Shown here: piece by piece, positions 1 to 64,000 of the stretch
Position numbering within the stretch: the stretch's first letter is position 1
Layout of the letters: each line of letters begins with the position of its first letter
Source of the DNA: a virus
Length of the DNA: 64,000 bases
IMG/VR virus record: IMGVR_UViG_3300042946_000249
Reading direction: 5' to 3' (one strand)
Notes under the pieces: generated by a model
Database searches by the model: none
Told to the model about the DNA's origin: nothing
Seen by the model: only the letters and a program-made list of their open reading frames with translations
Program-made: the position numbers and the translations under genes

Positions 1-91
1 CTAAACACCCTGTATGGTTCTTGAGGAATCAACGCCACCACAAGGAAATATTCTTTGAGCGTCTCTATGTCATAGATAATTACATTGTCCA

Positions 92-307
92 TTAGTCATC
101 TGTTTTCCAATAGTGATCACATTCTTTCTTCTCCTCATTGTATGGAGGATTAACAAAATACGATTGTCTGTATTCGTTAGGCTTGGCTGTATATCTATAA
201 CAGTCTTCCTTTAGAGGACAATCTTTGCCTTCGCACATTGTTATGTCTGGCATACTATTTCTTTTTAGCGGCTTTCTTCTTCTTAGGTTTCTGCTCACTA
301 GCTTCAA
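92..307 (-). CDS. hypothetical small Cys-rich protein; true start may be the internal Met at 253, which would abut the upstream gene
   Basis: ORF track; CxxxC...C...C pattern; overlaps 255..581 unless the internal Met is used. Confidence 0.3.
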   Translation of the reverse strand: MKLVSRNLRRRKPLKRNSMPDITMCEGKDCPLKEDCYRYTAKPNEYRQSYFVNPPYNEEKKECDHYWKTDD

Positions 308-581
308 GAACCACCTTAATAGCTATTCCCATCATTTGTCTAAATGTGTTATTCTCATCATCATTGTCCATAAGACAAGCAAGAGCTGCTATTAATGTTT
401 GAGGGTCACCTTTTGTTTTCACTGTACACTCTTCTTCAGCATTACATATAATGGTGAGGCGTGCTACTTCTTTTGGATCTTTTTTTTCTGGCATTTGATT
501 AATTTTAAAAGCCCACCCCTGATATGAGGTGGGCTCAAATTTACTTAAATTTACGCAAGCGAACAACTTTTTTGTAATCAT
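255..581 (-). CDS. hypothetical protein with Lys-rich C-terminal tail (EQKPKKKKAAKKK), possibly nucleic-acid binding
   Basis: ORF track; same strand as neighbours; basic tail. Confidence 0.4.
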   Translation of the reverse strand: MITKKLFACVNLSKFEPTSYQGWAFKINQMPEKKDPKEVARLTIICNAEEECTVKTKGDPQTLIAALACLMDNDDENNTFRQMMGIAIKVVLEASEQKPKKKKAAKKK

Positions 582-750
582 CCGAAGGACAATAATACAT
601 CTTGTTATTCTCTACAACAAGTCTATTAGTTCTCTTACGTGTGAATATGGCTTCTATGAGTTTGTTGACATTTGGATTGTCACAATCATCAGAGTAAACC
701 AATGGTCTTACTGGGCTCCATGAGGAGCGGTACACGAGGGTTGCTGCCAT
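541..750 (-). CDS. hypothetical 69-aa protein
   Basis: ORF track; co-oriented with the leftward gene block. Confidence 0.3.
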   Translation of the reverse strand: MAATLVYRSSWSPVRPLVYSDDCDNPNVNKLIEAIFTRKRTNRLVVENNKMYYCPSDDYKKVVRLRKFK

Positions 751-774
751 AAGTGTGTATGCTTTTATATGTGA

Positions 775-1137
775 TTAGAAATAGATGCGAATATGATCAT
801 CATACATTTCTACCTTCCTACCTACGATTGCAGGAGCAGTGTTGACAACTTGCTCTGTTTCAACAGCTGTAGGAACAGTTTCAACAGATATTGTGTCAAC
901 AATAGCAACATCAGCATTAACAGTAGCAACATTATTCTTTTCTACTGTTGGTTTAGCTTTTCTCTTAATCATGTATGTATGCGCTGCTACATAATACAAC
1001 TTGGTCAACATTTGCTTTTCAGTTACATTGTGCTTTGGAGCTAAGCGTTTTGCAAGTTCTTTGATCTTGATTCCATTACGCAGCTCTCTTTTGATTTCTG
1101 TAATTTCTGCTGTCTTAAAAATGCTTCTCCTTGACAT
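775..1137 (-). CDS. hypothetical protein with N-terminal HTH-like segment (IKIKELAKRLAPKHNVTEKQM)
   Basis: ORF track; motif reading only. Confidence 0.4.
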   Translation of the reverse strand: MSRRSIFKTAEITEIKRELRNGIKIKELAKRLAPKHNVTEKQMLTKLYYVAAHTYMIKRKAKPTVEKNNVATVNADVAIVDTISVETVPTAVETEQVVNTAPAIVGRKVEMYDDHIRIYF

Positions 1138-1168
1138 GTGCTTTGATTTTTATTTGTGATTTAATTGG

Positions 1169-1741
1169 TTACCAGATTTCAAATCCTCCACATTTACGGA
1201 GGAATGTTACGAAGTTTGTTACGTGATACAGAGGAGCGCTGTGTGCTGGAAATGCTAATGTACCATCATCAGCCACCACCCCATTATAAAGAATGGTGCC
1301 TATTGGATAGTCTTGGTTAAGCTTTTCTGTCCTATTAGGACCAATAAAGCTACCATTTGCTGTACCCCATGCACCCAAGCATAGATAGAATCTATCATCC
1401 TCATCATGCATATTGGCATTGTTGAGGATCATAAATGCCTCAATAGCATCAGCCAGCATGTCACAATCCTCCTGTGTCTTCAAGCCACTACCACTATTCT
1501 CACCCCAACCTCTTGTATCAAAAGGAAGCTCTGTAGCATGTATAGCCATGTCAGCTATTGCATGAATTGGTCTCCAGCCCCACCAATTACTCCTGAAATA
1601 CACACCAGGATTATTACTATGAAATAGGTCCATAGAGTTAAAATACTGGCTTTTTTCATAATCTGTGGCTGTCTCCCAGTTTGGTTCTTTTGGGCGATCC
1701 CCAACTATTTGAGGATTTATCCCAGCAATGTCTACTCCCAT
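1169..1741 (-). CDS. hypothetical 190-aa protein
   Basis: ORF track; no recognisable motif. Confidence 0.5.
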   Translation of the reverse strand: MGVDIAGINPQIVGDRPKEPNWETATDYEKSQYFNSMDLFHSNNPGVYFRSNWWGWRPIHAIADMAIHATELPFDTRGWGENSGSGLKTQEDCDMLADAIEAFMILNNANMHDEDDRFYLCLGAWGTANGSFIGPNRTEKLNQDYPIGTILYNGVVADDGTLAFPAHSAPLYHVTNFVTFLRKCGGFEIW

Positions 1742-1929
1742 AATTGATTTTTTAACTTTGAATAATCTTCCATCATTTGATTTGCTCTCATTATCCCACT
1801 TCTATCAATAGATAGTCTACCAACATGGAGGTCTCTCATCCATGTATGGAATTTGGGATCTAATTGTGTCTGTGCTCTTTCAGCCTCAATCTCTTGAAGC
1901 CTCTCTAATGTAATGTGCTCTAAGTTCAT
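1732..1929 (-). CDS. hypothetical 65-aa protein (track ORF 1732..2118 trimmed to the internal Met 'MNLEHITLERLQE')
   Basis: The 5' part of the track ORF overlaps 1946..2536 in another frame and is Met/Lys-rich junk; the internal start removes the overlap. Confidence 0.35.
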   Translation of the reverse strand: MNLEHITLERLQEIEAERAQTQLDPKFHTWMRDLHVGRLSIDRSGIMRANQMMEDYSKLKNQLWE

Positions 1930-1945
1930 ATGCTTTTTGTTAGTG

Positions 1946-2536
1946 TTAAGAATTGTCGTCCATATCTGAATCATCATCTTCTTCATCATAATATATTTCT
2001 CCTTCTCCTTTACATACAGGACAGGCTGTGTCTGGTGTAGCACCATATCCTGACCCATTACAATGGTGACATAACCAAGGACCTTCGTCATCATCCTCAT
2101 CCTCATATTCTTCATCATACATCCCTGGAATGGTCATGGTTATCTTGCCTGCGTATAGAATAGGGTTGATTTCCTCCTCATGGGCAAAGTCCCACTCATC
2201 TATCTCAACATCCACATATCCATCCCATTCTGTCAGGAGGAAGTTAACATCACTAAGTTCAACATCTCTGAGTTCATCAATATGGTCACCCTCATCCCAC
2301 CAGCCTATTTCATGCGGTTCAGCAAGCACCTGTTCATCATAAATCAAATAAGGCTCGACGGGTGCACCATGTATAACAATAAACTCTTCCAATGTCTCCC
2401 TAGGAAACTTGTCCAAGGCCCACACTTCTGTATATTCTTTTCGTGTGCCTGGATTAATCTTTGTAATGAACCACATGCCTATCTCTAATTGTTTGGGCAT
2501 GTAGCTTTTGAGTACAAGTTCGACGGTCTGATGCAT
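1946..2536 (-). CDS. highly acidic protein with C-terminal DnaJ-type zinc finger (CHHCNGSG ... CPVCKGEG)
   Basis: Two CxxCxGxG motifs; long Asp/Glu runs (DEEYEDEDDDEG, YYDEEDDDSDMDDNS). Confidence 0.55.
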   Translation of the reverse strand: MHQTVELVLKSYMPKQLEIGMWFITKINPGTRKEYTEVWALDKFPRETLEEFIVIHGAPVEPYLIYDEQVLAEPHEIGWWDEGDHIDELRDVELSDVNFLLTEWDGYVDVEIDEWDFAHEEEINPILYAGKITMTIPGMYDEEYEDEDDDEGPWLCHHCNGSGYGATPDTACPVCKGEGEIYYDEEDDDSDMDDNS

Positions 2537-2538
2537 AA

Positions 2539-2754
2539 CTATTTGTTTTGCAGGTGTTTCTTAATATCTACTTCCTTGAATGTACGCTTCTGTGGACTAG
2601 CTGCACCCATAGGATCTTGTGTATTATCTACACGAACGCATTCGTACAGACCATCTCCTAAGTGCTTCACTACCTTCCAAGCTTGATATAAAGAGCCACC
2701 AGATGTGCCAGCTTCATACCTTTCAATGTGTTTTCTAAAGATTGTTCCTACCAT
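2539..2754 (-). CDS. hypothetical 71-aa protein (track ORF 2539..2877 trimmed to the internal Met 'MVGTIFRK')
   Basis: The trimmed start avoids overlap with 2774..3043. Confidence 0.3.
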   Translation of the reverse strand: MVGTIFRKHIERYEAGTSGGSLYQAWKVVKHLGDGLYECVRVDNTQDPMGAASPQKRTFKEVDIKKHLQNK

Positions 2755-2773
2755 AATTGTGCATTTTAAAGGA

Positions 2774-3043
2774 TTATTGTTGTTCAGATTTTCTTTTTGG
2801 TGTGTGATAGTATTTCTTGAGCCATTCAAATGGCTTGAGTGCGTTGGTGAACGGACCACCAAACACAGGATATTCATCCTTCATATACTCTTCCTCAATA
2901 TCATCCCACGGATCATATTGGTCAAAGAATTCACCACACTCATTACACAACACATTTATAACTGGCATATGCTTTTGAGCGTAGTCATAATTGAAGTGGA
3001 AGTTCTCTTTCTCTCCACACTGAGGGCAAATTGTCTGTTTCAT
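2774..3043 (-). CDS. zinc-ribbon protein (CPQCG ... CNECG) with acidic C-terminal half
   Basis: Two CxxC pairs 30 aa apart. Confidence 0.5.
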   Translation of the reverse strand: MKQTICPQCGEKENFHFNYDYAQKHMPVINVLCNECGEFFDQYDPWDDIEEEYMKDEYPVFGGPFTNALKPFEWLKKYYHTPKRKSEQQ

Positions 3044-3059
3044 AACTTCTGTGTTTGGA

Positions 3060-3460
3060 CGTGTTTTAGTTCCTGATTTGGCCGTTTATCGCTCATTTAT
3101 GCCTTACCAAAACCCATTTATCGCTCACATATGAGCGATAATGTCCGTTATAACGGACAAAAATGAGCTATAATGTGCATTATATAGCACATTTGTTGTG
3201 CACTTTATACCCTTCCGCATATAAAATCACATGATTGTGCAATATTATACCCTTTAGCGTATAAAAATCACAGAATAAGTGTCAAATTGGTGATATATTT
3301 CCAATTTACGTCATTTATAACGTGAAACTGGTGTCTCAAAGGCCTGATTGGAAATATATTTCCACTTTTACGTACGTAAAAATGTGCTCAAGCTACACTT
3401 TTACGAACATAAAAATGGAACAGCCCATATTTCAGGACTGTTCCAGAGTTACAGCACTTA
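3060..3460. promoter_or_regulatory. control region dense in perfect palindromes and direct repeats
   Basis: Perfect palindromes: 24 nt TTATCGCTCACATATGAGCGATAA (3118-3141), 16 nt GTCCGTTATAACGGAC (3143-3158), 16 nt TGGAAATATATTTCCA (3349-3364), 16 nt TTTTACGTACGTAAAA (3366-3381). Direct repeats: TTATCGCTCA x2 plus one inverted copy; about 27-nt repeat TTATACCCTTnnGCrTATAAAAaTCACA at 3204-3230 and 3246-3273; ATATATTTCCAnTTTaCGT x2-3. Confidence 0.6.
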
Positions 3461-3752
3461 GTAACCCAACCCTTCGAGTTCATATGCACTAGCCTCAACG
3501 ATTATATTACCGTGAGACACTGTGTACATAAATATTATTTGCATGTGATTGGCAAGCTTTTGAAACAGCTTGAACTCTGTGGGCGTAAATGTGAGCTTTT
3601 TCATTTTTGAAGGATTTATTGTGTTGATTAATAAGGACGATTTGCTTTGCGTACCACCTGTTCCCAGGTCATTCTACCCTTGCAGCCATACCCTGTGGTC
3701 CTGCAAGACGACATAAATATAGCAATAACTGCTAATAGTAATAACTTTCTCA

Positions 3753-3902
3753 TTAGTCTATAATGTTTAATAGGTCAGCAATAGATTCCATGCACTCATC
3801 GAAGTATTTAGCGTCCCACATAATGACAGACACTAATGCATTCCATATCATAACAGGAAAACATGCAGCCAAAGAGACAGCATAATAAATAATCTTGAAC
3901 AT
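3753..3902 (-). CDS. small (49 aa) single-TM protein MFKIIYYAVSLAACFPVMIWNALVSVIMWDAKYF..., not in the ORF track (<60 aa)
   Basis: Hand translation of the reverse strand; one hydrophobic helix. Confidence 0.3.
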   Translation of the reverse strand: MFKIIYYAVSLAACFPVMIWNALVSVIMWDAKYFDECMESIADLLNIID

Positions 3903-3916
3903 AATCTATTGATTTT

Positions 3917-3960
3917 TAATTAGTTAATAAAAAGAGGGGCCAGGATAGACATCCAGCCCC
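3917..3960 (-). terminator. intrinsic terminator for leftward transcription
   Basis: GGGGCCAGGAT-agac-ATCCAGCCCC stem; on the minus strand it is followed by UCUUUUUAUU. Confidence 0.5.
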
Positions 3961-4194
3961 GTTCTGATGCTTGCCATAATATCTTTAACACCCTAATTTA
4001 TCCAACTTACAGGTGTTGTGGCTGTCCCTATTGCTAGGTTAGGAATAGTCATTCGTCCTCACGAGGTCAAGCTGACTGGCTTAGGTGTTCTCCCTATACA
4101 CCAATGTACGTTCCCATATGGCTATCACACCATTTCTCATCATATTGGGTATACTATCTGTGGATTATACAGAACGTATCTTGAAAGAGCCCTG

Positions 4195-4428
4195 TTACAG
4201 GCTCCTATTGTTCCATATTCTGTACACAGCCTCATCATACCTCACCAAATGTCTTTTTCTAATACCAGCCCTTGACTCATGCAAGAAGCCCATTGTATAT
4301 ATACAAAGACACTCAACCATATGATCAACAGACATATAACTTGTCTGATTGATAAGACGTGTAATCTCATTGTCTGGAAGTGTATTAATAACAACTCCCT
4401 TAGGAATACCAATTGTTGCTAATTGCAT
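4195..4428 (-). CDS. hypothetical 77-aa protein
   Basis: ORF track; co-oriented. Confidence 0.3.
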   Translation of the reverse strand: MQLATIGIPKGVVINTLPDNEITRLINQTSYMSVDHMVECLCIYTMGFLHESRAGIRKRHLVRYDEAVYRIWNNRSL

Positions 4429-4621
4429 GGCTATATGCTTTAAATGGTTAGTTAATGCTATATTTATTCTCTAATGTTTTGATTCACCTAGTTACCAATT
4501 TACCCCTCAAAAGTGTCTATGGGTCACACACCATCTCTCTAACTCACAGAGAATCAATGTGTTATGCTCTGAATTTATCCTACACCCACCCAAGGAATGG
4601 TGCATTCCCCACCCTTATATA

Positions 4622-4660
4622 TAATAAGGAAGAGAGTCCTCCAATTAAGGAAGACTCTCT
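4622..4660 (-). terminator. hairpin terminator 8 nt downstream of gene 4668..5072
   Basis: AGAGAGTC (4631-4638) / GACTCTCT (4653-4660) 8-bp stem, then a U/A-rich tract on the minus strand. Confidence 0.4.
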
Positions 4661-4667
4661 GTGTTTG

Positions 4668-5072
4668 TTAGAAGCTTGCGTTAGCAAGAGCGTTGATTGC
4701 TGACTCGCTGAGGCCTGCTGTGCTTGCCTGTGTGCGAATCTCTTGTTGAATCTCGATGTCCAACAATGCACTATCAGCGTGTGCTTGCTTGATTTCTTCG
4801 CGTGTCTTGAATGCACTGAGTGCTGTAAGACGACCTGCTGTAACAGCAACACCATTAGCGTCAACCAATGGTTTACCATTAGCGTCAAGTTGACCAATCT
4901 CTTTCATTGTACCAATGGTATAGAATGGGAACTTAACATCTTCTGGTTTAGCCCAACCCAATGCTTGCATTTGGCGTCCGAAGATGTGAACTCTCTCACC
5001 TAACGCTGTGTAGCCTGAGAAGTTACCGTTTGCTGTGAATGACCCGTTGTTGATGACATAATTCTTGTTCAT
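4668..5072 (-). CDS. hypothetical 134-aa protein
   Basis: ORF track; flanked by its own terminator and an upstream repeat motif. Confidence 0.5.
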   Translation of the reverse strand: MNKNYVINNGSFTANGNFSGYTALGERVHIFGRQMQALGWAKPEDVKFPFYTIGTMKEIGQLDANGKPLVDANGVAVTAGRLTALSAFKTREEIKQAHADSALLDIEIQQEIRTQASTAGLSESAINALANASF

Positions 5073-5143
5073 CTGTTTTGATTTTTATTGTTAATAATAA
5101 AGAGACAATGTGTATAAGAGGATTTGGGACGGAATGATTTGGT

Positions 5144-5167
5144 AAAAAAAGGGCACAAAGGCCCTTT
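5144..5167 (-). terminator. intrinsic terminator (hairpin flanked by A7 and T-rich runs; could act bidirectionally) immediately after gene 5169..5372
   Basis: AAAAAAAGGGC-acaaag-GCCCTTTATT; on the minus strand the stem is followed by UUUUUUU. Confidence 0.5.
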
Positions 5168-5168
5168 A

Positions 5169-5372
5169 TTACCTATTCTCTTCCATCATTCTACCATGAG
5201 CGTGTTCCCACTCTTCCTCTTTAATCATCTTTATTCTGTAAAGAATAATAGTGTCAATGGCTGACTTATCCTCTGTGGTGATGATTCCTCTATACTCTAG
5301 TTGTATGGTCCAGAGTAGTTCGAATAATTTTTCTGTGGCTGCTTTCATGTTATTTGTGTTTTGATTAAGCAA
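5169..5372 (-). CDS. hypothetical 67-aa protein
   Basis: ORF track; terminator directly downstream. Confidence 0.4.
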   Translation of the reverse strand: MLNQNTNNMKAATEKLFELLWTIQLEYRGIITTEDKSAIDTIILYRIKMIKEEEWEHAHGRMMEENR

Positions 5373-5754
5373 TAAGACTTTCCCAATGACTACTGTTCAA
5401 CACTGTATCAATCCTCACGATGTGCTTCTGTTCTGTTGGTTTAGCATAGATTTTCTGTGTCACCTTGCTTAACCTATTAGTAATCAACATGTTACCATTA
5501 TTCTCCATCTTAACATGCACTTTCTCAAGGTTGAGAAGGCTAATTGGAAGAATAATGATTGGCAGTCCTGTTGACTCTTGAATAACAACCTCACAATCAC
5601 TCACCTTCTTATCCAAGCCTAGCATCTTCCATGAGCCTATCATGTAAGGATTGACAAAGAAATGTGTTATCCTGTCCAAAGGATTAACAACCTGATTACT
5701 GTTGAAATCGTAGAAGAATTCCATAACAATGATATGGTTGCCTGTACACCACAA
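5365..5754 (-). CDS. hypothetical 129-aa protein
   Basis: ORF track. Confidence 0.5.
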   Translation of the reverse strand: MWCTGNHIIVMEFFYDFNSNQVVNPLDRITHFFVNPYMIGSWKMLGLDKKVSDCEVVIQESTGLPIIILPISLLNLEKVHVKMENNGNMLITNRLSKVTQKIYAKPTEQKHIVRIDTVLNSSHWESLIA

Positions 5755-5924
5755 GGTTTTAGTTATTTAAATTGAGAGATTGTGATTGGTTTCTTCGTAT
5801 CTTTCTACAGGCACGCCTGCTTCCTCTCTATCGCTGTTTTGCAGCTCACGAGGCTAATCAACCACTATCTCTCAAATTGTGCAAAAGGATTTGGGACGGA
5901 ATGGGAATCAAGGGAATTACACCC

Positions 5925-6095
5925 TTAGAGTTCTGCCTTTGGGAAGTATTTGAGAACGTGTTCTACGCTATCAAACCCATCACCTGACAGTGTACCATCT
6001 GCCTTAATCAGTGTGTACATCCCATCCTCTCTAAGAAACAAGAAAGGGTATTCTCTATCGTTGGTGGCGAACAGTGCCTTACGATACTTGTCCAT
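5925..6095 (-). CDS. small 56-aa protein MDKYRKALFATNDREYPFLFLREDGMYTLIKADG..., not in the track
   Basis: Hand translation; replaces the antisense track ORF 5772..5987. Confidence 0.3.
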   Translation of the reverse strand: MDKYRKALFATNDREYPFLFLREDGMYTLIKADGTLSGDGFDSVEHVLKYFPKAEL

Positions 6096-6670
6096 AACTT
6101 ATTGGTTTAAAATGTTTTAAGAAAAATGAGACAGTTTTATGACTTGTCTTAGGTCTTGTGCCTGCTAAGGCTGTTTTAGGTATTACGTGCAAAAGCAATA
6201 ATGCACAACCTGTAATTGAGTTGCATTGTTGAGTGGATTTGTTAGTGGGGGTACCCCCAACCGCTCAAAGTGTACTGGGGGGTTTGAGATGGAGTACCCT
6301 CCCCTCCCATGCACATGATAGGTTTTTGGGTGTAGGGGGGATGTTTCACGTGGAACAATGTATGGGGGGATAGTAAACCTATAGGTTTACATATGGGGGT
6401 GTTTTGTCAAGCTATAGGTTTACAAAAAAATTTTGTTGGTTATATGGAGGATGTCTTGTAACTTTGGGGCGGAGGGTGGGTTAGGAGAATGATACATCCT
6501 AGGGACAGATAGTCAATTGATGGGGATGAGTGGTGAACGGATGACTCATGAGCTAAGAATATAAGAATGGGGAAGGTGTATCTGGTTGAAAAAAAGGATA
6601 TAATATAGCAATAGGTTAAAAGATTGTATTTGAATATGTTAGAATAACCCCCTATCTTTGTAACAACTAT
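6096..6670. promoter_or_regulatory. non-coding G-tract and palindrome-rich region between the leftward block and the rightward virion block
   Basis: At least 10 runs of G3-7 on the + strand; perfect palindromes GGGGGTACCCCC (6247-6258) and AAACCTATAGGTTT (6375-6388); direct repeat CTATAGGTTTACA (6379-6391 and 6412-6424); three GTAC-centred G/C elements at 6247-6300. Confidence 0.45.
6629..6660 (+). promoter_or_regulatory. candidate Bacteroidota sigmaA-type promoter (TTTG, 20 nt, TAtcTTTG)
   Basis: -33-like TTTG at 6629-6632 and -7 box TATCTTTG at 6653-6660, 10 nt before the ATG at 6671. Confidence 0.3.
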
Positions 6671-7018
6671 ATGACGGTGATATTACAAAAACTGAAGAAA
6701 GAGGAAGCTGACAGCTACAGAGTGGCTGAAAGGTATTACACCATACTTTCTGCAGTGAATGATTTGAAGCTGACACAAAGGGAGATACAGCTCCTTGCCT
6801 TTACAGCTATTAGGGGTAACATCTCCTATGCTAATATACGCAAGGATTTCTGTGACACGTATGGCACCACAAATCCTTCTATAAACAACATCATCTCCAG
6901 GCTGAAGAAGATGGGGGTCTTGGTGAAGGATGGGACAAAGGTGAAGGTGAATCCCAGGATAGTATTAAACTTTGAAAATGACATCACCCTTGAAATCAGA
7001 CTTGTTCACGGACAATAA
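6671..7018 (+). CDS. hypothetical 115-aa protein, first gene of the rightward block
   Basis: ORF track. Confidence 0.5.
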   Translation: MTVILQKLKKEEADSYRVAERYYTILSAVNDLKLTQREIQLLAFTAIRGNISYANIRKDFCDTYGTTNPSINNIISRLKKMGVLVKDGTKVKVNPRIVLNFENDITLEIRLVHGQ

Positions 7019-7436
7019 ACCTGTGAGCCTGTCTGTTAAAGACTGGATCATTAGAAAACTGGCGCCTAAGATGCTGCTTGGTGAGAAAACAATCGAGGCT
7101 GTCATCAATCACCAGTTTCAAGAAGCCAATCTAGCGCTAGCCAAGAATAAGAGCTTGGAAATCAGTGGGTTTGGAAAGTTCTTCTTCAATGATGGGAAGG
7201 CTGTCAAGCAGATGGAGAAATACGAGAGTCAGAAAGCTCTGTTCGAGAGCAGGCTCCTAGACGAAACACTGACAGACCAGAAGAGGAAGTCTTACGAGCT
7301 GAAGCTTCAGATAGCAAAGGATTGCATAAGAGATTTAAAACCAAGAATGTATGCTTTCACAGATTTACGAGGGATGGAGGAACAACCTTCTGCCCCCAGA
7401 GAAACTGAAGACAGCGATATTAGAGACGAGCAATAA
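6972..7436 (+). CDS. possible HU/IHF-like DNA-binding protein; start uncertain (Met at 6972 or a downstream Met)
   Basis: Motif LEISGFGKF resembles the HU/IHF GFGxF signature; the preceding helix (IEAVINHQFQEANLALAKNKSL) fits, but the RNP beta-arm motif is absent. Confidence 0.4.
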   Translation: MKMTSPLKSDLFTDNKPVSLSVKDWIIRKLAPKMLLGEKTIEAVINHQFQEANLALAKNKSLEISGFGKFFFNDGKAVKQMEKYESQKALFESRLLDETLTDQKRKSYELKLQIAKDCIRDLKPRMYAFTDLRGMEEQPSAPRETEDSDIRDEQ

Positions 7437-7641
7437 ACGATTAGCCATCTGTAAGCAGTGTGAATTCCATTCAGCTAACAGAAAAGACTACAAAACCATC
7501 CGTCTTGACGCTCATTGCACCCATTGTGGATGCACTCTGTCTGCTAAAACCAAATGTCTTTCATGTGCCTGTCCATTAGAAAAGTGGTTGGGTGAGGTTA
7601 CGCAAGAACAAGAAGAGCAAATGAAAAAAGATGGAAAATAA
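7351..7641 (+). CDS. Cys-rich zinc-finger protein (CKQC ... CTHCGC ... CLSCAC)
   Basis: ORF track; overlaps the previous gene by 86 nt, so the true start may differ. Confidence 0.4.
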   Translation: MLSQIYEGWRNNLLPPEKLKTAILETSNKRLAICKQCEFHSANRKDYKTIRLDAHCTHCGCTLSAKTKCLSCACPLEKWLGEVTQEQEEQMKKDGK

Positions 7642-7888
7642 CGAAGTGGTATTCAAAAAGATTCCGTTGGAGGTGTTCATAAACATTCTCCAAGACGCTT
7701 GGAACAAGGGGGCAGACTATATTGATATTATAGGAGTGCCTGACCAGGTGCAGGATAACATTGCTGTAGCTATTCGTGAAGAATACATGAATGTCAATCC
7801 TGAGGATGAGTTTGAAGTGGATGTGGAGCTAGAGCATCCTGAGGATGAAAAAGATTTATCAGACGAAGATTTAAACCAACTAATATGA
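7631..7888 (+). CDS. small acidic protein (85 aa)
   Basis: ORF track. Confidence 0.45.
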   Translation: MENNEVVFKKIPLEVFINILQDAWNKGADYIDIIGVPDQVQDNIAVAIREEYMNVNPEDEFEVDVELEHPEDEKDLSDEDLNQLI

Positions 7889-8064
7889 ACCCTGTAGTAG
7901 AAGCATGGATTGTTATTGAGAAGCTGGGGGCACTTGTTGCCACACCAGGCATCTCAGAAGATGTTAAAACCCTGGCCAACGACCAGATCGCTAAGCTTAT
8001 AAAGGACGTGATTACGCCTGGACTAAGTAAGCTCTCTGCAACTTCGGCTGGAATTATAGCCTAA
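7885..8064 (+). CDS. small 59-aa protein MNPVVEAWIVIEKLGALVATPG..., ATGA overlap with the upstream stop; not in the track
   Basis: Hand translation. Confidence 0.35.
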   Translation: MNPVVEAWIVIEKLGALVATPGISEDVKTLANDQIAKLIKDVITPGLSKLSATSAGIIA

Positions 8065-8073
8065 ATTGTAGAT

Positions 8074-8355
8074 ATGGGAAAACCCAATGATTATTATCGA
8101 GTGCTTGCACTATTCCAGCAATTACATATTTCCTACCCTAATTACAATATGGGTAGGCATATAGCCACTGCGCTAGATGAATATGGGGATGTGTGGGGAC
8201 TCAGTGATAGAGAGATACTTTTTGCTCTTGAGAAGTACAAGTCAGAGCTAGATATGGATGTCCCCCACACAGACGACAGTGAGATTGATCAGATTATAAA
8301 GGAGGGGATGAATCTAGAGAATATTCTAAAAGAAGAAGATGGCGAAGATTATTAA
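8074..8355 (+). CDS. hypothetical 93-aa protein
   Basis: ORF track. Confidence 0.45.
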   Translation: MGKPNDYYRVLALFQQLHISYPNYNMGRHIATALDEYGDVWGLSDREILFALEKYKSELDMDVPHTDDSEIDQIIKEGMNLENILKEEDGEDY

Positions 8356-8674
8356 AAAAACTACATACATAAATACAGAGCTTGAATGGGCAGAGCAACA
8401 GCTCACATCCTGGAAAGCTTATGTTGATGCAAACCCACTACATGAACTGAAGGACAGAATTGAGTGGAAACCTACAGCCAAAGGAGGCATGCTTCCTATG
8501 GTGATAGCTTCCATAGAGGCACAGGGTAAGTTCATACAGGAGACAATGAAAAACTATTTAGCTCTTCTTGAGGTGGTGGAGAAACTGCGTGAGAAGGAAG
8601 AAGCTAAGGTGGAAATCAGAGGCAGTGGAGAATTAAGCTCTATGGCTGAAGACTTCCTAAAGAGCAGACGATGA
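8339..8674 (+). CDS. hypothetical 111-aa protein; by position a small-terminase candidate
   Basis: Directly upstream of terL with an ATGA start/stop overlap. Confidence 0.45.
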   Translation: MAKIIKKTTYINTELEWAEQQLTSWKAYVDANPLHELKDRIEWKPTAKGGMLPMVIASIEAQGKFIQETMKNYLALLEVVEKLREKEEAKVEIRGSGELSSMAEDFLKSRR

Positions 8675-10698
8675 GTGAGCTTATAAGCATAGACTACAAA
8701 GACTGGTTTATTAACCAGGGGCGTCTGCCTGACCGTCAGTCTGCAGAGTATAAGCCATTTTTTGACTTTCATAAAGAGATATGTCTGAATGGGTGCATGA
8801 TGAACGGAACATATATCAATCCGTTTCTATATTGGCACCTAAATGTTTGGCATACAGAGGTGGATGTTGTAGATGAAAGAGGACGCATCTTCCAAAAATA
8901 TGCAAATCCCCTGTTACGTGATAACGAATGGATTGTGACAAATGAGATAGACAGGGCACAACAAGAAAAAAAGGGCTTGGTGATACTAGGAATACGACGT
9001 TTTGCCAAGTCTGTTTTAGAGGCTTCTTACATAGGGTGGGGCGCAACATTTGATGAAAACTCCCAGAATGTGATCGCTGGGTTAAACGCCCCCGATATAA
9101 AGCTGATCACAGATAAGCTGGACAAGGGCCTCAACTTTTTGCCTGAAGCATGGAGATGGCAGAGAGTGGAGGATAATTGGAAAAACCAAGTCACCCTAGG
9201 TATCAAGACTCGTGGAGGAGAACGTATACCGTTCTCTCAAATCCTCATCCGTAACTTGGATGAAGGTAATAACGAAGAGGCTATTGCAGGTACCAAACCT
9301 CGTAAACTAATTATTGACGAGATTGGTAAGGGCAACTTCCTCAGAGGCTTTCAGGCAGCTGTGCCTGGTTTCACCACTCCGTACGGATGGGGATGTTCTC
9401 CTCTCCTGACAGGAACAGGTGGTGATATGAAGAAATTTATGGACGCTAAGTCCTTAATGTTTGACGCAGACAACTTTAACTTCCTTGCTTATAACAATGA
9501 AAAAGATGAGAAACGTGTTCATGGCTTGTTTATTTCGTATAAGTATAGAATGGAAGCTAAGGAAGAAAGCACGCTTGGCGAGTTCTTAGGACAGCCTGAA
9601 GGAAGCGATCTACACAACGTTAAAATGTTGGTGAGCAACGAAGAGAAAGCTCTTGAAATCACCACATCCAACCTAGAACGCTTGAAGAAGGCAGGAGATA
9701 GGGTGGCCTATCTAAAAGAAAAGATGTACTACCCGCTTGAAGTGGATGACATCTTCCTGAATGAGGACACAAACATATTTGACATTGAAGCAGCTAAACG
9801 TCAAAAGGGTAGACTGCTTAATCAGGGGCGTACAGGCACTCCTGTTATTTTGTTTCATGATGGAGAGAAAATAAGTCACGAGTTCACAGACAAACAACCA
9901 ATAACCAACTTCCCTCTCAAAAATAGTGACTTAAAAGACGCTCCTGTTGTTATATACGAGTTCCCTATCGAGAATCCTCCATATGGACTTTATGTGGCAG
10001 GAGTTGACCCGTATAGACAAGGACAAGCTGCATACAGCACCTCTCTAGGTTCTGTGTATATTTATAAGAGAATGCACGACATCACTGGTGAGAAATATCA
10101 GGATATGTTCGTAGCTTCGTATTGTGCACGTCCTGATAAGAAAGAGACTTGGGAAGAACAAGCCAGATTTCTTATTAAGTATTTCAACGCACGTACGCTC
10201 TGTGAGAATGATGACATCTCCTTCATAGAATATATGAAAGCAAAAGGAGATGCACACTACCTTGAGAAACAACCTGATTGGTTGAAAGAGGTGGTGCCAG
10301 GCACCACGGTGAAGCGTGAGTATGGGGTGCACAGAAGCTCTGACAAAATCAGAGACTATCTACACAACTGCCTCAAGAAGTATATGGAGGAAGTAGTGTA
10401 CACCGAGAAGGATGAAGATGGTAACATCACCAAAGAGGTGCTTGGAGTGTCAAAGGTTTTTGATCCTGTTCTACTGGAAGAGATAATTCAGTACAACGAT
10501 CAGGGTAACTTTGACCGTATCATTGCTGCAGAACTTGCTATTGCTCAGGCTCTTAAGATGGACCCTGTGCTTGGTAAGGTGGGAGGATCAGCTGACCCTA
10601 GAGTGAGTGCAATATTCAAACCTAACAAGAAGAACATGTTGTTCACAGAATCTCGTGGGTTATTTAATAAAGTGAAAAAAAGTAAACTTTTTATATAA
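8671..10698 (+). CDS. terL: terminase large subunit
   Basis: Deviant Walker A G-I-R-R-F-A-K-S; Walker B KLIIDEIG; RNase-H-like nuclease motif YVAGVDPY; 675 aa. Confidence 0.85.
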   Translation: MSELISIDYKDWFINQGRLPDRQSAEYKPFFDFHKEICLNGCMMNGTYINPFLYWHLNVWHTEVDVVDERGRIFQKYANPLLRDNEWIVTNEIDRAQQEKKGLVILGIRRFAKSVLEASYIGWGATFDENSQNVIAGLNAPDIKLITDKLDKGLNFLPEAWRWQRVEDNWKNQVTLGIKTRGGERIPFSQILIRNLDEGNNEEAIAGTKPRKLIIDEIGKGNFLRGFQAAVPGFTTPYGWGCSPLLTGTGGDMKKFMDAKSLMFDADNFNFLAYNNEKDEKRVHGLFISYKYRMEAKEESTLGEFLGQPEGSDLHNVKMLVSNEEKALEITTSNLERLKKAGDRVAYLKEKMYYPLEVDDIFLNEDTNIFDIEAAKRQKGRLLNQGRTGTPVILFHDGEKISHEFTDKQPITNFPLKNSDLKDAPVVIYEFPIENPPYGLYVAGVDPYRQGQAAYSTSLGSVYIYKRMHDITGEKYQDMFVASYCARPDKKETWEEQARFLIKYFNARTLCENDDISFIEYMKAKGDAHYLEKQPDWLKEVVPGTTVKREYGVHRSSDKIRDYLHNCLKKYMEEVVYTEKDEDGNITKEVLGVSKVFDPVLLEEIIQYNDQGNFDRIIAAELAIAQALKMDPVLGKVGGSADPRVSAIFKPNKKNMLFTESRGLFNKVKKSKLFI

Positions 10699-13280
10699 TG
10701 GCTATCATTAGGTATACAAAAGATGCTACAATTAGGTATGCATATTTAAATATATTCCCTGATCAGTTCAAAACTGACAAGGAAAAGCAGGATGAGAGTT
10801 GGATAAAGAACACCATGGACTACTTTGCAAACAAGGCATATGCTGAATATGTAAAGAACCGTGACACCTTTGTCAAAAACTATGACTTAATTAAAGGTAT
10901 TCTGAGGATGGAAGACTTCTATCAAGAACCTCAGGTGAAGAGCTTTACAGATATGATGACAGCTGATCTTCAGCTTCCTGCGTATGTAAAGATGTATTCC
11001 ATCATGACCACACCAGTGAACGAGCTGGTAGGTGAAATCACAAAACGCCCTGACACATTCAGGGTGAAAGCGTTTGATGATGACAGTAAAGCTGAAGAGC
11101 TACAATTTAAGACAGACATTCTCCAGCAATATGTAATTGGTCAAGCTAAACAGAAAATTGTTCAGCAGGCTGCAATGCAAGGTGAAGAGATTGATGAAGA
11201 AGAGTTGCAACAGCTCACCATGGATCAAGTGAAAGATGTGCTTGACAGCTACACATCTGTAGCTGAGAAATGGGCTAACCACGTACTCACCTGTCAGAAG
11301 GCTGAGTTTAACCTGAAGGAAAAGAGCGAAGATGCATTTCGTGATTTGCTAATTTCTGGAAGAGAATTTTACCACATTTATGAAGATAACTCAAAACTTG
11401 GATTTAATATTGAGGTGGCTAACCCCAAGAACACTTGGTTTCTTACAACTCCTGATAGAAAATGGATCTCTGATCCTACAGGTAGAGCTCAGGGTGCTTA
11501 TGCTGCTGGTACGGTACAGGTTATGGAACTTTCAGAAATCATTGAGAGTATTCCTGACCTAACCAAAGAAGAAATTGATCATCTAAGAAGTTCTCTCCAA
11601 GACTATGGACTAATTAATGTCCGTGAATCAAATTTGGGTAATCCTGATGCAATACCTGGTACAGATTCAATTATGTACGATACGTTTGATCCACTGGTCC
11701 TTCAAACCCGTATGATTATCGAGAGTGAAATGAAGGAGAACAACGATGGTCTAAAAGACTTCTTAGGACTTACATCTAATGTAAGCTCATTTGGATACAA
11801 GTATGTTGTTGTTCGTTCTTATTGGATAAGTAAGAAAAAGATTGGTAAGGTCATTTATCTAGATGAACTAGGCAATGAACAATCTGTCCTAGTAGATGAG
11901 AATTACAAATCTGGCACCATCCCTACACAAGAATCTATTGAATGGGGTTGGATTAACCAGTGGTATCAGGGTACAAAGATTGGACCAGACATCTATCATA
12001 TCAAACCGTTCAAGCTTCTTAACTATTGTCCAATCATTGGTACAACATTTGAGGTGAAGAATACAGAGGCAAAGAGTCTGGTTGACTTGATGAAGCCTTT
12101 CCAGGTGTTGTACAACGTATGTATGAACCAGCTTTACAAACTCCTTGAGAAGGAAGTGGGTAAGGTGTATTTGACATCCATCAGGCACATTCCTGTTCCA
12201 AAGGATGGTGATGCTCAAGATGCTCTTGACATCTGGGAAATGGAAGCACGTAACAGAGGTGTTGTCTTTATTGACGATAGCCCTGAGAACTTGAAGAGTC
12301 CTTCTAGCTTCAACCAGTTTAGAGACATTGACCTCACACGTACGCAGGAAATACAATCTCGTTACACACTAGCACAACAACTCAAGAACGAATGTTGGGA
12401 GCTCGTGGGTATGAGTAAGCAACGTATGGGATCTGTGGCAGCTAGTGAATCTGCTACAGGTGTAAATGCAGCTGTTCAACAATCTTATTCTCAAACAGAA
12501 CCTCTGTTTGTAGCACACGAATATATCATGGGCCAGCTCTATCAATCAATTATAGATGCTGCTCTATATGTAGAATCCAAGAAGCCTCAATCCACTCTCT
12601 CTTACATTACAAATGAAGGAGAAGCTGCTTTTGTACAGGTGAATGGATCTGACCTTAAATTCCGTGACCTGAAGGTGTTCTTGACAAATCGTCCTGAAGA
12701 TAAGCAAATGTTTGACGAGCTTAGAGGACTTTCTCAGGCTGTTATCCAGAATGGTGGCTCTCTCTACGATGTTATTGAGCTTTACAGCACCAAGTCTATG
12801 AGAGCTATGAAGAAGGTGTTTAAAGAGTTGAGAGACAGACAAATGCAAATGCAAGATCAGCAAATGCAAACTCAACAGCAACAGATTGACCAGCAAAGAG
12901 AAATTGCAGCTGCTCAGCTTCAACAGGCTCAGCTTCAGAAAGAGCAAGACATTGCTAATGAGAACTATCAGAACGAACTGGACAGAATTAATAAGAAAGA
13001 AATCGCTCTGATTGCTGCTGAATCAAAAGCAGGTCCTCTCTCTGATGTGGATGAGAGTGGCACCCCTGATGTTCTAGAGATTAACAAACTTGTTGCTGAA
13101 CAATCTCGTACAGCAAGAGACTATGAAATGAAAATGGCAGACATTCAAGGTAAGAATGTCCAGAATCTTCAGAAGCTTGAGATTGAAAGAGAGAAGCTGA
13201 AGGTGGCTAGAGAAAATCAAAAGAACGACCTTGAGATAGCAAAATTGAACGCTAAGAACCGAGGTGCAAAATCTAAATAA
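10698..13280 (+). CDS. putative portal protein (860 aa) with Gln-rich C-terminal coiled coil
   Basis: TAATG overlap with terL; size and position only. No motif could be verified by eye. Confidence 0.55.
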   Translation: MAIIRYTKDATIRYAYLNIFPDQFKTDKEKQDESWIKNTMDYFANKAYAEYVKNRDTFVKNYDLIKGILRMEDFYQEPQVKSFTDMMTADLQLPAYVKMYSIMTTPVNELVGEITKRPDTFRVKAFDDDSKAEELQFKTDILQQYVIGQAKQKIVQQAAMQGEEIDEEELQQLTMDQVKDVLDSYTSVAEKWANHVLTCQKAEFNLKEKSEDAFRDLLISGREFYHIYEDNSKLGFNIEVANPKNTWFLTTPDRKWISDPTGRAQGAYAAGTVQVMELSEIIESIPDLTKEEIDHLRSSLQDYGLINVRESNLGNPDAIPGTDSIMYDTFDPLVLQTRMIIESEMKENNDGLKDFLGLTSNVSSFGYKYVVVRSYWISKKKIGKVIYLDELGNEQSVLVDENYKSGTIPTQESIEWGWINQWYQGTKIGPDIYHIKPFKLLNYCPIIGTTFEVKNTEAKSLVDLMKPFQVLYNVCMNQLYKLLEKEVGKVYLTSIRHIPVPKDGDAQDALDIWEMEARNRGVVFIDDSPENLKSPSSFNQFRDIDLTRTQEIQSRYTLAQQLKNECWELVGMSKQRMGSVAASESATGVNAAVQQSYSQTEPLFVAHEYIMGQLYQSIIDAALYVESKKPQSTLSYITNEGEAAFVQVNGSDLKFRDLKVFLTNRPEDKQMFDELRGLSQAVIQNGGSLYDVIELYSTKSMRAMKKVFKELRDRQMQMQDQQMQTQQQQIDQQREIAAAQLQQAQLQKEQDIANENYQNELDRINKKEIALIAAESKAGPLSDVDESGTPDVLEINKLVAEQSRTARDYEMKMADIQGKNVQNLQKLEIEREKLKVARENQKNDLEIAKLNAKNRGAKSK

Positions 13281-13810
13281 TGTTTGATAGGCTAATTGAC
13301 CTAATCACAGAGTGGATTGAACAGCTGCTTCCCTTCTTTATCGTTAGAGATTTTGAGGAAGCAGTTGTTCTACGCTTTGGTAAGTTCCACAAAACAGTTA
13401 AACCTGGTTTCCACTGGCGCATCCCGTTTGTGGATCAGCCTATGGAACAGCACGTTGTGGTCACAACCATAAGCCTAGCCCCCCAGAGTCTTTACACTAA
13501 AGACAAACAGAACATTGTGGTGAAGGGGGTGATTAAGTACAGAATAGCTGATATTCAGACATTTATATTAGAAGTGTATGATGCTCAGGACGCTATATCA
13601 GATATGACACAGTCTATTATTAAGAACATCATCATGGACAAAACCCTAGATGAGTGCATAGACACTGAGATAGATAACACCCTCACGAAGAAAGCTAGAG
13701 TGGAAGCTAGAAAATGGGGGGTGGAAATCCAACAGGTAACCCTCACTGACCTAGCCCCAATCCGCTCTTACAGACTTATAAACGACACGGTGATAAACAA
13801 ACTTGATTAG
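13280..13810 (+). CDS. SPFH/band-7 (prohibitin/HflC-like) domain protein, core domain only
   Basis: EEAVVLRFGKFHKTVKPGFHWRIPFVDQ...VVKGVIKYRIADIQTFILEVYDAQDAISD matches the SPFH core; TAATG overlap with the portal stop. Confidence 0.8.
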   Translation: MFDRLIDLITEWIEQLLPFFIVRDFEEAVVLRFGKFHKTVKPGFHWRIPFVDQPMEQHVVVTTISLAPQSLYTKDKQNIVVKGVIKYRIADIQTFILEVYDAQDAISDMTQSIIKNIIMDKTLDECIDTEIDNTLTKKARVEARKWGVEIQQVTLTDLAPIRSYRLINDTVINKLD

Positions 13811-13930
13811 AGTGATTTACATTAATGCTATATTATATGTGAAAAACATTCATATAGATGCATAACTCTTTGCTATTCAATAATCTCTGACTATTTTTAC
13901 ACGCGTAAAACCAATTTAAACAAACTACAT

Positions 13931-15223
13931 ATGGCTGAGAACCTAGATACCCCGTCATTCGGTAACTTTAGTATTGAAAATACTATGGAGATGGGACCTG
14001 GAGGTGCAGAGCTCCTCAACGATCTTATGTCTCCTGAGACATCAACAGGCAATCCTGATGATATCCAGAAGATTGTAAAAACTGCTGAGCCCCCTGCTCC
14101 AGATCCAAAACCCGATGTTCCTAAAGGAAAAGAAGTTGTTCCTAAAGCAGATGGTGAAGAATTCACTGGTCAAGATCTCATATCAAGCTTCCTCGGTGAT
14201 AACACTGATGGAGAAGAAGATTCAGAAGAGGTTGATCCTCAACCAGTTAAGAAGAAAGCTCCTGCTGCACCAGCAGCTGAAGCTACTCCTGCTGCAGAAG
14301 AAAACGAGAATGAAGATGGTGAAGGAGAAGAGCAAGTGAGTCAATTCACAGCTTTGTCTCGTGACCTTTTCAAACTTGGTGTGTTTTCACAAGATGAGGA
14401 TGAGGAAGATGTAAACATCTCCACTCCTGAAGAGTTCCTTGAACGCTTCCAAAGTGAGAAGAAAAAAGGAGCAGTTGAGATGGTGCAAAACTTCATTGGT
14501 CAGTTTGGCGAGGATTATCAACAAGCGTTCGAGGCTATATTCGTTAAAGGCGTTAGTCCAAAAGAATATTTTGGTACATATAATAACGTGGTGGGCTTTT
14601 CTGAAATGGACCTTTCACAAGAAAGCAATCAAGTGAGAGTGATCAAGCAAGCATTAGCTGACCAGGGTTTTGAAACCGAAGACATTGATACTGAGGTGGA
14701 AAGACTCAAAAACTATGGTGATCTTGAGAGCGTAGCTACAAAACACCATAAAGTGCTTGTTAAGAAGGAAGCCCAGAAACTTGCTCAAATGGAGCAAAAA
14801 GCTGAACAAGAGCTCCAACAAAAACAAGCAGTAAAAAACCAATACATCCAGAATGTTCAGGGAGTCCTACAGGACAAACTGAAATCTAAGGAGTTTGATG
14901 GAATACCCATCAATCCCAAGTTGGCAAACGAACTACAAGACTTCCTGCTGGTAGATAAATACAAGACAGCAAGCGGTGAGACCCTCACTGATTTCGACAA
15001 AACCATCTTGGAATTGAAGAGACCTGAGAACCATGCAACAAAGGTGAAAGTTGCCCTCCTGCTTAAAATCCTAGAAAAAGATCCCACCCTATCTACCATC
15101 CAAAGAACAGGCGTTTCAAAGAAATCAAACGAGCTGTTTGGGGAAGTGGCTAGACAGGTGACTAAAACTAAGACAAGCAGTGTTAGTGGTCAACCAGCCA
15201 AACAAAATTCATGGTTCTTATAA
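13931..15223 (+). CDS. acidic low-complexity plus coiled-coil protein, scaffold-like
   Basis: N-terminal Pro/Ala/Glu-rich low complexity, then a long charged helix; sits between portal and capsid genes. Confidence 0.45.
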   Translation: MAENLDTPSFGNFSIENTMEMGPGGAELLNDLMSPETSTGNPDDIQKIVKTAEPPAPDPKPDVPKGKEVVPKADGEEFTGQDLISSFLGDNTDGEEDSEEVDPQPVKKKAPAAPAAEATPAAEENENEDGEGEEQVSQFTALSRDLFKLGVFSQDEDEEDVNISTPEEFLERFQSEKKKGAVEMVQNFIGQFGEDYQQAFEAIFVKGVSPKEYFGTYNNVVGFSEMDLSQESNQVRVIKQALADQGFETEDIDTEVERLKNYGDLESVATKHHKVLVKKEAQKLAQMEQKAEQELQQKQAVKNQYIQNVQGVLQDKLKSKEFDGIPINPKLANELQDFLLVDKYKTASGETLTDFDKTILELKRPENHATKVKVALLLKILEKDPTLSTIQRTGVSKKSNELFGEVARQVTKTKTSSVSGQPAKQNSWFL

Positions 15224-15249
15224 ATTTTAATAAATAAAAGGATAACAAA

Positions 15250-16803
15250 ATGGCAATTCAAACAATCCCAGGTCTAACTGGCTTCACGTATGCTCGTGTC
15301 GCATCTATGGACAAGCGTGCTGTGGGTAAGCTAACTGACGCTAACCACCTGGAGAGCTTTCACTCAACTGAGCCTGCTGATTACGATAAGAAAATCATCA
15401 GCCTCTACACACAGAGCTCTCTTTACAGCAACGACTTTCTTGACATGATCAACAAAAGCACGCCTTATTACATTGATAATAATAGCGATGCTTGGAAATG
15501 GCAAGTAGCTGTTCCCTACAAATTCCCTAAGATTATCGACATCCCTGCTGCTACAGCTGAGCTGAGCAAGCCTGGTATCGATGGTCAAGAGTTCCAATTG
15601 GTAATTGACACAAACGAGTTCTCTAAGAACGCAATCGTTTCTGTTGGTTCTCGCCAATATGGTCCTCGCTTTTACGTTATTAAGGATCCAGTTCCTTGGA
15701 ACATGGGCTTCCTTTATAGCTTCACTTTGGTTACAGACAATCCAACTGTAGACTTCGTTAGCTCTACCTTCTTGCAAGTGGGCATTGAACTTGAGTTGGT
15801 TGATGCTGCAATTGGTGAGTTCGATCAAGATCTTTTAGGTCTTCCTCGTTTGGGTGAGCAAATCACAATGTTTGAATCTTTGGGTTCTGCATATGGTTTT
15901 GAGCACAAAATCACTGAGTGGGCTGATGACAAAATGATGCGTGACTCTGCAGGTCGTCCTTTGGACATCCTTGTATATGCACCTCAGCGTCGTAACCAAC
16001 TTCCTTTAACTCGTAACGATGTTAAATGGGAGCCATTTATTGAGTTCTGGATGCGTAAGTCTATGCTTGAGTTGAAAGTTAAGCGTATGATTTGGTCTCG
16101 TCCTGGTACTGTTAAGACTAACGGTAGCAAGCAAGAACTTAAGCGTACCTCTGCTGGTGTTTACCACAGAATGCGTAATAACGGTAACCTTGTTCAGTAC
16201 AACCGTGGAGAATTCACTGCAAACTTGATTCGTTCAGTGTTTGGTGACTTGTTCTATCGTCGTGTGGATGTTAAGGACCGTCGTGTTAAAATGTACACTA
16301 ACGAAGCAGGTTTTGACGTATTCCAACAAGCTTTGAAGACAGACGCTTTGAACAGTGGTCTTACCTTCATGGCTGATTCTGGAAACCGTTACATGCAAGG
16401 AGAAGGACAACACATCACTTACAACTTTGCATTCGATGCAATGGTAACTCGTGAGACTGGTCGTGTTGAACTTATTCACTTGAAAGAACTTGACCTTCCT
16501 CAAACTAACCTTGAATTCGGTCAGAACAAGAAGAGCACTCCAGTATTTATGGTATTCGACGTGTCTCCAATGTCTGATGGTTCTTTGGTTAATAACATCC
16601 GTGAAGTTCGTATGAAGGGTGCACCTTCTATGACTTGGGGTTATATCGATGGAACTCGCCACCACTTAGGCTTTGCTAAGTCTCAGGGTATGAGCTCTGC
16701 GAACAAATTCCCAGGATACGAAATCTGGATGAAGGATCGTTGTGATGTATTCATTGAGGACTTGTCTCGTACAGTTCTTATTGAGGAAATCCCACAATTC
16801 TAA
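15250..16803 (+). CDS. putative major capsid protein (517 aa)
   Basis: Position. Strong highly-expressed codon signature (Arg almost exclusively CGT/CGC, versus AGA in the neighbouring giant genes). Followed by a stable RNA structure. Confidence 0.55.
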   Translation: MAIQTIPGLTGFTYARVASMDKRAVGKLTDANHLESFHSTEPADYDKKIISLYTQSSLYSNDFLDMINKSTPYYIDNNSDAWKWQVAVPYKFPKIIDIPAATAELSKPGIDGQEFQLVIDTNEFSKNAIVSVGSRQYGPRFYVIKDPVPWNMGFLYSFTLVTDNPTVDFVSSTFLQVGIELELVDAAIGEFDQDLLGLPRLGEQITMFESLGSAYGFEHKITEWADDKMMRDSAGRPLDILVYAPQRRNQLPLTRNDVKWEPFIEFWMRKSMLELKVKRMIWSRPGTVKTNGSKQELKRTSAGVYHRMRNNGNLVQYNRGEFTANLIRSVFGDLFYRRVDVKDRRVKMYTNEAGFDVFQQALKTDALNSGLTFMADSGNRYMQGEGQHITYNFAFDAMVTRETGRVELIHLKELDLPQTNLEFGQNKKSTPVFMVFDVSPMSDGSLVNNIREVRMKGAPSMTWGYIDGTRHHLGFAKSQGMSSANKFPGYEIWMKDRCDVFIEDLSRTVLIEEIPQF

Positions 16804-16976
16804 GGAACCACTCTAAGGATAGTATCCTTAGACTCCTATATCGAGAAGAGATTGCCCCCCACATCCCCGTGGGGGAGCTCTTCTCACTTACAGAGTGGTT
16901 GGACTGGGGTGTCTCCCAATCGCTGTCCCTTCGGTGGGAATCACTCTGCGAATAAACCAAATAAAATAAACTACAT
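16804..16976 (+). promoter_or_regulatory. structured 3' element after the capsid gene (nested perfect stems)
   Basis: CTAAGGA-tagta-TCCTTAG; GAGAAGAG-[CCCCCAC-atcccc-GTGGGGG]-CTCTTCTC; CAGAGTG...[TCCCA...TGGGA]...CACTCTG. Confidence 0.4.
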
Positions 16977-17945
16977 ATGGGTAAGTTAGGTAAAATCTCA
17001 ACTATTAAGAAGGAGTATAACAACTCACAACTTCAAACAATGCAAGGCGGTCTTTCACTAAAAGGCCTAACACGTATTCCTGGTACAGGGGTATTTAAGT
17101 ATCCTTACAAGGAATTGGATGGACAGTACAGAACAGGACTTGATCCTAATGCTAGTTACATCCGTAGAATCTCTGATCCTCTTGAGAGAGAACTGGAGAC
17201 TGAGCGTGTTAAGAATCTTAGAGACAAATTGCAAGCTGCATTGGGGGATGTTGACTTAGGTCCTCGTTCTAGTTTCTGGAACTATGGATTGTCTACATCA
17301 ACAAGTGATACACTGCACGTTCAGCCTGTAAAACTTTTGGATGGTGATAACTTCTTCGATCTTTCTATTCCTTTTCAGGAATTAGCCTTCTCATGGCTTC
17401 GTGTTCATCCAACAATTGCAAGCTCTTATCAAGCTTGGGAGCGTGGTGAATATCCAGCTGAAACTCAGTTCTATGTAGCTGATGATGAAATCGAGAATGC
17501 TGTTCTGTTCAAGAAAAAGCAAATGATTAACAAGGCTATTGTTAAGTTTGACGGAATGACTCCTGAAAGAAAAAGAAAAGTGGCACGTTTGTTGGGATTA
17601 CCTGTGACTGATGATACTAAAGAGGAAGCAGTTTACAATCTTGTAGACAATGTCCTCAAACAAACCGAGTTTAAAAACGGTAAGTATCAAGGACTCAATC
17701 CTGTTGAAGTGTTCACACGCTTTGCAGATATGAAGGATAACTTACTCCATATCAAAGACTTAGTGAAGCAAGCTATCACCCATTCCATATATAGATCTAA
17801 ACCTAACGGTAAAATATATGAAGGTGAGTTTGAAGTAGCTAAGGATGAAGATGATTTGATTAAGATGCTCTCTGACGATGATAACCAGGATCTCCTGTTA
17901 ACACTTGAAGGAAAGCTGAAAACTAAGAAATTAGCTGCAGTATGA
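16977..17945 (+). CDS. hypothetical virion protein (322 aa)
   Basis: ORF track; ATGA overlap with the next gene. Confidence 0.5.
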   Translation: MGKLGKISTIKKEYNNSQLQTMQGGLSLKGLTRIPGTGVFKYPYKELDGQYRTGLDPNASYIRRISDPLERELETERVKNLRDKLQAALGDVDLGPRSSFWNYGLSTSTSDTLHVQPVKLLDGDNFFDLSIPFQELAFSWLRVHPTIASSYQAWERGEYPAETQFYVADDEIENAVLFKKKQMINKAIVKFDGMTPERKRKVARLLGLPVTDDTKEEAVYNLVDNVLKQTEFKNGKYQGLNPVEVFTRFADMKDNLLHIKDLVKQAITHSIYRSKPNGKIYEGEFEVAKDEDDLIKMLSDDDNQDLLLTLEGKLKTKKLAAV

Positions 17946-18673
17946 TACCAGTAGACAGTTTGTTGTACAAGATCGACCAAAAACTAAATAAACTGTCAAC
18001 CAATATTCACCAGCAGATAAACTTAGAAGATAAGATCTTAGCACTCAATGAGGCTCAGATAAAGCTGATAAAACAAAAGGTTGATGGTTTTAGTGTAGTG
18101 AGCGGAATGGGACTTGATGCTTTTAAGAAGCGTTATGAGGACCTTCAAAGCTTGGTCGTAACATACAACCATCAACCTCTTGATCTCACTCTCAAGAATA
18201 AAGAACTAAATCAATGGTTTGCTAATCTGCACCTGCTTGTTCCTAAGTATATGTTCTACATCGATAGTTATATACTTGCTGACAAAGGGGTGTGTAAGGA
18301 TAGAAAGATCTGGATAAACAGAGACTTGGCTAAACATGGTGACCTTCAGTTCATTCTGAATAATACCCATTACAAACCAAGCTTTGAATACCAAGAGACT
18401 TTCAACTTCCTTTCGACAGATGAAATATCCATCTTTACAGATGGTACATTCACTCCTAGTAAGATATATATGTCTTATATGAGATATCCAGTGTATATAA
18501 ATGCAGAAGGGTATGTCATGCTAGATGGCCAACCATCATTTAATCAAGACTGCGAACTTGAACTCTATCTAGAGGATGAGTTGTTAGACTTGACAGTACA
18601 AAACCTAGCAATGTACACAGAGAACGCTGCTGCTGTTCAAAGTGCACAGTTCAGGATACAGACAAACGAATAA
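17942..18673 (+). CDS. hypothetical virion protein (243 aa)
   Basis: ORF track. Confidence 0.5.
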   Translation: MIPVDSLLYKIDQKLNKLSTNIHQQINLEDKILALNEAQIKLIKQKVDGFSVVSGMGLDAFKKRYEDLQSLVVTYNHQPLDLTLKNKELNQWFANLHLLVPKYMFYIDSYILADKGVCKDRKIWINRDLAKHGDLQFILNNTHYKPSFEYQETFNFLSTDEISIFTDGTFTPSKIYMSYMRYPVYINAEGYVMLDGQPSFNQDCELELYLEDELLDLTVQNLAMYTENAAAVQSAQFRIQTNE

Positions 18674-18701
18674 TATTTTTAATCACCTAAAATAAAGCAA
18701 A

Positions 18702-19874
18702 ATGGCTGATTTTTCATTAACTACGCTCTTCGTAGTACCAGTAGGGCAAACTGCGCTCCCTAGCTCTGGATCTACGCAAAACTTGAGCGCTGGCCAAGTG
18801 GGCATTTTCAAAAATGACTACACTCTGGCTACAGCAGCTAACATCGCTGCTGCTCCTTACTTTTATATTGCGCAGGGCCGTACAAACACTTATCTGCAAG
18901 GCTCTAAGCGTTCAGATAAGATTAAAGGCTGTCCTTCTGGTGCTGGTTGTAACAGCAATGTAACTGAGTGGTACAAAGTGGACGGTTGTCCTACTCCTCT
19001 CACTCAAATTACAGATGTTGTTAACTGGAACGCACAGTGTGGTGATATCATCACTGTTACACTTCGTGCTCACTCTAGCTACCTTGACACCTTGTACTTC
19101 AACGGTTTCACTCGTTCAGTAACTGTAAACGCACCTTGTTGTGATTGCGGTGGTGATCCTTGTACTAACGTTGATGTACCTGCTTTGATTGATGATGTTA
19201 TCTATCACTTCAATCTTCAAGCTCCTGGTAACAACCCTGACAACATCACTTTCTCTGACTTCTATCAGTTCCAGAGAATTGGTAACGACCAAAACGCATT
19301 CTTGCGTATCACTGGTAAGCCTCTTACCAAATATGGTCAGCCTTGTGATGTGGCAGCATTTCCTTTCGAGTATGACAGAATGTGGTTCCGTACATTCGTG
19401 TTCAGCGGACCTGCAACCACAGCTGACTTCATTGTAGCTGATCCTTGTAACACTGTTGCTGATCCTGTTGTAGTACAGCGTTCTTCTTACGCTTCTGGTA
19501 CTTCTGCAGAGATTGCACAATTGGAGAAAAACTTCTACAGCTACCAAGCTGGTTACTTGAAGCATCTCTACAGGATGAATGGTTACAATGAGAACTTTGA
19601 AAGCTGGGTGAGTGATGGTACAACTTATACCACCTACTACATCAAGTTTAATGAGTTCGACAAGTCTGCTTATCAGTGGGGCGATTATATCTATGAAGAC
19701 AGCACAGTAATCCTTGCTGTTGAAAAAGATAGCGCTATGGAAACCGCTCTTGAGGCAGTTCTTGTGGCAGGTCTTGGTGCAGTTGTTTCTCAGAATGGTG
19801 CGTGTGTAACGACCACTTCTACAACAACCACTGTATGGCCTTCTACTACTACAACATCAACCTTGATTCCGTAA
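18702..19874 (+). CDS. Cys-rich virion protein with C-terminal poly-Thr tail; highly-expressed codon usage (capsid decoration or auxiliary candidate)
   Basis: CGT/GGT/GCT-dominated codons as in the capsid gene; at least 14 Cys; TTTSTTTTVWPSTTTTS at the C terminus. Confidence 0.5.
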   Translation: MADFSLTTLFVVPVGQTALPSSGSTQNLSAGQVGIFKNDYTLATAANIAAAPYFYIAQGRTNTYLQGSKRSDKIKGCPSGAGCNSNVTEWYKVDGCPTPLTQITDVVNWNAQCGDIITVTLRAHSSYLDTLYFNGFTRSVTVNAPCCDCGGDPCTNVDVPALIDDVIYHFNLQAPGNNPDNITFSDFYQFQRIGNDQNAFLRITGKPLTKYGQPCDVAAFPFEYDRMWFRTFVFSGPATTADFIVADPCNTVADPVVVQRSSYASGTSAEIAQLEKNFYSYQAGYLKHLYRMNGYNENFESWVSDGTTYTTYYIKFNEFDKSAYQWGDYIYEDSTVILAVEKDSAMETALEAVLVAGLGAVVSQNGACVTTTSTTTTVWPSTTTTSTLIP

Positions 19875-19960
19875 TAGTAGGCAAGTAACATAGATTATAT
19901 AACCTAAGCCAGAGGTGAGAGGATACTACTCAATCCTCTGGCTTATTTATTTAAAGCAAC

Positions 19961-20524
19961 ATGGCAGATTTAAAACTAGACATATTAGTAATCCCAACAT
20001 ACAATGTGACAACTCTTGGGGTTGCTGATGCTTCCGTTTACCCAACTAATCCACCTGTTGTTTCTGGTGCTACAATTGAAATTACGGTTCCTGGATTTGG
20101 AACGTTCTTTAAACCATTCAGTGTTAACGACTTCAACATATTTACCACGTCAAACTTAGGAATAAGCCCCGTAGGTGTAGATCAACCTCTACCTGATGGA
20201 GTTTATCGTTTAAAATATTCTGTAGCTCCTGCATACATAAACTTCGTAGAGAAGTCCATCATGCGTGTAGAACAATTACAGGAGAAGTTTGATGGAGCGT
20301 TTATGAAGCTTGATATGATGGAATGTGATAGAGCTATCAAAACACAAGCATTTGTGGATCTCAACTCTATCAACTTCTTTATGCAGGGGGCCATTGCTGC
20401 TGCAAACAACTGTGCTGATCTTGAAGCAACAAAGCTTTATAATCAGGCAGATATGATGCTGAATAACTTTATAAAAAACAATTGTGGTTGCTCTGGAACC
20501 AACTACGTAATAAACTTTTACTAA
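19961..20524 (+). CDS. hypothetical virion protein (187 aa)
   Basis: ORF track. Confidence 0.5.
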   Translation: MADLKLDILVIPTYNVTTLGVADASVYPTNPPVVSGATIEITVPGFGTFFKPFSVNDFNIFTTSNLGISPVGVDQPLPDGVYRLKYSVAPAYINFVEKSIMRVEQLQEKFDGAFMKLDMMECDRAIKTQAFVDLNSINFFMQGAIAAANNCADLEATKLYNQADMMLNNFIKNNCGCSGTNYVINFY

Positions 20525-20525
20525 T

Positions 20526-20678
20526 ATGGCTATGTGTAGAAACTGTGGAGCTAAAGTTGGATGTGGATGTCAATTGATTAACGGTCTTTGTGCAGCATGT
20601 AATGGTGCTATAAAACAAGGAAGAAAACTTATAGGAAATGTTATCACCCAGGCTTACAAGTTGTCCAGAATGCGCTAG
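20526..20678 (+). CDS. small Cys-rich 50-aa protein MAMCRNCGAKVGCGCQLINGLCAACNG..., not in the track
   Basis: Hand translation; overlaps 20638..20904 in another frame, so only one of the two may be real. Confidence 0.3.
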   Translation: MAMCRNCGAKVGCGCQLINGLCAACNGAIKQGRKLIGNVITQAYKLSRMR

Positions 20679-20904
20679 TATTCCAGCACTGATTGCTGAT
20701 ATAGATTGTAAACTAGCTTCTCTTGCAAACAACTTATACAACAATGTTGTATTTATGTTGAACCAGCCTGTACCTGGAGGGGCAATGCTGGCTCTTATAA
20801 ACTACAGAAGAATACTTGCTTATAAGTATTGTAACCCCGATTATGCTGCTCCATTCACGGTGAACATGATTGCGAGTAGAGTAAAACTTTTAAAATATAA
20901 ATAA
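20638..20904 (+). CDS. hypothetical 88-aa protein
   Basis: ORF track. Confidence 0.35.
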   Translation: MLSPRLTSCPECASIPALIADIDCKLASLANNLYNNVVFMLNQPVPGGAMLALINYRRILAYKYCNPDYAAPFTVNMIASRVKLLKYK

Positions 20905-22008
20905 ATGTCCAACATTTGTTCAAATTGCTATAACGGTTGTGTAGAAACAACATCTGATCAATGTGTAAGATATACGGGTGTAGATGTTCCTATTTTGGGA
21001 ATCAAGACAGGAGACTCTCTTTCGTATGTTGAGCAAGCATTGATTACATTTCTCACATCTACGCTTGATGGAAGTGGAATAATCCTACCCATCAACCCTC
21101 AAATTATTTGCGAGATTGTAAGTAAGAATCTTGTATCATGTGAAGACCTTAGTCTTCCAAACGTAATTAGTGCAATCATCCAAGCTGTATGTGAATTAGA
21201 CACACGCGTTACTGCTCTAGAGGATGATTTTGCTGCTTTAGAAGCATCTTACAGTGTAGGATGTCTTACAGGTGTAACTGGTTCCTCTGGAACACATGCA
21301 ATCCTGCAAGCTGTTATTACAAAGCTTTGTGGCTTAGAAGTGGAGCTTGATGCTCTTGCTCTTGATGTAGACACAAACTACGTTAAGCTTGCTGACCTCA
21401 ACTCTCTAATTGCTGCATATTTAGCTAGTGTTGGAACTAGCAGTAAGTATTACAACCGCATGGTTCCTTATGCTGTTGTAGAATACTATGGCACATTGAC
21501 AGGTAAGTTTGATGGTACAGGTGCTGGTATAGTTGGAACTGATTGGGAAAAGATTTATCTGTGTAATGGTAACAACGGCACTCCTGATAAAAGAGGACGT
21601 GTACCAGTTGGTGCTACAACAGGTATGGGTGGAGGAGCTTTCAATCCTGCAGTGGATCCTGGTGTAGCTGGTAATCCTGCTTATGCCTTATTAGGAACTG
21701 CTGGTTCTAATAGTGTAACTCTTTCAGCTACAGAAATTCCTGCTCACTCTCACTTGGCTACAGCCACTGTATCTGATCCTGGACACTTGCATACAATTGC
21801 ATACGCCCATGGACAAGCTGACCAGAATGAACCTGGTGTATATGGTGACCTTATGGATATGAATGGCACAAAGAGTTCGTCCACTAGCACAAACACAGCA
21901 GTTACAGGAGTTTCTGTGGCAGTGAGTGTTGGTTCTACAGGAGGCGGATTAGCCCACGCTAACTACCAGCCTGGTCTGGGATGTTACTACATTATGTATA
22001 TTCCTTAA
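20905..22008 (+). CDS. fibre/receptor-binding protein with phage tail-collar domain and shared N-terminal anchor module
   Basis: C-terminal WEKIYLCNGNNGTPDKRGRVPVG...GSNSVTLSATEIPAHSHL matches the collar-domain pattern (C-NG ... PDLRGR ... LP-H-H); N terminus matches the anchor module (CVRYTGVD...DSLSYVEQAL). Confidence 0.65.
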   Translation: MSNICSNCYNGCVETTSDQCVRYTGVDVPILGIKTGDSLSYVEQALITFLTSTLDGSGIILPINPQIICEIVSKNLVSCEDLSLPNVISAIIQAVCELDTRVTALEDDFAALEASYSVGCLTGVTGSSGTHAILQAVITKLCGLEVELDALALDVDTNYVKLADLNSLIAAYLASVGTSSKYYNRMVPYAVVEYYGTLTGKFDGTGAGIVGTDWEKIYLCNGNNGTPDKRGRVPVGATTGMGGGAFNPAVDPGVAGNPAYALLGTAGSNSVTLSATEIPAHSHLATATVSDPGHLHTIAYAHGQADQNEPGVYGDLMDMNGTKSSSTSTNTAVTGVSVAVSVGSTGGGLAHANYQPGLGCYYIMYIP

Positions 22009-22029
22009 CAGTTAAACTCTTTATATAAA

Positions 22030-22557
22030 ATGATATACCTTCCACAAAATCCATGCTGTACAACGATTCCAGTTGTTACCTGCGGATGTGATCCTTGTAG
22101 TACGCCCCTTACACCAACTAACAATGTTACATACAGCGGACCTAATTTATCTTGTACATTAATCGCAACATATGACACAGCAACCGTGGCTTTCCAAAAG
22201 ATTGACACTCAAATCTGTAGTCTTAAACAACAGATCTACAATCTTCAGGTGGCCTTAGGTAATTGCTGTCCAACCACTACAACAACATCTACTTCTACAA
22301 GTTCGACAACAACAACCACAACAACCATCGCTTGTCCTTCTTGTTTGTTCTATTCTGTGACTAATTCAACGTTGTCACCTGTTAGTATATCCTACTACCA
22401 GTGTGGAGGAACTCTTGTAAACACTTCTGTAGCGGGTCCTAGCATCATCTATGTATGTGCTTGCGCAGGAACATTAGTTGTGCCTCCTGTACCAGGTGTG
22501 TCATCAGCTAATCTTGGGGCATGTCCTACAACAACCACTACAACAACTGTAGGGTAA
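22030..22557 (+). CDS. Cys/Thr-rich small fibre-associated protein with the same anchor module
   Basis: VTYSGPNL...ATYDTATVAFQKIDTQI aligns with the giant fibre's CVFYEGPNL...TNDNLQTALEKIEAAI; poly-Thr runs. Confidence 0.5.
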   Translation: MIYLPQNPCCTTIPVVTCGCDPCSTPLTPTNNVTYSGPNLSCTLIATYDTATVAFQKIDTQICSLKQQIYNLQVALGNCCPTTTTTSTSTSSTTTTTTTIACPSCLFYSVTNSTLSPVSISYYQCGGTLVNTSVAGPSIIYVCACAGTLVVPPVPGVSSANLGACPTTTTTTTVG

Positions 22558-22568
22558 AGTAATAAAAA

Positions 22569-22630
22569 AGCTCTGTTTGTTGGTTTTCAGAGCTTCTCCC
22601 TAGGGTTTCTACCCTGGGGAGTTTTTTATT
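22569..22630 (+). terminator. tandem intrinsic terminators closing the head/neck block
   Basis: Hairpin AGCTCTG...CAGAGCT (22569-22594); then CCCTAGGG-tttcta-CCCTGGGG (22598-22619) followed by UUUUUUAUUU. Confidence 0.6.
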
Positions 22631-22730
22631 TATAACCAACTTGGTTAGAATGGATAACGGGAAAGGTTAAAATAATTTGGAAAATATCAAAAAACCTTCG
22701 TACCTTTAGGGCAATTTTAATTATAAAAAG

Positions 22731-23987
22731 TTGCAAATGCCTGAAAATCAATCTCTTCTGCAACAGCTGGAGCAAATGCTTCACTGGAAAAAGAGCAAAA
22801 AGTTCTATGCAGACAAACTAAACATCACAGAAAATGAGGTGGATGAGTTACTGAGGGAGTTGAAAGGATCAGAAGAAATACAGAATGACGCTGAGATTTC
22901 AAACTATATTGGAGAGCTAGAAGACCATGTGGTAAGGTTTTTGGAGGATGTGCAGAAGGGAACAGGTGAGGTGGTGTTCAACTCTAAAGATGAAATCAAA
23001 AGCTTAGATGAGTTAATCGAGAAGTGCAATATTGACACAGAGAAGTGGGAGATAACTAAATACGTACAGAACTACTGGGGTAATGGTAACCAGCCTCACT
23101 GGCAGGTGAAAGCTTGGTTGGGTAAGAAGAAAGATGAGCAAGTGTTTCAGGACAGCTTTGTATCCTTCCTAGAAACCTATCAACCAGCATCTCCAGAAAT
23201 AATGGCTCCCAAATATGAGAAAGGTAAGAAAGATGCTTGCCTAATCATTAACAAACAGGATTCCCATTTAAACAAGCTAGACATAGGAGGAGAGAACGAT
23301 ATAGACCAACGCTTTGGTGATTTCATCCAGAGGGTGGAAATAATCCTAAATCAATCTTCTCTATCTAACAATCTCACAGACATCAAATACATCATTGGTT
23401 CTGATGAGTTCAATAGTGAATTCACTAACACAACTACAAAGGGAACTCCCCAACAAAACATCCTTTCATACCACGATGCTTTTCAGGCAATATGTGATCA
23501 TGAGGTGAGCGTGATAAACCTGCTCCTTCAGAAAGGAGAAAATGTGGATGTTATATTTGTAGCTGGTAATCATGATGAATATGTAGGATGGCATTTAGCC
23601 AGTTGGTTACAAACCTACTTCAGAAACGAGGAGCGTGTGTTCTTTGACATCTCTCCAAGATATAGGAAGTATGTAAGCTATGGCACCTCAGCATTAATGT
23701 TCAATCATGGAGATGCTCTGAAGCCTGCAAAGCTTGCTGGTTTATTCCCTATGGAATTTAAAAGTGAGTGGTCAGATCATGAGAATTTCTACATATTTAC
23801 AGGTGATAAACACCATGAAATGAGTCTTGATTTCAATGGTATTAAGTTCTATCAGCTCCCTGCATTCTCTACAGCCAAAAGTGGCTGGGATGATAAGAAT
23901 GGATACACCATCACTAAAGGTGAGGTGACTGGGTTCTTGATAGATTTACAAGACGGAATAACGAATATATTCAAACAGTATTTATAA
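22731..23987 (+). CDS. calcineurin-like metallophosphoesterase with an about 180-aa N-terminal extension
   Basis: FVAGNHDEY (GNH[DE] motif III), QDSHL (DxH), IGSDEFN, NHGD. Confidence 0.65.
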   Translation: MQMPENQSLLQQLEQMLHWKKSKKFYADKLNITENEVDELLRELKGSEEIQNDAEISNYIGELEDHVVRFLEDVQKGTGEVVFNSKDEIKSLDELIEKCNIDTEKWEITKYVQNYWGNGNQPHWQVKAWLGKKKDEQVFQDSFVSFLETYQPASPEIMAPKYEKGKKDACLIINKQDSHLNKLDIGGENDIDQRFGDFIQRVEIILNQSSLSNNLTDIKYIIGSDEFNSEFTNTTTKGTPQQNILSYHDAFQAICDHEVSVINLLLQKGENVDVIFVAGNHDEYVGWHLASWLQTYFRNEERVFFDISPRYRKYVSYGTSALMFNHGDALKPAKLAGLFPMEFKSEWSDHENFYIFTGDKHHEMSLDFNGIKFYQLPAFSTAKSGWDDKNGYTITKGEVTGFLIDLQDGITNIFKQYL

Positions 23988-24715
23988 TGTCAACTTTTAG
24001 GAAGTTAGTTTCAGATGTACGCTCTATGCACAAGTTGCTCTCCACGGACAACTTGATCACGGATAGAGCTGTCATGTCTGAAATTAAGAACAATGCCTTC
24101 CTCCTGATAAAGCGTGAGACTAATCTGAGGAAGTTATGGGCAACCGATACAGTTTTTACCACCATTCCCTGCTTGGAGATGGTGGAAGTTCCTATTTCTG
24201 AGTGTTGTGATTATGCTGATCCTTGTACAGTGGCTAGAACAAAGTTCAAGCTTCCTAGGATTACAGAGGGTAATTATCAATATGTCATTCAGGGTGTTTA
24301 TTCAATTAACGCCATGAGTGGTCAGGGAAAGAAACTTAAGGAAATAACCATCAACCGATACGTAAACTTGCTCAAGCTTCCAATCATTAAGAAGGAAGAA
24401 TACTACTGGATTTCTAATGGGTATCTGTATGTGAACAATCCACTCCTAAAAGCAATCAGATTTGTTGCTCTTTTCGAGGAAGATGTTCCAAATGAGATAA
24501 TGTATCCAGAATGTGGATGTGGCACTCCAGACTATACACCAGAACAACTGTGTGTAAATCCATTAGACAAAGAATCCCCTGTTCCTGGCTACCTGGAAAA
24601 GCAGGTGTTGGAACTCACTTCTCAGAAGCTTCTCTCTACGTATTTCAAATTGAAGACAGACATCACAAGTGATGGAGTTGATGGTCAAGCACCTAACGCT
24701 CCAAACTTGAGATAG
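23987..24715 (+). CDS. hypothetical protein (242 aa), TAATG-coupled to the phosphoesterase
   Basis: ORF track. Confidence 0.5.
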   Translation: MSTFRKLVSDVRSMHKLLSTDNLITDRAVMSEIKNNAFLLIKRETNLRKLWATDTVFTTIPCLEMVEVPISECCDYADPCTVARTKFKLPRITEGNYQYVIQGVYSINAMSGQGKKLKEITINRYVNLLKLPIIKKEEYYWISNGYLYVNNPLLKAIRFVALFEEDVPNEIMYPECGCGTPDYTPEQLCVNPLDKESPVPGYLEKQVLELTSQKLLSTYFKLKTDITSDGVDGQAPNAPNLR

Positions 24716-24717
24716 AC

Positions 24718-25194
24718 ATGAGAATAAAGATAGACTGGAGAAGCGCCAGCAAAGAAAACTACAACAGTTTCTGTAAGAAACATCCGTCCATCAAACTCAC
24801 TTTCGATCAATGGAGAAACATCATCTATTCATTTAATGATGCTTTCAAAGAATACATCCTTGAGACAGGAGAACGAGCAAAGCTACCTTTTGGTTTTGGT
24901 GAGTTTGCTATAAACAAGAAAAAGCGCAGGAAGATAAAAGGAGTTGATGGGAAAGAGTTTGTAAACCTTCCTATTGATTGGAAAAAGACAAGGGAGAAAG
25001 GCAAGCGCATCTACAACTTTAACTTTCACACAGAAGGCTTCTTCTTTGGATGGATGTGGTTCAAGACAACAGCTAGATTCAAACATTCTCAGCTGTGGTA
25101 TTTTAAACCTTCCAGAAACACGTCTAGGCTTCTTTCACATTACATAAACGCTGATGATAAATATCAGCATCTCTATCACGAATGGAAAAAGTAA
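24718..25194 (+). CDS. basic hypothetical protein (158 aa)
   Basis: ORF track; KKKRRKIKG stretch. Confidence 0.5.
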   Translation: MRIKIDWRSASKENYNSFCKKHPSIKLTFDQWRNIIYSFNDAFKEYILETGERAKLPFGFGEFAINKKKRRKIKGVDGKEFVNLPIDWKKTREKGKRIYNFNFHTEGFFFGWMWFKTTARFKHSQLWYFKPSRNTSRLLSHYINADDKYQHLYHEWKK

Positions 25195-25199
25195 AATAG

Positions 25200-26171
25200 A
25201 TGTCATACTATTACAAATATAATTTCATCAGCCCTGAGCCTGTGTATTCCACTGTAAAGGAGGAATTCAAAAGCTATTTTGATACAGGAGCAGTTGATGA
25301 TTTGATGTTCCCCACCTACTTGGATAAGTGTCTAAGGAAGCTGGGTAGAACCACATATGTGATTTCTCAGGAAATCCTACACATTAATGACTATCAGGCT
25401 AGACTTCCAGACAACTTCTTTGCTGTTCGTGAAGCATGGTTGTGCACAGCTGTAAATGGTTTCCCTTATCAGCAAGCTAATTCATTCTACTCACAAGCTG
25501 CTACATCTACAACAATTCAGGTGAGCCCTATCACCACAGATTGTGCCATCCCTAGTCCTTGTTGTGGTAATGTAGGATGTGATGGATCTTGTATGCCTGA
25601 ATTGGTTCAGACAGTATACAAGACTAACAACCAGGCTCCTGTTCTCTATCAAAGAGAATACTTACTAAAACCTGGTAATATATCCGCACAAGGTAACTGT
25701 GGTGTAGACTATACCAACAACTGGGAGTTTTATGCACAGGCACCTCCTATTAATGAGTTCACTCCTGGTTCCTCTTGGTATGACTCATTTGACATTAGAG
25801 ACAATAAGTTTGTCACCAACTTCCGTAATGGCGTGGTGCATCTTCTTTTCTACGCTACAGAGTATGACGCTGGTGGAAATCAGCTGATTCCTGACAACTA
25901 TCGTATCAGAGAGTTTATTGAGGCTTTCATCAAATACAAAGTGATTGAGACCCTCACTAACCAAACTAACGATGAGACGTTCAACCAGCTTCAGACCAAG
26001 CTTGCGTTCTACAAACAACAGGCTGATGAGGCATTTATCATGGCTGATATTGAGATCAAGAAGCAAGATCCTTGGACTAAGCAACGTAGGATTAAGAACG
26101 ACCTTAACAGATTTAATATGTATGAACTCCCCAATCGTACCAATAGATATGGTTGGAGACGTAATAACTAA
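25200..26171 (+). CDS. hypothetical virion protein (323 aa) with Cys cluster CAIPSPCCGNVGCDGSC
   Basis: ORF track. Confidence 0.5.
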   Translation: MSYYYKYNFISPEPVYSTVKEEFKSYFDTGAVDDLMFPTYLDKCLRKLGRTTYVISQEILHINDYQARLPDNFFAVREAWLCTAVNGFPYQQANSFYSQAATSTTIQVSPITTDCAIPSPCCGNVGCDGSCMPELVQTVYKTNNQAPVLYQREYLLKPGNISAQGNCGVDYTNNWEFYAQAPPINEFTPGSSWYDSFDIRDNKFVTNFRNGVVHLLFYATEYDAGGNQLIPDNYRIREFIEAFIKYKVIETLTNQTNDETFNQLQTKLAFYKQQADEAFIMADIEIKKQDPWTKQRRIKNDLNRFNMYELPNRTNRYGWRRNN

Positions 26172-26176
26172 CAGTA

Positions 26177-29100
26177 ATGGCTGAACAGGAACAAGGCAAT
26201 ATTAGACAGGAGTATAACAATGCTACCACAGGTCTTAACATGGACCAAACCCCTAACCAAATTGCGAAGGGGAAATTAACGTATGCATTAAATGCTGCTG
26301 TTGAGAATTATGATGCTAATTCTGTAAACTATCAGAATGAGCCTGGGAACGAACTTTGTGTTACGTTCCCTTCTGGCTTTGTGCTTATAGGTAACCACTT
26401 CATCCAAGAGAAGAGCAAACATATATTCTTCATCACCAATCCTGATACAGGAGATAGTCAGATTGGATATATGGAGAACAACGACTGTATTTATCGTGTG
26501 GTTGTAAATGCTCCTTGCCTCAACTTTAGTACCAACTATCCCATCCACAAGGTGGCGCATAAGATAACTAATTGCACCACAGAGATTTATTGGACAGATG
26601 GATTCAATCCTAGGAGATATTTGGACATTGACAACATTCCAAAAGTTCTAAAATCTGGAACTCCTTTCTGCGATCCGAAATATACAGATGATCTGGATTG
26701 TAACCAGCTCAAACTTCAACCCAACTTTAACATCCCTCAACTGGAGGTAACTGATGTTGCTAGCACAGGAAACCTGATTGCTGGTACATACCAGTTTGCT
26801 ATTCAGTATTCTGACGCTCAGGGTAATCCCTACACTTCCTATTATTCTGTTACCAACCCAACACCTATTGCTGATAAGTTCATTACATCAGTGAACTTCA
26901 ACTATGCTGTTGGAAAGTCCATCATCCTCAATATAAGTAACCTTGAGGACACTGGATTGTATCAGTATTTCAACCTAGCAGTGATTAAGACAGTGAATGA
27001 CATCACTTCTGTTGAGTTGGTTGGCACTTATTACATTGATGCTGTTCAGAAGGAAATCACATACACTGGTCAGAACGTTACACAAATCAGACTAACCATC
27101 AATGATATATTCGAGAAGTTCCCTTATTACGACATTGCACAAGATCTCACTGTTGCACAGGATGTCTTGATATGGGACAACCTTACATCTATTGATCGTA
27201 TCAACTACCAAAGCATTGCTAGTCAAATTCCTCTGTTATGGGAAAGCTGGAGAATTCCTGCTGACCAAAACTATGCAGATGAATTGAATGCCACTAACCT
27301 CAGAGGTTATCTGAGAGATGAAGTGTATGCTTTTGAGATAGTGTTCTTACTTAAGAACGGTAAACAAACTGATGGGTTTCATATTCCTGGTAGAATCAAA
27401 GGTCCTGCAGAGAACCTGCAACCCGATGTACCAGACACCAACCCAGACTTTATAGGCATTCCTGATTACACATCTGGGGGAGTGGGATATAGCCCGTATT
27501 GGAAAATCTACAATACAGGATCTGTACTTGGTACAAGTCCTGGATATTCTCCAGCTCCTGACTACAGAGGTGCTTATCAATATGGTGAGTTTGGTTATTG
27601 GGAATCAGCTGACACCTACCCATGTAACAAAGATGTATGGGGCGATCTTGCTGGCCAACCTATCAGACACCACAAGTTCCCTGATATAAATGTAAGTCCT
27701 GCTTACGAATCTAAGATATTTACAGGACCTTCAGGTATGGTGATGGGTAATGATGCTGTGTTCCCTATTGGTGTACAGATTGATGTACAACTAGTGAGCT
27801 CACTCATTCAGACATCCAACCTTACACCAGAGCAAAAAGATGATATTGTAGCATTCAAAATCATCCGTGCTGATCGTGGTACAAACAAATCTATTGTTGC
27901 TAAAGGCATCCTTAGGAACGTAAACACATATGAGAGGGAAGAAGAAACTTACTACTACCCTAACTACCCATACAACGATCTTAACTCAGATCCATTCCTC
28001 AATACAGCAAACAATGCCTATTCACAAATCTGTGATGGGTACACTGTATTTATAGATACACTTGTTGTAGACCCTGCAGGTGGACCTTCTTTTGCTGAGG
28101 TGGAATACACTGATTGTAACACAAACAAAGCAACAAAGAAGAAATACTTTGCAATAGATCAATATCCACTTTGTTCAATTGGCAAACCTAGAATCCTTGG
28201 TCCTGCAACAGGAAGGGTGGGACTTTCTACATATGAAGTGTGGACAGCTCAGGTTTGTAATCCTAGCCCTTTTGCATTTGCCAGAGGTGGTAGAATTGAA
28301 TGGAATGACATCTATACAGGCATCACTACACAATGGATAAATGGATGGCCCACTTCTCCAGTGTATACATTATATGTAGTTCCTGGCACAGGTGGTCCTG
28401 TACAGATTGAAGGCCCTGGTGAAATATGTTTCACTGGACCTACATTAGTGACAGGAGCTAATTGTAAAGCTGAAACTCCTCAACCTGGATTTACAGAGAA
28501 GTACAGACAGATATTCAACTCTCCTGAAACTTCTTTTGGACAGCCATTCTTAGGTGGTGTTCTGAAGCTTGAGAGTGTAATGTTTGGTAGAGGTAAGGGT
28601 CACTTTGTTGAGGTGAGAGATAACGCCAAGTATAAACTCTTAACAGAAGAAGCTCAGCGTGATGCTCTTGAAAGTGCTGAAGAACTAGGTGATGTAACCA
28701 CACCGTTTAATGCCACTGCTATGTTCACAGCATATCAGGCGTATTTAACCATCTATGTGAATGGTATCACGAGGAAGAACTATGCCTACTCTTTCAACTC
28801 TATAGGTGATTATAACTATGGAGTGGGAGTTCCTGATAATCAAGGGATTAAGCAAAGAACTCTTGACATCGCTAGATATTTGATTCCTGGAGTGCAGAAC
28901 GTTGGTGATCTATACAACATCAACAACTTCCAGAGAGAATCATCTGTCTACCTGAGAACCGATCTTAACAAGACAGCGCTTCCTTTCCCAGACCAAAGTC
29001 CTAACATGTTGTCTGCAGGAAGCCCAATAGTTACAGACATATCAAGATTCACTATATCAGAAAGAAGCAAATGTCAAGCTCCTGCTAAGGAAGAAGACAT

Positions 29101-31792
29101 GTCTGTTGTTTCTTATTACGCATCTCTTAAGAATGTATTTGTTAATCAATACGGACAAATCTATTCTTATAGCACGGTGGACACTGGTTTCCAAGTGCTT
29201 GTGGATGATACCACTCCCGACATACAAACAGTGTTTGGTGGTGATACATTCATCAGCAGGTTTGCATTCAAGACCAAGCTTCCATTCTTTATTGACAACC
29301 GTGTGAATGCTCCTGATGACAGTGATATATTCTATGATGAGATAGGTAACATAGCCTATCCAAAATACTGGCATTCAGCACGTTCTATTCTTAGAGACTA
29401 CAGCATCACAGGTGTGGGTGTATTGTCAAACATTATTTCATACAAGGCTCACAACTTTGATTGTCCAAACAGTCAGTTTGTAGCTCCTGGACAGCCTAAG
29501 GATAGCAATCCTGGAAGAACTTTCTACGACGGATATTTCTATTTGTTTGCATACGGTATTCCTAATTTCTATTGTGAGAGCTCTTACAACGTAGACCTAC
29601 GTCAAGCTTTCAACAATAGAGAAGGAGACTTCTGGCCTCACGTGAGTACAGGAATTCCTGATGACTGGGTGCAGCAAAGTTATGTTCCTATTGTTCAGGA
29701 TAATACATACTACTACAATGTCACATATTCTAAGCAGAATAGAGAAAACACATTTACAAATCTACCTATCGACTGGGGTAAACCTTGCTTCACATACTAC
29801 CCTTTCAGAGCTATCTATTCTGATTCTCAGAATATCGACTCTGATAACAGGGTGAATAGCTGGTTGATTTACAGAGCCATATCTTATTATGACTTCCCAC
29901 AGAACTATGGAAATCTTATATCCCTAGATGGAATTCAGAACAAGGCAGTGCTTGCTCGTTTTGAGAACAAGACGCTTCTGTACAACAACCTCCTTACGAT
30001 AGATACAAGTAACCCTCAGGCAGCGTATGTGGGTAATCCTCAGTTCTTTAGATCAGCTCCTCCGATTGACTTCGCAGAAACTGATTTGGGATATGTAGGA
30101 ACCCAAAACAAGATGTTGCTGAAGATTCCACAAGGACAAGTGTCTGTGGATGCTAAACGTGGTCAGGTGTTCTTAATCTCTGGTACACAGGCTGTAGACC
30201 TGTCAGGGTTTGGTTCAGGACTTAATAGGTTCTTTACAGACCATCTGGCATTTGAAATCCTGCGTTACTTCCCAGAGGTGCCTACAGATAACCACTTCAC
30301 AGGAATTGGTCTGCATGGTGTGTTTGATAGTAAGTATGACAGGGTGCTCATCACTAAGCTTGACTATGTTCCAAAGAGCAAGGATGTTAAATACGATGCT
30401 GTAAAGAGAGAGTTTTATATTGAAACTCAATATAGAATGCCTTCAGAAGATCTCATCTACAGTGTTGTTCGTGAGAGAGTTTATTTGACAGATGAGAAAT
30501 ACTTCTGCAACAAGAGCTGGACAGTGTCTTTCAACTTCAATACTAAGAGCTGGATAAGCTTCCATAGCTACATTCCTAACTGGTATATTGGTGAGAACAA
30601 CTTCTTCTACTCTGGTCTTAATGGATGTTGTGATGACTTTGATGTGATTGTTGGTGTTCCTGGACCTATTCCAACCACCACCACCACTTCTAGTACATCT
30701 ACCACTTCTACAAGCTCTACCACCACTACAACCACTACATTGAATTGTAATCTTGTAGGAACTGTTAGAGAAACAAACTGTACCATATCAGGAACAGCTG
30801 TAGTGACAGTACCACCACCAATACCTCCTTGCGAAAGACCTGAAGGTTTGATAGAAGATGTGTTCTTTACAGGATACAACATCATCTCTCCTCCTAGCAA
30901 TGTAGATTCTACAGGAAGTCAATCAGATGCATGTAATGCTGTTGCCTACCTGAATACATTTGGGGAAGAATATGTAAACGTTGTACCTACATTCCTCACT
31001 ATCGAATACCAAGGACTGTATGTTGGATCTAAAGTGTTTGTAACCAATGGTACAACTGATTGTACAACAATCCCTGATGGTTGGTATTTCACAGGAGCTT
31101 CTCAATCGCTTAATGTAGTGTTTGAAGTGGTAGACGGAGAGATTGTATACATCACTAGTTGTACAACCACAACAACTTCTACAAGTAGCACAACTACTAG
31201 TACAACCAGCACAACATCTACAACCAGTACAACTAGTAGTACAACGTCTACAACTACTAGCTCTACTAGTACAACAACCACTAGTACATCATCTACAACA
31301 ACCACTACAACTACAGCTATACCTGTAACCACTACCACTACTTCTAGTAGTAGTACAACTACAACAACAACAACAGGTACACCACCACCAACTACCACTA
31401 CTACAAGTTCTAGTAGCACCACTACTACATCAACTAGTAGCACTAGCACTACGTCTACTAGTAGTACAACAACTACTACCACTACTGCAGCACCTATTAC
31501 TTGTAATAATTACAACATAGAAGGTGCCCCATCAATAGATGTTGAATGGTTAGAGTGTGATGGTACACCAAATTCCGCTACAGTAACAACCGCAATAGTT
31601 ATTTGTGCTCAGACAGGTAGTGTTTCTCAGACAGGAGGATCAGGAAACATAACACAACTTGGTTCTTGTACATCACCAACCACAACAACATCTACAACTA
31701 GCAGCACATCTACAACCACAACAACCACCACAGCTGCACCTGATTGTTCACTTGCTGGAACAGCTGTTGAAGGAGAACCATCACTACCATAA
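26177..31792 (+). CDS. giant tail/structural protein (1871 aa) with C-terminal small Cys domains separated by poly-Thr/Ser linkers
   Basis: ORF track; three Thr/Ser linkers (about 30660-30745, 31150-31500, 31672-31745). Confidence 0.6.
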   Translation: MAEQEQGNIRQEYNNATTGLNMDQTPNQIAKGKLTYALNAAVENYDANSVNYQNEPGNELCVTFPSGFVLIGNHFIQEKSKHIFFITNPDTGDSQIGYMENNDCIYRVVVNAPCLNFSTNYPIHKVAHKITNCTTEIYWTDGFNPRRYLDIDNIPKVLKSGTPFCDPKYTDDLDCNQLKLQPNFNIPQLEVTDVASTGNLIAGTYQFAIQYSDAQGNPYTSYYSVTNPTPIADKFITSVNFNYAVGKSIILNISNLEDTGLYQYFNLAVIKTVNDITSVELVGTYYIDAVQKEITYTGQNVTQIRLTINDIFEKFPYYDIAQDLTVAQDVLIWDNLTSIDRINYQSIASQIPLLWESWRIPADQNYADELNATNLRGYLRDEVYAFEIVFLLKNGKQTDGFHIPGRIKGPAENLQPDVPDTNPDFIGIPDYTSGGVGYSPYWKIYNTGSVLGTSPGYSPAPDYRGAYQYGEFGYWESADTYPCNKDVWGDLAGQPIRHHKFPDINVSPAYESKIFTGPSGMVMGNDAVFPIGVQIDVQLVSSLIQTSNLTPEQKDDIVAFKIIRADRGTNKSIVAKGILRNVNTYEREEETYYYPNYPYNDLNSDPFLNTANNAYSQICDGYTVFIDTLVVDPAGGPSFAEVEYTDCNTNKATKKKYFAIDQYPLCSIGKPRILGPATGRVGLSTYEVWTAQVCNPSPFAFARGGRIEWNDIYTGITTQWINGWPTSPVYTLYVVPGTGGPVQIEGPGEICFTGPTLVTGANCKAETPQPGFTEKYRQIFNSPETSFGQPFLGGVLKLESVMFGRGKGHFVEVRDNAKYKLLTEEAQRDALESAEELGDVTTPFNATAMFTAYQAYLTIYVNGITRKNYAYSFNSIGDYNYGVGVPDNQGIKQRTLDIARYLIPGVQNVGDLYNINNFQRESSVYLRTDLNKTALPFPDQSPNMLSAGSPIVTDISRFTISERSKCQAPAKEEDMSVVSYYASLKNVFVNQYGQIYSYSTVDTGFQVLVDDTTPDIQTVFGGDTFISRFAFKTKLPFFIDNRVNAPDDSDIFYDEIGNIAYPKYWHSARSILRDYSITGVGVLSNIISYKAHNFDCPNSQFVAPGQPKDSNPGRTFYDGYFYLFAYGIPNFYCESSYNVDLRQAFNNREGDFWPHVSTGIPDDWVQQSYVPIVQDNTYYYNVTYSKQNRENTFTNLPIDWGKPCFTYYPFRAIYSDSQNIDSDNRVNSWLIYRAISYYDFPQNYGNLISLDGIQNKAVLARFENKTLLYNNLLTIDTSNPQAAYVGNPQFFRSAPPIDFAETDLGYVGTQNKMLLKIPQGQVSVDAKRGQVFLISGTQAVDLSGFGSGLNRFFTDHLAFEILRYFPEVPTDNHFTGIGLHGVFDSKYDRVLITKLDYVPKSKDVKYDAVKREFYIETQYRMPSEDLIYSVVRERVYLTDEKYFCNKSWTVSFNFNTKSWISFHSYIPNWYIGENNFFYSGLNGCCDDFDVIVGVPGPIPTTTTTSSTSTTSTSSTTTTTTTLNCNLVGTVRETNCTISGTAVVTVPPPIPPCERPEGLIEDVFFTGYNIISPPSNVDSTGSQSDACNAVAYLNTFGEEYVNVVPTFLTIEYQGLYVGSKVFVTNGTTDCTTIPDGWYFTGASQSLNVVFEVVDGEIVYITSCTTTTTSTSSTTTSTTSTTSTTSTTSSTTSTTTSSTSTTTTSTSSTTTTTTTAIPVTTTTTSSSSTTTTTTTGTPPPTTTTTSSSSTTTTSTSSTSTTSTSSTTTTTTTAAPITCNNYNIEGAPSIDVEWLECDGTPNSATVTTAIVICAQTGSVSQTGGSGNITQLGSCTSPTTTTSTTSSTSTTTTTTTAAPDCSLAGTAVEGEPSLP
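31150..31500 (+). repeat. coding low-complexity repeat: about 113-aa poly-Thr/Ser (mucin-like) linker
   Basis: ACN/AGY/TCN codon runs translating to TTTTSTSSTTTST... Confidence 0.8.
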
Positions 31793-31811
31793 CTTTTAAA
31801 TATCATATAAA

Positions 31812-32414
31812 ATGACAGTATTAATAACATTAACAACAGCTGGGACAGACACAGGTCCTTTCAACCTCTACTCGAATGTGGATGGTTATGTTTCAGCATT
31901 TGAAACAGGTGTGTCTAAAGCTGCACTTGTATCAGGTTATTCATCTGCACTTGTTCCTAATGGTACAGCAACCATAAGAATAAAGTCTACGGGCACTTGT
32001 GTAAACTACATAGATGTTACAGTGGTTACAACTACTACCACCACATCAAGCACAACATCTACGTCTAGTACCACAACAACCACGTCTAGTACTACACCAC
32101 CTACTGAGCTATTTGTTTATGCAAAATATATAAATGCTGCATCTCCTGGTGATTTACAATTTAGTATAAACTCAGGACCAAACTTCAACGCTGGTGCTAT
32201 AGCAACATCATCTTGTAATTATATGTTTACAATAAGTGGAATCACTGCAGGAGATAGCATTTCGTTTACTGACTCAAACAGTCAGGCAATTGCAGGAAGC
32301 ACATCTGTTTGTCCTTCAGGACCTGGTGGATTTGGCTGTACGTACAACTACTCTGTATTAGTGTCTGGTCCACAAACTGCATACATTTCTGTTGACGGAA
32401 CTACCGCTTGTTAA
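31812..32414 (+). CDS. tail-associated protein (200 aa): N-terminal GPF domain, poly-Thr linker, C-terminal domain
   Basis: N-terminal domain is paralogous to that of 32426..33292. Confidence 0.5.
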   Translation: MTVLITLTTAGTDTGPFNLYSNVDGYVSAFETGVSKAALVSGYSSALVPNGTATIRIKSTGTCVNYIDVTVVTTTTTTSSTTSTSSTTTTTSSTTPPTELFVYAKYINAASPGDLQFSINSGPNFNAGAIATSSCNYMFTISGITAGDSISFTDSNSQAIAGSTSVCPSGPGGFGCTYNYSVLVSGPQTAYISVDGTTAC

Positions 32415-32425
32415 AATAAATAAGA

Positions 32426-33292
32426 ATGGCTAAGACAATCATCATAAAATTAACTAGCTCAGGACCCACAGCGGGACCCTTTACAATCATTGACCAACTT
32501 GGAAACACTCTAGCAACGGGTGTTTCCAAGGAGGACTTGATTTCTGGGGTGAGCTATGTTGTGGATGATGCTGTTAATGTCATCACTGTAGAATCTACAG
32601 GTAAGTGCAAAAGCAAGAAAAACTTCCCTGTCACTACAGTTAATCCTGTAAGTTTAGCAGCTACCACGTATAACCAAATATCAACAGCTTGTATCTGGAG
32701 GCACTTGAAGAACCCAGTGGTGTATAACTACTTCTATGGAAACATAGAACCTTACATCATCGAGTATCCATTTGCCTATCAGTATCAGGATGAAATCCTA
32801 CAATCTGTTCAGGATTACACCAAGGCATATAGATACTTCTCTGATCCAGATGGTGTGTCTGATGACAACCGCAAGATAGAAACTGACAATGCTTGGTTTA
32901 ATAAGGCTGTCCTTTACAATGGTCAACAGAGTACAGGTGTGCTTGAGTTGGTTCCTAAACCAATCAACAACCTGAAGGAATACTTAAAGTATCCAATATA
33001 TAACGCTGATAGTAAGACAATTACATTCACAAAGAGTGATAACTTCTATCAATACAATACGTTCTGGAGTCTTGTAAAGAACAAACAAGAACCTCTGTTC
33101 ATACGCACGTGCGAGAGCTTGTCTTTGGACAAGGTGGTGAACCAGGCTAATATGGACTACGGAAAGAGATCTTTCAAGAAGGAACCTCTGAGAGCTAAGG
33201 AGCTTAAGGTGAGACACATCCTTGATAACCGCAGCGATGCACACCTGGTTTCTCAGTTTATTTACACACCTGCTCAAATCTCTTACAAGTAA
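32426..33292 (+). CDS. tail-associated protein (288 aa) with paralogous N-terminal GPF domain
   Basis: LTSSGPTAGPFTIID...GVSKEDLISG...ESTGKC aligns with LTTAGTDTGPFNLYS...GVSKAALVSG...KSTGTC of the previous gene. Confidence 0.5.
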   Translation: MAKTIIIKLTSSGPTAGPFTIIDQLGNTLATGVSKEDLISGVSYVVDDAVNVITVESTGKCKSKKNFPVTTVNPVSLAATTYNQISTACIWRHLKNPVVYNYFYGNIEPYIIEYPFAYQYQDEILQSVQDYTKAYRYFSDPDGVSDDNRKIETDNAWFNKAVLYNGQQSTGVLELVPKPINNLKEYLKYPIYNADSKTITFTKSDNFYQYNTFWSLVKNKQEPLFIRTCESLSLDKVVNQANMDYGKRSFKKEPLRAKELKVRHILDNRSDAHLVSQFIYTPAQISYK

Positions 33293-34341
33293 TGAACAAT
33301 TGGTTAGACAAATATGAACAAGGAGGATTGGTCTTGAAACAAAAGACCAAGGATAACTATGGGAAGAAAGCCAACCCAAACAATCCTGATGTATCATTTC
33401 CTCCAGGGTTCAAGGGATGGGCATATAACACCAAAGGACGTAATTACAGTCCTGCATGGGGTGGACAGTTTAAAGATGGTGGTAACTTGATGCCTGCTAT
33501 GGCTGGAGCCAACCAAACTGTTCCTATGGCTCAGAACGGATTAACATTCTTAGAACCTACAAGCAAGAAACTTCCTAAGGGATATGTTATTCCTTTTAAC
33601 ACCCCTAGTACAGAACTTGCAATGTCTATAGGTGGTGAACAAGGAGAACCTGCATATCTTATACCATCTTTTAAATATGGTAAACCATTAAAAGATCCTG
33701 TAGCTGAGTTTAGAAAAACAGGAGAACATCTTGGTGGTCCATTTAAAACATATCAAGAAGCTGATGAGTGGGAAAGAACAGTGAGACATCCTTATGTTGA
33801 GAAAGGTCAGTCTATTCCTGCTCCTTTAAAAAGATGGGGAAAAGACTTTGCAATGGGAGGCAGCCTTCCTGGTGCTGTAGGATTCATGTACGCACGTACA
33901 GCAGGAGCTGCTCCTAGCAATGGTCCTTATGCTAAGAAGACAAAGGCTAGTGCACAGAATGGTAAGGAGATGAAATACTACCAAGAAGGTTTGGATTTCA
34001 AACCTAAGACCATTAGTCAAGATGGCACTGTGATAGATCCTGAAGGATATTGGAACCCTGAGAACTGGGGCAACCCTGTAATCATCCCATCCACAGATAT
34101 CACTATGGAGGGTGTGGATGTTCCATTGATTGGTATATCTGACACAGGAGATGTACAATACATGCAACCTGGAGAAGACTATGAATTTGATGGTGAATAT
34201 GTAACAGAGTATCCTGTTGCTAAAGATGGTGTTAGTGTGAATAATGCTGATGCTCAACCTATTAAAAAGTTAGACCAATTACTTAACTTTACAAACTATA
34301 ACAAACCAACCAAGGGTGGCTGGTTAGATAAATATAACTGA
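33292..34341 (+). CDS. hypothetical virion protein (349 aa) with WLDKY motif at both termini
   Basis: MNNWLDKYEQGG... ...KGGWLDKYN; TAATG coupling. Confidence 0.5.
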   Translation: MNNWLDKYEQGGLVLKQKTKDNYGKKANPNNPDVSFPPGFKGWAYNTKGRNYSPAWGGQFKDGGNLMPAMAGANQTVPMAQNGLTFLEPTSKKLPKGYVIPFNTPSTELAMSIGGEQGEPAYLIPSFKYGKPLKDPVAEFRKTGEHLGGPFKTYQEADEWERTVRHPYVEKGQSIPAPLKRWGKDFAMGGSLPGAVGFMYARTAGAAPSNGPYAKKTKASAQNGKEMKYYQEGLDFKPKTISQDGTVIDPEGYWNPENWGNPVIIPSTDITMEGVDVPLIGISDTGDVQYMQPGEDYEFDGEYVTEYPVAKDGVSVNNADAQPIKKLDQLLNFTNYNKPTKGGWLDKYN

Positions 34342-34342
34342 T

Positions 34343-37300
34343 ATGAAAGCAAAAATGCTCAAAATCGCTGGTGTTAAGTCTGAGAAGGAATTCTACAAGA
34401 AGTATCCTACAGAAGAAGCATTCATGGCTAAACATGGTAAAGCCTTAAAGAAAGCCCAGATCGGTTCATACATTGGTGGTGAGTCAGGTGCAGGTTTTCA
34501 ACCTATGAACTTCCAAGAGATTTACGACAATGTTGATTATGGTATTACAGGATCTACAGATGAAATGCGTAAGGAGGAAGAACTCAGAAAAGCACAGATT
34601 AAATCTGCTCAAGAAGAATCTGGCAAAGGAGGTGGTGGAGGACTTGGTGATATTGCCAATGTTCTTCAGAGCAAAGAATTTGCAGATGCCCTTACTAGCG
34701 CAGCTGGTGGTGCTAGAAAAGGTAAGACTATTAAGAAAGCACAAGCTGGAGATCAGATTGAAGTGGAAGAGAAACCAGGTGGAGACTTTTTTAAACAAGC
34801 ATCTAAATATGCAGGTCCTGCAGGTAAGCTTATAGAAGGGTTCCAACAATTAAAAGCAGAGAAAGAAGCACTCAAAAGTGCTCAGCAGATGCAAGGGGTA
34901 AGTGATGTTGTAAGACAAGCTGCAAATACACGTCCTGAAGAAACACAACGTAGATATCTTCGTCCTGAGAATATTAAAAATACAGGAGAAGAGTTCTTCC
35001 CAATATATGGTGTAGGTACGAATGTTCTTGCAAGGAACGGAGCTTCTGTTGGTGGTGGAGAAATCATGAACACGTTTGCTCCAAATACACTTTACGATGA
35101 TCTTGGATATGAGCCTTTGAATGATAGCGAACGCTATAAGCAGTTTATGCATGGTGGTAAAATGCACAAAGCTGCAACTGGCTTAGAAATGTTTGCTGAA
35201 GCTGGTGGTGGAGATATTGCAAGTAAACTACTAACTGGTATCACTGGTGAGAATGCTGGTGGTAACATAGGTGGAACTATTGGTAAAACTGCTGGAATGT
35301 TCTTTGGACCAGTGGGAAGTATGGTAGGTCAAGCAGCTGGTCAACTTATTGGTACAGCCCTTGACAGAAAACCCCAACAAATTAAAAAGGCTAAAGCTGC
35401 TACAGAGAAGAATATCAAAGCTACAGCTCTTCAATCAGGGTTTCAGGGTGGACAGGCACAAAATTCATCATTCATGGAGAATGGTGGAACAACCTCTCCA
35501 TATGAATGGGTGAGTCATACATGGCAACCTCAGGTGATTGCTACCTTCGGAGAACACAAAGTGAAAGACCTGCTCACACCTCCAAAGGATGCTGATATGC
35601 TAAGAGCTGGTGGTCATCTAAAAGAATACACTCCTCCTAGTGCAAGAGCTATGTCTACAGAAAGACCTGACTTCCAGATGGGTGGTGAGCTTCAGACACA
35701 TTGGGGTGGATATGCAGAGTCTATGTCTCAGAATCCATACCTGCCAGATGGTGGAGAAACAATCATGTTCAGAGGTCAGTCTCACGATGAGAGTGATGGT
35801 AAGGGTAACACAGGTATTGGTATCACTTATGGTGACAACCCTGTAGAGGTGGAAAGAGGTGAACCAGCTATCAAGATGAGAGATGGGTCTGGTGGTGACT
35901 CTAGCCTTGTAGTATTTGGTAACTTAAAGATTCCAAAGCTGCTAGGTGATCCTAAGGCAGAAGGTAAAAACTTCAAGAGATATGTAGAAGGTTTGTCAAA
36001 AAATGAAAACAAACAGAACACACTTGTTAATAAATCTATCACAGAGATTGACGAAATGGATGTACAAACTCCTTTTGATAGATTGAAATTCAACTCTTTA
36101 CAAGCAAACGTTATGGGTGGTAATTTAAAACTTAAAGACATAGCTCAAAAGAAAATGGATGCTGCCGCTCTTCAAACTGCTATGAATGACACTATTGAAC
36201 AGTTCGGTCTGAAAACCACAGACAAGGGTAACATCATGGCTAAACTTGGTGCAAACATTCTAAAGGCACAAACAGGTAAAGATCTTCCTAAGCTAGAACA
36301 AAAGGATTACGAATACTTGCAAGGGTTATATGATGTTGCTGAAAGAGAAAAAACAGGACCTACAGTTCTAAAGTTCCAGAAAGAGTTTCACAGACTAGCA
36401 AAGCCTTATGCTGAAAAGGTGATTTCTGAAGAACCCACAACTTCCTTTGGAAAGAAAATGGGGTATCCTGCAACTGATATAAGAAGTAATGAGGACAAGA
36501 TATTTGGAAAGAGAACAGTGAAATATATGTCAGCTCTAAAGGATGCCATGAAATCCCCAACACCCCCTGAAAAAGAATCAGGACTTCCTCCTATTACACT
36601 TACAACCAAGAAGAGCGAAACTGTTCCAGAAAAAGAAAAAGAAGGAGAAGAACCAGTTTATCCAAAACGTCCTGGTATCATAAACGTTATAAACGAAGTG
36701 CTTCCTTATCTAAGACCTACGGATGTAGAAGATCTAGATCCTAATCAACTTACTGGTGAGATGTATGCATTGGCTACCAATCAGTTAGAACCTGTAGCTG
36801 CACAAACAATTCAGCCTCAGCTAACCATCCCTTATGACATCTCTCTTCAAGACATTCTAAATGAGAACAGGGCTTCCTTGAGATCACAACAGAGACTTGT
36901 GGGATACAATCCTGCTTTACAAAGTCAACTTGGGGCACAAGAATATGCTGCTAATCAGAGAGTGCTAGGTGAGCAATTCCGTATGAATCAGGCATTTAAG
37001 AACCAGATTTACAAAGAGAATAGGGATAAGCTTGATCAGTTTGGCTTGAAGAATCTTGAGATTCTTGACCGTCAATATCTTCGTCAGGCTGAAGCTAAGA
37101 GCAAGACCAAGGCCACCACTCAGGCTGCTCTTAATTCTATTGCTGCCAAATATGCTCAGAACAAGTTGGAAAACAGAACATTACAGGTGTATGAGAACCT
37201 TTACAATTATCGTTTTGATCCTAGATTTAGGGCTACAAATATGAATCCTCTGGTGGATTTTGAAGCAATGATTGCTAATGCTAGCCCTTCTCAGATAGCA

Positions 37301-37393
37301 GAATACAAGAAAGCTCTTGAGTCAAAGTCTAAAAAGTCTGACAGTGGGTCTTCCAAAAATGGATCTATTGTAAGGTCTCTTAAAAATATCTAA
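34343..37393 (+). CDS. Gly-rich large virion protein (1016 aa)
   Basis: ORF track. Confidence 0.55.
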   Translation: MKAKMLKIAGVKSEKEFYKKYPTEEAFMAKHGKALKKAQIGSYIGGESGAGFQPMNFQEIYDNVDYGITGSTDEMRKEEELRKAQIKSAQEESGKGGGGGLGDIANVLQSKEFADALTSAAGGARKGKTIKKAQAGDQIEVEEKPGGDFFKQASKYAGPAGKLIEGFQQLKAEKEALKSAQQMQGVSDVVRQAANTRPEETQRRYLRPENIKNTGEEFFPIYGVGTNVLARNGASVGGGEIMNTFAPNTLYDDLGYEPLNDSERYKQFMHGGKMHKAATGLEMFAEAGGGDIASKLLTGITGENAGGNIGGTIGKTAGMFFGPVGSMVGQAAGQLIGTALDRKPQQIKKAKAATEKNIKATALQSGFQGGQAQNSSFMENGGTTSPYEWVSHTWQPQVIATFGEHKVKDLLTPPKDADMLRAGGHLKEYTPPSARAMSTERPDFQMGGELQTHWGGYAESMSQNPYLPDGGETIMFRGQSHDESDGKGNTGIGITYGDNPVEVERGEPAIKMRDGSGGDSSLVVFGNLKIPKLLGDPKAEGKNFKRYVEGLSKNENKQNTLVNKSITEIDEMDVQTPFDRLKFNSLQANVMGGNLKLKDIAQKKMDAAALQTAMNDTIEQFGLKTTDKGNIMAKLGANILKAQTGKDLPKLEQKDYEYLQGLYDVAEREKTGPTVLKFQKEFHRLAKPYAEKVISEEPTTSFGKKMGYPATDIRSNEDKIFGKRTVKYMSALKDAMKSPTPPEKESGLPPITLTTKKSETVPEKEKEGEEPVYPKRPGIINVINEVLPYLRPTDVEDLDPNQLTGEMYALATNQLEPVAAQTIQPQLTIPYDISLQDILNENRASLRSQQRLVGYNPALQSQLGAQEYAANQRVLGEQFRMNQAFKNQIYKENRDKLDQFGLKNLEILDRQYLRQAEAKSKTKATTQAALNSIAAKYAQNKLENRTLQVYENLYNYRFDPRFRATNMNPLVDFEAMIANASPSQIAEYKKALESKSKKSDSGSSKNGSIVRSLKNI

Positions 37394-37457
37394 CTAACTC
37401 AGTTATAGCGATTTACCAAAACTCGTTATAGCTCTTGGAAATTATAATTATTCATAT

Positions 37458-37465
37458 TACATTTG
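37458..37465 (+). promoter_or_regulatory. candidate -7 box TACATTTG (TAnnTTTG) 15 nt upstream of the ATG at 37481
   Basis: Matches the Bacteroidota sigmaA -7 consensus. Confidence 0.3.
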
Positions 37466-37480
37466 CTAACTTAATGTACA

Positions 37481-40126
37481 ATGGCTTCATTTACAGACCT
37501 CATACCGCAATTTAACCCCTACATCCAGCAGCTTCCTGTGGAAGCTATGGTGACCGTAGGTATGGAGAAACAGAAGCGCTATGATGAGGGTTTACAGAAA
37601 ATTCAGTCCCAAATTGAAAGGGTTGCTGGTCTAGATCTCTACAGAGATACGGACAAAGCATACCTACAGTCTAAACTGAATGAGCTTGGAAACAACCTAA
37701 AAGTCGTGGCTGCTGGTGACTTCTCTAACTTCCAATTGGTTAATTCTGTTTCTGGAATGACTAATCAGGTGGGGAAAGACCCTATTGTCCAGAACGCAGT
37801 TACCTCTACAGCCAGACTTAGAAGAGAGTTTGCTTCCATGGAAGAATATAAAAAGAAGGGGAAGTCTGATAAAAACAACGAAGAGTTCTTCATGAATAAG
37901 GTGGTAAGACCTTATCTAGACGGACCACTTGATGCTTCTTTTACTGGAGAGTATTCTCCATACACCGACATCATGGGGTTGATTAGTGAGAACATAAAGG
38001 CTGCTGGAATAGACAAGTCAGTGGTACAGCAGATGTACCAAACTGACAATCAAGGCAGATTGATATTTGGAAAAAACGGTGAACCCCTCCCTGCTAGAAC
38101 CATGACTGAGATTGAGACATCAACCAACATGAAGCAGGTGAAGTCAATTGTAGAGAATGTGCTTAGCAGAGGAGATGTACAGAATCAACTTAATATCGAT
38201 GGTTGGGCAAATACAAGAGGTATATCTCCACAGTCTGTCATAGATAACTATCGTGTAGAGTATAGTAAGAAGATAGGAGATGCTGATTCTGACATGTTAG
38301 AAATCAACACCCTTCTTACAGGAAAGATGAATGGTGCTGAGAGGATGGTTCTGGATGAAAAGCTTAAGACTCTTAAGGACGTTAAACAGAAATACAAAGA
38401 TCAATACTTAGCTCTTGGTGAACTTGCACAGTCCAATCCTGATGCTTTTAAACAGGCATATTATAAAACTAACTACGAGAACAATCTTCTTGAACAGTTT
38501 ACAAAATACGAAAGAAGCGAGAAGAACTTAAAGAGTCCTCTTACAGAACAACTTAACTGGGAAGCTGATTATGCCTTCAAAGAAAGGAAAGAAGCATTTG
38601 ACCAGAAAATGGCTGTTCGTAAACAACAACTAGAGGAGAGTAAGTTTCAACTAGAAGGGTTCAAGTTTGAAGCTGATTATGAGTTTGATCAGTCTACAGG
38701 TAAGTGGAAAAAGAAACCAGATCCAAATAAACCATCTGATGGTTCACTACTTCGTCTCACTGCTGATGTTCCTGGAGAAGAGAACAGAAGCGCTGTACAA
38801 AGACAAGAGGCCCAGATTCGTGGTATAGAACAAACCAATAGACAAAACGGAATGGATCTCATGTACAATTATTTGTACAAGTTGAATGATGGTAAAGATA
38901 GTAACGGTCAACCTCTCACAAAAGCTGGTGTTGTTAAAACAGTTGAGAAGTTTGCAAAAGACAACAATGAAACTACAGATCAATTCTTAACCAGATGGAT
39001 CTTGACTCTGAACAATAAAGCAAAAGAAAACGGTGTTAAAATGTCTGCCACAGACACAGAGTCTATTAACAACTTCAAAAGAAACCACTACAACTACACC
39101 ACTCTACTAGCACTTGGAAAGATTGCTGACAATGAAGCATTTAAAGCCACTGGTATAGATCTTAACGATTATACCAAAACGCTTAGTCCAGTGAACGTTA
39201 AGTTGAAAGATGGTAGAAGTGTAACAATCAGTAAAGAAGACATCCTTGACTACATGCTCCTTATTAAGAATGATGATAAGGGTGCTGAAGATAGAATTGT
39301 AGCTAAGTATGGGTCTCTCAAAGACTTCCCTTTAAATACATACAAGGCACCTGGAATTCCCAATAGTGAGTTGGAAACTAGAAAAAACTTACAAAAGCTA
39401 TCTGGCATGTTCTCAATCTATACAAAGGATTGGGATAAGTTCAAACAAGCTTCAAAGGCGAAGAACGACTATCTTGCTAAGGTGGTGAATACAGATGAGA
39501 TGTTTTCTTTTGGTGAGGATGATGAAAAAGGAATGAAGTCTGCAAAGAATAAAGCTTCTGCGTTTATATCAGGAGCATCATCTTTGACAGGAAAGAATTA
39601 TGATAAGAGCAAGGCTTTAACAGCTTTAGCAGATCCTAATTCAAAAATATCTTTCAGGGCAAGTGCACCTTTTGAAGAAGGTGGACAATGGAAAGGTACA
39701 ATGATTATAACCACTGACAAGGGTGAAGTGATTGAGGCTGAGGTTCCTGTTCAAAAAGATTTTGAACAACTCACTGGATCTAAGTTCAATCCTTATAAAT
39801 TCAATCCCCTGAAAGCAAGAGCTTCAGTTAGTAAGTTTGGATCTACAAATCTTGGCGCTTTCACCACAGACTCTAGAGCTTGGGAAAGTGCTGCTATTGG
39901 ATCTGAGGGTCTTGTCTCAATGAAAGATTCAAAGAAATATATTCCATTAGGTGCAGATCTAAATGTACTTCCTAATGGTGGATATACAGTGACAGCTTAT
40001 TTTAAAGATAGGGCTACTGGTAAAATTTTAAATCCAGAGTTTAGTCGTATATACACTGTGGAAGAACAGGCTCAAGCTGACCTAGCTTTACTTACCGAAT
40101 CTATGCTTGATAAGGAGTTAAAATAA
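37481..40126 (+). CDS. large virion protein (881 aa)
   Basis: ORF track. Confidence 0.55.
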   Translation: MASFTDLIPQFNPYIQQLPVEAMVTVGMEKQKRYDEGLQKIQSQIERVAGLDLYRDTDKAYLQSKLNELGNNLKVVAAGDFSNFQLVNSVSGMTNQVGKDPIVQNAVTSTARLRREFASMEEYKKKGKSDKNNEEFFMNKVVRPYLDGPLDASFTGEYSPYTDIMGLISENIKAAGIDKSVVQQMYQTDNQGRLIFGKNGEPLPARTMTEIETSTNMKQVKSIVENVLSRGDVQNQLNIDGWANTRGISPQSVIDNYRVEYSKKIGDADSDMLEINTLLTGKMNGAERMVLDEKLKTLKDVKQKYKDQYLALGELAQSNPDAFKQAYYKTNYENNLLEQFTKYERSEKNLKSPLTEQLNWEADYAFKERKEAFDQKMAVRKQQLEESKFQLEGFKFEADYEFDQSTGKWKKKPDPNKPSDGSLLRLTADVPGEENRSAVQRQEAQIRGIEQTNRQNGMDLMYNYLYKLNDGKDSNGQPLTKAGVVKTVEKFAKDNNETTDQFLTRWILTLNNKAKENGVKMSATDTESINNFKRNHYNYTTLLALGKIADNEAFKATGIDLNDYTKTLSPVNVKLKDGRSVTISKEDILDYMLLIKNDDKGAEDRIVAKYGSLKDFPLNTYKAPGIPNSELETRKNLQKLSGMFSIYTKDWDKFKQASKAKNDYLAKVVNTDEMFSFGEDDEKGMKSAKNKASAFISGASSLTGKNYDKSKALTALADPNSKISFRASAPFEEGGQWKGTMIITTDKGEVIEAEVPVQKDFEQLTGSKFNPYKFNPLKARASVSKFGSTNLGAFTTDSRAWESAAIGSEGLVSMKDSKKYIPLGADLNVLPNGGYTVTAYFKDRATGKILNPEFSRIYTVEEQAQADLALLTESMLDKELK

Positions 40127-40131
40127 AACAA

Positions 40132-43100
40132 ATGCCAGAGTTACCTATTAATCTTTCAGGCACACCAACGTACAAGAGAGCAGCAGGAGCTTCTCCTGAT
40201 AACCTTTCTGTTGCTAATCGTGAATACAATCCATTGAACGATACATCTCTGAACTATGTAACACCAAAGAAATCAGGGTATGATGCTTCTAGCATAACTA
40301 TGGCTGAAGCTGCTGCAGACAGAACTGGTAGATACAAAACCGTAATGTACGGTTATGATAATGAGGAAGCTGCTGCTCAACGTCAAAGCATCCTAGATAA
40401 AGGTGCTAATGGTATATTGAAAGGTGTAAACCTCACAGCCACTACTATCGCTGGAGGCTTTGGTATGTTATATGGGGCAGCTAGAGCTCCCTTCTCAGGA
40501 AGACTTGCTGACATATGGGATAATAGTGTAATGAGAGGTTTGGATGAGTGGAACAAAGAAGTGGATGATAAAATCCTTCCAAACTACTATACAAAGGCTG
40601 AAAGAGATTCAGCTTGGTATTCTCCAGATAACTGGTTCACTGCTAATTTCCTTTTTGATAAACTAATCAAAAACTCAGGATATGCTGTAGGAGCAATGCT
40701 TAGCGGCAACATTGCGAATGCTGGACTTCTTAGAGCTGGTGCAGCTTTAGGGAGAGTGGCATCTGCTGGTGCTGTTGCTGCTGAATCATCTCAAGCATTC
40801 AAGATATTTTCACCCTTGTTGAGAAATACATCAAGGGCTTTTAGTGCTGGTAAGAACATTGAAGCTGCTGCTGTTTTAGAGAAACAACTGTCCTCTATTG
40901 CAGATGTCACTGCTAGGAGTTCTGAGCTTGCAAAGATTGCAAAGACTACAGGCACTTTTGCAGAGTTTGGTAATTCTGCTCGTAGAACAGCTATTGCTGC
41001 CTACTCATCTGCTGGCGAAGCTTCCTTTGAAGCTTTACAAACAGGCAATCAGTTTAGAGATTCTCTGATTCAGGAATACGTAGATAAGTATGGTGAACAA
41101 CCAGCTGGTGATGTTCTGGAAGAAATAAACAAAAGAGCTGACCAGGTTGGTAAAACATCATTCTTTGGTAACCTTGCACTTCTTGGTGCTACAGAATACG
41201 TACAGCTTCCATATCTGTTAGGCTCATCCTACAGAAACACAAGACAGGCAGCTGGTGTATTTGCTGGAAAGGTGGACGATGTTCTTACAAAAACCCCTAG
41301 CACTAAGCTAGGTAAGGTGTATGAAAAAGCCACAAGTGTTGGTAGATATGTATTTGATCCTAAGGAAGCAGGACAAGAGGTAGGTCAGTATGCCCTTCAA
41401 GTGGGTACACAAAACTACTTTAGCAAAGCAGCAGAGTCTGATGATGCTGATGTTTGGGTAGATGGGTTTCTGTATGGGTTTGTTGGTAAAGATGAAGAAG
41501 GAAAGGGAGAAGGTGCTCTTGTATCTAAAGAAGGTATGGAGAGTTTTCTTCTTGGTGGTCTTACAGGTGGACCTCTACAAGCTAGAGCAAAAGCCCAAGA
41601 AAAACGTGCTAAAACTGAAAACACACAACGTTTTCTAGATCAAATTGGTAGAGCTCCTTCTTTTAAAGAAGCATTCCAAGACAGAATGAGTTCTGTAAAC
41701 AGAGGTGTTGTTCTTCAACAACAACATGAAGCTGCTATTGTTACAGGTAATGAGCTTGAAGCTCGTGACTTGAAAACAGACATGATGCACAACTACTTGG
41801 CTCCTAGAATCAAGTATGGCAGATTTGATATGGTTATGGAGGACATTAGTGAACTTCGTGAAATGTCTTCCTCAGAAACTAACCTTGCAGAACTAAAAGC
41901 GCAAGGTATTGCTAACGTTAATGATACAGTTGATAGTTTCCAAAAGAGACTAAACAACTATGAGCGTGTAGCTAAGAACACGAACGAGATATACAACGGT
42001 TTGTACATAAGGTATTCTGGTGAAAGATTGGAAGATGGAAATCCTAAATACTCTCCTTATGTACTAGATAAGATGGCGTACGCAGCTAGTAAGATAGCTG
42101 ACTATGACCTTCGCATTCCACAGCTCAACAACATCCTAACAGAAAAAAGTATTATTGTTGGTAATCTATTGGATGATGTATTGAAAGGTAAAAGACCATC
42201 AAGACAAGCTACAGCAGAGATACTTAACAACATAAATGACCTTTCTACAACCTCTGATGTTAAGGACGGTTTAAAAACTGCTTTACAAGACATCATTAGT
42301 CTTGGTGAGCGTAGGAGAATATTCATGGATGAGTATGAGGACATCAAACAAAACCCTCTCAACTATGAAACCGATCCTGAGTTTAATATAGGAGACAAGG
42401 TTGAAATTCCTGTAAGCGTAGGAGAGCCTGAGAAAAAGGTTGAGATTGGTAAAGAATACTCTCTCGATAAGTCAATGATGAAAGAGGGAAGTGCGCTTTA
42501 CATGGCTCCAAAGCTAACTGTGCTTTCTCAAACTCTTGGTGGTGAACTAGAAGTGAAGATGCCTGGAGGAAAGATTAAGTTCATTGCTCCTGAGGATCTA
42601 AAAGGCTACAACCTATCAGAAGAAGATAACACATCAAAAGAACTGGCAGACATTATGGATGAATCCATAGATGCTGTTCTTAAGAAGGAAGAGTATAAAG
42701 ATCTTCCTGAGATGAAAGATGGCGACAGTAAACTTGGTTATATAAACTCTCTGGCAGATCAGGCTCTTACAGATGATGTAGAAGCTGAGTTCAATAGAAG
42801 AACAGAAGAGTTTGTAAAACGTAAGGAAGAGGAAAGAAAGCAACAAGAAGAGCTTATTAAAAACAGAGCTGCTCTTGAGAAACAACAGACTGAGCTTGAA
42901 GCTAAGTCTGGTACAATAGCCACACCTCCTCCTCCCACTCCTGAAGAACTTCAAACATTAGCTGCTACACAGGGTAAGCTGAAGTCTGCTTTTAAACTAT
43001 TCATATCTGGCACCACTCCTACAGAGCGTGCTGATGAACCCGTACACATTAGAAACTCTAGAGAGTTCTTAAATAATGTAAAGAACTTTAAGAACAAAGG

Positions 43101-46100
43101 TAATCTTGCAGCTATTCTTGTTACACCAAATCAAGAGGCAGCTCTAGGTTTGTCTGGTCTTACAGCATTATCTTATGGAACAGAAGATTCTAGTGATGCT
43201 ACAAACGTAGAGACTGGTCTTGTAGCACAAGTGTTTGTAGAACAAGAGAATGGTAAAACATATTTTGTAAATAAGAACGGTGAGCGTATTGGTGAGATTG
43301 GTAAACCTGTTGATATTCAACAAGTTATATTCCAAACCATGCCCACCCCATCTTTATATGATAGATCTGGCAAGCCTAGGTTTAGAGCTGATGAGATGGC
43401 AGATGCTGAAGCTGCTTCTAAAGGCTGGGCAGCTAAGAGAGTGGAGATATTTGAATCTCCTGCATTCCCTGTAAAAGCATATCGCTTTTCTATATCTAGA
43501 GGAATTCCTGTTCTTAATGTTGTAGATGGTAGATATGAAAGAAACCAGATTGGAGATATCCTCATCCCTGAGAGCAAGATTGCTACACAGGAAGGATTGT
43601 TACAAGTTGTTACACAGGGTAGCGTTGTTCACAACGGTGAGAACATTAAGTTTAACAATGGTCTTACAGTGTTGCAATATGGTGACACACTGCAGATTGT
43701 AAACAACAACCGCCTTGGTGATAAGAAAGCCAACGCTGTCTACCTTGCTATAAAAACTATGATGGATGAGTTTCAGCAAACAAAGAAACTCAATCCAAAC
43801 TTGGCTTCATATATTCAGAATGTTCTATTCTGGAGAAAGACTGCCACCACTTCTGGAAACCAAATCTTTATAAACACCTCCTCTGGAGAAGTGTCATTAG
43901 GAGGTAAGAATTACACTCCTGCAGATCTGGTAAATAAGAAAGATGAGATTGTGGACATGCTCAAAGAAGCATTCCATTCAATCAACAACTCTACACTTAG
44001 AGATAGATTCTATGAACCTTTCTATGAATACAGCGTAGAAAATGACAAACTGGTTGAACAAGAATGGCCTAACTATCAGTCCTACCTTTTGAGCAAGAAG
44101 GGTAGAAGTGCTGATCAAACTCCACTTGTCACTTCTGTAGCTAAACCTACAGAGGCCATCCCTTATTCATACAAGCAGAAGTATGCTACACTCATTGACT
44201 TTGAACTCCCAATGATACAAGCCCCAGCTCCTGCAGCTGCTACAAAGGAAGCTGTAGCTGAGGGTAAAGCAACTCTTGGTGACTTTGTAATGGATGGTGA
44301 GACAAAGAACACCTTTACAGGTTTCAAGACTGGTCCTATTGATTTCACAGGAACAATAGATGACAAGGGTGATATATCAGTGGATGTTCTGTCAAACGAC
44401 ACTATTATAAATGCTGCTAAGAACGGTAAGCTTGTAAACGAAACAGTGGTTCCTGCTCTTAAAGAAGCTAATCAGTTTGATGCTTCTGCAGATGACATAG
44501 AGCTTGTTACAATGTTTGTAGCAGGTAAGCTTGCTATTGAACTTAAGGCTCTACAACCAGTTGCTGAAGTTAAAGAAGCAGCTCCTGTTTCTACAGATGC
44601 TAAAGCTGATATAAATAGAATAGTAGATGCATTTAATCCAGAGGATAATTTTAAAAGTCCAGTAGATGCGTGGAGCGTTGTTATTGAAGATGATAAAGGT
44701 AATTTAGTAAAACCTGAAATAATTGTAGAAATAAAAGGAATCGATTATACTAAAAAAGAATTATTAGATATTGAAGATCCTGAAAACCCTGCTGTAGAAG
44801 AAACTTTAAATGAAATTGACAGGCTTCAAAAATTACTTGAAGCAGAACTAGCTGCTTTAGAAGGAGCTAAACCTGCTGAAGGAACTTATAATCCAGAAGG
44901 AACAGGTGCTCCTCAGGATGACTATATGAGAGTGGGAGTGAAAGAGGCTGGTGCTGAAATGCTTACAGGTGCACAGATAGAACTGTTCAAGATTTGGGCT
45001 GCAGAAAAGGTTCCTGGTATTCCATACGAGGTGTTAGACAATATTGTTAACACATATGACAACCAGAAAGCATGGGGTGTATTTGAGAACAATGTAGCCA
45101 AGTTCTACAAGGGTGCTCCTGGCACCACTCCATACCATGAAGTGTTTGAAGGTATATGGAAAGGTTTCCTCACTCCTGAACAAAGACAACTTATCCTTGA
45201 TGAGTTCAAGTCTAAGACTGGTCAGTTTACAGACAGAGCCTCTGGCAAGAAGATAAACTATGCTGATGCTACAGATCAACAAGCTAAGGAAAGAATAGCT
45301 GATGACTTTGGTGCATTTAGAGTGGGTAGACTTCCTGCACGTAGCTTGGGAGAAAGAGTGCTTAGATTTTTTAAAGACATCATAGAGTTCTTCAAGTCCT
45401 TTGTACAGAAACCTTCTATGAAGGAAGAGCTGTTCAAGGCTATTGAGGCTGGTAAGTTTAAAGATGCCATCCTCCCTGCTTCTATTGCTGCATCCACTCC
45501 TGAATACATGCGCATCCCTGGACTTACAGAAACTCAAGCTTATGAGTTTGTTCAGGATATGACAGCTCGTGTAGCCAATTATATATTTGGAGACAGCAAG
45601 AAGTCTCTCTACGATATTAAGAAAATCACTGGCAAAGAAATCTTTGACAAGATTAAAGAAGCTTACGCAAGTAAAGCTGAGAACAAATATGAAAAGCTTG
45701 GCGAAGAGCGTTTCAACCAGTTGGTTATCAGAACAAAAGAAAAGCTTCGTACACTGGGTATCAACTTTAATGATGAGGACACAGTGGATATAAATGATGA
45801 GAATGTTTCTAACAGAGACTATGCTCCTGAGCCATTCTCTACAGACTGGAAGAAGACATCTCCTTTCCCAGTTAAACTTGTAGCAGCTACCCTCCCTGAG
45901 GTAAAGCCTACAAACCAGCAAACTGAATCATCTCTAAAACTTCCTGAGCGTCAGACATCAAGTGTGTTGGGATTGAAACTGGCAAGTTTTGGTAGAGTGT
46001 TCAATACATTGTTGGATAAGGTTTCTAATACAACCAATGTTAATTTGGTAAAGAACAAGCTTGTTGACCTTGCTAAAAGCGATGGTACATTTGTTCGTTT

Positions 46101-49100
46101 CTTCCAACGTATAGGTGGTGATTTAAATAATATGGACTTCAAACTCTCTAGTAGAGAGGACTGGAGACTATTTATTAATTTCTACCAGACATTTACCAAG
46201 CAGAAACCTAATGCTGACATCCAATACTTTGATGGCAACAGTGTATATACAGCTCCTGCTAACCAGTTCACTGCCAGCAAACTTTTACAAAGTGAGTGGT
46301 TTGAGAACATGAAGGCTTTGGCTGATGACCCATCATCTATTATAAAGAGGAAGAAGCAAAACTTTGAAGTGGACAAGAGTAAGTTACCTGGCGCAGTTCC
46401 TAAACAACCTGAGGCAATGGTTAACTTCCTTGCAGATCTTGGTGTAAGTTTCCCTCTTAGTGCATACACATCCTTGAATCGTAATCAGAAAGATGATTTT
46501 GGTAAAGCTGTTGGAGGAATATACACATACATACAGAAGAACACTGAGGTGGGTACAGTTACAGGTAAGACACTTGGAATCAATCCTCAGTTGTCTGACC
46601 TAGCCAATCTCTACATCAAAGTGACCAATCCTTCTCAGGACACTACATATTTTGGTGTTGAGAACCAACGCATTCAATCTTACGCTGAGAATAACGTTCC
46701 TTCTGTAATGGAGAATGAGTTCAACAGTGTTGAGACAGTTGAAGAACTGAAGCAGCTCAGACCAGAACTTAACGATGTATTCTCTACAAACAGCATCACT
46801 CTTAAAGATGGTGGCAACTTCTACAATCTAGAAGGACAGAGATACAAAACAATCAAGGTTGGATACATCCAGGGTAGAAAGACAGTGGACACTGATAAAG
46901 GTGTTACCACTAGCAAGCTTACCCTTGGTGATCGTTTCACACAAGAGATTAATGAGAACCTGAATGGTGACTACTATATTCTGGTTCCTGCTGATGGATC
47001 TACAGAATGGAAGATAAACCTAGGTAACCATATGTCATTTGTTGACATAGCTGGCGGAAGGGCTTGGAATAAGATTTACAGTATATTTAAAGGATATCTG
47101 CAGGATGAGGTGGCTCTTGCTCTTGATTATGAGAACAGAGAGAAACTTAAGAATGTTGGAGACAAGGCAAAACAACTTCGCTTCTTTAAGGAAATCTTAA
47201 AGGAAAAGAACGTTACTGCCATTGAGAAAATGATCGCTAATGGTTCTACACAGGACCAGATCAATGAGTATATTGATAAAAACATTGATGACATCAATGC
47301 TGCTGTAGCTGACTTCATCAATAATACAGTGGAAGAAACAACAACTCTTCTTATAAACAACAATCAGATATCTCAAGTTAAGGAAGGTCAATATAGCTAT
47401 CCTGGGCTACAAGATAAGTTTGCAACAGCAAACGATATTAATAAGTTTAATATGTCTGAGCAGGACGTTAAGAATCTCTTAACGTTTGTAAATGCAAACT
47501 ATGTCATCAACAACATAGAGTTGCATAAGTTTATATTTGGTGACCCATATGAGTTTGCTATAAAGAACGGTAAACTTGATGAGACCAAACGTATCAAAAG
47601 CTTCTTGTCTCCACGTAGGATTACATTTGACAGTCCTGAGTACAATAGCTTCCTTAATGATGACTACAATACAGCTAGTGGTGTTAAGCTCACTCCTAAC
47701 GATCCTGGTTATCATTTACATAAGTCTTACACAAACACTATAACACTGGCTGACATCAACCTGTCTAGCGAACTCTATCCTAAGATCAATGAAGCAGATG
47801 CTGCTTCGTTCATCATGGACACCACCTATAGAGAGGTGAAGCTGAAGAATGGTCAGTGGATTGATGAGATTTCAGAACCTTGGCATCAATGGCAAATGGC
47901 TTATACAAGAAATAAGCTGGCTGCTAAAGGTGAATACACATACACAAGTGATAGATTACAAAAGGCTGATGCTGAATTAATTAGCAAACCTGAGCCTGCA
48001 TTTGTAACAGAGGTTCTCAAACCTATCGTATCTGGTGTAAAAGCTGCTGAGACAAAGATTGACAATGTTCTAGACAAGTTCTCTCAAATGCCTCTATATT
48101 ATAAAGACGTTGAGGGTAGAAATCTTGAGAAGCTCTACATCAAAATGTGGAAAGAGAACATTGGGTATGCTGTGTTTGAGAGCGGTAGAAAGCTGGGTGC
48201 TACAGAATTGTACAGTTTGTATAACAGTAATGGAGACATCAACGATAAACCTTTCACCAAAGAACAGATTGTAAAGGTGCCTTGGAAGGCATATGGTATA
48301 CAGGTGGAGAATGCATATGAGAACCCTAAGGATCAAACTCGTGGTTCTCAGTTGACAAAACTTTCTAGTCTTGATTTGTTTAGTGATGGTAAAGGTACAG
48401 AACAAGCTAAGAAGGCTTACGAACGTAACCTTAAAGCTTTGAATGCTTTGCATGAGGACGGTTATAAAACTCTTCTTGACAAACTTGGCATTGAGGACTT
48501 GGGTGATGGTTTCCGTCTTGTAGATCCTGCAGCTGTTCAGGAAACTCTTGAGTATGAACTACTTAGAAGAGAGATGGCTGAGAATGCTAAAGACACAATC
48601 AAGCGTGATGAGAACGGTCAGTTTATTATTCCTTTTGAAGCTTCTCCTGCCTACAAACAAATAAAGGACATTCTGTTCTCAATAGTTAACAAGTCTCTTG
48701 TTAGTCCTAAGATGAACGGTGCTCCTAAGGTGCAGGTTCCTGTAACAGGATGGGAGAAACAAAATAGAAAGTCTGGCAAACCAAACCCAGAGCTGAAGTT
48801 CTACACTAAGGAAGATCCTTATATGGAAGTGTTGCTTCCTCATTGGTTTAGAGGTAAGTTCAATAAGAAGAAGTTCCCTAACGACGAGGCTATTCTTAAA
48901 TACCTAAACACTAGTCCAGAGGGTAAGTCTATCCTCAGCGGTGTTGGCTTCCGTATTCCTACACAGTCTATGTCCTCTATTGAGGTGTTTAGAGTGAAAG
49001 GGTTCTTGCCACAATCTATGGGTGACACTATAGTGGTTCCTTCTGAAGTGACAGCAAAAGCTGGATCTGACTTTGATATAGATAAAATGAACACCTATCT

Positions 49101-51744
49101 CAAGTCTACATACATAGACAAGAATGGTGATATTAAACTGGTTAAATACCAAGGGTCTGAAGAAAGTACAAAAGAGTTCTTTGGTAAGGTGTTTGATGCT
49201 GCACTTGACAAGCAGAAGGTGAACAAAGCTGAACTTCTTGAAGCTGTGCAAATTCTTTCCCTTGGACTAGAGGATTCAAATAACTTATTAGACAAATACG
49301 CAAACCTTCTTGATGTTCTTCTAGAGGATGTGAAAGACTCCTCAGAGTTTGAGAACAAGGTGATGCAAGAACTTGAAAGACTGGGAGACGCTAACTTACA
49401 AGCTAAGTTGAAAAACAGGTTTGTAAATGATATGTACAAGCGCTCTTTAGAGAACGAGTATTACAATGCTCTTGAGGAAATGATCACCCTCCCTGAAAAC
49501 TTTAGTCGTCTAATTGCTCCTGTAAACGATGCTGGTCTTTCTGATCTAGCTACAGAGCTTGATACTCTTAGAAAAGAAGATGAAACCACCATACCAGGTA
49601 GATTGCTCAACCGCAACTACATGACTCCTCTTAGAAATGCATTTGTCACTGCTAAGAAGTGGGTGGGTATTTCTGCTGTAAACATTACAGGTCAGTCTCT
49701 TACACAGAAGGCTGAGGTGTATGTTGACCCTGCTAGAATTGAAGGATTGCCTGATTTTGACAAGAAGATACTTGGAGATGGTAAGGTGCTGCTTCCTCAC
49801 AACAAGGTGGTTGTTGATGGTAATGAGTACATATCTATCTCTGGTAAGATGACTGAAGATGGTACACAGTACATATCTGATAGGCTCTCTGGATATGCCA
49901 CATCATTTGTGGATGTAGCCAAAGATCCTTACATCATGAAGATCATTGGTTCTAATTCTGTTGTAGGCACATTCATGTTCCTTGAGAGAATAGGCGTTGG
50001 TGAAAACACCATATGGTTCCTTAACCAACCTATCATCAGAGAATACCTAAGCTACCTAGATAGCATTGGTAAGAAAGGATTGTTTGGTAAAAAGGATGGT
50101 GAATACATCAGAAGCATGTTCCCAACATCTGTAAAAGATGCAACATTTGATCCTAGTACACTAAAAGAGAACATCAGCAAGTATTACGATAAGCAGTTCA
50201 ATAATGAGGACAATGCTACTCAACAAGCAATATTCACTGAGTTCCTGAAGTATGCTAAAATGGCTGAGTATAGCTTTAAGCTTACACAGGCTTCCAACTA
50301 TGACACTACTAAATTTAGGAGTGGTGATGAGTTTAGTAGGAAACAAACCAGAACAGCAACAGCTAGAGACAAAAACATTTTCTCATCTGTAGATAAGGTG
50401 TTAGACTCTTCCTTTATAGGAAACCAGGCTAAGTTTATTGACAGCGCTATGTCATCCTTGGGAGAGATTATCAAAACTGAGAAGGATGACTTTACTATCA
50501 TCACAAACGATGTTATTAAACCATTCCTAGAGAACGAGTTCCTTAGTGCAGAAGACTTTAACAAGGTGGCTAGCAAAGCTAAGACATCGTTCATTGACTA
50601 TATTGTGCAGACACAGAGTTCTTTGAACACAGAGATAGAAGCTCTTGTTGTGTCAAACAGTTCTGTAGCAGACCAATTGGCTCAAGCTAAGAAAAGACGT
50701 CCTGAGATGAAACTTCTTAATGAGCTACAGGTGGTAAGTTCTGATAGAACTGGAGGAGCTAAAAGCATAAGGCTTAGAGCTAATCTGAAGGATGCTTTTG
50801 ATACAGACATGTATACAGACATGATGAGAGAGTTGAAACTGGTAGAACCAGAGTTGTACAACGGTCTTGTTAAACTGTCTCTGCTTCAGGGTACATATCA
50901 AACAGCTATATCTATTAGAAATATTATACCTGTAGAGGATTTGTCTCCAATGATTAAACCTGTAATTGATTCTCTCACATCTACAGAAGAGGTGAAGAAC
51001 TTTACCAAAGGAGCGTTCTACAGAAATAACTGGAAGGACAATACAATTGTACCTTTTGCACAGCCTAAATTCTTTGCAGCTTCTGAAACACCTTTAGGAG
51101 AAGATCCTTCTGGTAATGAGATATATCAATACTATTCACCTCTGTTTCCTAACATAGAATACTTTGGTATACAATCTTCAGATCGTAAAGTGTTGTTACT
51201 CAGTGAGATATACAATTCTGCTGAAGTGAAGTATGACTTTGTAAAGGTACCTCGTGTTGTAACGGACAAGAAAACTGGTGAGATGATTGACATGGTAACT
51301 GGTCAAACTGTAACCCGTGCAATGTTTGCTAGACAAAAAGCCCAAGGTGATTTGTCTCTGAAGGATGTGTTTGGTTATCAAAAGGTGAAATACGCTAACG
51401 GTGAACCTCTTGTAACATTTAAAGGTGACCATGTATACAAACTGGTAAACCTGTATGGTGATGGTCAGCTTGTTTCTGAATACTATCTAGAGAGCAAACC
51501 TTCTGTTCTGAACAACGGCACTATAAAAGTGGATAACGAAATTCCTGATGCTGAATTGATAAAGTTCTTTGGCGCTGAGGAAGTTGTTGTACCTTTACAA
51601 GATACTAAGGTGACTACACCATCTGGGAACTTAAAGCTGAAAGATGGTAACGAATATCCAATATCAGATATAAACGCACAACTATTGGAGAAGATTGGGT
51701 ATACACCTAAAGAAATTGGTAAACTTTTAAAAGCAATCTGTTAA
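40132..51744 (+). CDS. giant virion protein (3870 aa) with DFDID (DxDxD) motif; candidate virion-packaged RNA-polymerase-like cargo protein
   Basis: GSDFDIDKMNTYLKS at nt about 49066 (about residue 2980); Gly/Ala-rich hydrophobic N-terminal region. Confidence 0.6.
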   Translation: MPELPINLSGTPTYKRAAGASPDNLSVANREYNPLNDTSLNYVTPKKSGYDASSITMAEAAADRTGRYKTVMYGYDNEEAAAQRQSILDKGANGILKGVNLTATTIAGGFGMLYGAARAPFSGRLADIWDNSVMRGLDEWNKEVDDKILPNYYTKAERDSAWYSPDNWFTANFLFDKLIKNSGYAVGAMLSGNIANAGLLRAGAALGRVASAGAVAAESSQAFKIFSPLLRNTSRAFSAGKNIEAAAVLEKQLSSIADVTARSSELAKIAKTTGTFAEFGNSARRTAIAAYSSAGEASFEALQTGNQFRDSLIQEYVDKYGEQPAGDVLEEINKRADQVGKTSFFGNLALLGATEYVQLPYLLGSSYRNTRQAAGVFAGKVDDVLTKTPSTKLGKVYEKATSVGRYVFDPKEAGQEVGQYALQVGTQNYFSKAAESDDADVWVDGFLYGFVGKDEEGKGEGALVSKEGMESFLLGGLTGGPLQARAKAQEKRAKTENTQRFLDQIGRAPSFKEAFQDRMSSVNRGVVLQQQHEAAIVTGNELEARDLKTDMMHNYLAPRIKYGRFDMVMEDISELREMSSSETNLAELKAQGIANVNDTVDSFQKRLNNYERVAKNTNEIYNGLYIRYSGERLEDGNPKYSPYVLDKMAYAASKIADYDLRIPQLNNILTEKSIIVGNLLDDVLKGKRPSRQATAEILNNINDLSTTSDVKDGLKTALQDIISLGERRRIFMDEYEDIKQNPLNYETDPEFNIGDKVEIPVSVGEPEKKVEIGKEYSLDKSMMKEGSALYMAPKLTVLSQTLGGELEVKMPGGKIKFIAPEDLKGYNLSEEDNTSKELADIMDESIDAVLKKEEYKDLPEMKDGDSKLGYINSLADQALTDDVEAEFNRRTEEFVKRKEEERKQQEELIKNRAALEKQQTELEAKSGTIATPPPPTPEELQTLAATQGKLKSAFKLFISGTTPTERADEPVHIRNSREFLNNVKNFKNKGNLAAILVTPNQEAALGLSGLTALSYGTEDSSDATNVETGLVAQVFVEQENGKTYFVNKNGERIGEIGKPVDIQQVIFQTMPTPSLYDRSGKPRFRADEMADAEAASKGWAAKRVEIFESPAFPVKAYRFSISRGIPVLNVVDGRYERNQIGDILIPESKIATQEGLLQVVTQGSVVHNGENIKFNNGLTVLQYGDTLQIVNNNRLGDKKANAVYLAIKTMMDEFQQTKKLNPNLASYIQNVLFWRKTATTSGNQIFINTSSGEVSLGGKNYTPADLVNKKDEIVDMLKEAFHSINNSTLRDRFYEPFYEYSVENDKLVEQEWPNYQSYLLSKKGRSADQTPLVTSVAKPTEAIPYSYKQKYATLIDFELPMIQAPAPAAATKEAVAEGKATLGDFVMDGETKNTFTGFKTGPIDFTGTIDDKGDISVDVLSNDTIINAAKNGKLVNETVVPALKEANQFDASADDIELVTMFVAGKLAIELKALQPVAEVKEAAPVSTDAKADINRIVDAFNPEDNFKSPVDAWSVVIEDDKGNLVKPEIIVEIKGIDYTKKELLDIEDPENPAVEETLNEIDRLQKLLEAELAALEGAKPAEGTYNPEGTGAPQDDYMRVGVKEAGAEMLTGAQIELFKIWAAEKVPGIPYEVLDNIVNTYDNQKAWGVFENNVAKFYKGAPGTTPYHEVFEGIWKGFLTPEQRQLILDEFKSKTGQFTDRASGKKINYADATDQQAKERIADDFGAFRVGRLPARSLGERVLRFFKDIIEFFKSFVQKPSMKEELFKAIEAGKFKDAILPASIAASTPEYMRIPGLTETQAYEFVQDMTARVANYIFGDSKKSLYDIKKITGKEIFDKIKEAYASKAENKYEKLGEERFNQLVIRTKEKLRTLGINFNDEDTVDINDENVSNRDYAPEPFSTDWKKTSPFPVKLVAATLPEVKPTNQQTESSLKLPERQTSSVLGLKLASFGRVFNTLLDKVSNTTNVNLVKNKLVDLAKSDGTFVRFFQRIGGDLNNMDFKLSSREDWRLFINFYQTFTKQKPNADIQYFDGNSVYTAPANQFTASKLLQSEWFENMKALADDPSSIIKRKKQNFEVDKSKLPGAVPKQPEAMVNFLADLGVSFPLSAYTSLNRNQKDDFGKAVGGIYTYIQKNTEVGTVTGKTLGINPQLSDLANLYIKVTNPSQDTTYFGVENQRIQSYAENNVPSVMENEFNSVETVEELKQLRPELNDVFSTNSITLKDGGNFYNLEGQRYKTIKVGYIQGRKTVDTDKGVTTSKLTLGDRFTQEINENLNGDYYILVPADGSTEWKINLGNHMSFVDIAGGRAWNKIYSIFKGYLQDEVALALDYENREKLKNVGDKAKQLRFFKEILKEKNVTAIEKMIANGSTQDQINEYIDKNIDDINAAVADFINNTVEETTTLLINNNQISQVKEGQYSYPGLQDKFATANDINKFNMSEQDVKNLLTFVNANYVINNIELHKFIFGDPYEFAIKNGKLDETKRIKSFLSPRRITFDSPEYNSFLNDDYNTASGVKLTPNDPGYHLHKSYTNTITLADINLSSELYPKINEADAASFIMDTTYREVKLKNGQWIDEISEPWHQWQMAYTRNKLAAKGEYTYTSDRLQKADAELISKPEPAFVTEVLKPIVSGVKAAETKIDNVLDKFSQMPLYYKDVEGRNLEKLYIKMWKENIGYAVFESGRKLGATELYSLYNSNGDINDKPFTKEQIVKVPWKAYGIQVENAYENPKDQTRGSQLTKLSSLDLFSDGKGTEQAKKAYERNLKALNALHEDGYKTLLDKLGIEDLGDGFRLVDPAAVQETLEYELLRREMAENAKDTIKRDENGQFIIPFEASPAYKQIKDILFSIVNKSLVSPKMNGAPKVQVPVTGWEKQNRKSGKPNPELKFYTKEDPYMEVLLPHWFRGKFNKKKFPNDEAILKYLNTSPEGKSILSGVGFRIPTQSMSSIEVFRVKGFLPQSMGDTIVVPSEVTAKAGSDFDIDKMNTYLKSTYIDKNGDIKLVKYQGSEESTKEFFGKVFDAALDKQKVNKAELLEAVQILSLGLEDSNNLLDKYANLLDVLLEDVKDSSEFENKVMQELERLGDANLQAKLKNRFVNDMYKRSLENEYYNALEEMITLPENFSRLIAPVNDAGLSDLATELDTLRKEDETTIPGRLLNRNYMTPLRNAFVTAKKWVGISAVNITGQSLTQKAEVYVDPARIEGLPDFDKKILGDGKVLLPHNKVVVDGNEYISISGKMTEDGTQYISDRLSGYATSFVDVAKDPYIMKIIGSNSVVGTFMFLERIGVGENTIWFLNQPIIREYLSYLDSIGKKGLFGKKDGEYIRSMFPTSVKDATFDPSTLKENISKYYDKQFNNEDNATQQAIFTEFLKYAKMAEYSFKLTQASNYDTTKFRSGDEFSRKQTRTATARDKNIFSSVDKVLDSSFIGNQAKFIDSAMSSLGEIIKTEKDDFTIITNDVIKPFLENEFLSAEDFNKVASKAKTSFIDYIVQTQSSLNTEIEALVVSNSSVADQLAQAKKRRPEMKLLNELQVVSSDRTGGAKSIRLRANLKDAFDTDMYTDMMRELKLVEPELYNGLVKLSLLQGTYQTAISIRNIIPVEDLSPMIKPVIDSLTSTEEVKNFTKGAFYRNNWKDNTIVPFAQPKFFAASETPLGEDPSGNEIYQYYSPLFPNIEYFGIQSSDRKVLLLSEIYNSAEVKYDFVKVPRVVTDKKTGEMIDMVTGQTVTRAMFARQKAQGDLSLKDVFGYQKVKYANGEPLVTFKGDHVYKLVNLYGDGQLVSEYYLESKPSVLNNGTIKVDNEIPDAELIKFFGAEEVVVPLQDTKVTTPSGNLKLKDGNEYPISDINAQLLEKIGYTPKEIGKLLKAIC

Positions 51745-54700
51745 TGGCAACCTGTCCAAATACAAATCTTGACTCTTGGAAAGAACTAGTGGCTTCTAAA
51801 GGAGAGGATCTTGCCTACTATCTGTGGGACAAGTATGATGGTAATATTCCTGAGGATGCAACTGTGCCCACTCCTGATTCTCCTGTAGCATCTCCTAAGA
51901 CCATTGCGTTGATCAAAGACTTCATCAAGCGCATTGGTGTGGACATTAAGGTGTTGAAACAGATTGAGGTGAATGGTGTGAAGTATGATGACAAGGGTGC
52001 TGCACTTGTGATGCAGAAACTAATACAAGTGGTTGAAGGTAAAGAGGCTGAAGCTCTTCCTGAGGAAGCAATGCACTTTGCTGTGTCAATTATCAAACAG
52101 ACCAACCCAGCATTATACAAGAAACTACTAGGTGAAATTAACAACTATCGCATTCTAAAGGATGTATTTGCTACATATAGCAAAGATCCAAACTACCAAA
52201 TAGATGGTAAACCTGATGTTGTCAAACTGAAGGAAGAAGCTATTGCTAAGGTGTTGACACAGGTAGTTATAGATAAGAACGAGGGTAACACTGAAACCCT
52301 TCAGAAGATAGCTAATGTAGAAAGCTGGTGGCAACAGATTATAAGAGCCATCAAGAATCTATTTGCTAAAAGTGGATTTGACCAACTCGCTATAGACATC
52401 ATGTCTGGTAATGAGATTGGTACAGCTGAGGATATCAGAGAGGAGCAAGACGCTATATTTTTCTCAAAGAATCCTCAAGAATCTATATTCGATAGGATTA
52501 GAGAGGTGTCTGGAAGAATTGAGAAGAAGGAGGATGGTTATTACATTGATGGTAAGAAGATAAACAGAAGGGTTACAGACATTGTAAAAGATTGGTATTC
52601 TAGAAGGTTTAACGATAAAGATCTTACCAAAAGTGAATATGCTAAAGCTGTAGATGATTTAAAGCGTGAGAAGGGTACAGCTGGACACGCTGATATAGAG
52701 AACATGTTCAAGGTGTTTGTAGATGAGAACGGTTACCTAAGAGAAACTCCTTTGGATGACTCTACGTATGTATCTCAGCTCAACCCATCTAATAGAGACA
52801 TGTACAACTCTCTAAAGGAAAATATGGAAGCTAGACTTAAGTCTTTCCCTCAGGGTACAAGATTTATGTCTGAGATAACTGTGTACGATGCTAAACGTGG
52901 ACTGGCTGGTACAATAGACTTCCTTGCAGTGACACCAACAGGTGAGACTAGCATATTAGACTGGAAGTTCATGGATCTGAATGTAAACAAGTATACAGAC
53001 ATTCCTTGGTATAAGGTGAATGCTTGGAGACAGCAGATGGAGCAATATAAACTCATCCTACAAAATGTCTATGGTGTTAAACCTCAGGACTTCAGACAAA
53101 CCAGGATGATTCCTATACAGGCTGTGTATTCACAGGGTAATGCCAAAATTAACATTCTACCTCAGTTGCTTAGCGTTAAGATAGGAGATGTGAATGTTAA
53201 GAACATTGCAGATGACTACTTGCTTCCTGTAGGACTGGAAGGTGAAAAGACTGGTAATAAAAAGATTGATGCATTGATTGAGAAACTCAATGCTGTATAT
53301 AAGAAGTTCTCTGAGAAGAAAGTGCTTCCTTCAGAGAAGTTAAGTAAGGCTGAGCAACTTAATGAGCTGTTTACAGCTATCAGGCAGTTGCAAATTAAGG
53401 GCAACCTTAAACCTTTGCTTAGACAGGCTAAGATATTGAACAAGCAAATCCAGAAAACTATAGAAACTTACAACAGTAAGTTTGCTGGTCAAGATCCTTC
53501 ACAGTTTAGCCAGAAAGAAATAAACAGTTTTGCTGAGGAATTACAGACAGCTCAGGATGCTATCAACACTTACGTTAATCTCGACACAGACCTTAGAGGT
53601 CTATTTGTAGGAGAATTATCTGAGGAAGATAGAAAACTTAAGGATGATTTAAGAGATGCTGCTGATGATGCCAGAGATATACAATCAACTTTGAATGACA
53701 TCCTTAATGATTACACTTCTGAGATTATTGCTAAGAGTGAAGGGGTGGATAGTTTACTGTCTCCTGAAAAGATTGTAAAGGGTATTACAAAACTGTTTGC
53801 ATCTACAGCCACCATACAGCTAAAAGCTATGGAAGTGTTGTACAAGAAAGCAAATAAAGCGTTTGCTCTTGCAGGTTATGATACACTAACAGAAAGCAAA
53901 AAGCTACAATCTCTGAAAGAGGCCTATGATAAATGGGCTGCTTCAAAAGGACTTTCACAGAAAGACTACTTTAACATTATTAAGAAGAAGAAGAGTAACG
54001 AACTGATTGATGAATTCAATCCTGAGTTCTATTCCACCCTTAAGAAGAACATAGAAGAGAAAGATTCTCAGTGGGTTAGGGACAACATCAATGTGTCTGA
54101 GTACAATGAGTTCTTAAAGAAAAAGTTAGAAGAGGAGTTTGAGAGAATAGAGAACAAGCACAGAGTGGGTACAGAAGTGGAAATTAATTCTGAAATCACT
54201 CGTGAGAAGAATCAGGCAAAGTTGCTCTACAATACATCCACTACAGAAAGTGCTGGATGGTTGCTATACGACTTTGTGAAACTGTTCCCTAAACGTGAGA
54301 CCTGGGAGTCTAAAGAATGGAAAGAGCTTAATAATCCTGCCAATAAACCTGCTCTAGATTTCTACAACTACATCAAAGAGAGAAACGAAATCTACCGTGA
54401 GTTGGGATATATAGGAAGAGCTGAGGCTCGTACATTCCTTCCATTTGTAAGAAAGAGTCTTGTAGAGAAACTTATTACAGGAGGGAACGTAAGACTTGGC
54501 GAACAGTTCTTTAGAGATATATCAATCGATGAGGGTGATATAGGATATGGAAAGATTGATCCTCTAACAGGTAAACCTATAGATGCGCTTCCTAAGTATT
54601 TCACAAAAGAAGTGGAAGGGGAAGTGAGTGATGACTTGTTTAGAACTATGGCTATGTACAATGAGTCTGCCATCAGATACCAATATCTCAGTGAGATTGA

Positions 54701-56432
54701 GGATCAGGTGAGAGCACTTGTAGCTGTAGAAAGAAATAAAAAGGCAATCGCTACATCTGTATTTGGTAGAACTGAATATAAAGATGGCGTTCTTCAATAC
54801 ACCCCAGACAACAACGAGAACACAAAGCTTGTTGAAGACATGATGAAATCCATCATCTATGGTCAGAAGTTTGTACAGAGTGAAACCTTTGACCAGCTTC
54901 TAGGTAACCTTGGTAAATGGGGTGAAACATTGAACACTAAACTAGGTATGAAGGTGTTCCCAGAAAACCTAGACGGTAGACAACTGAGTGTTAATAAGAT
55001 AATCAATCAGCTTAACAACACCTTCCAGATCACTACATTAGGATTGAACGTACTGTCTGCAACCTCCAACTTCTTTGGTGGTAATGCTCAGTCTGTAATC
55101 AATTCTGGTAAGTATTTTACCAAGACAGACTATCTATCTTCTGAGGCAATGCTGTTTGTTAACAAGTTTGCTAACGTTGATGATCAAAAGAAACTGATTG
55201 GTGCTCTTGAATACTTCCTTCCTCTGACAGAAAACTACAACAGGGATGTGGCTAACAGCCTATCTCTCAATAAGTTAAACCAACAGAACCTACAGGACTT
55301 CTTGATGGTGCTCATGAGGAAGTCTGACTGGGCTGTACAGACAGCTAACTTCTACTCCTTCCTCAAGAACACAATTGTACAAGATGGAGAGGTGGTGAAT
55401 GCAAGAGAATTCTTGAGATCTCAACCTAAGTATGCAGAGAAATATGCTGGTACAGTGGAAGATAGGAAAGCTTTTGAACAAGAGTTTGAGGCTGAAGTGA
55501 AGAGTCTTGTAGAAGAGAAGGGTATACTAAAGGTTGCACAAATCGTTGATAATGAATTTGTTATACCTGGTGTAGAAAGAAAATCCGACAGTGTTGTTAG
55601 GCTCAGAAGGAACGTACAACAACTTACAAAGGATGCTCTTGGTAACCTGTCTGAGGATGATTTGAGAAAGATCAACCTCACTATATACGGTAAGTCATTC
55701 ATGATATTCAAGAACTGGATCCCTCGTCTGGTAGATGTACGTATGGGTAACCTTAAGTATAATAATGCTTCAGATGCCTATGAGTGGGGAAGGATGAGAA
55801 TGGTGTTCCGCATGTTGTCAGAAGACCTGATAGGAAGCCTTAATAATCTGTACGGCTCCCTTGTAGCTAATCAGAAGGGTGTTGATTTCATGAGAGAGCT
55901 ATTTGAAAAGAAAAGAGCTGATTATGAAAAGGATACAGGCAAAACTCTAGATATGACAGAGGCTGAGTTCATGGACCTGGTGAGAAATAACCTCAGAAGT
56001 CAAATGTACGATGTTATATTCCTAACAACTATGTTCATCCTCGTAGCTTCTCTCAAGGCAAACATGCCTGATGATGAAGAGGATGCAGCTACTAAGGCTA
56101 GATATAGATTTATGGTGAAGGCTGCTGATAAGTTTAAGGATGAATTGGCATACTTCTATGACCCCACTAGCTTCCAAAACCTCGTATCTAGTGGCATATT
56201 CCCATCCTTAGGACTTGTAGACAACTTTAAAAAGGGCACCGTGAACTTCTTTAAAGAAAACTGGGCTCTTGCTACAGGGGATGATGAAGCTGTTGAAGAA
56301 ATCAAGGTTATTAAATACTGGCTGAAGACATTCCCATTCACAAATCAGATGGCTGGATATCTCCCAATGTTCTATCCTGAACTAGCTAAAGACCTTGGTT
56401 TGAGAGTTCAATCTAACTACGGAATTAGATAG
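51744..56432 (+). CDS. giant virion protein (1562 aa), TAATG-coupled to the previous gene
   Basis: ORF track. Confidence 0.55.
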   Translation: MATCPNTNLDSWKELVASKGEDLAYYLWDKYDGNIPEDATVPTPDSPVASPKTIALIKDFIKRIGVDIKVLKQIEVNGVKYDDKGAALVMQKLIQVVEGKEAEALPEEAMHFAVSIIKQTNPALYKKLLGEINNYRILKDVFATYSKDPNYQIDGKPDVVKLKEEAIAKVLTQVVIDKNEGNTETLQKIANVESWWQQIIRAIKNLFAKSGFDQLAIDIMSGNEIGTAEDIREEQDAIFFSKNPQESIFDRIREVSGRIEKKEDGYYIDGKKINRRVTDIVKDWYSRRFNDKDLTKSEYAKAVDDLKREKGTAGHADIENMFKVFVDENGYLRETPLDDSTYVSQLNPSNRDMYNSLKENMEARLKSFPQGTRFMSEITVYDAKRGLAGTIDFLAVTPTGETSILDWKFMDLNVNKYTDIPWYKVNAWRQQMEQYKLILQNVYGVKPQDFRQTRMIPIQAVYSQGNAKINILPQLLSVKIGDVNVKNIADDYLLPVGLEGEKTGNKKIDALIEKLNAVYKKFSEKKVLPSEKLSKAEQLNELFTAIRQLQIKGNLKPLLRQAKILNKQIQKTIETYNSKFAGQDPSQFSQKEINSFAEELQTAQDAINTYVNLDTDLRGLFVGELSEEDRKLKDDLRDAADDARDIQSTLNDILNDYTSEIIAKSEGVDSLLSPEKIVKGITKLFASTATIQLKAMEVLYKKANKAFALAGYDTLTESKKLQSLKEAYDKWAASKGLSQKDYFNIIKKKKSNELIDEFNPEFYSTLKKNIEEKDSQWVRDNINVSEYNEFLKKKLEEEFERIENKHRVGTEVEINSEITREKNQAKLLYNTSTTESAGWLLYDFVKLFPKRETWESKEWKELNNPANKPALDFYNYIKERNEIYRELGYIGRAEARTFLPFVRKSLVEKLITGGNVRLGEQFFRDISIDEGDIGYGKIDPLTGKPIDALPKYFTKEVEGEVSDDLFRTMAMYNESAIRYQYLSEIEDQVRALVAVERNKKAIATSVFGRTEYKDGVLQYTPDNNENTKLVEDMMKSIIYGQKFVQSETFDQLLGNLGKWGETLNTKLGMKVFPENLDGRQLSVNKIINQLNNTFQITTLGLNVLSATSNFFGGNAQSVINSGKYFTKTDYLSSEAMLFVNKFANVDDQKKLIGALEYFLPLTENYNRDVANSLSLNKLNQQNLQDFLMVLMRKSDWAVQTANFYSFLKNTIVQDGEVVNAREFLRSQPKYAEKYAGTVEDRKAFEQEFEAEVKSLVEEKGILKVAQIVDNEFVIPGVERKSDSVVRLRRNVQQLTKDALGNLSEDDLRKINLTIYGKSFMIFKNWIPRLVDVRMGNLKYNNASDAYEWGRMRMVFRMLSEDLIGSLNNLYGSLVANQKGVDFMRELFEKKRADYEKDTGKTLDMTEAEFMDLVRNNLRSQMYDVIFLTTMFILVASLKANMPDDEEDAATKARYRFMVKAADKFKDELAYFYDPTSFQNLVSSGIFPSLGLVDNFKKGTVNFFKENWALATGDDEAVEEIKVIKYWLKTFPFTNQMAGYLPMFYPELAKDLGLRVQSNYGIR

Positions 56433-56495
56433 TACATAACGCTATATTATATCACTTATTTTCTCATAACTCATTGAAAATACATTACTAACAAC

Positions 56496-56503
56496 TAATT
56501 TTG
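56496..56503 (+). promoter_or_regulatory. candidate -7 box TAATTTTG 5 nt upstream of the ATG at 56509 (would give a near-leaderless mRNA)
   Basis: TAnnTTTG match. Confidence 0.25.
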
Positions 56504-56508
56504 CTAAT

Positions 56509-56904
56509 ATGCGTACCGCTGCAATTTGCCCAACATGTGCTGTTTTTGAGAATGCTTTGTGCATCCTCTATAACGGTGAATATTTGCCCAATATTGACGT
56601 AAACCCCCTAGACTCTCTAGAGGTGGCATTGGAAAAGATAAATGACAATCTAGTTCCTGTAACAGGATCTGGTGCTCCTACAGCTGGAGCCATCTATCTT
56701 GGACAACTTTACGTGAGAACTTCTGTATCTCCAAACCTGTATTTTGCTAAGTCAGTGGGTACAGGTGCCTTGGATTGGAGGATTCTTCTTTCTATTCCTT
56801 ACACAGGAGCCCCTGAGTATGCTGACAATGCAGCTGCTATTGCTGGTGGTTTAACAAATGGTCAAGTTTACCGTACAGGTGACGTGTTGAAAATCGTACA
56901 TTAA
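56509..56904 (+). CDS. small fibre-associated protein (131 aa) carrying the shared N-terminal anchor module
   Basis: CPTCAVFENALCILYNGEYLPNIDVNPLDSLEVALEKI aligns with the giant fibre N terminus. Confidence 0.5.
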   Translation: MRTAAICPTCAVFENALCILYNGEYLPNIDVNPLDSLEVALEKINDNLVPVTGSGAPTAGAIYLGQLYVRTSVSPNLYFAKSVGTGALDWRILLSIPYTGAPEYADNAAAIAGGLTNGQVYRTGDVLKIVH

Positions 56905-56912
56905 TCTAAGAC

Positions 56913-59900
56913 ATGAACGTACTTCCTAACATACTACAGTATGGAAGTAGTGGTACATCTGGTACATCAGGTGAATCACAGACTTCTGACTACGTAAATA
57001 ATTTCCCAGTTTATATAGATCCAGTGGTTCCTGTGGAGCCACCACCTAGTGAATTATCATCTAGTCAGCCCTCCTTTTTGTCCAAGCTCTATGGTAGGAC
57101 TCTTGTTCAGGAGACCCCTATTATTACTAGCGAGCCACTTATTTACGTTGCTGCTCCTGATCCAGTGGATCCAGCAGACAACCAATCGTTCATGTCTAAG
57201 CTATTTGCTAATGCAAATAACAATACAGCTTTCACAAGCAGCCCAGTAGTATGTGCTGCTAATCCTTGTCCTATCACATTGAACGCCACCTGTGTGTTCT
57301 ATGAAGGACCCAATTTGATCTATACAAAGATCAACACAAATGACAACCTCCAGACAGCTCTTGAGAAGATAGAGGCAGCTATTGCTGACGAACTTGCAGG
57401 AAGCTCTGGTACGAGTGGCACTTCTGGCACCTCAGGAACGTCTGGTACAGCAGGTACTTCAGGTACCACTGGCACCAGCGGAACTTCAGGCACAAGTGCT
57501 ACAGCAGGTACTAGTGGCACCTCAGGTAGCTCTGGCACATCTGGTACAACAGGAACAAGCGGTACGAGTGGTACTGACGGTAGTGGAGGAACCTCTGGAA
57601 CCTCTGGGACGTCTGGAACATCTGGTACTAGTGGCACTGCTGGAACCAGTGGCACCTCTGGTACTACGGGTACAAGTGGCACATCAGGTACAGATGGTAG
57701 TGGTGGCACATCAGGCACTTCGGGTACATCTGGAACCAGTGGTACAGCTGGCACCTCAGGTACAAGCGGAACCACAGGAACTAGTGGCACTAGTGGGACA
57801 ACTGGTACCTCAGGTACATCAGGCACCCATGGTACATCAGGTACAACTGGTACTAGCGGTACGTCTGGGACAACTGGAACTTCTGGAACCTCAGGCACTA
57901 CAGGTACGTCTGGTACCTCAGGCACTTCTGCAACGAGTGGTACGAGCGGAACCAGTGGTACAGATGGAACAGGAGGTACGAGCGGTACATCTGGTACATC
58001 AGCCACTAGTGGAACTAGTGGTACAACAGGAACTAGTGGGTCAAGTGGCACCAGTGGAACCTCTGGAACATCAGGAACTGATGGCTCAGGAGGTACTTCT
58101 GGCACATCGGGTACATCTGGTACAGATGGAACTAGTGCAACATCAGGAACTTCTGGTTCTTCTGGAACATCAGGAACCTCTGCAACTAGTGGAACTACAG
58201 GTACTTCTGGTACGTCAGGTACTGACGGAACAGGAGGAACTAGTGGTACGTCAGGTACATCTGCCACCTCTGGATCATCAGGCTCTTCTGGAACTGATGG
58301 AACAGGAGGCACATCAGGTACCAGTGGAACCAGTGCGACCAGTGGTACGTCTGGAACTACAGGAACCTCAGGTAGTAGTGGTACAACTGGTACGTCTGGT
58401 ACGAGTGGGACCGCTGGTACAAGTGGAACAGATGGTTCTGCAGGTACATCAGGTACAAGTGCAACGAGTGGAACAAGTGGTACAAGTGCTACATCAGGCA
58501 CGTCTGGAACAAGCGGAACTACTGGTACATCTGGTAGCTCTGGTTTGAGTGGAGATAGATTTGCTACAACATCAAGTACAACATATACATTAGGAGGTGT
58601 TGGTTCCTCAGGAACTATCACAGTGGGGACAGGACTAGCCTACACAGTGGGTCAGTCTATCATTGTTGCCTACGATGCTAATAATCACGTAGAAGCTGAG
58701 GTGACTTCATACAATCCAGCAACTGGCGTATTGAGCTTCACTGTATTTAGACTTACAGGGTCTGGTACATATAGTTCATGGCAAGTAAACTTGGATGGTG
58801 CTACAGGTGGTGATGGTTCTAGTGGATCATCAGGAACTAGTGGTACATCTGCAACAGCTGGTACCTCTGGTACGACAGGTACATCAGGTTCAAGTGGTAC
58901 GTCTGCTACGTCAGGTAGCTCAGGTACTACAGGAACTAGTGGAACTGACGGTACAAGTGGAACCAGCGGCACCACAGGCACATCTGGCTCAAGCGGTAGT
59001 AGTGGATCTTCAGGAAGCAGTGGTTCTAGTGGAACATCTGCCACTTCTGGAACTTCTGGTACATCAGCTACAGATGGTACAGGGGGCACTAGTGGAACTA
59101 GTGGGTCCTCAGGATCAAGCGGTAGTGCTGGAACAAGTGGTACAGCAGGTAGTCCTGGTACGTCTGGAACTAGTGGTAGTTCTGGAACAGCAGGATCGTC
59201 AGGAACCACAGGTACATCTGGAACTTCTGGAACAACAGGTACCAGTGGTACTAGTGGTGTATCTGGAACCTCTGGAACTAGTGGTACAAACGGTACAGGT
59301 GGAACATCTGGCACCTCTGGAAGCAGTGGAACATCTGGGTCTAGCGGTACAGCAGGTTCATCTGGTACTAGTGGAACATCAGGTACAGCAGGTACTAATG
59401 GTAGTCCAGGAACCTCTGGCACAAGTGGATCAAGTGGATCTAGTGGTACAAGCGGTACGACAGGTACCAGTGGAACCTCAGGTTCTTCTGGATCTAGTGG
59501 TATAAACGTTGGATCAAGTGCTGTAATTGTACTTGGTGCAGGTGCTTGTTCTTCTGTTAGATGTGGCGTTAGCAATAGTGCAACAGGTGGTTACACAGGT
59601 AACTTGGCAGGTACAAGTAACACCATGAGTGGATGCTGTTACAACGTTATAGTTGGTGGATTTAACAGTACTGCAAGCGGAACATATTATGCGTTTATAG
59701 GTAATGGTAGTACAAACACGGCAAGTGGCAGTGTTTCATTTATAGGTACAGGTGGGAGCAACATCGCTTCAGCAGATTATGCTTTTATTGGTAATGGTGC
59801 AGGAAATACAGCTTCAGGTAGTTTTGCAACTATTGTAGGAGGTACAGTTAATACGGCATCAGGAACATGTTCTTTTATTGGTGGAGGTTTTTGTAATACT

Positions 59901-62900
59901 GCTTCAGGAACACATGATGTTGTTGTGGGTGGATTATACAATAGGGCAACATCTTCTGCCCAATCATTTATAGGAGGTGGTTGCTACAACTATATTTCAA
60001 CAGGTGTTTGGAATACCATCACGGGTGGTATTTGTAACTGTATTACAGCAGGAGGATATGGATTTATTGGTGGTGGATATAGAAACTGCCTGATAAATAG
60101 CGCAACAGAATCTGCTGTAGTTGTTGGAGGTACTAATACTGTATCTGCCTCTTATTCAGGTATTCTTTCAGGAGCTTTAAATAGTGTATCAGGCGCACGT
60201 TCTTCTGTTTCAGGAGGTTGCCAAGTTACAGCGAGTGGCGCATTCAGCCATGTTGGAGGTGGTTGTTTAAATACAGCATCAGGAACAACAGCAGGTGTGT
60301 TGAGTGGTAGAGGTAATGCCGCAGGAGGTAATTGGTCTTCTGTAAGTGGTGGTTATAATAACTCAGCAGGCGGTAATGAATCTCATGTAGGTGGAGGTAA
60401 TGCAAACTCTGCTTCAGGATGTATGTCATTGGTTGGTGCAGGTTTTGGTAACACTGCATCAGGTTTAAGGTCAGGTATTGGTTCAGGTCAATGTAACACA
60501 GCATCAGGTAACTATTCTTTTGTTGGAGGTGGTGTTAGCAATTTAGCTTGTGGTGTTTACTCTACAGTGACAGGCGGTATAGTAAACGAAGCAAGAAGTA
60601 CAGGAGCTGTAGCGGGTGGTTATGCCAACACTGCAAGTAATAGATATTCAGCAGCTCATGGTGGATTGTCTAACGTTGCTCAGGGTATTTCATCTGTTAT
60701 CGCAGGTGGTCAATCTAACTATGTTTGTAACTCAACATCAGGATGCCTTGCTTATGGAGCAGTTGTCACAGGTGGTGTTGGTAATAATACCACGGGTGGG
60801 ACTTGGAGTTTAGCTTCCTGTGCGTTTACGGTAGCACCAACTCCTTGTAATGTAGGACAATACTCTTTCATAGGCGGCGGATTTCAGAATAGAGCAGGAG
60901 GAAATTATAATTCAGTAGTAGGAGGATTTTGTAATAGTACAGGTACAAGTGGATACACCGCAATTGCAGGTGGTTTTTGTAACACAGCTTCTGCAAACTA
61001 TAACTTTATAGGAGCAGGTCAAAATAACTGTATTATTTCTACAGGAGGAATGTCTATACTTGTTGGTGGCTATCTAAATACAGTTAGTAGCACATATAGC
61101 TTTTTAGGAGGAGGTAGAAGTAACTTAGTCTCAGGAGCTTGTTCTGTAATAGTTGGAGGTAAAAGTAATACAGCATCAGGATATATTTCAGCAATAGGTG
61201 GTGGTCAGTCAAATATAACATCAGGAAGTTTTACTTTTGTCGGTGGTGGTAATGGGGTGTGTGCCACATCTTGTTTGGCAACAGCTGTTGGAGGAGCAAA
61301 TAATAGAGCATCGGGAGCAAGAGCGTTTGTAGGTGGTGGTTCAGCCAACACTTCTTCAGGATATATTTCAGTAGTAGTTGGTGGTGATTCGAATACATCA
61401 AATGATAGATATGGTGTTATAAGTGGGGGGGCTGTCAATACTGCATCGAACACTTATGCAACGGTGTCGGGAGGTCTAAGTAATACAGCTTCAGCGAGTA
61501 GAGGAACAGTAGCAGGTGGTACAGGAAACACAGCAAGTGGATATGCAGCTTTTGTTGTAGGTCAAAACAACACAGCAAGCGGGAATAGAGCTACAATTAG
61601 TGGAGGTAGAAATAATACATCATCAAGCACATATTCGACAGTCTCAGGCGGTTATAGAAACAGGGCTACACAATATGCTACAACTGTGAGTGGTGGATAT
61701 GGTAACTATTCATGTGTTACACAAGGAACTGTTGGGGGCGGTATATGTAATAATCTTTGCAGTAGCGTAAGTGCTTCTTGCGGAGCAGGAGCAACGATTG
61801 CAGGTGGTGTTGGTAACAACACAACAGGTGGTACATTTAATCCTGCAACAGGTCAGTTTTCTGTTGCACCAACCGCAATATGCAACGCAGGTCAATTCTC
61901 TTTCATAGGAGGAGGATTTTCAAATGTAGCTACAGGAGCATATTCTGTTTTAAGTGGTGGGCAATGCAACACTGCAAGTGGATATAGGAGTTTTGTAGGT
62001 TCAGGTTATCAAACTGTAGCATTAGGTTGTCATAGTGTAGCTGTTGGAGGTTTGTTTAACTGTGCAAGTAACTGTGCAGTAGTGGTAGGTGGTTGTGTTA
62101 ATACAGCTTCAGGTGCTTATTCTTTTATTGGAGGTGGTAGAACACACACAGCAAGTGGTACTTGGTCTACCATTTCAGGTGGATATGGTAACCTTGCAAG
62201 TGGACAAATATCAGTAGTTGCAGGAGGTTATGGAAGTAGTGCAACAGGTTGTCGTGCTGCAACCTTGGGGGGTCAATCAAATGGTGCATCAGGCGCATGG
62301 GCTACAGCAGGTGGTGGAATTAGTAATGTTGCATCAGGAGAATCATCAGTGGTAAGTGGTGGTGATAGTAACACAGCAAGTGGTATTCGTGCAGCAATAG
62401 GTGGCGGTTTAGCAAATACAGCAACACAATGTGTATCTACTGTAGCAGGTGGAGACTATAATGATGCTACAGCAAACAGAGCATTCATAGGTGGTGGATA
62501 TAATAATACAGCTTCTTCAAGCTATACCACTGTATCAGGTGGTTATCAAAATACGGCATCTGCTACAAGGGCTACTGTTGCAGGTGGTCAGTTCAATTTT
62601 GCCACAGGTAGCCAATCGATAGTTGGCGGGGGTATATGTAACTGTGCAACCACTTCAAATTCACATATTGGTGGCGGTCTTAGAAACTGTGTTGTAGGAA
62701 GCATGGAAGCATCCACAATAAGTGGAGGTTATGGTAATATAGTTTGTGGTTCAGGTTGTGAAGCAACTATTGGAGGTGGTCGTGGAAACCGTACTGTTGG
62801 TTGGTGGACATTTGTAGGAGGTGGTGTTGGAAACGTGGCTTCTGCTGAAAGTTCTATTAGTGGCGGTGCATTAAACACAGCATCAGGATATAGGTCTTCT

Positions 62901-64000
62901 GTATCAGGTGGTTGGTGTAACGTTACATCAGGTTGTCAAGCGGGTGTTTTGAGTGGATGTGGTAATACAGCATCAGGATATAGAGCAGTTGCTGTTGGTG
63001 GCGGTTCAAATATATCTTCAAATAGTTGGTCAACAGTAGGTGGAGGTAGAAATAACACAGCTTCAGGTTGCATGTCCTTTATAGGTGGTGGCTGTGGAAA
63101 CACTGTTTCGGGTGGTTATGCTTCTTCTCTTTTAGGTGGATGTGGTAACACAGCATCGGGAACAAGGTCTACCGTAGGTGGTGGAATGTTGAATACAGTA
63201 ACAGGAGCATCAGGAACAATAGCAGGTGGAGAATATAACTGTATTTGTAGTGCAGGCATATTTGGAATCATATCAGGTGGATATTGTAGCATAGTTTCAG
63301 GATGTTCTGCATCAATATTAGGTGGTAGAGCTAATTTAGCATCAGGAGATTGTTCAACAGTGGGTGGCGGTCAAGCAAACTGTGCAACAGGTGCTTTTTC
63401 AGCAATAGTGGGAGGAGACCAACATGCTGCCACAGCTTCAAGAGCATTTATAGGTGGTGGTTATGACAATACCGTAAGTAACGGTTATGGAGCTATAACA
63501 GGAGGTTATCAAAACAATGCTTCTTACATGGCTTTTGTAGGTGGAGGTAGAGGAAGCACAGCATCAGGAAACTATTCAACAGTAGCAGGGGGACAGTCTA
63601 ACACTGCTTCAGGAACTGTATCAACAGTTGGTGGAGGTGCAGGGCATACAGCTTCAGGATATCGTTCTGTTATCAGTGGTGGACACGCAAATTATGCTAC
63701 AGCATCTTGTTCCGCAGTAGGAGGTGGATATAACAACATTTCTTCAGGAGGATTTGCTTTTGTTGGTGCAGGTACAGGTAACACCTCTTCAAGTTCAGCA
63801 ACATTTATTGGAGGTGGTTATTATAATGTTGCAAACTGTGGATATGCTTCAGTGGCAGGAGGACAACAGAACACAGCAAGTGGAAGATATTCATTTGCAG
63901 GTGGTGGTCTTTGCAACCTTTCCAATGGTGATATGTCAACTATTGGTGGAGGTTCATGGAATAAAATAATTAGTTCAATAGCTACTTGTTGTGCAACAGG
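56913..64000 (+). CDS. giant fibre protein, 5'-partial view (at least 2362 aa, runs off the window): anchor module, two collagen-like Gly-X-Y blocks, long beta-roll/YadA-head-like repeat domain
   Basis: ATG at 56913, frame 0 checked by hand at many points up to 64000 with no stop; absent from the ORF track because there is no in-window stop. Confidence 0.75.
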   Translation, partial: MNVLPNILQYGSSGTSGTSGESQTSDYVNNFPVYIDPVVPVEPPPSELSSSQPSFLSKLYGRTLVQETPIITSEPLIYVAAPDPVDPADNQSFMSKLFANANNNTAFTSSPVVCAANPCPITLNATCVFYEGPNLIYTKINTNDNLQTALEKIEAAIADELAGSSGTSGTSGTSGTSGTAGTSGTTGTSGTSGTSATAGTSGTSGSSGTSGTTGTSGTSGTDGSGGTSGTSGTSGTSGTSGTAGTSGTSGTTGTSGTSGTDGSGGTSGTSGTSGTSGTAGTSGTSGTTGTSGTSGTTGTSGTSGTHGTSGTTGTSGTSGTTGTSGTSGTTGTSGTSGTSATSGTSGTSGTDGTGGTSGTSGTSATSGTSGTTGTSGSSGTSGTSGTSGTDGSGGTSGTSGTSGTDGTSATSGTSGSSGTSGTSATSGTTGTSGTSGTDGTGGTSGTSGTSATSGSSGSSGTDGTGGTSGTSGTSATSGTSGTTGTSGSSGTTGTSGTSGTAGTSGTDGSAGTSGTSATSGTSGTSATSGTSGTSGTTGTSGSSGLSGDRFATTSSTTYTLGGVGSSGTITVGTGLAYTVGQSIIVAYDANNHVEAEVTSYNPATGVLSFTVFRLTGSGTYSSWQVNLDGATGGDGSSGSSGTSGTSATAGTSGTTGTSGSSGTSATSGSSGTTGTSGTDGTSGTSGTTGTSGSSGSSGSSGSSGSSGTSATSGTSGTSATDGTGGTSGTSGSSGSSGSAGTSGTAGSPGTSGTSGSSGTAGSSGTTGTSGTSGTTGTSGTSGVSGTSGTSGTNGTGGTSGTSGSSGTSGSSGTAGSSGTSGTSGTAGTNGSPGTSGTSGSSGSSGTSGTTGTSGTSGSSGSSGINVGSSAVIVLGAGACSSVRCGVSNSATGGYTGNLAGTSNTMSGCCYNVIVGGFNSTASGTYYAFIGNGSTNTASGSVSFIGTGGSNIASADYAFIGNGAGNTASGSFATIVGGTVNTASGTCSFIGGGFCNTASGTHDVVVGGLYNRATSSAQSFIGGGCYNYISTGVWNTITGGICNCITAGGYGFIGGGYRNCLINSATESAVVVGGTNTVSASYSGILSGALNSVSGARSSVSGGCQVTASGAFSHVGGGCLNTASGTTAGVLSGRGNAAGGNWSSVSGGYNNSAGGNESHVGGGNANSASGCMSLVGAGFGNTASGLRSGIGSGQCNTASGNYSFVGGGVSNLACGVYSTVTGGIVNEARSTGAVAGGYANTASNRYSAAHGGLSNVAQGISSVIAGGQSNYVCNSTSGCLAYGAVVTGGVGNNTTGGTWSLASCAFTVAPTPCNVGQYSFIGGGFQNRAGGNYNSVVGGFCNSTGTSGYTAIAGGFCNTASANYNFIGAGQNNCIISTGGMSILVGGYLNTVSSTYSFLGGGRSNLVSGACSVIVGGKSNTASGYISAIGGGQSNITSGSFTFVGGGNGVCATSCLATAVGGANNRASGARAFVGGGSANTSSGYISVVVGGDSNTSNDRYGVISGGAVNTASNTYATVSGGLSNTASASRGTVAGGTGNTASGYAAFVVGQNNTASGNRATISGGRNNTSSSTYSTVSGGYRNRATQYATTVSGGYGNYSCVTQGTVGGGICNNLCSSVSASCGAGATIAGGVGNNTTGGTFNPATGQFSVAPTAICNAGQFSFIGGGFSNVATGAYSVLSGGQCNTASGYRSFVGSGYQTVALGCHSVAVGGLFNCASNCAVVVGGCVNTASGAYSFIGGGRTHTASGTWSTISGGYGNLASGQISVVAGGYGSSATGCRAATLGGQSNGASGAWATAGGGISNVASGESSVVSGGDSNTASGIRAAIGGGLANTATQCVSTVAGGDYNDATANRAFIGGGYNNTASSSYTTVSGGYQNTASATRATVAGGQFNFATGSQSIVGGGICNCATTSNSHIGGGLRNCVVGSMEASTISGGYGNIVCGSGCEATIGGGRGNRTVGWWTFVGGGVGNVASAESSISGGALNTASGYRSSVSGGWCNVTSGCQAGVLSGCGNTASGYRAVAVGGGSNISSNSWSTVGGGRNNTASGCMSFIGGGCGNTVSGGYASSLLGGCGNTASGTRSTVGGGMLNTVTGASGTIAGGEYNCICSAGIFGIISGGYCSIVSGCSASILGGRANLASGDCSTVGGGQANCATGAFSAIVGGDQHAATASRAFIGGGYDNTVSNGYGAITGGYQNNASYMAFVGGGRGSTASGNYSTVAGGQSNTASGTVSTVGGGAGHTASGYRSVISGGHANYATASCSAVGGGYNNISSGGFAFVGAGTGNTSSSSATFIGGGYYNVANCGYASVAGGQQNTASGRYSFAGGGLCNLSNGDMSTIGGGSWNKIISSIATCCAT
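57399..58559 (+). repeat. collagen-like block 1: 129 Gly-X-Y triplets (mostly G-T-S)
   Basis: 9-nt codon periodicity GGN-ACN-(TCN/AGY); synonymous codons vary widely. Confidence 0.85.
58797..59507 (+). repeat. collagen-like block 2: 79 Gly-X-Y triplets
   Basis: Same periodicity; separated from block 1 by a 79-aa globular insert (58560-58796). Confidence 0.85.
59508..64000 (+). repeat. more than 1490 aa of 14-16-residue repeats, approximately x-A-S-G-x-x-S-x-V/I-x-G-G-x-x-N-T, many containing Cys
   Basis: Hand translation, e.g. NTASGAYSFIGGGRTHTASGTWSTISGGYGNLASGQISVVAGG... Confidence 0.8.

Follow-up and report, generated by a model that had tools for sequence, protein, structure and literature searches.

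A cluster of dyad-symmetric boxes among the probable early genes of an environmental crAss-like phage may serve as a modular cis-regulatory spacer

In a 64,000-nucleotide stretch of viral DNA (IMG/VR record IMGVR_UViG_3300042946_000249; hereafter, the window), a gene-free, non-coding stretch of 414 bp (positions 3044-3457) within a leftward block of small genes carries a dense array of dyad-symmetric boxes. We favour the reading that phage or host DNA-binding proteins bind at this modular array and so control leftward transcription, and put this forward as plausible but tentative. The source genome is an environmental crAss-like phage of the virulent type and encodes a virion RNA polymerase, a 3870-aa DFDID protein. 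By analogy with phages phi14:2 and crAss001, in both of which the opposite-strand block is early and is read by the virion polymerase (bioRxiv 10.1101/2020.03.07.982082; PMC8375218), the leftward block is probably the early block, read by the injected enzyme; the array sits at a transcription-unit boundary inside it.

The control of early transcription in crAss-like phages is poorly explained, and the searchable literature yielded no account of Crassvirales origins or of regulatory repeats in this group. The array offers a concrete, conserved non-coding element of the early block, in a lineage of widespread freshwater or environmental crAss-like phages. By itself, this uncharacterised regulatory spacer is of specialist interest and of a kind that is not surprising. 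Its defined boxes (E1, the 32-nt units and E6, described below) are directly usable as probes for binding proteins, transcription starts and origin mapping.

The dyad symmetry of the region lies far outside what chance would produce. Inverted repeats with arms of at least 8 nt and spacers of at most 4 nt occur four times in the 414-bp gap, whereas 2000 dinucleotide shuffles of positions 3044-3457 averaged 0.05, and none of these shuffles matched the observed level on any of four dyad-symmetry measures. The entire 64-kb window has only 20 inverted repeats with arms of at least 8 nt and spacers of at most 8 nt, and three of its four zero-spacer inverted repeats (arm at least 8 nt) lie inside the array. 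When about 30,000 windows of 300 nt, drawn from the 64-kb window and 80 related loci (L numbers below), were ranked, the array scored best (20, against a 99.9th percentile of 12.6), with one window of L094 tying it for the top score. The array sequence is 100% identical in three independent metagenome contigs from different samples (L231, L232 and L234), so an assembly artefact was rejected, and three further contigs are 96-97% identical to it. JGI samples 3300042894, 3300042469 and 3300020512 contain the exact sequence. The first-pass annotation had allowed that the region might prove to be part of a coding gene in a corrected assembly; with three identical contigs the assembly is correct, and the region is non-coding. 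A DNA similarity search gave no match among GenBank phages, and an exact 24-mer had no match in IMG/VR.

Two minus-strand genes flank the array. Upstream lies a gene for a conserved 48-aa protein (3458-3604), whose terminator abuts the array. This strong intrinsic terminator hairpin (3416-3445, minus strand), an 11-bp stem containing six G-C pairs and then the run TTTTTAT, closes the leftward unit upstream, forms the right boundary of the array and is kept in most array-carrying relatives. Downstream, the array reaches as far as the start codon of the following leftward gene, which encodes an 89-aa zinc-ribbon protein (2774-3043). The region had been described as lying just past a leftward terminator and upstream of the zinc-ribbon and acidic-protein genes, which our analysis bears out. 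In this genome the array is 2.6 kb into the leftward block, after a terminator and not at the head of the block.

Read from the gene-proximal side, the array begins with a tandem motif on the minus strand (3044-3083; GGCCAAATCAGGAACTAAAACAC, then GTCCAAACACAGAAGTT, then directly ATG), which is related to CCAAATCA..CCGTCCCAAATCC found after the terminators at about 5133 and 5900. E1 box a (TTATCGCTCA, 3086-3095, plus strand) lies 32 nt from its direct copy at 3118, where the element P1 starts (3118-3141). P1 consists of two inverted E1 boxes (TTATCGCTCA-CATA-TGAGCGATAA), with 10-nt arms and a 4-nt, non-palindromic centre, and a TTACCAAAAC box (3104-3113, plus strand) stands between E1 boxes. 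Two composite units follow, both in minus-strand reading. In Unit B (3132-3159), E2 (TGTCCGTTATAACGGACA, 3142-3159), a perfect 18-mer containing a 16-mer cited earlier, is fused to E1 box c (TTATCGCTCA, 3141-3132). In Unit A (3164-3193), the near-palindrome E3 (AATGTGC-ATTATATA-GCACATT, 3172-3193; 7-nt arms, 8-nt spacer) is fused to E1 box d, a degenerate fourth copy (3164-3173; TGAGCTATAA, on the minus strand TTATAGCTCA). Together, the four E1 boxes form a larger dyad centred on 3129.5.

The right half of the array has other elements. The plus-strand direct repeats E4a (TTATACCCTTCCGCATATAAAATCACA, 3205-3231) and E4b (TTATACCCTTTAGCGTATAAAAATCACA, 3245-3272, with an inner dyad TTATAC/GTATAA) are 40 nt apart and have the pattern TTATACCCTT..GCrTATAAAA(A)TCACA in common; E4-related copies are present in L046, L093 and L090. 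E5 (ATTGGAAATATATTTCCAC, 3347-3365) and E6 (CACTTTTACGTACGTAAAAATG, 3363-3384) contain the perfect 16-mers TGGAAATATATTTCCA (3349-3364) and TTTTACGTACGTAAAA (3366-3381), which are separated by 1 nt. Each has a degenerate copy: E5' (ATTGGTGATATATTTCCAAT, 3286-3305), 61 nt from E5, and E6' (CACTTTTACGAACATAAAAATG, 3396-3417), whose form in relatives is ACACTTTTTCAAAC. Finally, an inverted repeat read directly from the sequence, TTTACGT-N8-ACGTGAA (3305-3326), has its TTTACGT half-site in common with E6. E5', E6' and this inverted repeat are absent from the first-pass annotation. The elements that it did report, four perfect palindromes of 16-24 nt together with direct repeats, are all where it placed them, except that the 24-mer, P1, is not perfect, its 4-nt centre not being palindromic.

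The array thus holds at least five unrelated box families of two to four copies each, many of them dyad-symmetric, and the 32-nt phasing of some boxes equals three helical turns. The E1 word GAGCKATAA occurs six times in the 64-kb window against 0.62 expected, with four of the six inside the array. A search for the array's box families elsewhere in the window, other leftward intergenic regions included, found none, and the families are likewise confined to a single locus in the relatives' loci. A dispersed repeat of the REP/MITE kind was rejected on this confinement; it was also dropped, together with CRISPR-repeat mimicry and a parS array, on spacing, box heterogeneity and single-locus distribution.

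Comparison with relatives separates what is conserved from what is not. The left half of the array (3044-3200) is 93-95% identical in L101, L102 and L093, in which the flanking genes are 71-92% identical, and boxes are retained in phages with only 83% TerL identity. Among relatives, 28 of 37 E1 boxes lie inside homologous arrays, and the 32-nt directional tandem unit is conserved with the polarity of the neighbouring leftward genes wherever orientation is known. The most widely conserved palindrome is the E6 16-mer (perfect in 13 loci, at most two mismatches in 25). The E5 16-mer is perfect in the window's own clade only (six loci), E2 is perfect in six loci with an E2-like GTNNNTTATAANGRAC in 25, and the P1 box pair is found in 21 loci, its arms being fully complementary in only seven. 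The gene-proximal motif TTCCTGATTTGG is present in 25 loci. Half-sites vary independently and show no compensatory changes that preserve pairing, as expected for protein-binding half-sites. In this genome, perfect palindromy is an idealised form, specific to the lineage, of boxes whose counterparts in relatives are quasi-symmetric, and not a conserved feature. The first-pass annotation had named palindromes not conserved among relatives as evidence against its proposal, and here the result cuts both ways: the boxes are conserved, but perfect symmetry is mostly limited to the window's own clade, TTTTACGTACGTAAAA excepted. The alternative centres of P1, CATA and TATG, could suggest flipping of a hairpin; this was rejected because an intermediate, CATG, exists and two transitions suffice.

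No fixed geometry of the array is conserved, because among close relatives its modules change order or orientation, disappear, or are interrupted by inserted genes, and they are replaced or absent even at 94-97% TerL identity. For instance, L016 (97% TerL identity) is without E1, E2 and E3, that is, the three left-hand palindromes, and in L043 the E6-E6' module is inverted relative to the window. Genes are inserted beside or inside the array in L016, L023, L027 and L034, among them a gene of L034 that we take, by eye from the translated sequence, to be GIY-YIG-like. One and the same hairpin-plus-leader is joined to differing genes in relatives, and a hairpin of the form GCATGAn..TTCATGC is conserved between array and gene in most of them.

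This turnover could mean that the array arose chiefly as a by-product when cassettes were shuffled. Short terminator, leader and promoter modules would then have gathered at a recombination hot spot between small early genes of fast turnover, and quasi-palindromes would have been 'perfected' by template-switch mutation without any collective function. The variation in module order, orientation and content among close relatives, the common leader before differing genes, the gene insertions and the restriction of perfect symmetry to one clade would all fit. A parallel exists in the promoter-early stem-loop (PeSL) cassettes of T4-type phages, reportedly described by Arbiol, Comeau and Krisch in 2010: in both cases stem-loop modules border small variable early genes, are reshuffled, and have the same leader with different genes. 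Unlike PeSL cassettes, however, the array has no sigma-70 early promoter, and its modules are gathered in one array instead of standing before each gene. We consider this by-product reading unlikely, since the left half outconserves the neighbouring coding sequence, the boxes persist at the lowest TerL identity given above, and the E1 box is reused at a second, strongly conserved promoter block.

That second block is at 37400-37465 on the plus strand, where an upstream block, GTTATAGCGATTTACCAAAACTCGTTATAGCTC, precedes a host-type promoter, TTGG-N19-TACATTTG, which serves the operon of an 881-aa protein and the virion RNA polymerase. The whole element is conserved in most of 23 distinct related loci, and the upstream block is conserved even where the following protein is only 42-60% identical. 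An E1 box (TTATAGCTC; family TTATMGCTCA) and TTACCAAAAC are common to the array and to the block upstream of the 37.4-kb -33 element; at 37.4 kb TTACCAAAAC is likewise flanked by E1-like boxes, at a spacing that differs from that in the array. The apparent likeness rests on short words. Since both E1 and TTACCAAAAC are common to the two loci, one factor may couple two transcription programmes; a link from E1 to the upstream block of the polymerase-operon promoter, if real, would point to a single factor coordinating the early and middle programmes.

The 37.4-kb promoter also shows what the array is not. Its layout (-33 TTG, -7 TAnnTTTG) matches that read upstream of phi14:2 g070, g075, g108 and g110. 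In 3044-3457, by contrast, neither strand has a -7 box TAnnTTTG or a -33 element, so the array is not itself a tripartite promoter of the phi14:2 type, in which -33 and -7 elements stand about 19-21 nt apart; positive controls for the -7 box were 6653, 37458 and phi14:2 itself. Host-type -7 boxes are missing from all intergenic regions of the leftward block, a scan for sigma-70 promoters gave a count no higher than in shuffles, and no recognisable promoter of any known class was found in the array. In L016, L023 and L027 a gene lies about 17 nt past the terminator, which leaves no space for a promoter; transcription therefore probably reads through the terminator, and a promoter within the array is not required. 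In L087 and L091, the entire leftward block starts with the array, and a promoter of some kind must be located there.

These observations can be accommodated if dimeric or oligomeric DNA-binding proteins, encoded by the phage and possibly also by the host, recognise the boxes; their binding would set the level of transcription into the downstream genes. Two routes can be imagined. Bound proteins could occlude or assist a promoter of non-host type in the gene-proximal 40-90 nt, or they could block or license read-through from the upstream unit. A factor that binds E1 at both loci may in addition couple the programme of the array to that of the virion-polymerase operon. The conservation of the boxes, a left half better conserved than the flanking genes, the 32-nt phasing and the recurrence at 37.4 kb make an operator array, in a loose sense, the best-supported reading. 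Parsimony counts against it, since five different box families would call for several proteins.

The operator array originally proposed was of the kind used by a phage repressor or Cro-like switch. The part of that proposal that concerns clustered candidate protein-binding sites agrees with the conserved, phased and recurring boxes, but a CI/Cro-type lysogeny switch is not supported. The flanking genes at 3458-3604 and 2774-3043 are both on the minus strand, so they do not provide divergent promoters between a repressor and a cro-like gene. Neighbouring proteins have no matches to HTH_3, S24 or Cro, the boxes belong to at least five unrelated families and not to a single operator consensus in several copies, the phage is of the virulent crAss-like type, and the 64-kb window, which leaves about 45 kb of the genome outside it, shows no integrase or other lysogeny module. 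Known phage operator clusters include lambda OR/OL (CI, Cro), P22 immI Arc/Mnt and Aca-repressed anti-CRISPR promoters. The array resembles these in having several dyad sites of 16-24 bp within a few hundred bp upstream of early genes, on one helix face and with independently varying half-sites. It differs from them in its several box families, in the absence of an adjacent repressor, cro or aca gene, in its co-directional flanks, and in having neither a lysogeny module within the 64-kb window nor an overlapping sigma-70 or Bacteroidetes-type promoter.

Candidate DNA-binding proteins are encoded nearby: a 115-aa winged-helix protein (6671-7018) and an HU/IHF-like protein (6972-7436). Searches of the winged-helix protein and of the 120-aa protein encoded at 775-1137 against PDB sequences gave nothing significant. 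The 48-aa neighbour was rejected as a cognate repressor; its model is a confident (pLDDT 92) beta-alpha-beta-beta-alpha mini-fold, which is neither RHH nor HTH, with no DNA-binding fold detected and no significant PDB match.

The winged-helix gene also bears on another suggestion of the first-pass annotation, that the region is a replication origin. The boxes would then be iterons for a phage initiator such as the winged-helix protein, and the AT-centred palindromes would aid melting, possibly with transcriptional activation. Lambda ori, which is bound by the O protein, is a phage origin of the iteron type, and the array is similar to such origins in that its boxes are repeated, dyad-symmetric and regularly spaced (32-nt helical phasing of the four E1 boxes) and in having a weakly O-like winged-helix gene 3.3 kb away. 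The matches of this protein are weak and below curated thresholds: Phage_rep_O was matched at E=1.2e-4 (23 bits; cut-off 28.7), and a PHROG family named 'replication initiation protein' at E=0.005. The nearby HU/IHF-like gene would also suit an origin, as would a GC content of 36%, against 38-42% over most of the phage, and the copy number of an exact array 15-mer (CACATTATNGCTCAT), for which an IMG/VR scan gave mostly chance matches and one copy per near-complete related contig.

An origin nevertheless seems quite unlikely, and we treat it as possible but disfavoured. The array is only mildly AT-rich and has no discrete AT-rich unwinding stretch. DnaA boxes (TTATNCACA) are lacking in the 414 bp (no exact copy, and one with a single mismatch against 0.5 expected), as are IHF consensus boxes. 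Unlike iteron origins, moreover, the array lies neither in nor beside a replication gene, and its boxes fall into five families instead of one iteron and are dispensable in close relatives; in relatives, modules are replaced or absent and genes are inserted within the array. The cumulative GC-skew minimum and the strand switch are near 6000 and not near 3300, skew being confounded with the direction of transcription. A better position-conserved cluster of repeats and palindromes is found near 6230-6430, at the strand switch and skew minimum; it comprises G-runs, two copies of a 30-nt direct repeat, a perfect palindrome of 18 nt and another palindrome that resembles parS.

The palindromes could also act as RNA, within a leftward structured leader or non-coding RNA whose hairpins control stability, processing, pausing or translation. 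The predicted sense transcript folds at -112.6 kcal/mol (z=-6.9 against shuffles), somewhat ahead of the antisense (z=-5.6), and the GCATGAn..TTCATGC hairpin between array and gene in most relatives would be in keeping with such a role. In phi14:2, where early intergenic RNAs are abundant, two long early-strand intergenic regions out-transcribe most genes (bioRxiv 10.1101/2020.03.07.982082); those long regions contain no comparable palindrome cluster. However, any palindromic DNA folds well on both strands, perfect palindromes with zero spacer are atypical of RNA hairpins, module order and orientation change among relatives, and a search for compensatory substitutions came up empty. Imperfect repeats from 18 arrays contain 175 mismatches, of which 114 are wobble-incompatible on both strands, with 38 compatible in the sense and 23 in the antisense direction. 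The strand asymmetry of the wobble-compatible mismatches was considered as an RNA signal, which is weak, as most mismatches fit neither strand. Rfam gave no match beyond chance level even at E<=1 and no gathering-score match in the window, and no tRNA was found in the array by a tRNA/tmRNA search. We therefore give an RNA function a small chance of being right.

A further alternative sees the same palindromes as DNA elements: the injected virion RNA polymerase would enter or start at them in a structure-dependent way, supercoiling having extruded them as cruciforms or hairpins as in phage N4. The hairpin promoters of the N4 virion RNA polymerase have 5-7-bp stems, 3-nt loops and conserved bases. 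Both systems combine an injected RNA polymerase with hairpin-capable elements in the early region, but the polymerase families are unrelated, the array's stems of 8-10 bp and loops of 0-4 nt differ from the N4 format, and its pairing potential is not conserved in relatives. The AT-rich palindrome centres would favour extrusion, the 32-nt units hold one polarity relative to transcription, and the leftward block, as noted, is without intergenic host-type -7 boxes. In vitro, the phi14:2 polymerase, gp66, accepts only single-stranded or denatured DNA as its template, and the transcripts of the virion polymerase have no common upstream sequence motif (bioRxiv 10.1101/2020.03.07.982082), both of which would be compatible with structure-dependent starts. 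Against such promoters, none of the elements precedes any other leftward gene of the window, L043 has the E6 module in inverted orientation, and in this genome the array is within the block, after a terminator, and not at its head. On balance, we judge this explanation very unlikely.

Most improbable of all, to our minds, is a related proposal in which the array would be the engagement site on the incoming genome for the injected virion RNA polymerase or for the ejection machinery, its AT-centred palindromes extruding under supercoiling to give the polymerase the single-stranded template it needs. If true, it would explain the missing sequence motif of crAss early promoters. A variant is a pause in DNA entry like that of T5. 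In T5, too, an untranslated region rich in repeats and palindromes, the injection-stop region (iss) at the boundary of first-step transfer, follows the first small set of early genes, and it is defined by eight ordered DnaA boxes (bioRxiv 10.1101/866236). The array, unlike the T5 iss, has no DnaA boxes, and where it lies with respect to the putative genome end differs from one relative to another; there is no hint of a two-step injection in crAss-like phages.

With regard to the genes that our preferred binding-site array would control, the zinc-ribbon gene beside it is specific to the lineage, most relatives having the hairpin, leader and other genes in its place, and the downstream genes in L233 are without Pfam annotation. 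The zinc-ribbon gene encodes a two-module protein, and relatives found through it are too distant and have other contexts. In one of these, L001, the genes upstream resemble, as judged by eye, genes of thymidylate metabolism.

Between the leftward zinc-ribbon gene, which starts at 3043, and the leftward 48-aa gene, which stops at 3458, lies a 414-bp gap, hereafter the array (3044-3457), that is real, statistically exceptional, selectively maintained and non-coding. Sequence inspection and a repeat search recovered all elements listed in the first-pass annotation, but its ‘24-nt perfect palindrome’ (P1, 3118-3141) is actually a pair of 10-nt arms flanking a non-palindromic CATA. The arms are inverted copies of a box termed E1 (GAGCKATAA / TTATMGCTCA). 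The annotation had not listed a fourth E1 box, TGAGCTATAA, at 3164-3173, the degenerate second copies of the palindromes TGGAAATATATTTCCA and TTTTACGTACGTAAAA, or a repeat TTTACGT-N8-ACGTGAA. Together, the four E1 boxes make up a larger dyad centred at 3129.5, in which two boxes face leftward and two rightward, with the members of each pair 32 nt apart.

This density of palindromes and repeats is far beyond chance. For arms of at least 8 nt and spacers of at most 4 nt, four inverted repeats were observed against 0.05 expected, a number reached in 0 of 2000 shuffles. The array contains three of the four zero-spacer palindromes in the whole 64 kb. When ~30,000 300-nt windows drawn from this phage plus 80 relatives were scored, it came out top, tied with one window of the relative L094. 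As the identical 414 bp occur in three independent contigs from different samples, the array is not an assembly artefact.

Relatives were collected as 80 loci from a TerL-based IMG/VR scan (TerL identity 83-97%), 14 from a pattern scan of metagenomes and 4 from an exact-protein look-up, and about 25 of these loci carry a homologous array. In three of them (L101, L102 and L093), the left half (3044-3200) is 93-95% identical to that of the window, whereas the 48-aa gene is 90-92% and other neighbouring genes are 71-79% identical, which indicates non-coding DNA under selection. Other modules take the place of the right half in the same three loci.

By these comparisons, perfect symmetry of the palindromes is not the conserved feature. 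Perfect copies of the E2 18-mer (3142-3159) and of the E5 16-mer (3349-3364) are restricted to the clade of the window (6 loci), and E2 becomes GTGACTTATAAAGGAC and similar forms in relatives, without compensation. The P1 box pair occurs in 21 loci, only 7 of which have fully complementary arms; the variable position of the arms can be C-G or A-T, and also C-T, A-G, A-C or A-A. Of 175 mismatches counted in the imperfect repeats of 18 arrays, 114 fit wobble pairing on neither strand, and the only widely perfect palindrome is TTTTACGTACGTAAAA (13 loci). Conservation falls instead on a directional unit of 32 nt, approximately GTnnnTTATAAnnnnCAC(A/T)TTAT-nGCTCAT on the leftward strand, which is present as a tandem pair with an inverted E1 box after it. 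The lack of conserved pairing weakens a further, improbable reading, in which the virion polymerase would use the array as an entry site that depends on structure.

Comparison among relatives further identifies the array as modular and plastic. One locus (L043) has a changed module order, with the module of E6 (3366-3381) and its degenerate copy inverted. The closest relative by TerL, L016, has a short array without E1, E2 and E3 (AATGTGC-N8-GCACATT, 3172-3193 in the window). In L016, L023 and L027, leftward genes are inserted between terminator and array, beginning ~17 nt past the terminator T-run, which implies read-through. In L034, the array is split by a gene (about 620-1130, minus strand) that has its own host-type promoter, TTTG-N19-TACATTTG, and whose translated sequence, judged by eye, contains a GIY-YIG-like motif at the N terminus and an XRE-type HTH at the C terminus; this insertion points to use of the array as a landing site by a homing-type element. 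In two loci with TerL identity of 83%, L087 and L091, the leftward block opens with the array, which there adjoins the divergent region.

The gene-proximal end varies as well. Most relatives have GGCCAAATCAGGAAGT, a conserved hairpin (GCATGAn..TTCATGC) and an A/T-rich leader before various unrelated genes, whereas the window and L108 instead carry a tandem GnCCAAAyCAsrAAsT directly before the ATG. In the window's lineage, the zinc-ribbon gene (2774-3043, minus strand) replaces the hairpin, leader and adjoining gene; the N- and C-terminal halves of its 89-aa product occur separately in different IMG/VR phages (loci L001-L015). A related word, CCAAATCA..CCGTCCCAAATCC, follows the terminators at ~5133 and ~5900 and is kept in relatives. 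This word is a candidate for a non-host promoter or start region. So is CATTCCGTCCCAAATCCTnTT..ACA..TTG, a candidate non-host (early) promoter motif with three minus-strand copies (5106-5136, 5873-5903 and 6266-6296), two of them just past terminator-like hairpins upstream of leftward genes and two conserved in L016, L030 and L039.

Pfam matches identify a P22-like portal (10698-13280), a Crassvirus major capsid protein (15250-16803) and a crAss muzzle protein (26177-31792). Small leftward genes, mostly without annotation, fill 1-6100, and rightward genes extend from 6670 to ~56400, with a sign change of GC skew near 6000. The 3870-aa ORF at 40132-51744 is, by its sequence, a crAss-type virion RNA polymerase: at residue 2980 it contains DFDID, the catalytic motif of the virion RNA polymerase gp66 of phi14:2 (bioRxiv 10.1101/2020.03.07.982082), a much shorter protein. 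phi14:2 has an early block, opposite its structural genes, that is transcribed by the injected polymerase; a common promoter motif was not found there, and two long intergenic regions yield abundant RNAs of unknown function (bioRxiv 10.1101/2020.03.07.982082). The organisation of crAss001 is similar to that of phi14:2 (PMC8375218). By analogy with these two phages, we infer that the leftward block is early. Promoter content supports this reading: the plus strand has host-type Bacteroidetes promoters (TTG/TTTG, 19-21 nt, TAnnTTTG) at 6653 and 37458, and on the leftward strand the block's single -7 box is intragenic (536-543). The same layout is found upstream of phi14:2 g070, g075, g108 and g110.

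A scan for the -7 box ruled out a host-type promoter in the array, which also has no tRNA or Rfam match. Action at the RNA level would be compatible with its strong predicted fold (z=-6.9 for the sense and -5.6 for the antisense strand) as well as the precedent of phi14:2, but covariation gives it no support.

The array is connected to a promoter elsewhere by E1. GAGCKATAA occurs 6 times in the window against 0.62 expected, with 4 copies in the array and one at 37426; apart from the latter and one coincidence in coding sequence, the array's box families are absent from the rest of the window. The copy at 37426 sits in GTTATAGCGATTTACCAAAACTCGTTATAGCTC, immediately upstream of TTGG-N19-TACATTTG; 37400-37480 is a strongly conserved tripartite promoter (upstream block, TTGG, TACATTTG) preceding an 881-aa gene at the head of the polymerase operon. 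The block is kept in most of 23 distinct related loci, even at 42-60% protein identity, and shares TTACCAAAAC with flanking E1-like boxes with the array (3083-3127). Within 10 kb either side of TerL in relatives, 28 of 37 E1 matches fall inside arrays. These observations suggest a common binding factor for the array and the 37.4-kb block.

Host-type promoters of rightward genes are preceded by another conserved box, ATAATATAGCAWTA (6590-6660, and in reverse at ~13815-13840 and ~56430-56455). At 6.6 kb it reads ATAATATAGCAATAGG, TTGTATTTGA, 20 nt and TATCTTTG; it is near-invariant among relatives and similar to the right half of E3.

The best-supported reading of the array is a cis-regulatory spacer of putative protein-binding boxes at a transcription-unit boundary. 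Its anatomy fits this reading: it is flanked by an upstream terminator and a downstream gene start, its half-sites are phased and vary independently, it is conserved above the flanking genes, it heads the leftward block in some relatives, and it has one box in common with a promoter-upstream block. Such phage regulatory regions are a known kind; unusual here are the many box families, their cassette-like shuffling, and perfect palindromes as the idealised form in this lineage.

The first-pass annotation had proposed a repressor/Cro-like switch or a replication origin. A CI/Cro switch is not supported, as both flanks are transcribed the same way, no repressor, cro or integrase gene was seen in the 64-kb window, and there are at least five box families. 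An origin is possible, with genes for an HU-like protein and for a winged-helix protein of weak Rep_O similarity at a distance of 3.3 kb, but is disfavoured: the array has no DnaA boxes, its boxes are heterogeneous, its modules are dispensable in near relatives, and a repeat/palindrome cluster with a better conserved position lies at the skew minimum (6230-6430). This latter region, between the leftward and rightward blocks, contains G/C homopolymer runs, two copies of a ~30-nt direct repeat (GGGGG..TTGTCAAGCTATAGGTTTAC), a perfect 18-nt palindrome GTAAACCTATAGGTTTAC (6373-6390), and the palindrome TGTTTCACGTGGAACA (6343-6358), for which relatives carry GTTCCACGTGGAAC. TGTTTCACGTGGAACA is one mismatch off the parS consensus, TGTTNCACGTGAAACA. 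Many relatives' contigs end in the G-runs. This divergent stretch could be an origin, a pac site or a genome end, or just an assembly break point.

The 48-aa protein (3458-3604, minus strand) is conserved, with a predicted beta-alpha-beta-beta-alpha mini-fold (pLDDT 92); the predicted fold and PDB comparison gave no significant match, family assignment or hint of DNA binding. ORF-poor stretches of the early block lie at 3925-4190 (minus strand) and 4430-4668. The former lies between two terminator-like hairpins and is reminiscent of the intergenic RNAs of phi14:2. Its predicted folding does not exceed that of shuffled sequence (z=-0.95), and Rfam gave no match to it.

At the other end of the window, 61 Gly-X-Y triplet runs in one frame (56900-60200) point to collagen-like repeat protein(s), probably fibres. 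These repeats account for higher GC content, strong GC skew and long spurious ORFs on both strands (57320-58621, 57382-58548 and 58685-59575). A Gly/Ala/Ser/Asn-rich repeat protein runs from ~63300 to the window end. Finally, several leftward start codons have a leader word, AAAAATCAA, 8-11 nt upstream (1135-1154, 3903-3925 and 5070-5089, minus strand). Relatives show this word as TAAATCAATTAnTT ahead of the ATG, and it may serve to signal translation initiation in this phage-host system.

Follow-up and report, generated by a model that had tools for sequence, protein, structure and literature searches.

Why does a gene for an SPFH protein stand directly behind the portal gene of a phage, and does its place among the head genes mean that its product helps to build the head? 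SPFH proteins serve universally as membrane scaffolds, and the structures of the cages that they form have been solved only recently. Here, we examine this question for a 64,000-nucleotide stretch of viral DNA (IMG/VR record IMGVR_UViG_3300042946_000249), hereafter the window. The features of the locus are as follows.

8671..10698, + strand: large terminase subunit (TerL); phrog_6681, E=7.4e-87.
10698..13280, + strand: portal protein, 860 aa; phrog_6547, E=5.8e-98, and Pfam P22_portal, E=3.4e-14.
13278..13282, + strand: TAATG, in which the portal stop and the SPFH start overlap, read from the sequence.
13280..13810, + strand: mini-SPFH gene, an open reading frame with an ATG start, 176 aa plus stop.
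13806..13930, + strand: conserved intergenic element, promoter-like, forming the 3' boundary of the slot; TTAGAGTGA..TTAATGCTATATTAT..CTCTTTGCTATT..TATTTTTAC..ACTACAT-ATG.
13931..15223, + strand: putative scaffold-like protein, 430 aa, named from its position and composition.
15250..16803, + strand: crAss-type major capsid protein (MCP); Pfam Crass_capsid, E=7.1e-27, and phrog_11589, E=8e-31.

The order of the open reading frames, together with the PHROG and Pfam matches, places the SPFH gene between the portal gene and the genes for the scaffold-like protein and the MCP, as a sequence-only reading of this DNA had it. That reading also noted the overlap with the portal gene, in which the portal TAA (13278-13280) and the SPFH ATG (13280-13282) have one base in common. 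TerL and the portal gene overlap in the same way, TerL ending and the portal starting at 10698. Among 77 unique relatives, 40 have a gap of -1 nt between the portal stop and the SPFH ATG, and 34 a gap of +2 nt. The 430-aa scaffold-like protein has no Pfam match and a PHROG match only to phrog_16294, a family of unknown function; it stands between the portal and the MCP in all relatives. The mini-SPFH slot lies at the 3' end of a tightly coupled TerL-portal transcription unit in a crAss-like phage, which is probably virulent.

The 176-aa protein matches Pfam Band_7 (PF01145) over residues 21-160 with E=3.3e-28 and 99.4 bits, well clear of the gathering cut-off of 23.6 bits, and so belongs to the SPFH/Band_7 superfamily. 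A profile search of PDB sequences returns stomatin (3e-16), QmcA (6e-12), and HflK (2e-11), and the QxxxTKD, RxG, and WG motifs are all present in the core. The best Foldseek match to its AlphaFold2 model (pLDDT 88.8, pTM 0.74) is human stomatin (E=1.4e-14, TM-score 0.78, 175 columns); QmcA also matches (E=1.4e-11), and isolated SPFH domains solved by crystallography or NMR align with TM-scores of 0.88-0.91 and an rmsd of 1.1-1.5 Å. The top PDB matches are SPFH proteins throughout, and the SPFH fold assigned earlier from the letters of the sequence is borne out by both the profile and the structure searches. The median pairwise dN/dS of the gene is 0.076 (528 usable pairs); because this ratio is low, the gene is real, and strong purifying selection acts on it. 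The crAss-like phage encodes a genuine, stripped-down SPFH protein of the stomatin/HflK type right behind its portal gene.

What has been stripped away is seen from the parts of the protein.

13283..13327, + strand: N-terminal amphipathic helix, residues 2-16 (DSSP helix 2-16).
13334..13759, + strand: SPFH alpha/beta core, residues 19-160 (Pfam match 21-160; pLDDT >90; rmsd 1.1-1.5 Å).
13760..13807, + strand: short tail at the C-terminus, residues 161-176, bearing the family motif RSxRL (pLDDT 51-61; helix 165-173).

The N-terminal helix occupies the place usually taken by the SPFH transmembrane segment or hairpin, and in the PDB-sequence profile search it aligns with the second arm of the stomatin hairpin. 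Its hydrophobic moment, 0.72, is the maximum of the protein, and its net charge is -3 (family median, -1). No transmembrane helix is found in the protein, the best 19-residue Kyte-Doolittle window reaching 1.15 against a threshold of 1.6, while true transmembrane segments are added in rare family members. The C-terminal tail corresponds to the first turns of the coiled-coil helix CC1, where the stomatin alignment stops; the protein has no cap and nothing more of CC1/CC2, and R165 is invariant across the family. The model contains no coiled coil, since the chain stops at residue 176, 16 residues past the last SPFH strand, and its sole helix after the core has 9 residues (165-173) and low confidence. 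PDB homologues run 80-250 residues beyond this end. The earlier description of a bare SPFH core lacking a membrane anchor and a coiled coil therefore stands, and in both respects the protein departs from the canonical membrane SPFH scaffolds (stomatin, prohibitin, flotillin, HflK/C, erlin, QmcA), which have an anchor and, at the C-terminus, the coiled coil and cap that close their ring or cage. Two papers report dimers, trimers or fibrils of isolated SPFH domains (PMC9663324, PMC9157467).

The known proteins most like mini-SPFH are those of the stomatin/QmcA (YbbK) group, which give its best sequence and structure matches and have the same full SPFH1/2 core. In contrast to them, it lacks the hairpin or transmembrane segment, the CC1/CC2 wall, and the C-terminal cap, is encoded by a phage, and has 176 aa instead of 250-310 aa. 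Stomatins form pairs with NfeD proteins, such as QmcA/YbbK with its partner YbbJ and PH1511 with PH1510. No NfeD gene lies beside mini-SPFH, its neighbours being the portal gene and the gene of the 430-aa protein, which has no NfeD match, so the locus is not a stomatin-NfeD operon; a small open reading frame upstream in the L172 lineage has no Pfam match.

With HflK and HflC the protein shares the fold, and the HflK model of NCBIfam (TIGR01933) is its best named match. 'HflC' is the annotation that it carries in metagenome sources. However, its scores fall below the equivalog cut-offs, 86 versus 159 bits for TIGR01933 and 61 versus 134 for TIGR01932, and it is not classed with HflK/HflC; it is also a single gene instead of a K/C pair, and the coiled coil is missing. 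Since it has no transmembrane segment, mini-SPFH would be cytoplasmic, unlike the periplasmic HflK/HflC.

Full-length SPFH proteins are likewise encoded by phages and giant viruses. Those compared were phrog_200 ('lipoprotein'), gp200 of Vi01-like phages, the prohibitin-like proteins of Rhizobium and Agrobacterium phages, and the Band 7 proteins of mimivirus and pandoravirus. They differ from mini-SPFH in their length of 260-500 aa and in their anchors and coiled coils. The match to phrog_200 is weak (E=2.7e-7) and covers the domain part only; no PHROG family matches over the full length, and no NCBIfam model matches at its cut-off. In BFVD, the sole close structural twin is a 173-aa protein of an uncultured phage (TM-score 0.85). 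An SPFH-like fold within a soluble shell protein is also found in the shoulder of the major vault protein (Foldseek E=5e-6), which in contrast has about 700-900 aa (709 in the matched chain) and aligns at 12% identity and a TM-score of 0.54.

Whether such a protein belongs to the head can be judged from relatives that do without it. An MCP-profile scan yielded close relatives only, and these served as a sample of the clade that is unbiased with respect to SPFH: 59 relatives fetched via the capsid gene, with an MCP at least 95% identical. At the portal/scaffold junction, 43 of the 59 carry a mini-SPFH like that of the window and two a divergent SPFH (about 24-27% identical to the window's); ten have an unrelated cassette of two ORFs that includes an HExxH motif, one a 73-aa open reading frame, and three nothing at all. 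The slot is thus without SPFH in 14 of 59, which is not the pattern of a core virion or morphogenesis gene, and no SPFH occurs elsewhere in the fetched stretches of these relatives (up to 21.5 kb per contig). Pfam and PHROGs give no match for the HExxH cassette, its acidic partner, the 73-aa frame, or an 83-89-aa frame. At least 10 changes of slot state map onto the portal tree, and the nearest portal relative of the window, L117, has an empty slot. The identity of SPFH alleles is decoupled from that of the flanks, for example, SPFH 68%, portal 88%, and MCP 98%.

Among cultured phages the closest is Leptolyngbya phage Lbo-JY46. Its head module is orthologous, with the order TerL-portal-scaffold-MCP as in the window, and there is no SPFH in its whole genome. 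Its portal is 29% identical to that of the window (E=1e-89), and its 407-aa protein at the scaffold position shows weak homology to the 430-aa protein (E=3e-5). The sequence-only reading had held that the gene is not a canonical morphogenesis component, with which the variability of the slot agrees, and had offered an assembly chaperone or cage as one role, which is disfavoured by the 14 of 59 relatives without the gene, the empty slot of L117, and Lbo-JY46. Absence from related phages had been named beforehand as an outcome that would speak against its account, and it is what is observed.

In relatives, the element on the 3' side of the slot (13806..13930) recurs whatever the cargo, and behind an empty slot as well; the distant L170 has it too. 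For its core, TTAATGCTATATTA, the window has 5 occurrences where 0.86 are expected, and the spacing from the SPFH stop to the next ATG is 118-122 nt in most relatives. In empty-slot loci the element resembles the 3' end of SPFH and could be taken for a deletion scar; this interpretation was rejected, since the element follows all cargo types and is present in L170. For the same reason, it is regarded as a conserved junction or regulatory element, uninformative on loss versus gain. A Bacteroidota-type promoter, TTTG-N18-20-TAnnTTTR, was considered at 13869-13899; the 5 matches to this pattern in the window compare with 2.1 expected, and 6 shuffles in 100 give at least as many, so it is not enriched and the host is not inferred from it. 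A scan for sigma-70 promoters and terminators gave background level only. The earlier idea of a single operon is to be taken with some reserve, since the conserved promoter-like element separates the SPFH stop from the scaffold-like gene.

The slot resembles the 'moron'-type hot spots for accessory genes in phage structural operons, in that a junction with conserved flanks holds unrelated alternative cargo or none in otherwise near-identical genomes. It differs from other such hot spots in being the portal-scaffold junction of a crAss-like phage, with an SPFH domain as the dominant cargo.

Mini-SPFH is not confined to this slot. At E<1e-30, 116 clusters (50% identity) match it, and nearly all of the best 150 matches listed are 168-190 aa long. 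The family is defined by this length, an N-terminal amphipathic helix of the M(F/L)DxLI type, a full SPFH core, RSxRL, and a phage contig; the window protein fits the definition, and more than 100 clusters (50% identity) match it over the full length. Across the family the N-terminal helix keeps the motif MFDxLIDxL..W...P, and this helix and RSxRL persist whatever the genomic context. Every context inspected is phage-like, as follows.

crAss head module: L170, L172-174, L183.
crAss Ring_1-muzzle junction: L164-166, L175.
Beside DNMK/nucleotide-metabolism genes: L177, L184.
Small-gene region with a Tad2-like gene in its vicinity: L171, L182.
Behind an M15 endolysin gene: L185.
After TerL of a 45-kb podovirus.

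A search of 185,579 species genomes with one motif pattern gave a single mini-SPFH match, and among GenBank phage records the gene was met in just one, which is a metagenome-assembled genome. The family, of proteins of about 175 aa, is large and apparently phage-restricted; it is mobile between phage modules and nearly absent from cellular genomes. A literature search found no paper describing it, and none on an SPFH within the head module of crAss phages. In a 2026 preprint, a gut Crassvirales genome is listed with a match to the cd03408 (SPFH) domain, and no more is said of it. MT835563, a human-faecal 'Bacteriophage sp.' found by tblastn, has an ordinary 301-aa SPFH frame among dense overlapping frames.

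Taken to its function, the evidence leads us, with confidence about evenly balanced, to regard mini-SPFH as a dispensable, horizontally swapped accessory cargo whose product acts on the host, and not as a morphogenesis gene. The morphogenesis reading is not supported because close relatives replace or lack the gene at the slot and Lbo-JY46 has no SPFH. Of the roles first proposed, that of a factor riding along with the head genes fits best, given cargo in a variable slot and a family found in unrelated modules elsewhere; on a modulator of host FtsH or of the membrane, likewise among those roles, the results bear neither way. The product is a 'mini-stomatin', probably cytoplasmic, with a complete SPFH1/2 core, in which an acidic amphipathic helix replaces the membrane hairpin and the coiled coil is cut after about 15 residues. 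Its target would be in the host and not in the capsid; with its intact SPFH surfaces it may work on, or close to, the inner side of the cell membrane. There it could self-associate without closing a cage, or it could insert into or cap host SPFH assemblies (stomatin/QmcA-NfeD, flotillin, HflK/C-FtsH), and the outcome would be altered membrane-protein quality control or membrane organisation in infection. Translational coupling to the portal would keep its abundance low and portal-like. For the membrane site speak the rare family members with added true transmembrane segments, and for self-association the assemblies reported for isolated SPFH domains. Three observations count against this reading: an acidic helix is atypical among lipid-binding amphipathic helices; an arms-race gene would not usually be under such strong purifying selection inside one allele class; and in diverged crAss-like lineages the gene stays beside the portal or the tail ring genes.

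A bolder proposal, which we consider rather unlikely, is that mini-SPFHs are a new class of phage effector, soluble 'decoy subunits' without a coiled coil that intercalate into or cap host SPFH cages and travel as a swappable cassette. Caged membrane proteases or membrane microdomains of the host would then be opened or disabled during infection. Optional docking of a ring on 12-fold portal or tail ring assemblies is a variant that ranks below the decoy proposal as less likely.

It is also doubtful that the slot is an anti-defence hot spot in which mini-SPFH serves counter-defence or superinfection exclusion, neutralising a host immune component instead of a housekeeping SPFH/FtsH; such a target could be, for example, an effector acting at the membrane or a late-protein sensor. 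Cassette turnover that brings in unrelated cargo, and alleles that diverge strongly although the backbones are nearly identical, would suit this role, as would the phage-restricted family and the accessory regions in which some members lie with a Tad2-like or Acb2/Tad1-like gene. Those genes, however, are loosely placed, several kb off or on the opposite strand; PADLOC finds nothing significant (best E=0.0024, 14.8 bits, 50 residues), the literature search gave no link between SPFH and anti-defence, and dN/dS is low.

Quite unlikely is an optional morphogenetic helper, a mini-SPFH ring or patch on the 12-fold portal or tail ring proteins that might tether the vertex to the membrane. T4 offers a parallel, in that its prohead, assembled on gp20, needs membrane-associated factors to start. 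A virion-linked role could be meant by the conserved adjacency to portal and tail-ring genes: the portal-adjacent position is kept in at least 5 diverged crAss-like lineages and a tail-ring-adjacent one in two others. The start/stop coupling to the portal holds in 74 of 77 unique relatives, the portal-SPFH-scaffold-MCP layout recurs in the deeply diverged L170, L172-174, and L183, and the other crAss-like site, Ring_1-muzzle, is also a virion module with overlapping starts and stops. SPFH proteins form rings, moreover, and the vault shoulder has the same fold. Yet the protein lacks the coiled coil from which SPFH rings are built, the 14 relatives in which the gene is absent or replaced have 95-98% identical MCPs, L117 has an empty slot, Lbo-JY46 makes virions with no SPFH at all, and non-crAss phages carry family members in nucleotide-metabolism, early-gene, and lysis contexts.

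Decoration proteins typically show presence/absence polymorphism. A dispensable decoration or internal virion protein of the Hoc/Soc type, varying between close relatives, is highly improbable here: the polymorphic presence of mini-SPFH matches that habit, its gene lies inside the structural block, and a few peptides of full-length SPFH proteins appear in mass spectrometry of phage preparations (Vi01-like and Erwinia jumbo phages), but the gene shares its coupling with the low-copy portal and stands before the promoter-like element that leads into the scaffold and MCP genes, the family is also found in modules that are not structural, and no solved phage particle with an SPFH-fold protein is among the Foldseek PDB matches.

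For annotation, the locus is a warning that 'inside head operon' need not mean 'head protein', and the portal/scaffold junction, as a cargo slot with conserved flanks, offers a handle for finding more accessory genes of crAss-like phages. For structural work, the family offers a minimal soluble SPFH domain. It touches on how cells or their parasites regulate SPFH cages: a family under strong purifying selection, which crAss-like phages abundant in the environment exchange as a cassette, is a candidate viral tool acting on the SPFH-protease or membrane systems of the host.

By sequence and by fold, the product of the SPFH gene is a member of the SPFH superfamily. The Pfam Band_7/SPFH match (E=3.3e-28; 99.4 bits, cut-off 23.6) spans residues 21-160, and the family profile matches the PDB sequences of stomatin (3e-16), QmcA (6e-12) and HflK/HflC (2e-11 and 6e-10). 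Built from a shallow alignment, the first AlphaFold model was of middling quality (pLDDT 68). A second, based on 70 diverse homologues (pLDDT 88.8, pTM 0.74), predicts a helix at residues 2-16, an alpha/beta core at 19-160 and, with low confidence, a short helix at 165-173. The top PDB matches of the second model in Foldseek are exclusively SPFH proteins, with human stomatin the best (E=1.4e-14, TM 0.78) and HflK, QmcA, prohibitin, erlin and flotillin also among them; isolated SPFH domains superpose with an rmsd of 1.1-1.5 A, and the first model gives the same ranking. The fold search called for by the sequence-only reading thus supports an SPFH fold. That reading had also described a bare SPFH core with no anchor and no coiled coil, and this description holds: no 19-residue window of the protein reaches transmembrane hydrophobicity (maximum 1.15), and the core is followed merely by the low-confidence helix.

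The window is from a crAss-like phage, and its genes relevant here are as follows.

8671-10698, TerL (matches PHROG 6681)
10698-13280, portal (matches PHROG 6547)
13280-13810 (+), SPFH gene, ATG start, 176 aa
13931-15223 (+), scaffold-like gene, 430 aa
15250-16803, Crass_capsid major capsid protein (MCP)
23987-24715, CrAss_Ring_2
25200-26171, CrAss_Ring_1
26177-31792, crAss muzzle protein

Bases 13278-13282 read TAATG, one base being common to the portal stop and the SPFH start, which confirms the proposed coupling to the portal gene. TerL and portal overlap in the same way, leaving TerL, portal and SPFH in one close-packed row. The 430-aa protein, earlier called scaffold-like, earns the name by position alone and has no family assignment; it is weakly similar to a 407-aa protein at the equivalent position in Leptolyngbya phage Lbo-JY46, the closest cultured phage by MCP (25% identity). 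No near-identical DNA was found among GenBank phages. Further downstream, past the muzzle gene, is the region that in crAss-like phages codes for very large virion proteins; here lie ORFs of 1016 and 881 aa (34343-40126) and two giant ones, 3870 and 1562 aa long (40132-51744 and 51744-56432, +), all without a Pfam match. ARAGORN finds no tRNA genes in the 64-kb window; Lbo-JY46 has a large tRNA cluster directly upstream of its TerL gene.

The SPFH gene is genuine, and many relatives conserve it. Close homologues occur at no fewer than 139 IMG/VR loci, and the order TerL-portal-SPFH-430aa-MCP is kept in all 80 of the loci fetched from these. Of 77 unique sequences, 40 have a distance of -1 nt from portal stop to SPFH ATG and 34 have one of +2 nt; the gap to the next gene is mostly 118-122 nt. 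The median pairwise dN/dS is 0.076. Identity across relatives is 69-98% for SPFH versus 92-100% for MCP; SPFH thus diverges faster than MCP and about as fast as the portal.

A different picture emerges when loci are fetched via MCP, which is unbiased with respect to the SPFH gene. The junction between portal and scaffold-like gene (the slot) could be judged in 59 loci with enough upstream sequence, whose MCP and portal are 95-99% and 78-93% identical to those of the window.

Slot content in 59 MCP-fetched loci
Window-type SPFH: 43/59
175-aa SPFH, 24-27% identical by tblastn to that of the window: 2/59 (L150:8056-8583, L129:7607-8134; MCP 95-97% identical to window)
Unrelated two-protein pair, acidic plus HExxH-motif protein: 10/59 (L095:4090-4555; same slot in L098, L099, L101, L102, L104, L106, L112, L115, L119)
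73-aa ORF: 1/59
Nothing, ~141-149 nt from portal to next gene: 3/59 (L117, L138, L159)

Co-occurrence across relatives is therefore incomplete: the slot is empty in 3/59 and holds non-SPFH ORFs in 11/59. In the pair, an acidic protein of 77-83 aa beginning MDINEILD is followed by an overlapping gene for an 84-89-aa protein whose HEHFHLKH contains HExxH, a zinc-peptidase-like motif; Pfam, PHROGs and PADLOC give no match for either protein. The two 175-aa proteins indicate that a distantly related family member has replaced the window-type SPFH. In a tree built from the portals of 49 genomes, at least 10 changes of slot state can be placed, and the window's nearest portal relative, L117 (114.7-kb contig), has an empty slot. 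SPFH allele identity is decoupled from the flanks (e.g. SPFH 68% with portal 88% and MCP 98%). With the family HMM, no second SPFH was found in the window, none in SPFH-less loci within fetched windows of up to 21.5 kb, and the whole Lbo-JY46 genome (125 kb) gave no hit at E<=10, although its TerL, portal, scaffold-like gene and MCP are orthologues of the window's and lie in the same order. The head module does not always include the SPFH gene, in agreement with the earlier judgement that it is no canonical morphogenesis component.

The same element, TTAGAGTrAA..TTAATGCTATATTAT..CTCTTTGyTATT..TACTTTTAC..ATG, lies 3' of every cargo type and of the empty slot. The slot thus extends from the 3' end of portal to a promoter-like element, and it is between these two limits that cargo is exchanged. 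The element's motif TTAATGCTATATTA (core GCTATATT) has five window copies with <=2 mismatches, against 0.86 expected, at least three of them outside the listed ORFs.

13822-13835, copy upstream of the scaffold-like gene, kept in every relative and also in L170, a distant locus
4452-4465 (+), copy
56436-56449 (+), copy
3715-3728 (-), copy
6601-6614 (-), copy

The motif may serve the phage as a promoter or regulatory site.

An exhaustive profile search over 1.84 billion cluster representatives found 8,214 SPFH proteins (116 with E<1e-30). Almost every one of the top 150 is 168-190 aa long and aligns end to end; together they delineate a family of ~175-aa phage proteins, here called mini-SPFH. 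Common to its members are core motifs of general stomatin type, an N-terminal helix peculiar to the family (M-F/L-D-x-L-I-D/E...W...P), and RSxRL at the C terminus. No other segment of the SPFH protein is as amphipathic as this helix (moment 0.72), which across the family ranges from acidic to neutral; in a few members true TM segments have been added. The family has no model in PHROGs, NCBIfam or PADLOC. BFVD holds one structural twin (173 aa, uncultured phage), GenBank phages a single member (MW202733), and 185,579 species genomes scanned with a single motif pattern, a limited test, gave one match, on a 6.7-kb MAG contig. Por_Secre_tail proteins (type IX secretion C-terminal sorting domain) on two phage contigs that carry a mini-SPFH gene (L169:1876-3867, L184:7457-8851) hint that some family members come from phages of Bacteroidota.

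Diverged members occur in varied contexts, and a neighbour-joining tree does not sort them by genomic position.

L170, L172, L173, L174, L183: portal-(small ORF)-SPFH-scaffold-Crass_capsid, as in the window
L164-166, L175: between CrAss_Ring_1 and muzzle gene, stops and starts overlapping
L177, L184: adjoining DNMK and nucleotide-metabolism or replication genes
L171, L182: among small genes with RNA ligase, HNH or Tad2-like gene
L176: operon end
L185: directly after M15 endolysin
MW202733: after TerL, 45-kb podovirus genome assembled from a metagenome

The small ORF (L172:7727-7996, L173:7729-7998, L174:6743-6994, L183:5747-5995) is conserved in the diverged crAss-like lineages, encodes 82-89 aa without family assignment, and could specify a partner protein. 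In the 40.8-kb contig L185, an M15-family endolysin, a 69-aa ORF and the mini-SPFH gene follow one another (5367-6513), a lysis-cassette context that may reflect a membrane-related role. Tad2-like and Acb2/Tad1-type genes are known anti-defence families; one of each lies in loose proximity to a mini-SPFH gene (L182:2994-3176, 3 kb upstream; L185:12455-12513, an Acb2/Tad1-hairpin gene on the opposite strand). In one diverged lineage, L173, the portal has a homing-endonuclease-like gene on either side (Endonuclease_7; NUMOD1; 3061-3807 and 7000-7713), the second lying between the portal and the small ORF, which suggests a junction prone to insertion in general.

The SPFH gene is functional but dispensable cargo that moves between phages and between modules. 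Such behaviour argues against an integral head-assembly component, one option of the sequence-only reading, and favours a product that acts on the host, common to many infections, or through self-association. An optional assembly helper associated with portal or ring proteins is less likely: the place beside the portal is kept in several deeply diverged crAss-like lineages and in others the gene adjoins ring proteins, but slot polymorphism among close relatives, the SPFH-less Lbo-JY46 and the non-structural contexts speak against it. A counter-defence role would fit the hot-spot behaviour of the slot; PADLOC gave no significant match, and a literature search found no link of SPFH to anti-defence. 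A decoration protein is the least likely.

For the cargo reading, the following mechanism is a proposal throughout, in partner, location and effect. The second arm of the stomatin hairpin has become an amphipathic helix; the core is intact and the coiled coil cut after its first turns. From these features the product would be a cytoplasmic, possibly membrane-peripheral SPFH module. It may self-associate without closing a cage, or co-assemble with host SPFH assemblies, perturbing them and their client proteases. Coupling to the low-copy portal, upstream of the element preceding the scaffold and MCP genes, suggests that the product is of low abundance. Two papers report dimers, trimers and fibrils of isolated SPFH domains (PMC9663324, PMC9157467), so loss of the coiled coil is compatible with oligomerisation.

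Canonical membrane SPFH scaffolds are defined by an anchor and a coiled coil, whereas the window protein has neither, and it lacks the defining features of the NCBIfam HflK/HflC equivalogs. Annotated phage and giant-virus SPFH genes are usually full-length, unlike the truncated mini-SPFH, and the usual analogy drawn for them is with HflK/C and lambda cII. A literature search found no description of the truncated mini-SPFH family and no report of its place in crAss-like head or tail modules or of the variable slot.

Follow-up and report, generated by a model that had tools for sequence, protein, structure and literature searches.

A giant phage fibre gene combining Gly-Thr-Ser collagen-like blocks with a beta-roll, and a linked Aah/TibC-type heptosyltransferase gene

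The locus and its reading frame

We analyzed a 64,000-nt stretch of viral DNA (the window), whose 3' end is occupied by an open frame on the plus strand (Table 1). As the sequence-only reading had stated, translation of 56913-64000 yields 2362 codons and zero stops. The closest in-frame stop upstream is a TAA at 56907, which makes the ATG at 56913 the first possible start; homologues of the protein also begin with MNVLP. The stop codon, which the sequence-only reading had proposed to look for by extending the contig, was reached in two steps: JGI contig L001 is 100% identical over 7088 nt of the frame and contains no stop, and its 2129-nt overlap with contig L007, where the frame ends, is identical as well. 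The complete protein has 3390 aa, with the stop at window-equivalent position 67085, 3085 nt past the window end. The C-terminal part and the glycosylation genes described below are therefore not in the window itself but on contigs that identical overlaps connect to it; these contigs were reached via the neighbouring 131-aa protein and a metagenome scan, and an exact-match search of IMG/VR with 68 nt near the window end (63909-63976) gave no match. Two ENA contigs retain the frame with differences at 4 of 7088 nt (L002) and 11 of 5459 nt (L003), and Logan contigs L004-L006 are identical across the 1.1-1.3 kb that they cover; four independent assemblies keep the frame. An in-frame stop within the repeats, which had been named as a possible weak point of the gene, is absent, L001-L003 all holding the frame.

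That the gene is missing from the list of open reading frames has a mechanical reason, as the list omits frames running off the window end. The Pro/Val/Leu-rich frames listed in its place encode V/P/L low-complexity strings, and the JGI annotation likewise called antisense ORFs of 433 and 296 aa and shortened the fibre to 2486 aa. We compared codon changes in the collagen-like blocks with three relatives (L128, L130 and L135, as L002 and L003 differ too little) and observed that the fibre frame makes 81-88% of them synonymous (74% in a single smaller comparison), while the same changed codons are synonymous in only 0-7% of cases when read in four other frames. The changes concentrate at codon position 3, and the antisense ORF at 57320..58621 has a smaller synonymous share than the fibre frame. 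The protein sequence of block 1 is 88-97% identical in relatives with up to 66% of the codons different. Within this block 77 GTS triplets are written in 38 different encodings, and tandem repeat arrays found by TRF match at only 60-80%. The fibre frame is thus the frame under purifying selection, which bears out the earlier statements that synonymous codons are heavily diversified, that the repeats are held by selection on the protein and not by recent slippage, and that the listed alternative frames are artefacts.

The phage is uncultured and is classed as crAss-like from the sequences of its ring proteins, terminase, portal and major capsid protein. We found matches to the tail ring proteins CrAss_Ring_2 (5.7e-19) and CrAss_Ring_1 (2.2e-12), PHROG matches for the portal and MCP, and a TerL 28-40% identical to those of Cellulophaga, Azobacteroides, crAss-type and Leptolyngbya phages, with Flavobacterium phages also among the matches. 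A Bacteroidota-type phage, as proposed earlier, is plausible given the ring proteins and the Cellulophaga and Flavobacterium matches, although the best TerL match is the Leptolyngbya cyanophage. Pfam and PHROG searches with p258 and p124 gave no match; for p293, PHROG 8954, a family of unknown function, was the only match, and Pfam, NCBIfam and PDB gave none.

Table 1. Positions of the fibre gene, its modules and neighbouring or overlapping frames, in window coordinates
Feature	Position	Strand	Remarks
131-aa gene directly 5' of fibre	56509..56904	+	starts with paralogous copy of 3-Cys module
Fibre gene	56913..64000	+	first 2362 of 3390 codons; open frame, rest from identical contigs
N-terminal extension, aa 1-111, Pro-rich	56913..57245	+	start and motifs conserved in P0122, P0124
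3-Cys module, aa 112-159	57246..57389	+	C..PCP..L...CVFYEG.NL.Y..INTNDNLQTALEKI
Collagen-like block 1, 129 triplets	57399..58559	+	position 1: 120 Gly, 9 Ala; 0 Pro
Non-collagen insert, 79 aa, between blocks	58560..58796	+	shared by numerous related collagen ORFs
Collagen-like block 2, 79 triplets	58797..59507	+	position 1: 75 Gly, 4 Ala; 2 Pro
TAA-head-like left-handed beta-roll	59508..64000	+	1497 aa in window; 2429 aa in total
Roll-interrupting element, ~45 aa, copy 1	60771..60905	+	GGVGNNTTGGT...APT...
Modelled roll segment, aa 1385-1624	61065..61784	+	AF2 pLDDT 96.5, pTM 0.88
Roll-interrupting element, ~45 aa, copy 2	61803-61940
Roll-interrupting element, ~45 aa, copy 3	aa 2368, past window
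Artefactual antisense ORF, 433 aa, Val/Pro/Leu-rich	57320..58621	-	called as gene by JGI
Artefactual ORF, same kind	58685-59575	-
Artefactual ORF, same kind	57382-58548	+
Artefactual ORF, same kind	58795-59505	+

Modules of the fibre protein

The sequence-only reading had divided the protein into four parts, all of which we recovered, but only 70% of the protein is visible in the window and a C-terminal Peptidase_S74 domain had been missed. The N-terminal region, described there as about 150 aa with a Cys-containing module, comprises 162 aa and three Cys. Its first part has a conserved start (MNVLPNIL.YGSSGTSGTSG) and SF(L/M)SKL(Y/F) motifs at aa 54-60 and 92-98; this extension found zero matches in Pfam or PHROG, a tblastn search of the N-terminus against GenBank phages gave none either, and we infer that the extension is the virion-docking region. 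The 3-Cys module ends in a helix adjoining the collagen (aa 146-162 in an AF2 model of the N-terminal module of moderate confidence, pLDDT 70, with a core at ~90). We found the module in 249 cluster representatives, mostly at the extreme N-terminus and with the three Cys invariant, and in 171 IMG/VR contigs; it is a signature of this fibre family. The copy in the gene directly upstream shares 43% identity with it over 35 aa (E 4e-7), and that gene has a weak PHROG match to tail proteins. A blastn comparison of the flanks with L128 (90.8% nucleotide identity over 56441-59888) indicates that the upstream gene and the proximal half of the fibre form one mosaic block.

The two collagen-like blocks add up to 208 triplets in unbroken register, with position 1 taken by 195 Gly and 13 Ala. 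Position X is Thr in 167 and position Y is Ser in 150 of the 208 triplets (115 and 94 of 129, respectively, in block 1), and the 624 residues include 14 charged residues and 2 Pro. The blocks had been described as uninterrupted and proline-free; the counts and the register hold, but not the absence of proline in block 2, nor Gly at every first position. Pfam Collagen (PF01391) matches with 200.2 bits against a cut-off of 27.2 (E 3.2e-60), and the imino-acid or charge-pair stabilisation usual in bacterial and viral collagens is found in neither block. Thr at position X, seen in 80% of the triplets here compared to 3.1% in a survey of viral collagens (PMC3368898), makes the composition atypical. 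At least 59 of 79 IMG/VR loci examined carry the same N-terminal module with a G-T-S collagen gene, and runs in relatives reach 912 triplets with the three-residue period retained. The insert separating the blocks has the 79 aa given earlier and is likely a knob or hinge. We found its domain also in huge phage LR756501; tblastn against GenBank phages matched only LR756501/3, and a homologue search with the domain returned 2 matches only.

The longest module is a repeat domain of ~160 turns of 15 residues (consensus GGxxNTASGxxSxVx; autocorrelation peak of 0.33 at lag 15) with 88 Cys at variable positions, in agreement with the more than 1490 aa of Cys-studded 14-16-residue repeats noted before. 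The suggested likeness to YadA-like heads and left-handed beta-rolls was upheld both by sequence, where the roll matches the UspA1 head 3pr7 with E 3.5e-19, and by structure prediction, which returned a confident beta-roll (Table 1). A Foldseek search with the modelled segment again ranked the UspA1 head best (TM 0.73, E 5e-10, rmsd 2.8 Å over 229 columns), followed by CbpF, BpaC, AtaA, LpIBP and YadA. The roll also matches Pfam LbR_Ice_bind (PF21300; 3e-12). We rejected an ice-binding protein, as this match reflects the common roll fold only, and a true trimeric autotransporter (TAA), as there is no YadA-type anchor. A tblastn search of the roll against 50,697 GenBank phages gave no match, which carries no information since low-complexity filtering masks the repeats. 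A query joining the last ~600 aa of the roll to the ~36 aa at the start of the S74 domain matched more than 5,700 proteins; of the best 120, more than half carry a PF13884 annotation, and these 120 are all at most 1222 aa long and do not include the known 2486-aa self-match, so that giant relatives are invisible among them. The roll is the fastest-evolving part of the fibre: compared to the near relative L128, identity is 0.97-0.99 in the collagen and 0.49-0.62 in the roll.

Past the window (L007:1702-2307) the protein matches Peptidase_S74 (PF13884) with 24.0 bits against a cut-off of 22 (E 4.8e-5), and its C-terminus matches PHROG tail-fibre C-termini at 3.7e-10. At the start of the domain lies S3299-D-E-R-L-K3304, which fits the S-D-x-R-x-K pattern that we take, from the endosialidase literature, to define the Ser-Lys dyad. 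The C-terminal S74 domain identifies a self-assembling trimeric phage fibre, and since each of the three large modules is obligately trimeric in its known family, a long trimeric virion fibre is indicated. The analysis thus supports a giant phage fibre gene that combines collagen-like triplets with a TAA-head-like roll, and the 3,390-residue product is most likely a homotrimeric virion fibre of the crAss-like phage, probably a tail fibre. The S74 domain would trimerise the C-terminus, drive folding of the roll and then cleave itself off at S3299-D3300 (SDERLK), while the collagen blocks would zip into triple helices and the N-terminal module would keep the register at the opposite end. The N-terminus would dock to the virion, leaving the roll as the distal, host-binding part. 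Taking a rise of 0.286 nm for each collagen residue and of ~0.48 nm for each turn of the roll, we estimate a fibre length of roughly 250 nm. For the earlier proposal of a host-glycan or mucin adhesin we found no support, and the relatives come from environmental metagenomes.

A linked heptosyltransferase and competing explanations

The same phage encodes, 6.4 kb past the fibre stop, a fusion of a methyltransferase, a GT4 domain and an Aah/TibC-type O-heptosyltransferase (BAHT; L007:8758-12102(-)). This enzyme scores 272.7 bits against TIGR04414 hepto_Aah_TibC, whose equivalog cut-off is 200, and matches TibC 4rap with E 4.8e-49. In a pairwise comparison with TibC, 8 of 9 residues are kept (Asp110, Thr226, Lys230, Trp305 and the four iron-finger Cys), Arg286 being replaced by Thr beside an indel, and the stereoselectivity position carries an AAH-type Ser. 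Adjacent to it, 3.4–6.0 kb 3' of the fibre stop, lie genes of the ADP-heptose pathway (HldE-I-like, HldE-II-like, HldD-like, a HAD phosphatase and a cupin), which stay under the equivalog cut-offs of NCBIfam and are present in just 4 of 80 BAHT loci. The neighbour of the enzyme is a phage collagen/beta-roll fibre, not an AIDA-type autotransporter.

We observed the enzyme in 213 IMG/VR contigs, compared to 3 MAG contigs carrying this BAHT subfamily among 185,579 species genomes. A G-T-S collagen ORF lies on the convergent side in 39 of 65 testable BAHT loci but on the other side in only 4 of 73; counted from the fibre side, a BAHT gene accompanies the module ORF in 16 of 50 cases with collagen and in none of 14 without it. 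These synteny counts are not independent, since many of the loci come from related phages. The pairing also occurs with another gene order (L022 and L029), in Mel-JY01, a cultured and unrelated Microcystis phage, in huge phage LR756501 and in a Bacteroides-binned contig. The Ser residues modified by TibC and AAH stand in NSGG and NTSA contexts within a beta-solenoid, and characterised BAHT enzymes modify Ser, not Thr. The earlier advice to check Thr O-glycosylation pointed rightly, in that a protein O-heptosyltransferase is genetically linked to the fibre family.

Because the fibre family adjoins a type of enzyme that heptosylates adhesins, the fibre is probably sugar-coated, and its O-heptosylation is likely, gene linkage being the evidence. 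The phage's own fusion enzyme would O-heptosylate fibre Ser residues in the infected cell, the candidate sites being the Ser at position Y of G-T-S triplets and/or that in each NTASG turn. The phage-encoded pathway enzymes would supply ADP-heptose as the donor, and extension, methylation and sulfation of the glycan are possible. Such a coat would stabilise a proline-free, nearly uncharged triple helix and shield the fibre. As a whole, a homotrimeric collagen/roll/S74 fibre with Ser O-heptosylated by the phage's own linked enzyme is somewhat more probable than the other readings together, although the BAHT substrates known so far are beta-helices of monomeric autotransporters and not collagens.

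The alternative that survives best, which we nevertheless consider rather unlikely, leaves the fibre unglycosylated and has the heptosyltransferase, heptose and sulfation cluster act on host surface proteins, on LPS (seroconversion, superinfection exclusion) or on another virion protein, the adjacency arising as accessory genes gather at the end of the structural module. Phage glycosyltransferases acting on host O-antigen or phage DNA are indeed well known (PMC12619734), the heptose genes are rare among BAHT loci, no collagen ORF was found in 26 of the 65 loci with enough flank, and LR756504 has a BAHT gene with no collagen within 15 kb. It does not account well for an adjacency that is specific for orientation, persists through changes of gene order and recurs in phages with unrelated terminases, nor for a BAHT subfamily nearly confined to viral contigs; moreover, BAHT enzymes glycosylate protein and not LPS, and their targets are Ser-rich repetitive solenoids.

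We regard it as improbable that the Gly-Thr-Ser blocks are flexible, mucin-like, heavily O-glycosylated spacers which form no triple helix, with trimerisation left to the roll and S74. G-T-S triplets have a low intrinsic triple-helix propensity in host-guest data, and weak helix formers, a first block devoid of Pro, few charges, and Ala in place of Gly in 13 triplets all suit such a spacer, which a linked O-glycosyltransferase would fit equally well. Yet the strict period persists through 208 triplets here, and relatives keep it through as many as 912, even though synonymous divergence is heavy; this weakens the idea, as a spacer needs no Gly at each third residue. Ala, the sole tolerated replacement of Gly, is also the least disruptive one, the Pfam Collagen score is very high, and trimer-forming modules flank the blocks as in characterised phage collagen fibres (PMC3368898).

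Even less probable is a role other than that of a tail fibre, be it as a head fibre, as a different virion decoration or as an adhesin that is not part of the virion. The N-terminal region matches no known tail-attachment domain, the gene lies 3' of giant, presumably ejected, proteins instead of the tail ring genes, and the PHROG "tail fiber" matches are mainly driven by collagen repeats; non-collagen sequence of the S74 end, however, gives matches to PHROG families of tail fibres and baseplates, and a conserved proximal half with a fast-evolving distal roll is what receptor-binding fibres classically show. Finally, we rejected as practically negligible an artefactual long frame (a frameshift, repeats collapsed in assembly, or chance open low-complexity DNA) with real alternative-frame ORFs, since, even though JGI and GenBank annotators called antisense ORFs, the independent assemblies are concordant, one frame connects the conserved N-terminus to the conserved S74 C-terminus, codon-position and synonymous-change patterns point to the fibre frame, and the alternative frames encode no more than V/P/L strings.

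Relation to known fibres and significance

The homotrimeric fibre proposed here resembles EPclA/EPclB of EHEC in being a trimeric phage fibre with a Gly-X-Y helix between trimerisation domains, where hydroxyproline is impossible (PMC3368898). The EHEC collagens are, however, rich in Pro and charge (GPK, GPQ, GER) and ~110 residues long (PMC3368898), whereas the fibre here has X = Thr in 80% and Y = Ser in 72% of the triplets, essentially no Pro or charge, and 624 residues. In recombinant EPclA, Thr glycosylation was not observed (PMC3368898), while a glycosyltransferase is genetically linked to the present gene. With TAA heads (UspA1 of Moraxella, YadA, BpaC, AtaA, CbpF) the fibre has the GG..N.A.G repeat of 14-16 residues and the left-handed parallel beta-roll in common, but the solved UspA1 head chain of ~290-310 residues makes ~20 turns at 15 residues per turn and the fibre roll ~160. 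Neck, stalk and YadA-type membrane anchor were not found by Pfam, and the C-terminus is S74; this cytoplasmically assembled phage protein has the TAA head fold yet stands outside the TAA family. The S-D-x-R-x-K Ser-Lys C-terminus is shared with the S74 fibres K1F endosialidase, T5 pb1 and the GA-1 neck appendage. Characterised S74 chaperones fold a triple beta-helix or beta-prism, whereas S74 here follows the TAA-type roll of a 3,300-residue rod.

The combination had been called unusual. Its G-T-S composition is indeed atypical, but proteins with collagen, a YadA-like roll and S74 are already present in viral databases, and many uncultured "tail fiber domain-containing" proteins join roll and S74. 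The fibre is thus a newly seen member of a database-visible, unstudied kind of fibre. Our literature searches on phage heptosyltransferases and on TibC/BAHT enzymes with collagen-like proteins found nothing relevant, nor did those on YadA-like phage fibres, crAss-like collagen fibres and Mel-JY01.

Surface filaments O-glycosylated by dedicated enzymes encoded alongside them are known from B. anthracis BclA and Mimivirus fibrils. For virions, capsid and tail-tube glycosylation is described in mycobacteriophages (Freeman 2023, as cited in PMC12619734). The present case, a candidate based on gene linkage, differs in enzyme family (BAHT), sugar (heptose) and acceptor (G-T-S or NTASG). In AIDA-I/Aah and TibA/TibC of E. 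coli (PMC4358343) a BAHT gene lies near a long Ser-rich beta-solenoid adhesin, as here, and the catalytic Asp and iron-finger Cys are common to Aah/TibC and the phage enzyme. The latter differs in being phage-encoded and fused to a methyltransferase and a GT4 domain, and its putative partner is a phage fibre with G-T-S collagen as the most constant feature, not a type Va autotransporter.

The stability of a collagen helix over at least 100 nm that is almost uncharged and made without proline or hydroxyproline is a puzzle, to which the linked heptosyltransferase offers a concrete and testable answer; the cultured Microcystis phage Mel-JY01 has the gene pair, which makes the glycosylation idea directly testable. 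Tentatively, widespread uncultured phages and at least one cultured cyanophage may build very long "glyco-collagen" fibres of proline-free Gly-Thr-Ser triplets, with Ser decorated by a phage Aah/TibC-family fusion enzyme, in some cases supplied by a phage-encoded ADP-heptose pathway and joined by sulfation genes, and with the glycan replacing hydroxyproline as helix stabiliser. Standard gene callers mis-annotate such genes, leaving antisense Val/Pro-rich "hypothetical proteins" in JGI and GenBank records, and databases thereby largely fail to show a large class of proteins used by phages for host recognition. If true, heptosylation of the fibre would be the first protein heptosylation beyond bacterial autotransporters and would give the first heptosylated virion. 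If the link is real, the reach of BAHT enzymes would extend beyond virulence factors of E. coli to the assembly of phage virions, and a second, chemically different virion glycosylation after that of mycobacteriophages would bear on phage stability, adsorption and immune recognition.

Extent and coding frame of the fibre gene

Translation of 56913-64000 (+) gives 2362 codons with no stop, as the sequence-only reading had stated, and ATG 56913 is the earliest possible start because the same frame carries a TAA two codons before it; the start MNVLP... is common to related proteins. That reading was also right that the frame is absent from the ORF track, where it is missing only because ORFs running off the window go unreported, and that the ORFs listed over this stretch are artefactual (low-complexity strings, the antisense ones rich in V/P/L and those in alternative + frames rich in V/L/Q). 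By look-up of the neighbouring 131-aa protein we reached public assemblies of the same region: the JGI contig L001 is identical to the fibre stretch over 7088/7088 nt with the frame open throughout, the ENA contigs L002 and L003 hold the same frame with differences at 4/7088 and 11/5459 nt, and the Logan contigs L004-L006, which span 1.1-1.3 kb of the stretch, show no difference. L007, a contig from a metagenome scan that shares an identical overlap of 2129 nt with L001, contains the stop codon. Extended in this way, as had been proposed as a check, the full fibre comprises 3390 aa and would end at window-equivalent 67085. We are highly confident of the fibre and of the architecture described below.

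The two collagen blocks had been described as uninterrupted runs of 129 and 79 triplets, free of proline, with Thr at position X and Ser, Ala or Thr at position Y. The counts and the unbroken register stand, with position 1 taken by Gly in 195 triplets and by Ala in 13; the X and Y assignments hold for the majority (Thr at X in 167/208, Ser at Y in 150/208), and the absence of proline had to be dropped for block 2, which contains two. The diversification of synonymous codons was seen as claimed, block 1 using 38 encodings for its 77 GTS triplets, and TRF arrays over the collagen match at only 60-80%. As a test of the frame, we compared the collagen blocks with those of three related IMG/VR fibres (L128, L130 and L135) and scored the changed codons in each frame. 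We observed that nucleotide differences in block 1 hit the third codon position, counted in the fibre frame, in 59/74 cases against L128 and in 229/358 against L135, and that 81-88% of the changed codons are synonymous in this frame in most comparisons (74% for block 2 against L135). The share is 0-7% in four other frames and 47-71% in the antisense frame with the common wobble position, which is the frame of a 433-aa antisense ORF called by JGI. From this pattern of position-3 and synonymous changes relative to the other frames it follows that the fibre frame is the coding frame, and the synonymous changes also back the view that the protein, and not recent slippage, keeps the repeat.

In JGI and GenBank records, Val/Pro/Leu-rich antisense ORFs are annotated across G-T-S collagen genes while the real gene is missed or truncated, which looks like a systematic annotation error of this fibre class. 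Across the fibre gene (56001-64000) the GC content rises from ~0.40 to 0.43-0.47 and the GC skew reaches +0.3; this is a compositional effect of GGN, ACN and TCN codons and not evidence of foreign origin.

Architecture and evolution of the fibre

Coordinates of the fibre domains and of associated genes (window positions unless a contig or aa numbering of the fibre is named)
Feature	Position	Strand	Remarks
N-terminal extension	aa 1-111		Pro-rich; conserved start; two SF(L/M)SKL(Y/F) motifs
3-Cys module	aa 112-159		three invariant Cys; C..PCP..L...CVFYEG.NL.Y..INTNDNLQTALEKI
Collagen blocks	aa 163-549 and 629-865		Pfam Collagen 3.2e-60
Small domain between collagen blocks	aa 550-628		recurrent in many related collagen ORFs
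Beta-roll	aa 866-3294		~160 turns; 15-residue repeat GGxxNTASGxxSxVx
~45-aa roll-interrupting element	60771-60905, 61803-61940; third copy aa 2368, past window end
S74 domain	aa 3295-3390, past window end		starts S-S-D-E-R-L-K; Peptidase_S74 24.0 bits (cut-off 22)
Antisense ORFs called over window collagen	57320-58621 and 58685-59575	-	JGI annotation
Antisense ORFs called over Mel-JY01 collagen	L210 (PP395634.1) 1-651 and 739-2298	-	GenBank annotation
Two giant ORFs directly upstream	40132-51744 and 51744-56432	+	3870 and 1562 aa
131-aa gene directly 5' of fibre	56509-56904	+	paralogous 3-Cys module at start, 43% identity over 35 aa, E 4e-7
p258, p124, p293	L007, first after fibre stop		three small genes, from gene order
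p258	L007 2298-3074, overlapping fibre stop at 2310		258 aa
Sulfotransferase (NoeE-like), then APS-kinase-like gene	L007 4405-5675 (window-equivalent ~69180-70450)		after p293
Cupin, HAD phosphatase, HldE-domain-II-like adenylyltransferase, HldE-domain-I-like heptose kinase, ADP-heptose-6-epimerase-like (HldD-like), in order	L007 5665-8284 (window-equivalent ~70440-73060)
1114-aa enzyme	L007, last in downstream order	opposite, convergent with fibre	methyltransferase + GT4 + C-terminal heptosyltransferase domain
Longest collagen ORFs	L092 11699-20971; L120 11034-19238	-	912 and 707 triplets

The 3-Cys module is the N-terminal signature of the family; we found it in 249 representatives of 50%-identity clusters, in nearly every case at protein residues 3-50, and in 171 IMG/VR contigs. 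Its AF2 model has a core pLDDT of ~90, with a helix (aa 146-162) that leads directly into the collagen. The proposed likeness of the repeat domain to YadA-like heads and beta-rolls is supported by an AF2 model of the roll segment aa 1385-1624 (pLDDT 96.5), whose best PDB match is the UspA1 head (TM 0.73, rmsd 2.8 Å), followed in order by CbpF, BpaC, AtaA, ryegrass ice-binding protein and YadA. The roll also matches the UspA1 head of Moraxella (3pr7) with E 3.5e-19 over 284 residues and Pfam LbR_Ice_bind at 3e-12, and it carries 88 Cys at variable positions. A ~45-aa element (GGVGNNTTGGTF...APT...) interrupts the roll three times, splitting it into four segments, and may be a hinge or neck-like connector. 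Peptidase_S74 is the intramolecular chaperone that endosialidase-type fibres carry and that cleaves itself off; the C-terminal 96 residues that match it also match PHROG tail-fibre C-termini. Collagen helix, TAA-head-like roll and S74 are all modules that occur as obligate trimers, which makes a homotrimeric fibre the natural reading. With standard rises of 0.286 nm per collagen residue and ~0.48 nm per solenoid turn, the predicted rod would measure ~111 + 68 + 78 nm, about 250 nm in all.

Compared with the nearest relative, L128, the protein identity is 0.96 at the N-terminus, 0.97 and 0.99 in the collagen blocks, 0.76 in the insert, 0.49-0.62 in the roll and 0.85 in S74, and many of the roll indels are multiples of ~15 residues. 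In the nucleotide comparison, window 56441-59888 (the 131-aa gene and the proximal half of the fibre) is the sole stretch that aligns (90.8%, to L128 9229-12706); the rest of the L128 contig is unalignable to the window. Judged from the alignment, this stretch is a mosaic cassette of anchor plus collagen whose distal roll has been exchanged. The regional identities and the sole aligning block thus show a conserved, mobile proximal half and a fast-evolving distal roll, a pattern that usually marks a receptor-binding region. For the mucin adhesin suggested in the sequence-only reading we found nothing in support.

Collagen-like phage tail fibres are established, and their collagen is Pro- and charge-rich; in a survey of viral collagens Thr occupies X in 3.1% (PMC3368898), whereas it does so in 80% here. 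The fusion had been called unusual, and this is correct for the Thr-at-X composition but not for the combination of domains, which is not new: viral protein databases hold uncultured-phage and giant-virus proteins of the same fold with annotated collagen repeats, YadA-like rolls and S74, and a roll-plus-S74 query matched >5,700 proteins. Taken by itself, the fibre belongs recognisably to a known class, of which it is a large member.

Neighbouring genes and linkage of a heptosyltransferase to G-T-S collagen

PHROG matches of TerL, portal and MCP, together with two ORFs that hit CrAss_Ring_2 and CrAss_Ring_1, mark the window as the structural module of a crAss-like phage; its TerL is 40% identical to that of Leptolyngbya phage Lbo-JY46 and 33% to those of Cellulophaga phages phi17:2 and phi4:1. 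A search of the window for tRNA genes gave none. Given the paralogous 3-Cys module of the 131-aa protein, a short and a giant protein may share one docking site. The C-terminal ...PEYADNAAAIAGGLTNGQVYRTGD... motif of the short protein is also present in P0133, a protein with Cys module and G-T-S repeats that was deposited as Daphnia sinensis (a freshwater animal) and probably represents phage or bacterial contamination of that assembly. The two giant upstream ORFs, for which a Pfam search gave no match and the sole match was a weak PHROG exonuclease in the 1562-aa ORF, may correspond to the ejected or cargo proteins that crAss-like phages typically encode.

Downstream of the fibre, p258 matches no family and is conserved behind related fibres (L009-L011, L014-L016, L208); it could be an assembly factor or distal tip protein. 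Sulfotransferase, APS-kinase-like gene and p293 (PHROG 8954, unknown function) accompany the heptosyltransferase in ~20/80 viral loci, which may indicate sulfated glycans; an ATP sulfurylase was not seen. The set from cupin to HldD-like gene could form a complete phage-encoded ADP-L,D-heptose pathway, with the cupin standing in for GmhA; these are family-level assignments, as the scores lie under the NCBIfam equivalog cut-offs, and such genes occur with the enzyme in only 4/80 loci.

The C-terminal domain of the 1114-aa enzyme, of the Aah/TibC-type O-heptosyltransferase family (BAHT), scores 272.7 bits on TIGR04414 ("autotransporter strand-loop-strand O-heptosyltransferase"; equivalog cut-off 200) and matches TibC (4rap) with E 4.8e-49. 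Reading this alignment against PMC4358343, we found Asp110 (catalytic), Thr226, Lys230, Trp305 and the four iron-finger Cys all kept, and Arg286 aligned with Thr beside an indel. The stereoselectivity position is Ser as in AAH, the form that takes ADP-L,D-heptose (PMC4358343), which agrees with the adjoining epimerase gene.

Relatives of the heptosyltransferase domain occur in 213 IMG/VR contigs, and relatives of the enzyme in three MAGs, all Bacteroidota; 79/80 fetched loci show the domain in the same fusion with GT4 and middle domains, and 59 have the methyltransferase as well. Counting loci with at least 3 kb beyond the enzyme 3' end (n=65), we observed a collagen-like ORF past this end in 39/65, always convergent, compared to 4/73 on the other side. 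Nearly all of these collagens are of G-T-S type with ~0% Pro, and the two largest (L092 and L120) would form rods of ~780 and 600 nm if triple-helical. Seen from the fibre side, among 64 complete module-bearing ORFs, the enzyme is within reach of 16/50 with collagen and 0/14 without (Fisher p = 0.014, computed on non-independent loci). Since a beta-roll is present in only 8/80 loci, it is the G-T-S collagen that constantly partners the enzyme. Two contigs (L022, L029) again have fibre, p293, sulfotransferase, APS kinase and enzyme, in a different order, and enzyme and collagen are also paired in the 735-kb phage LR756501, in a Bacteroides-binned contig and in the cultured Microcystis phage Mel-JY01, a phage with a terminase not related to that of the window phage. 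In Mel-JY01, nt 2-3049 (+) form a single open frame with 204 G-T-S or G-S-S triplets that stops 1.7 kb upstream of the gene for the enzyme; over the collagen GenBank shows antisense EVP-rich "hypothetical proteins", and it labels the enzyme "methyltransferase FkbM". Only 4/50,697 GenBank phage records carry the enzyme; three of these records are wholly without annotation, and the fourth labels it a methyltransferase.

Proposed fibre assembly and O-heptosylation

We propose a trimeric virion fibre that would assemble from both ends: at the C-terminus S74 would act as chaperone and then cleave itself off, at the N-terminus the Cys module plus helix would serve as the other assembly end, and the distal roll would be the adhesin. 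Trimer formation, triple helix, cleavage and glycosylation are what we infer for this fibre. That the phage BAHT-type enzyme would O-heptosylate Ser residues of the fibre has, in our estimate, an even or slightly better chance, and we lean slightly towards the joint reading of a trimeric virion fibre with heptosylation. TibC and AAH modify Ser and not Thr, in the contexts NS*GG and NTS*A of a beta-solenoid (PMC4358343). Candidate acceptors in the fibre are the ~150 Y-position Ser of the G-T-S triplets and the near-invariant Ser in N-T-A-S-G of each roll turn; co-occurrence favours the collagen, while enzymological precedent favours the roll. BclA is a precedent for glycan-stabilised collagen. 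Thr glycosylation has been mentioned as such a precedent too (PMC3368898), and virion glycosylation is known from mycobacteriophages, going by work cited in PMC12619734.

New are the size of the fibre, the recognition that G-T-S collagens with a dedicated N-terminal module form a family, the systematically wrong annotation of this family and its linkage to a phage BAHT enzyme; our literature search returned no paper on any of these. The glycosylation link, if real, would surprise specialists, and it is directly testable in a cultured phage.
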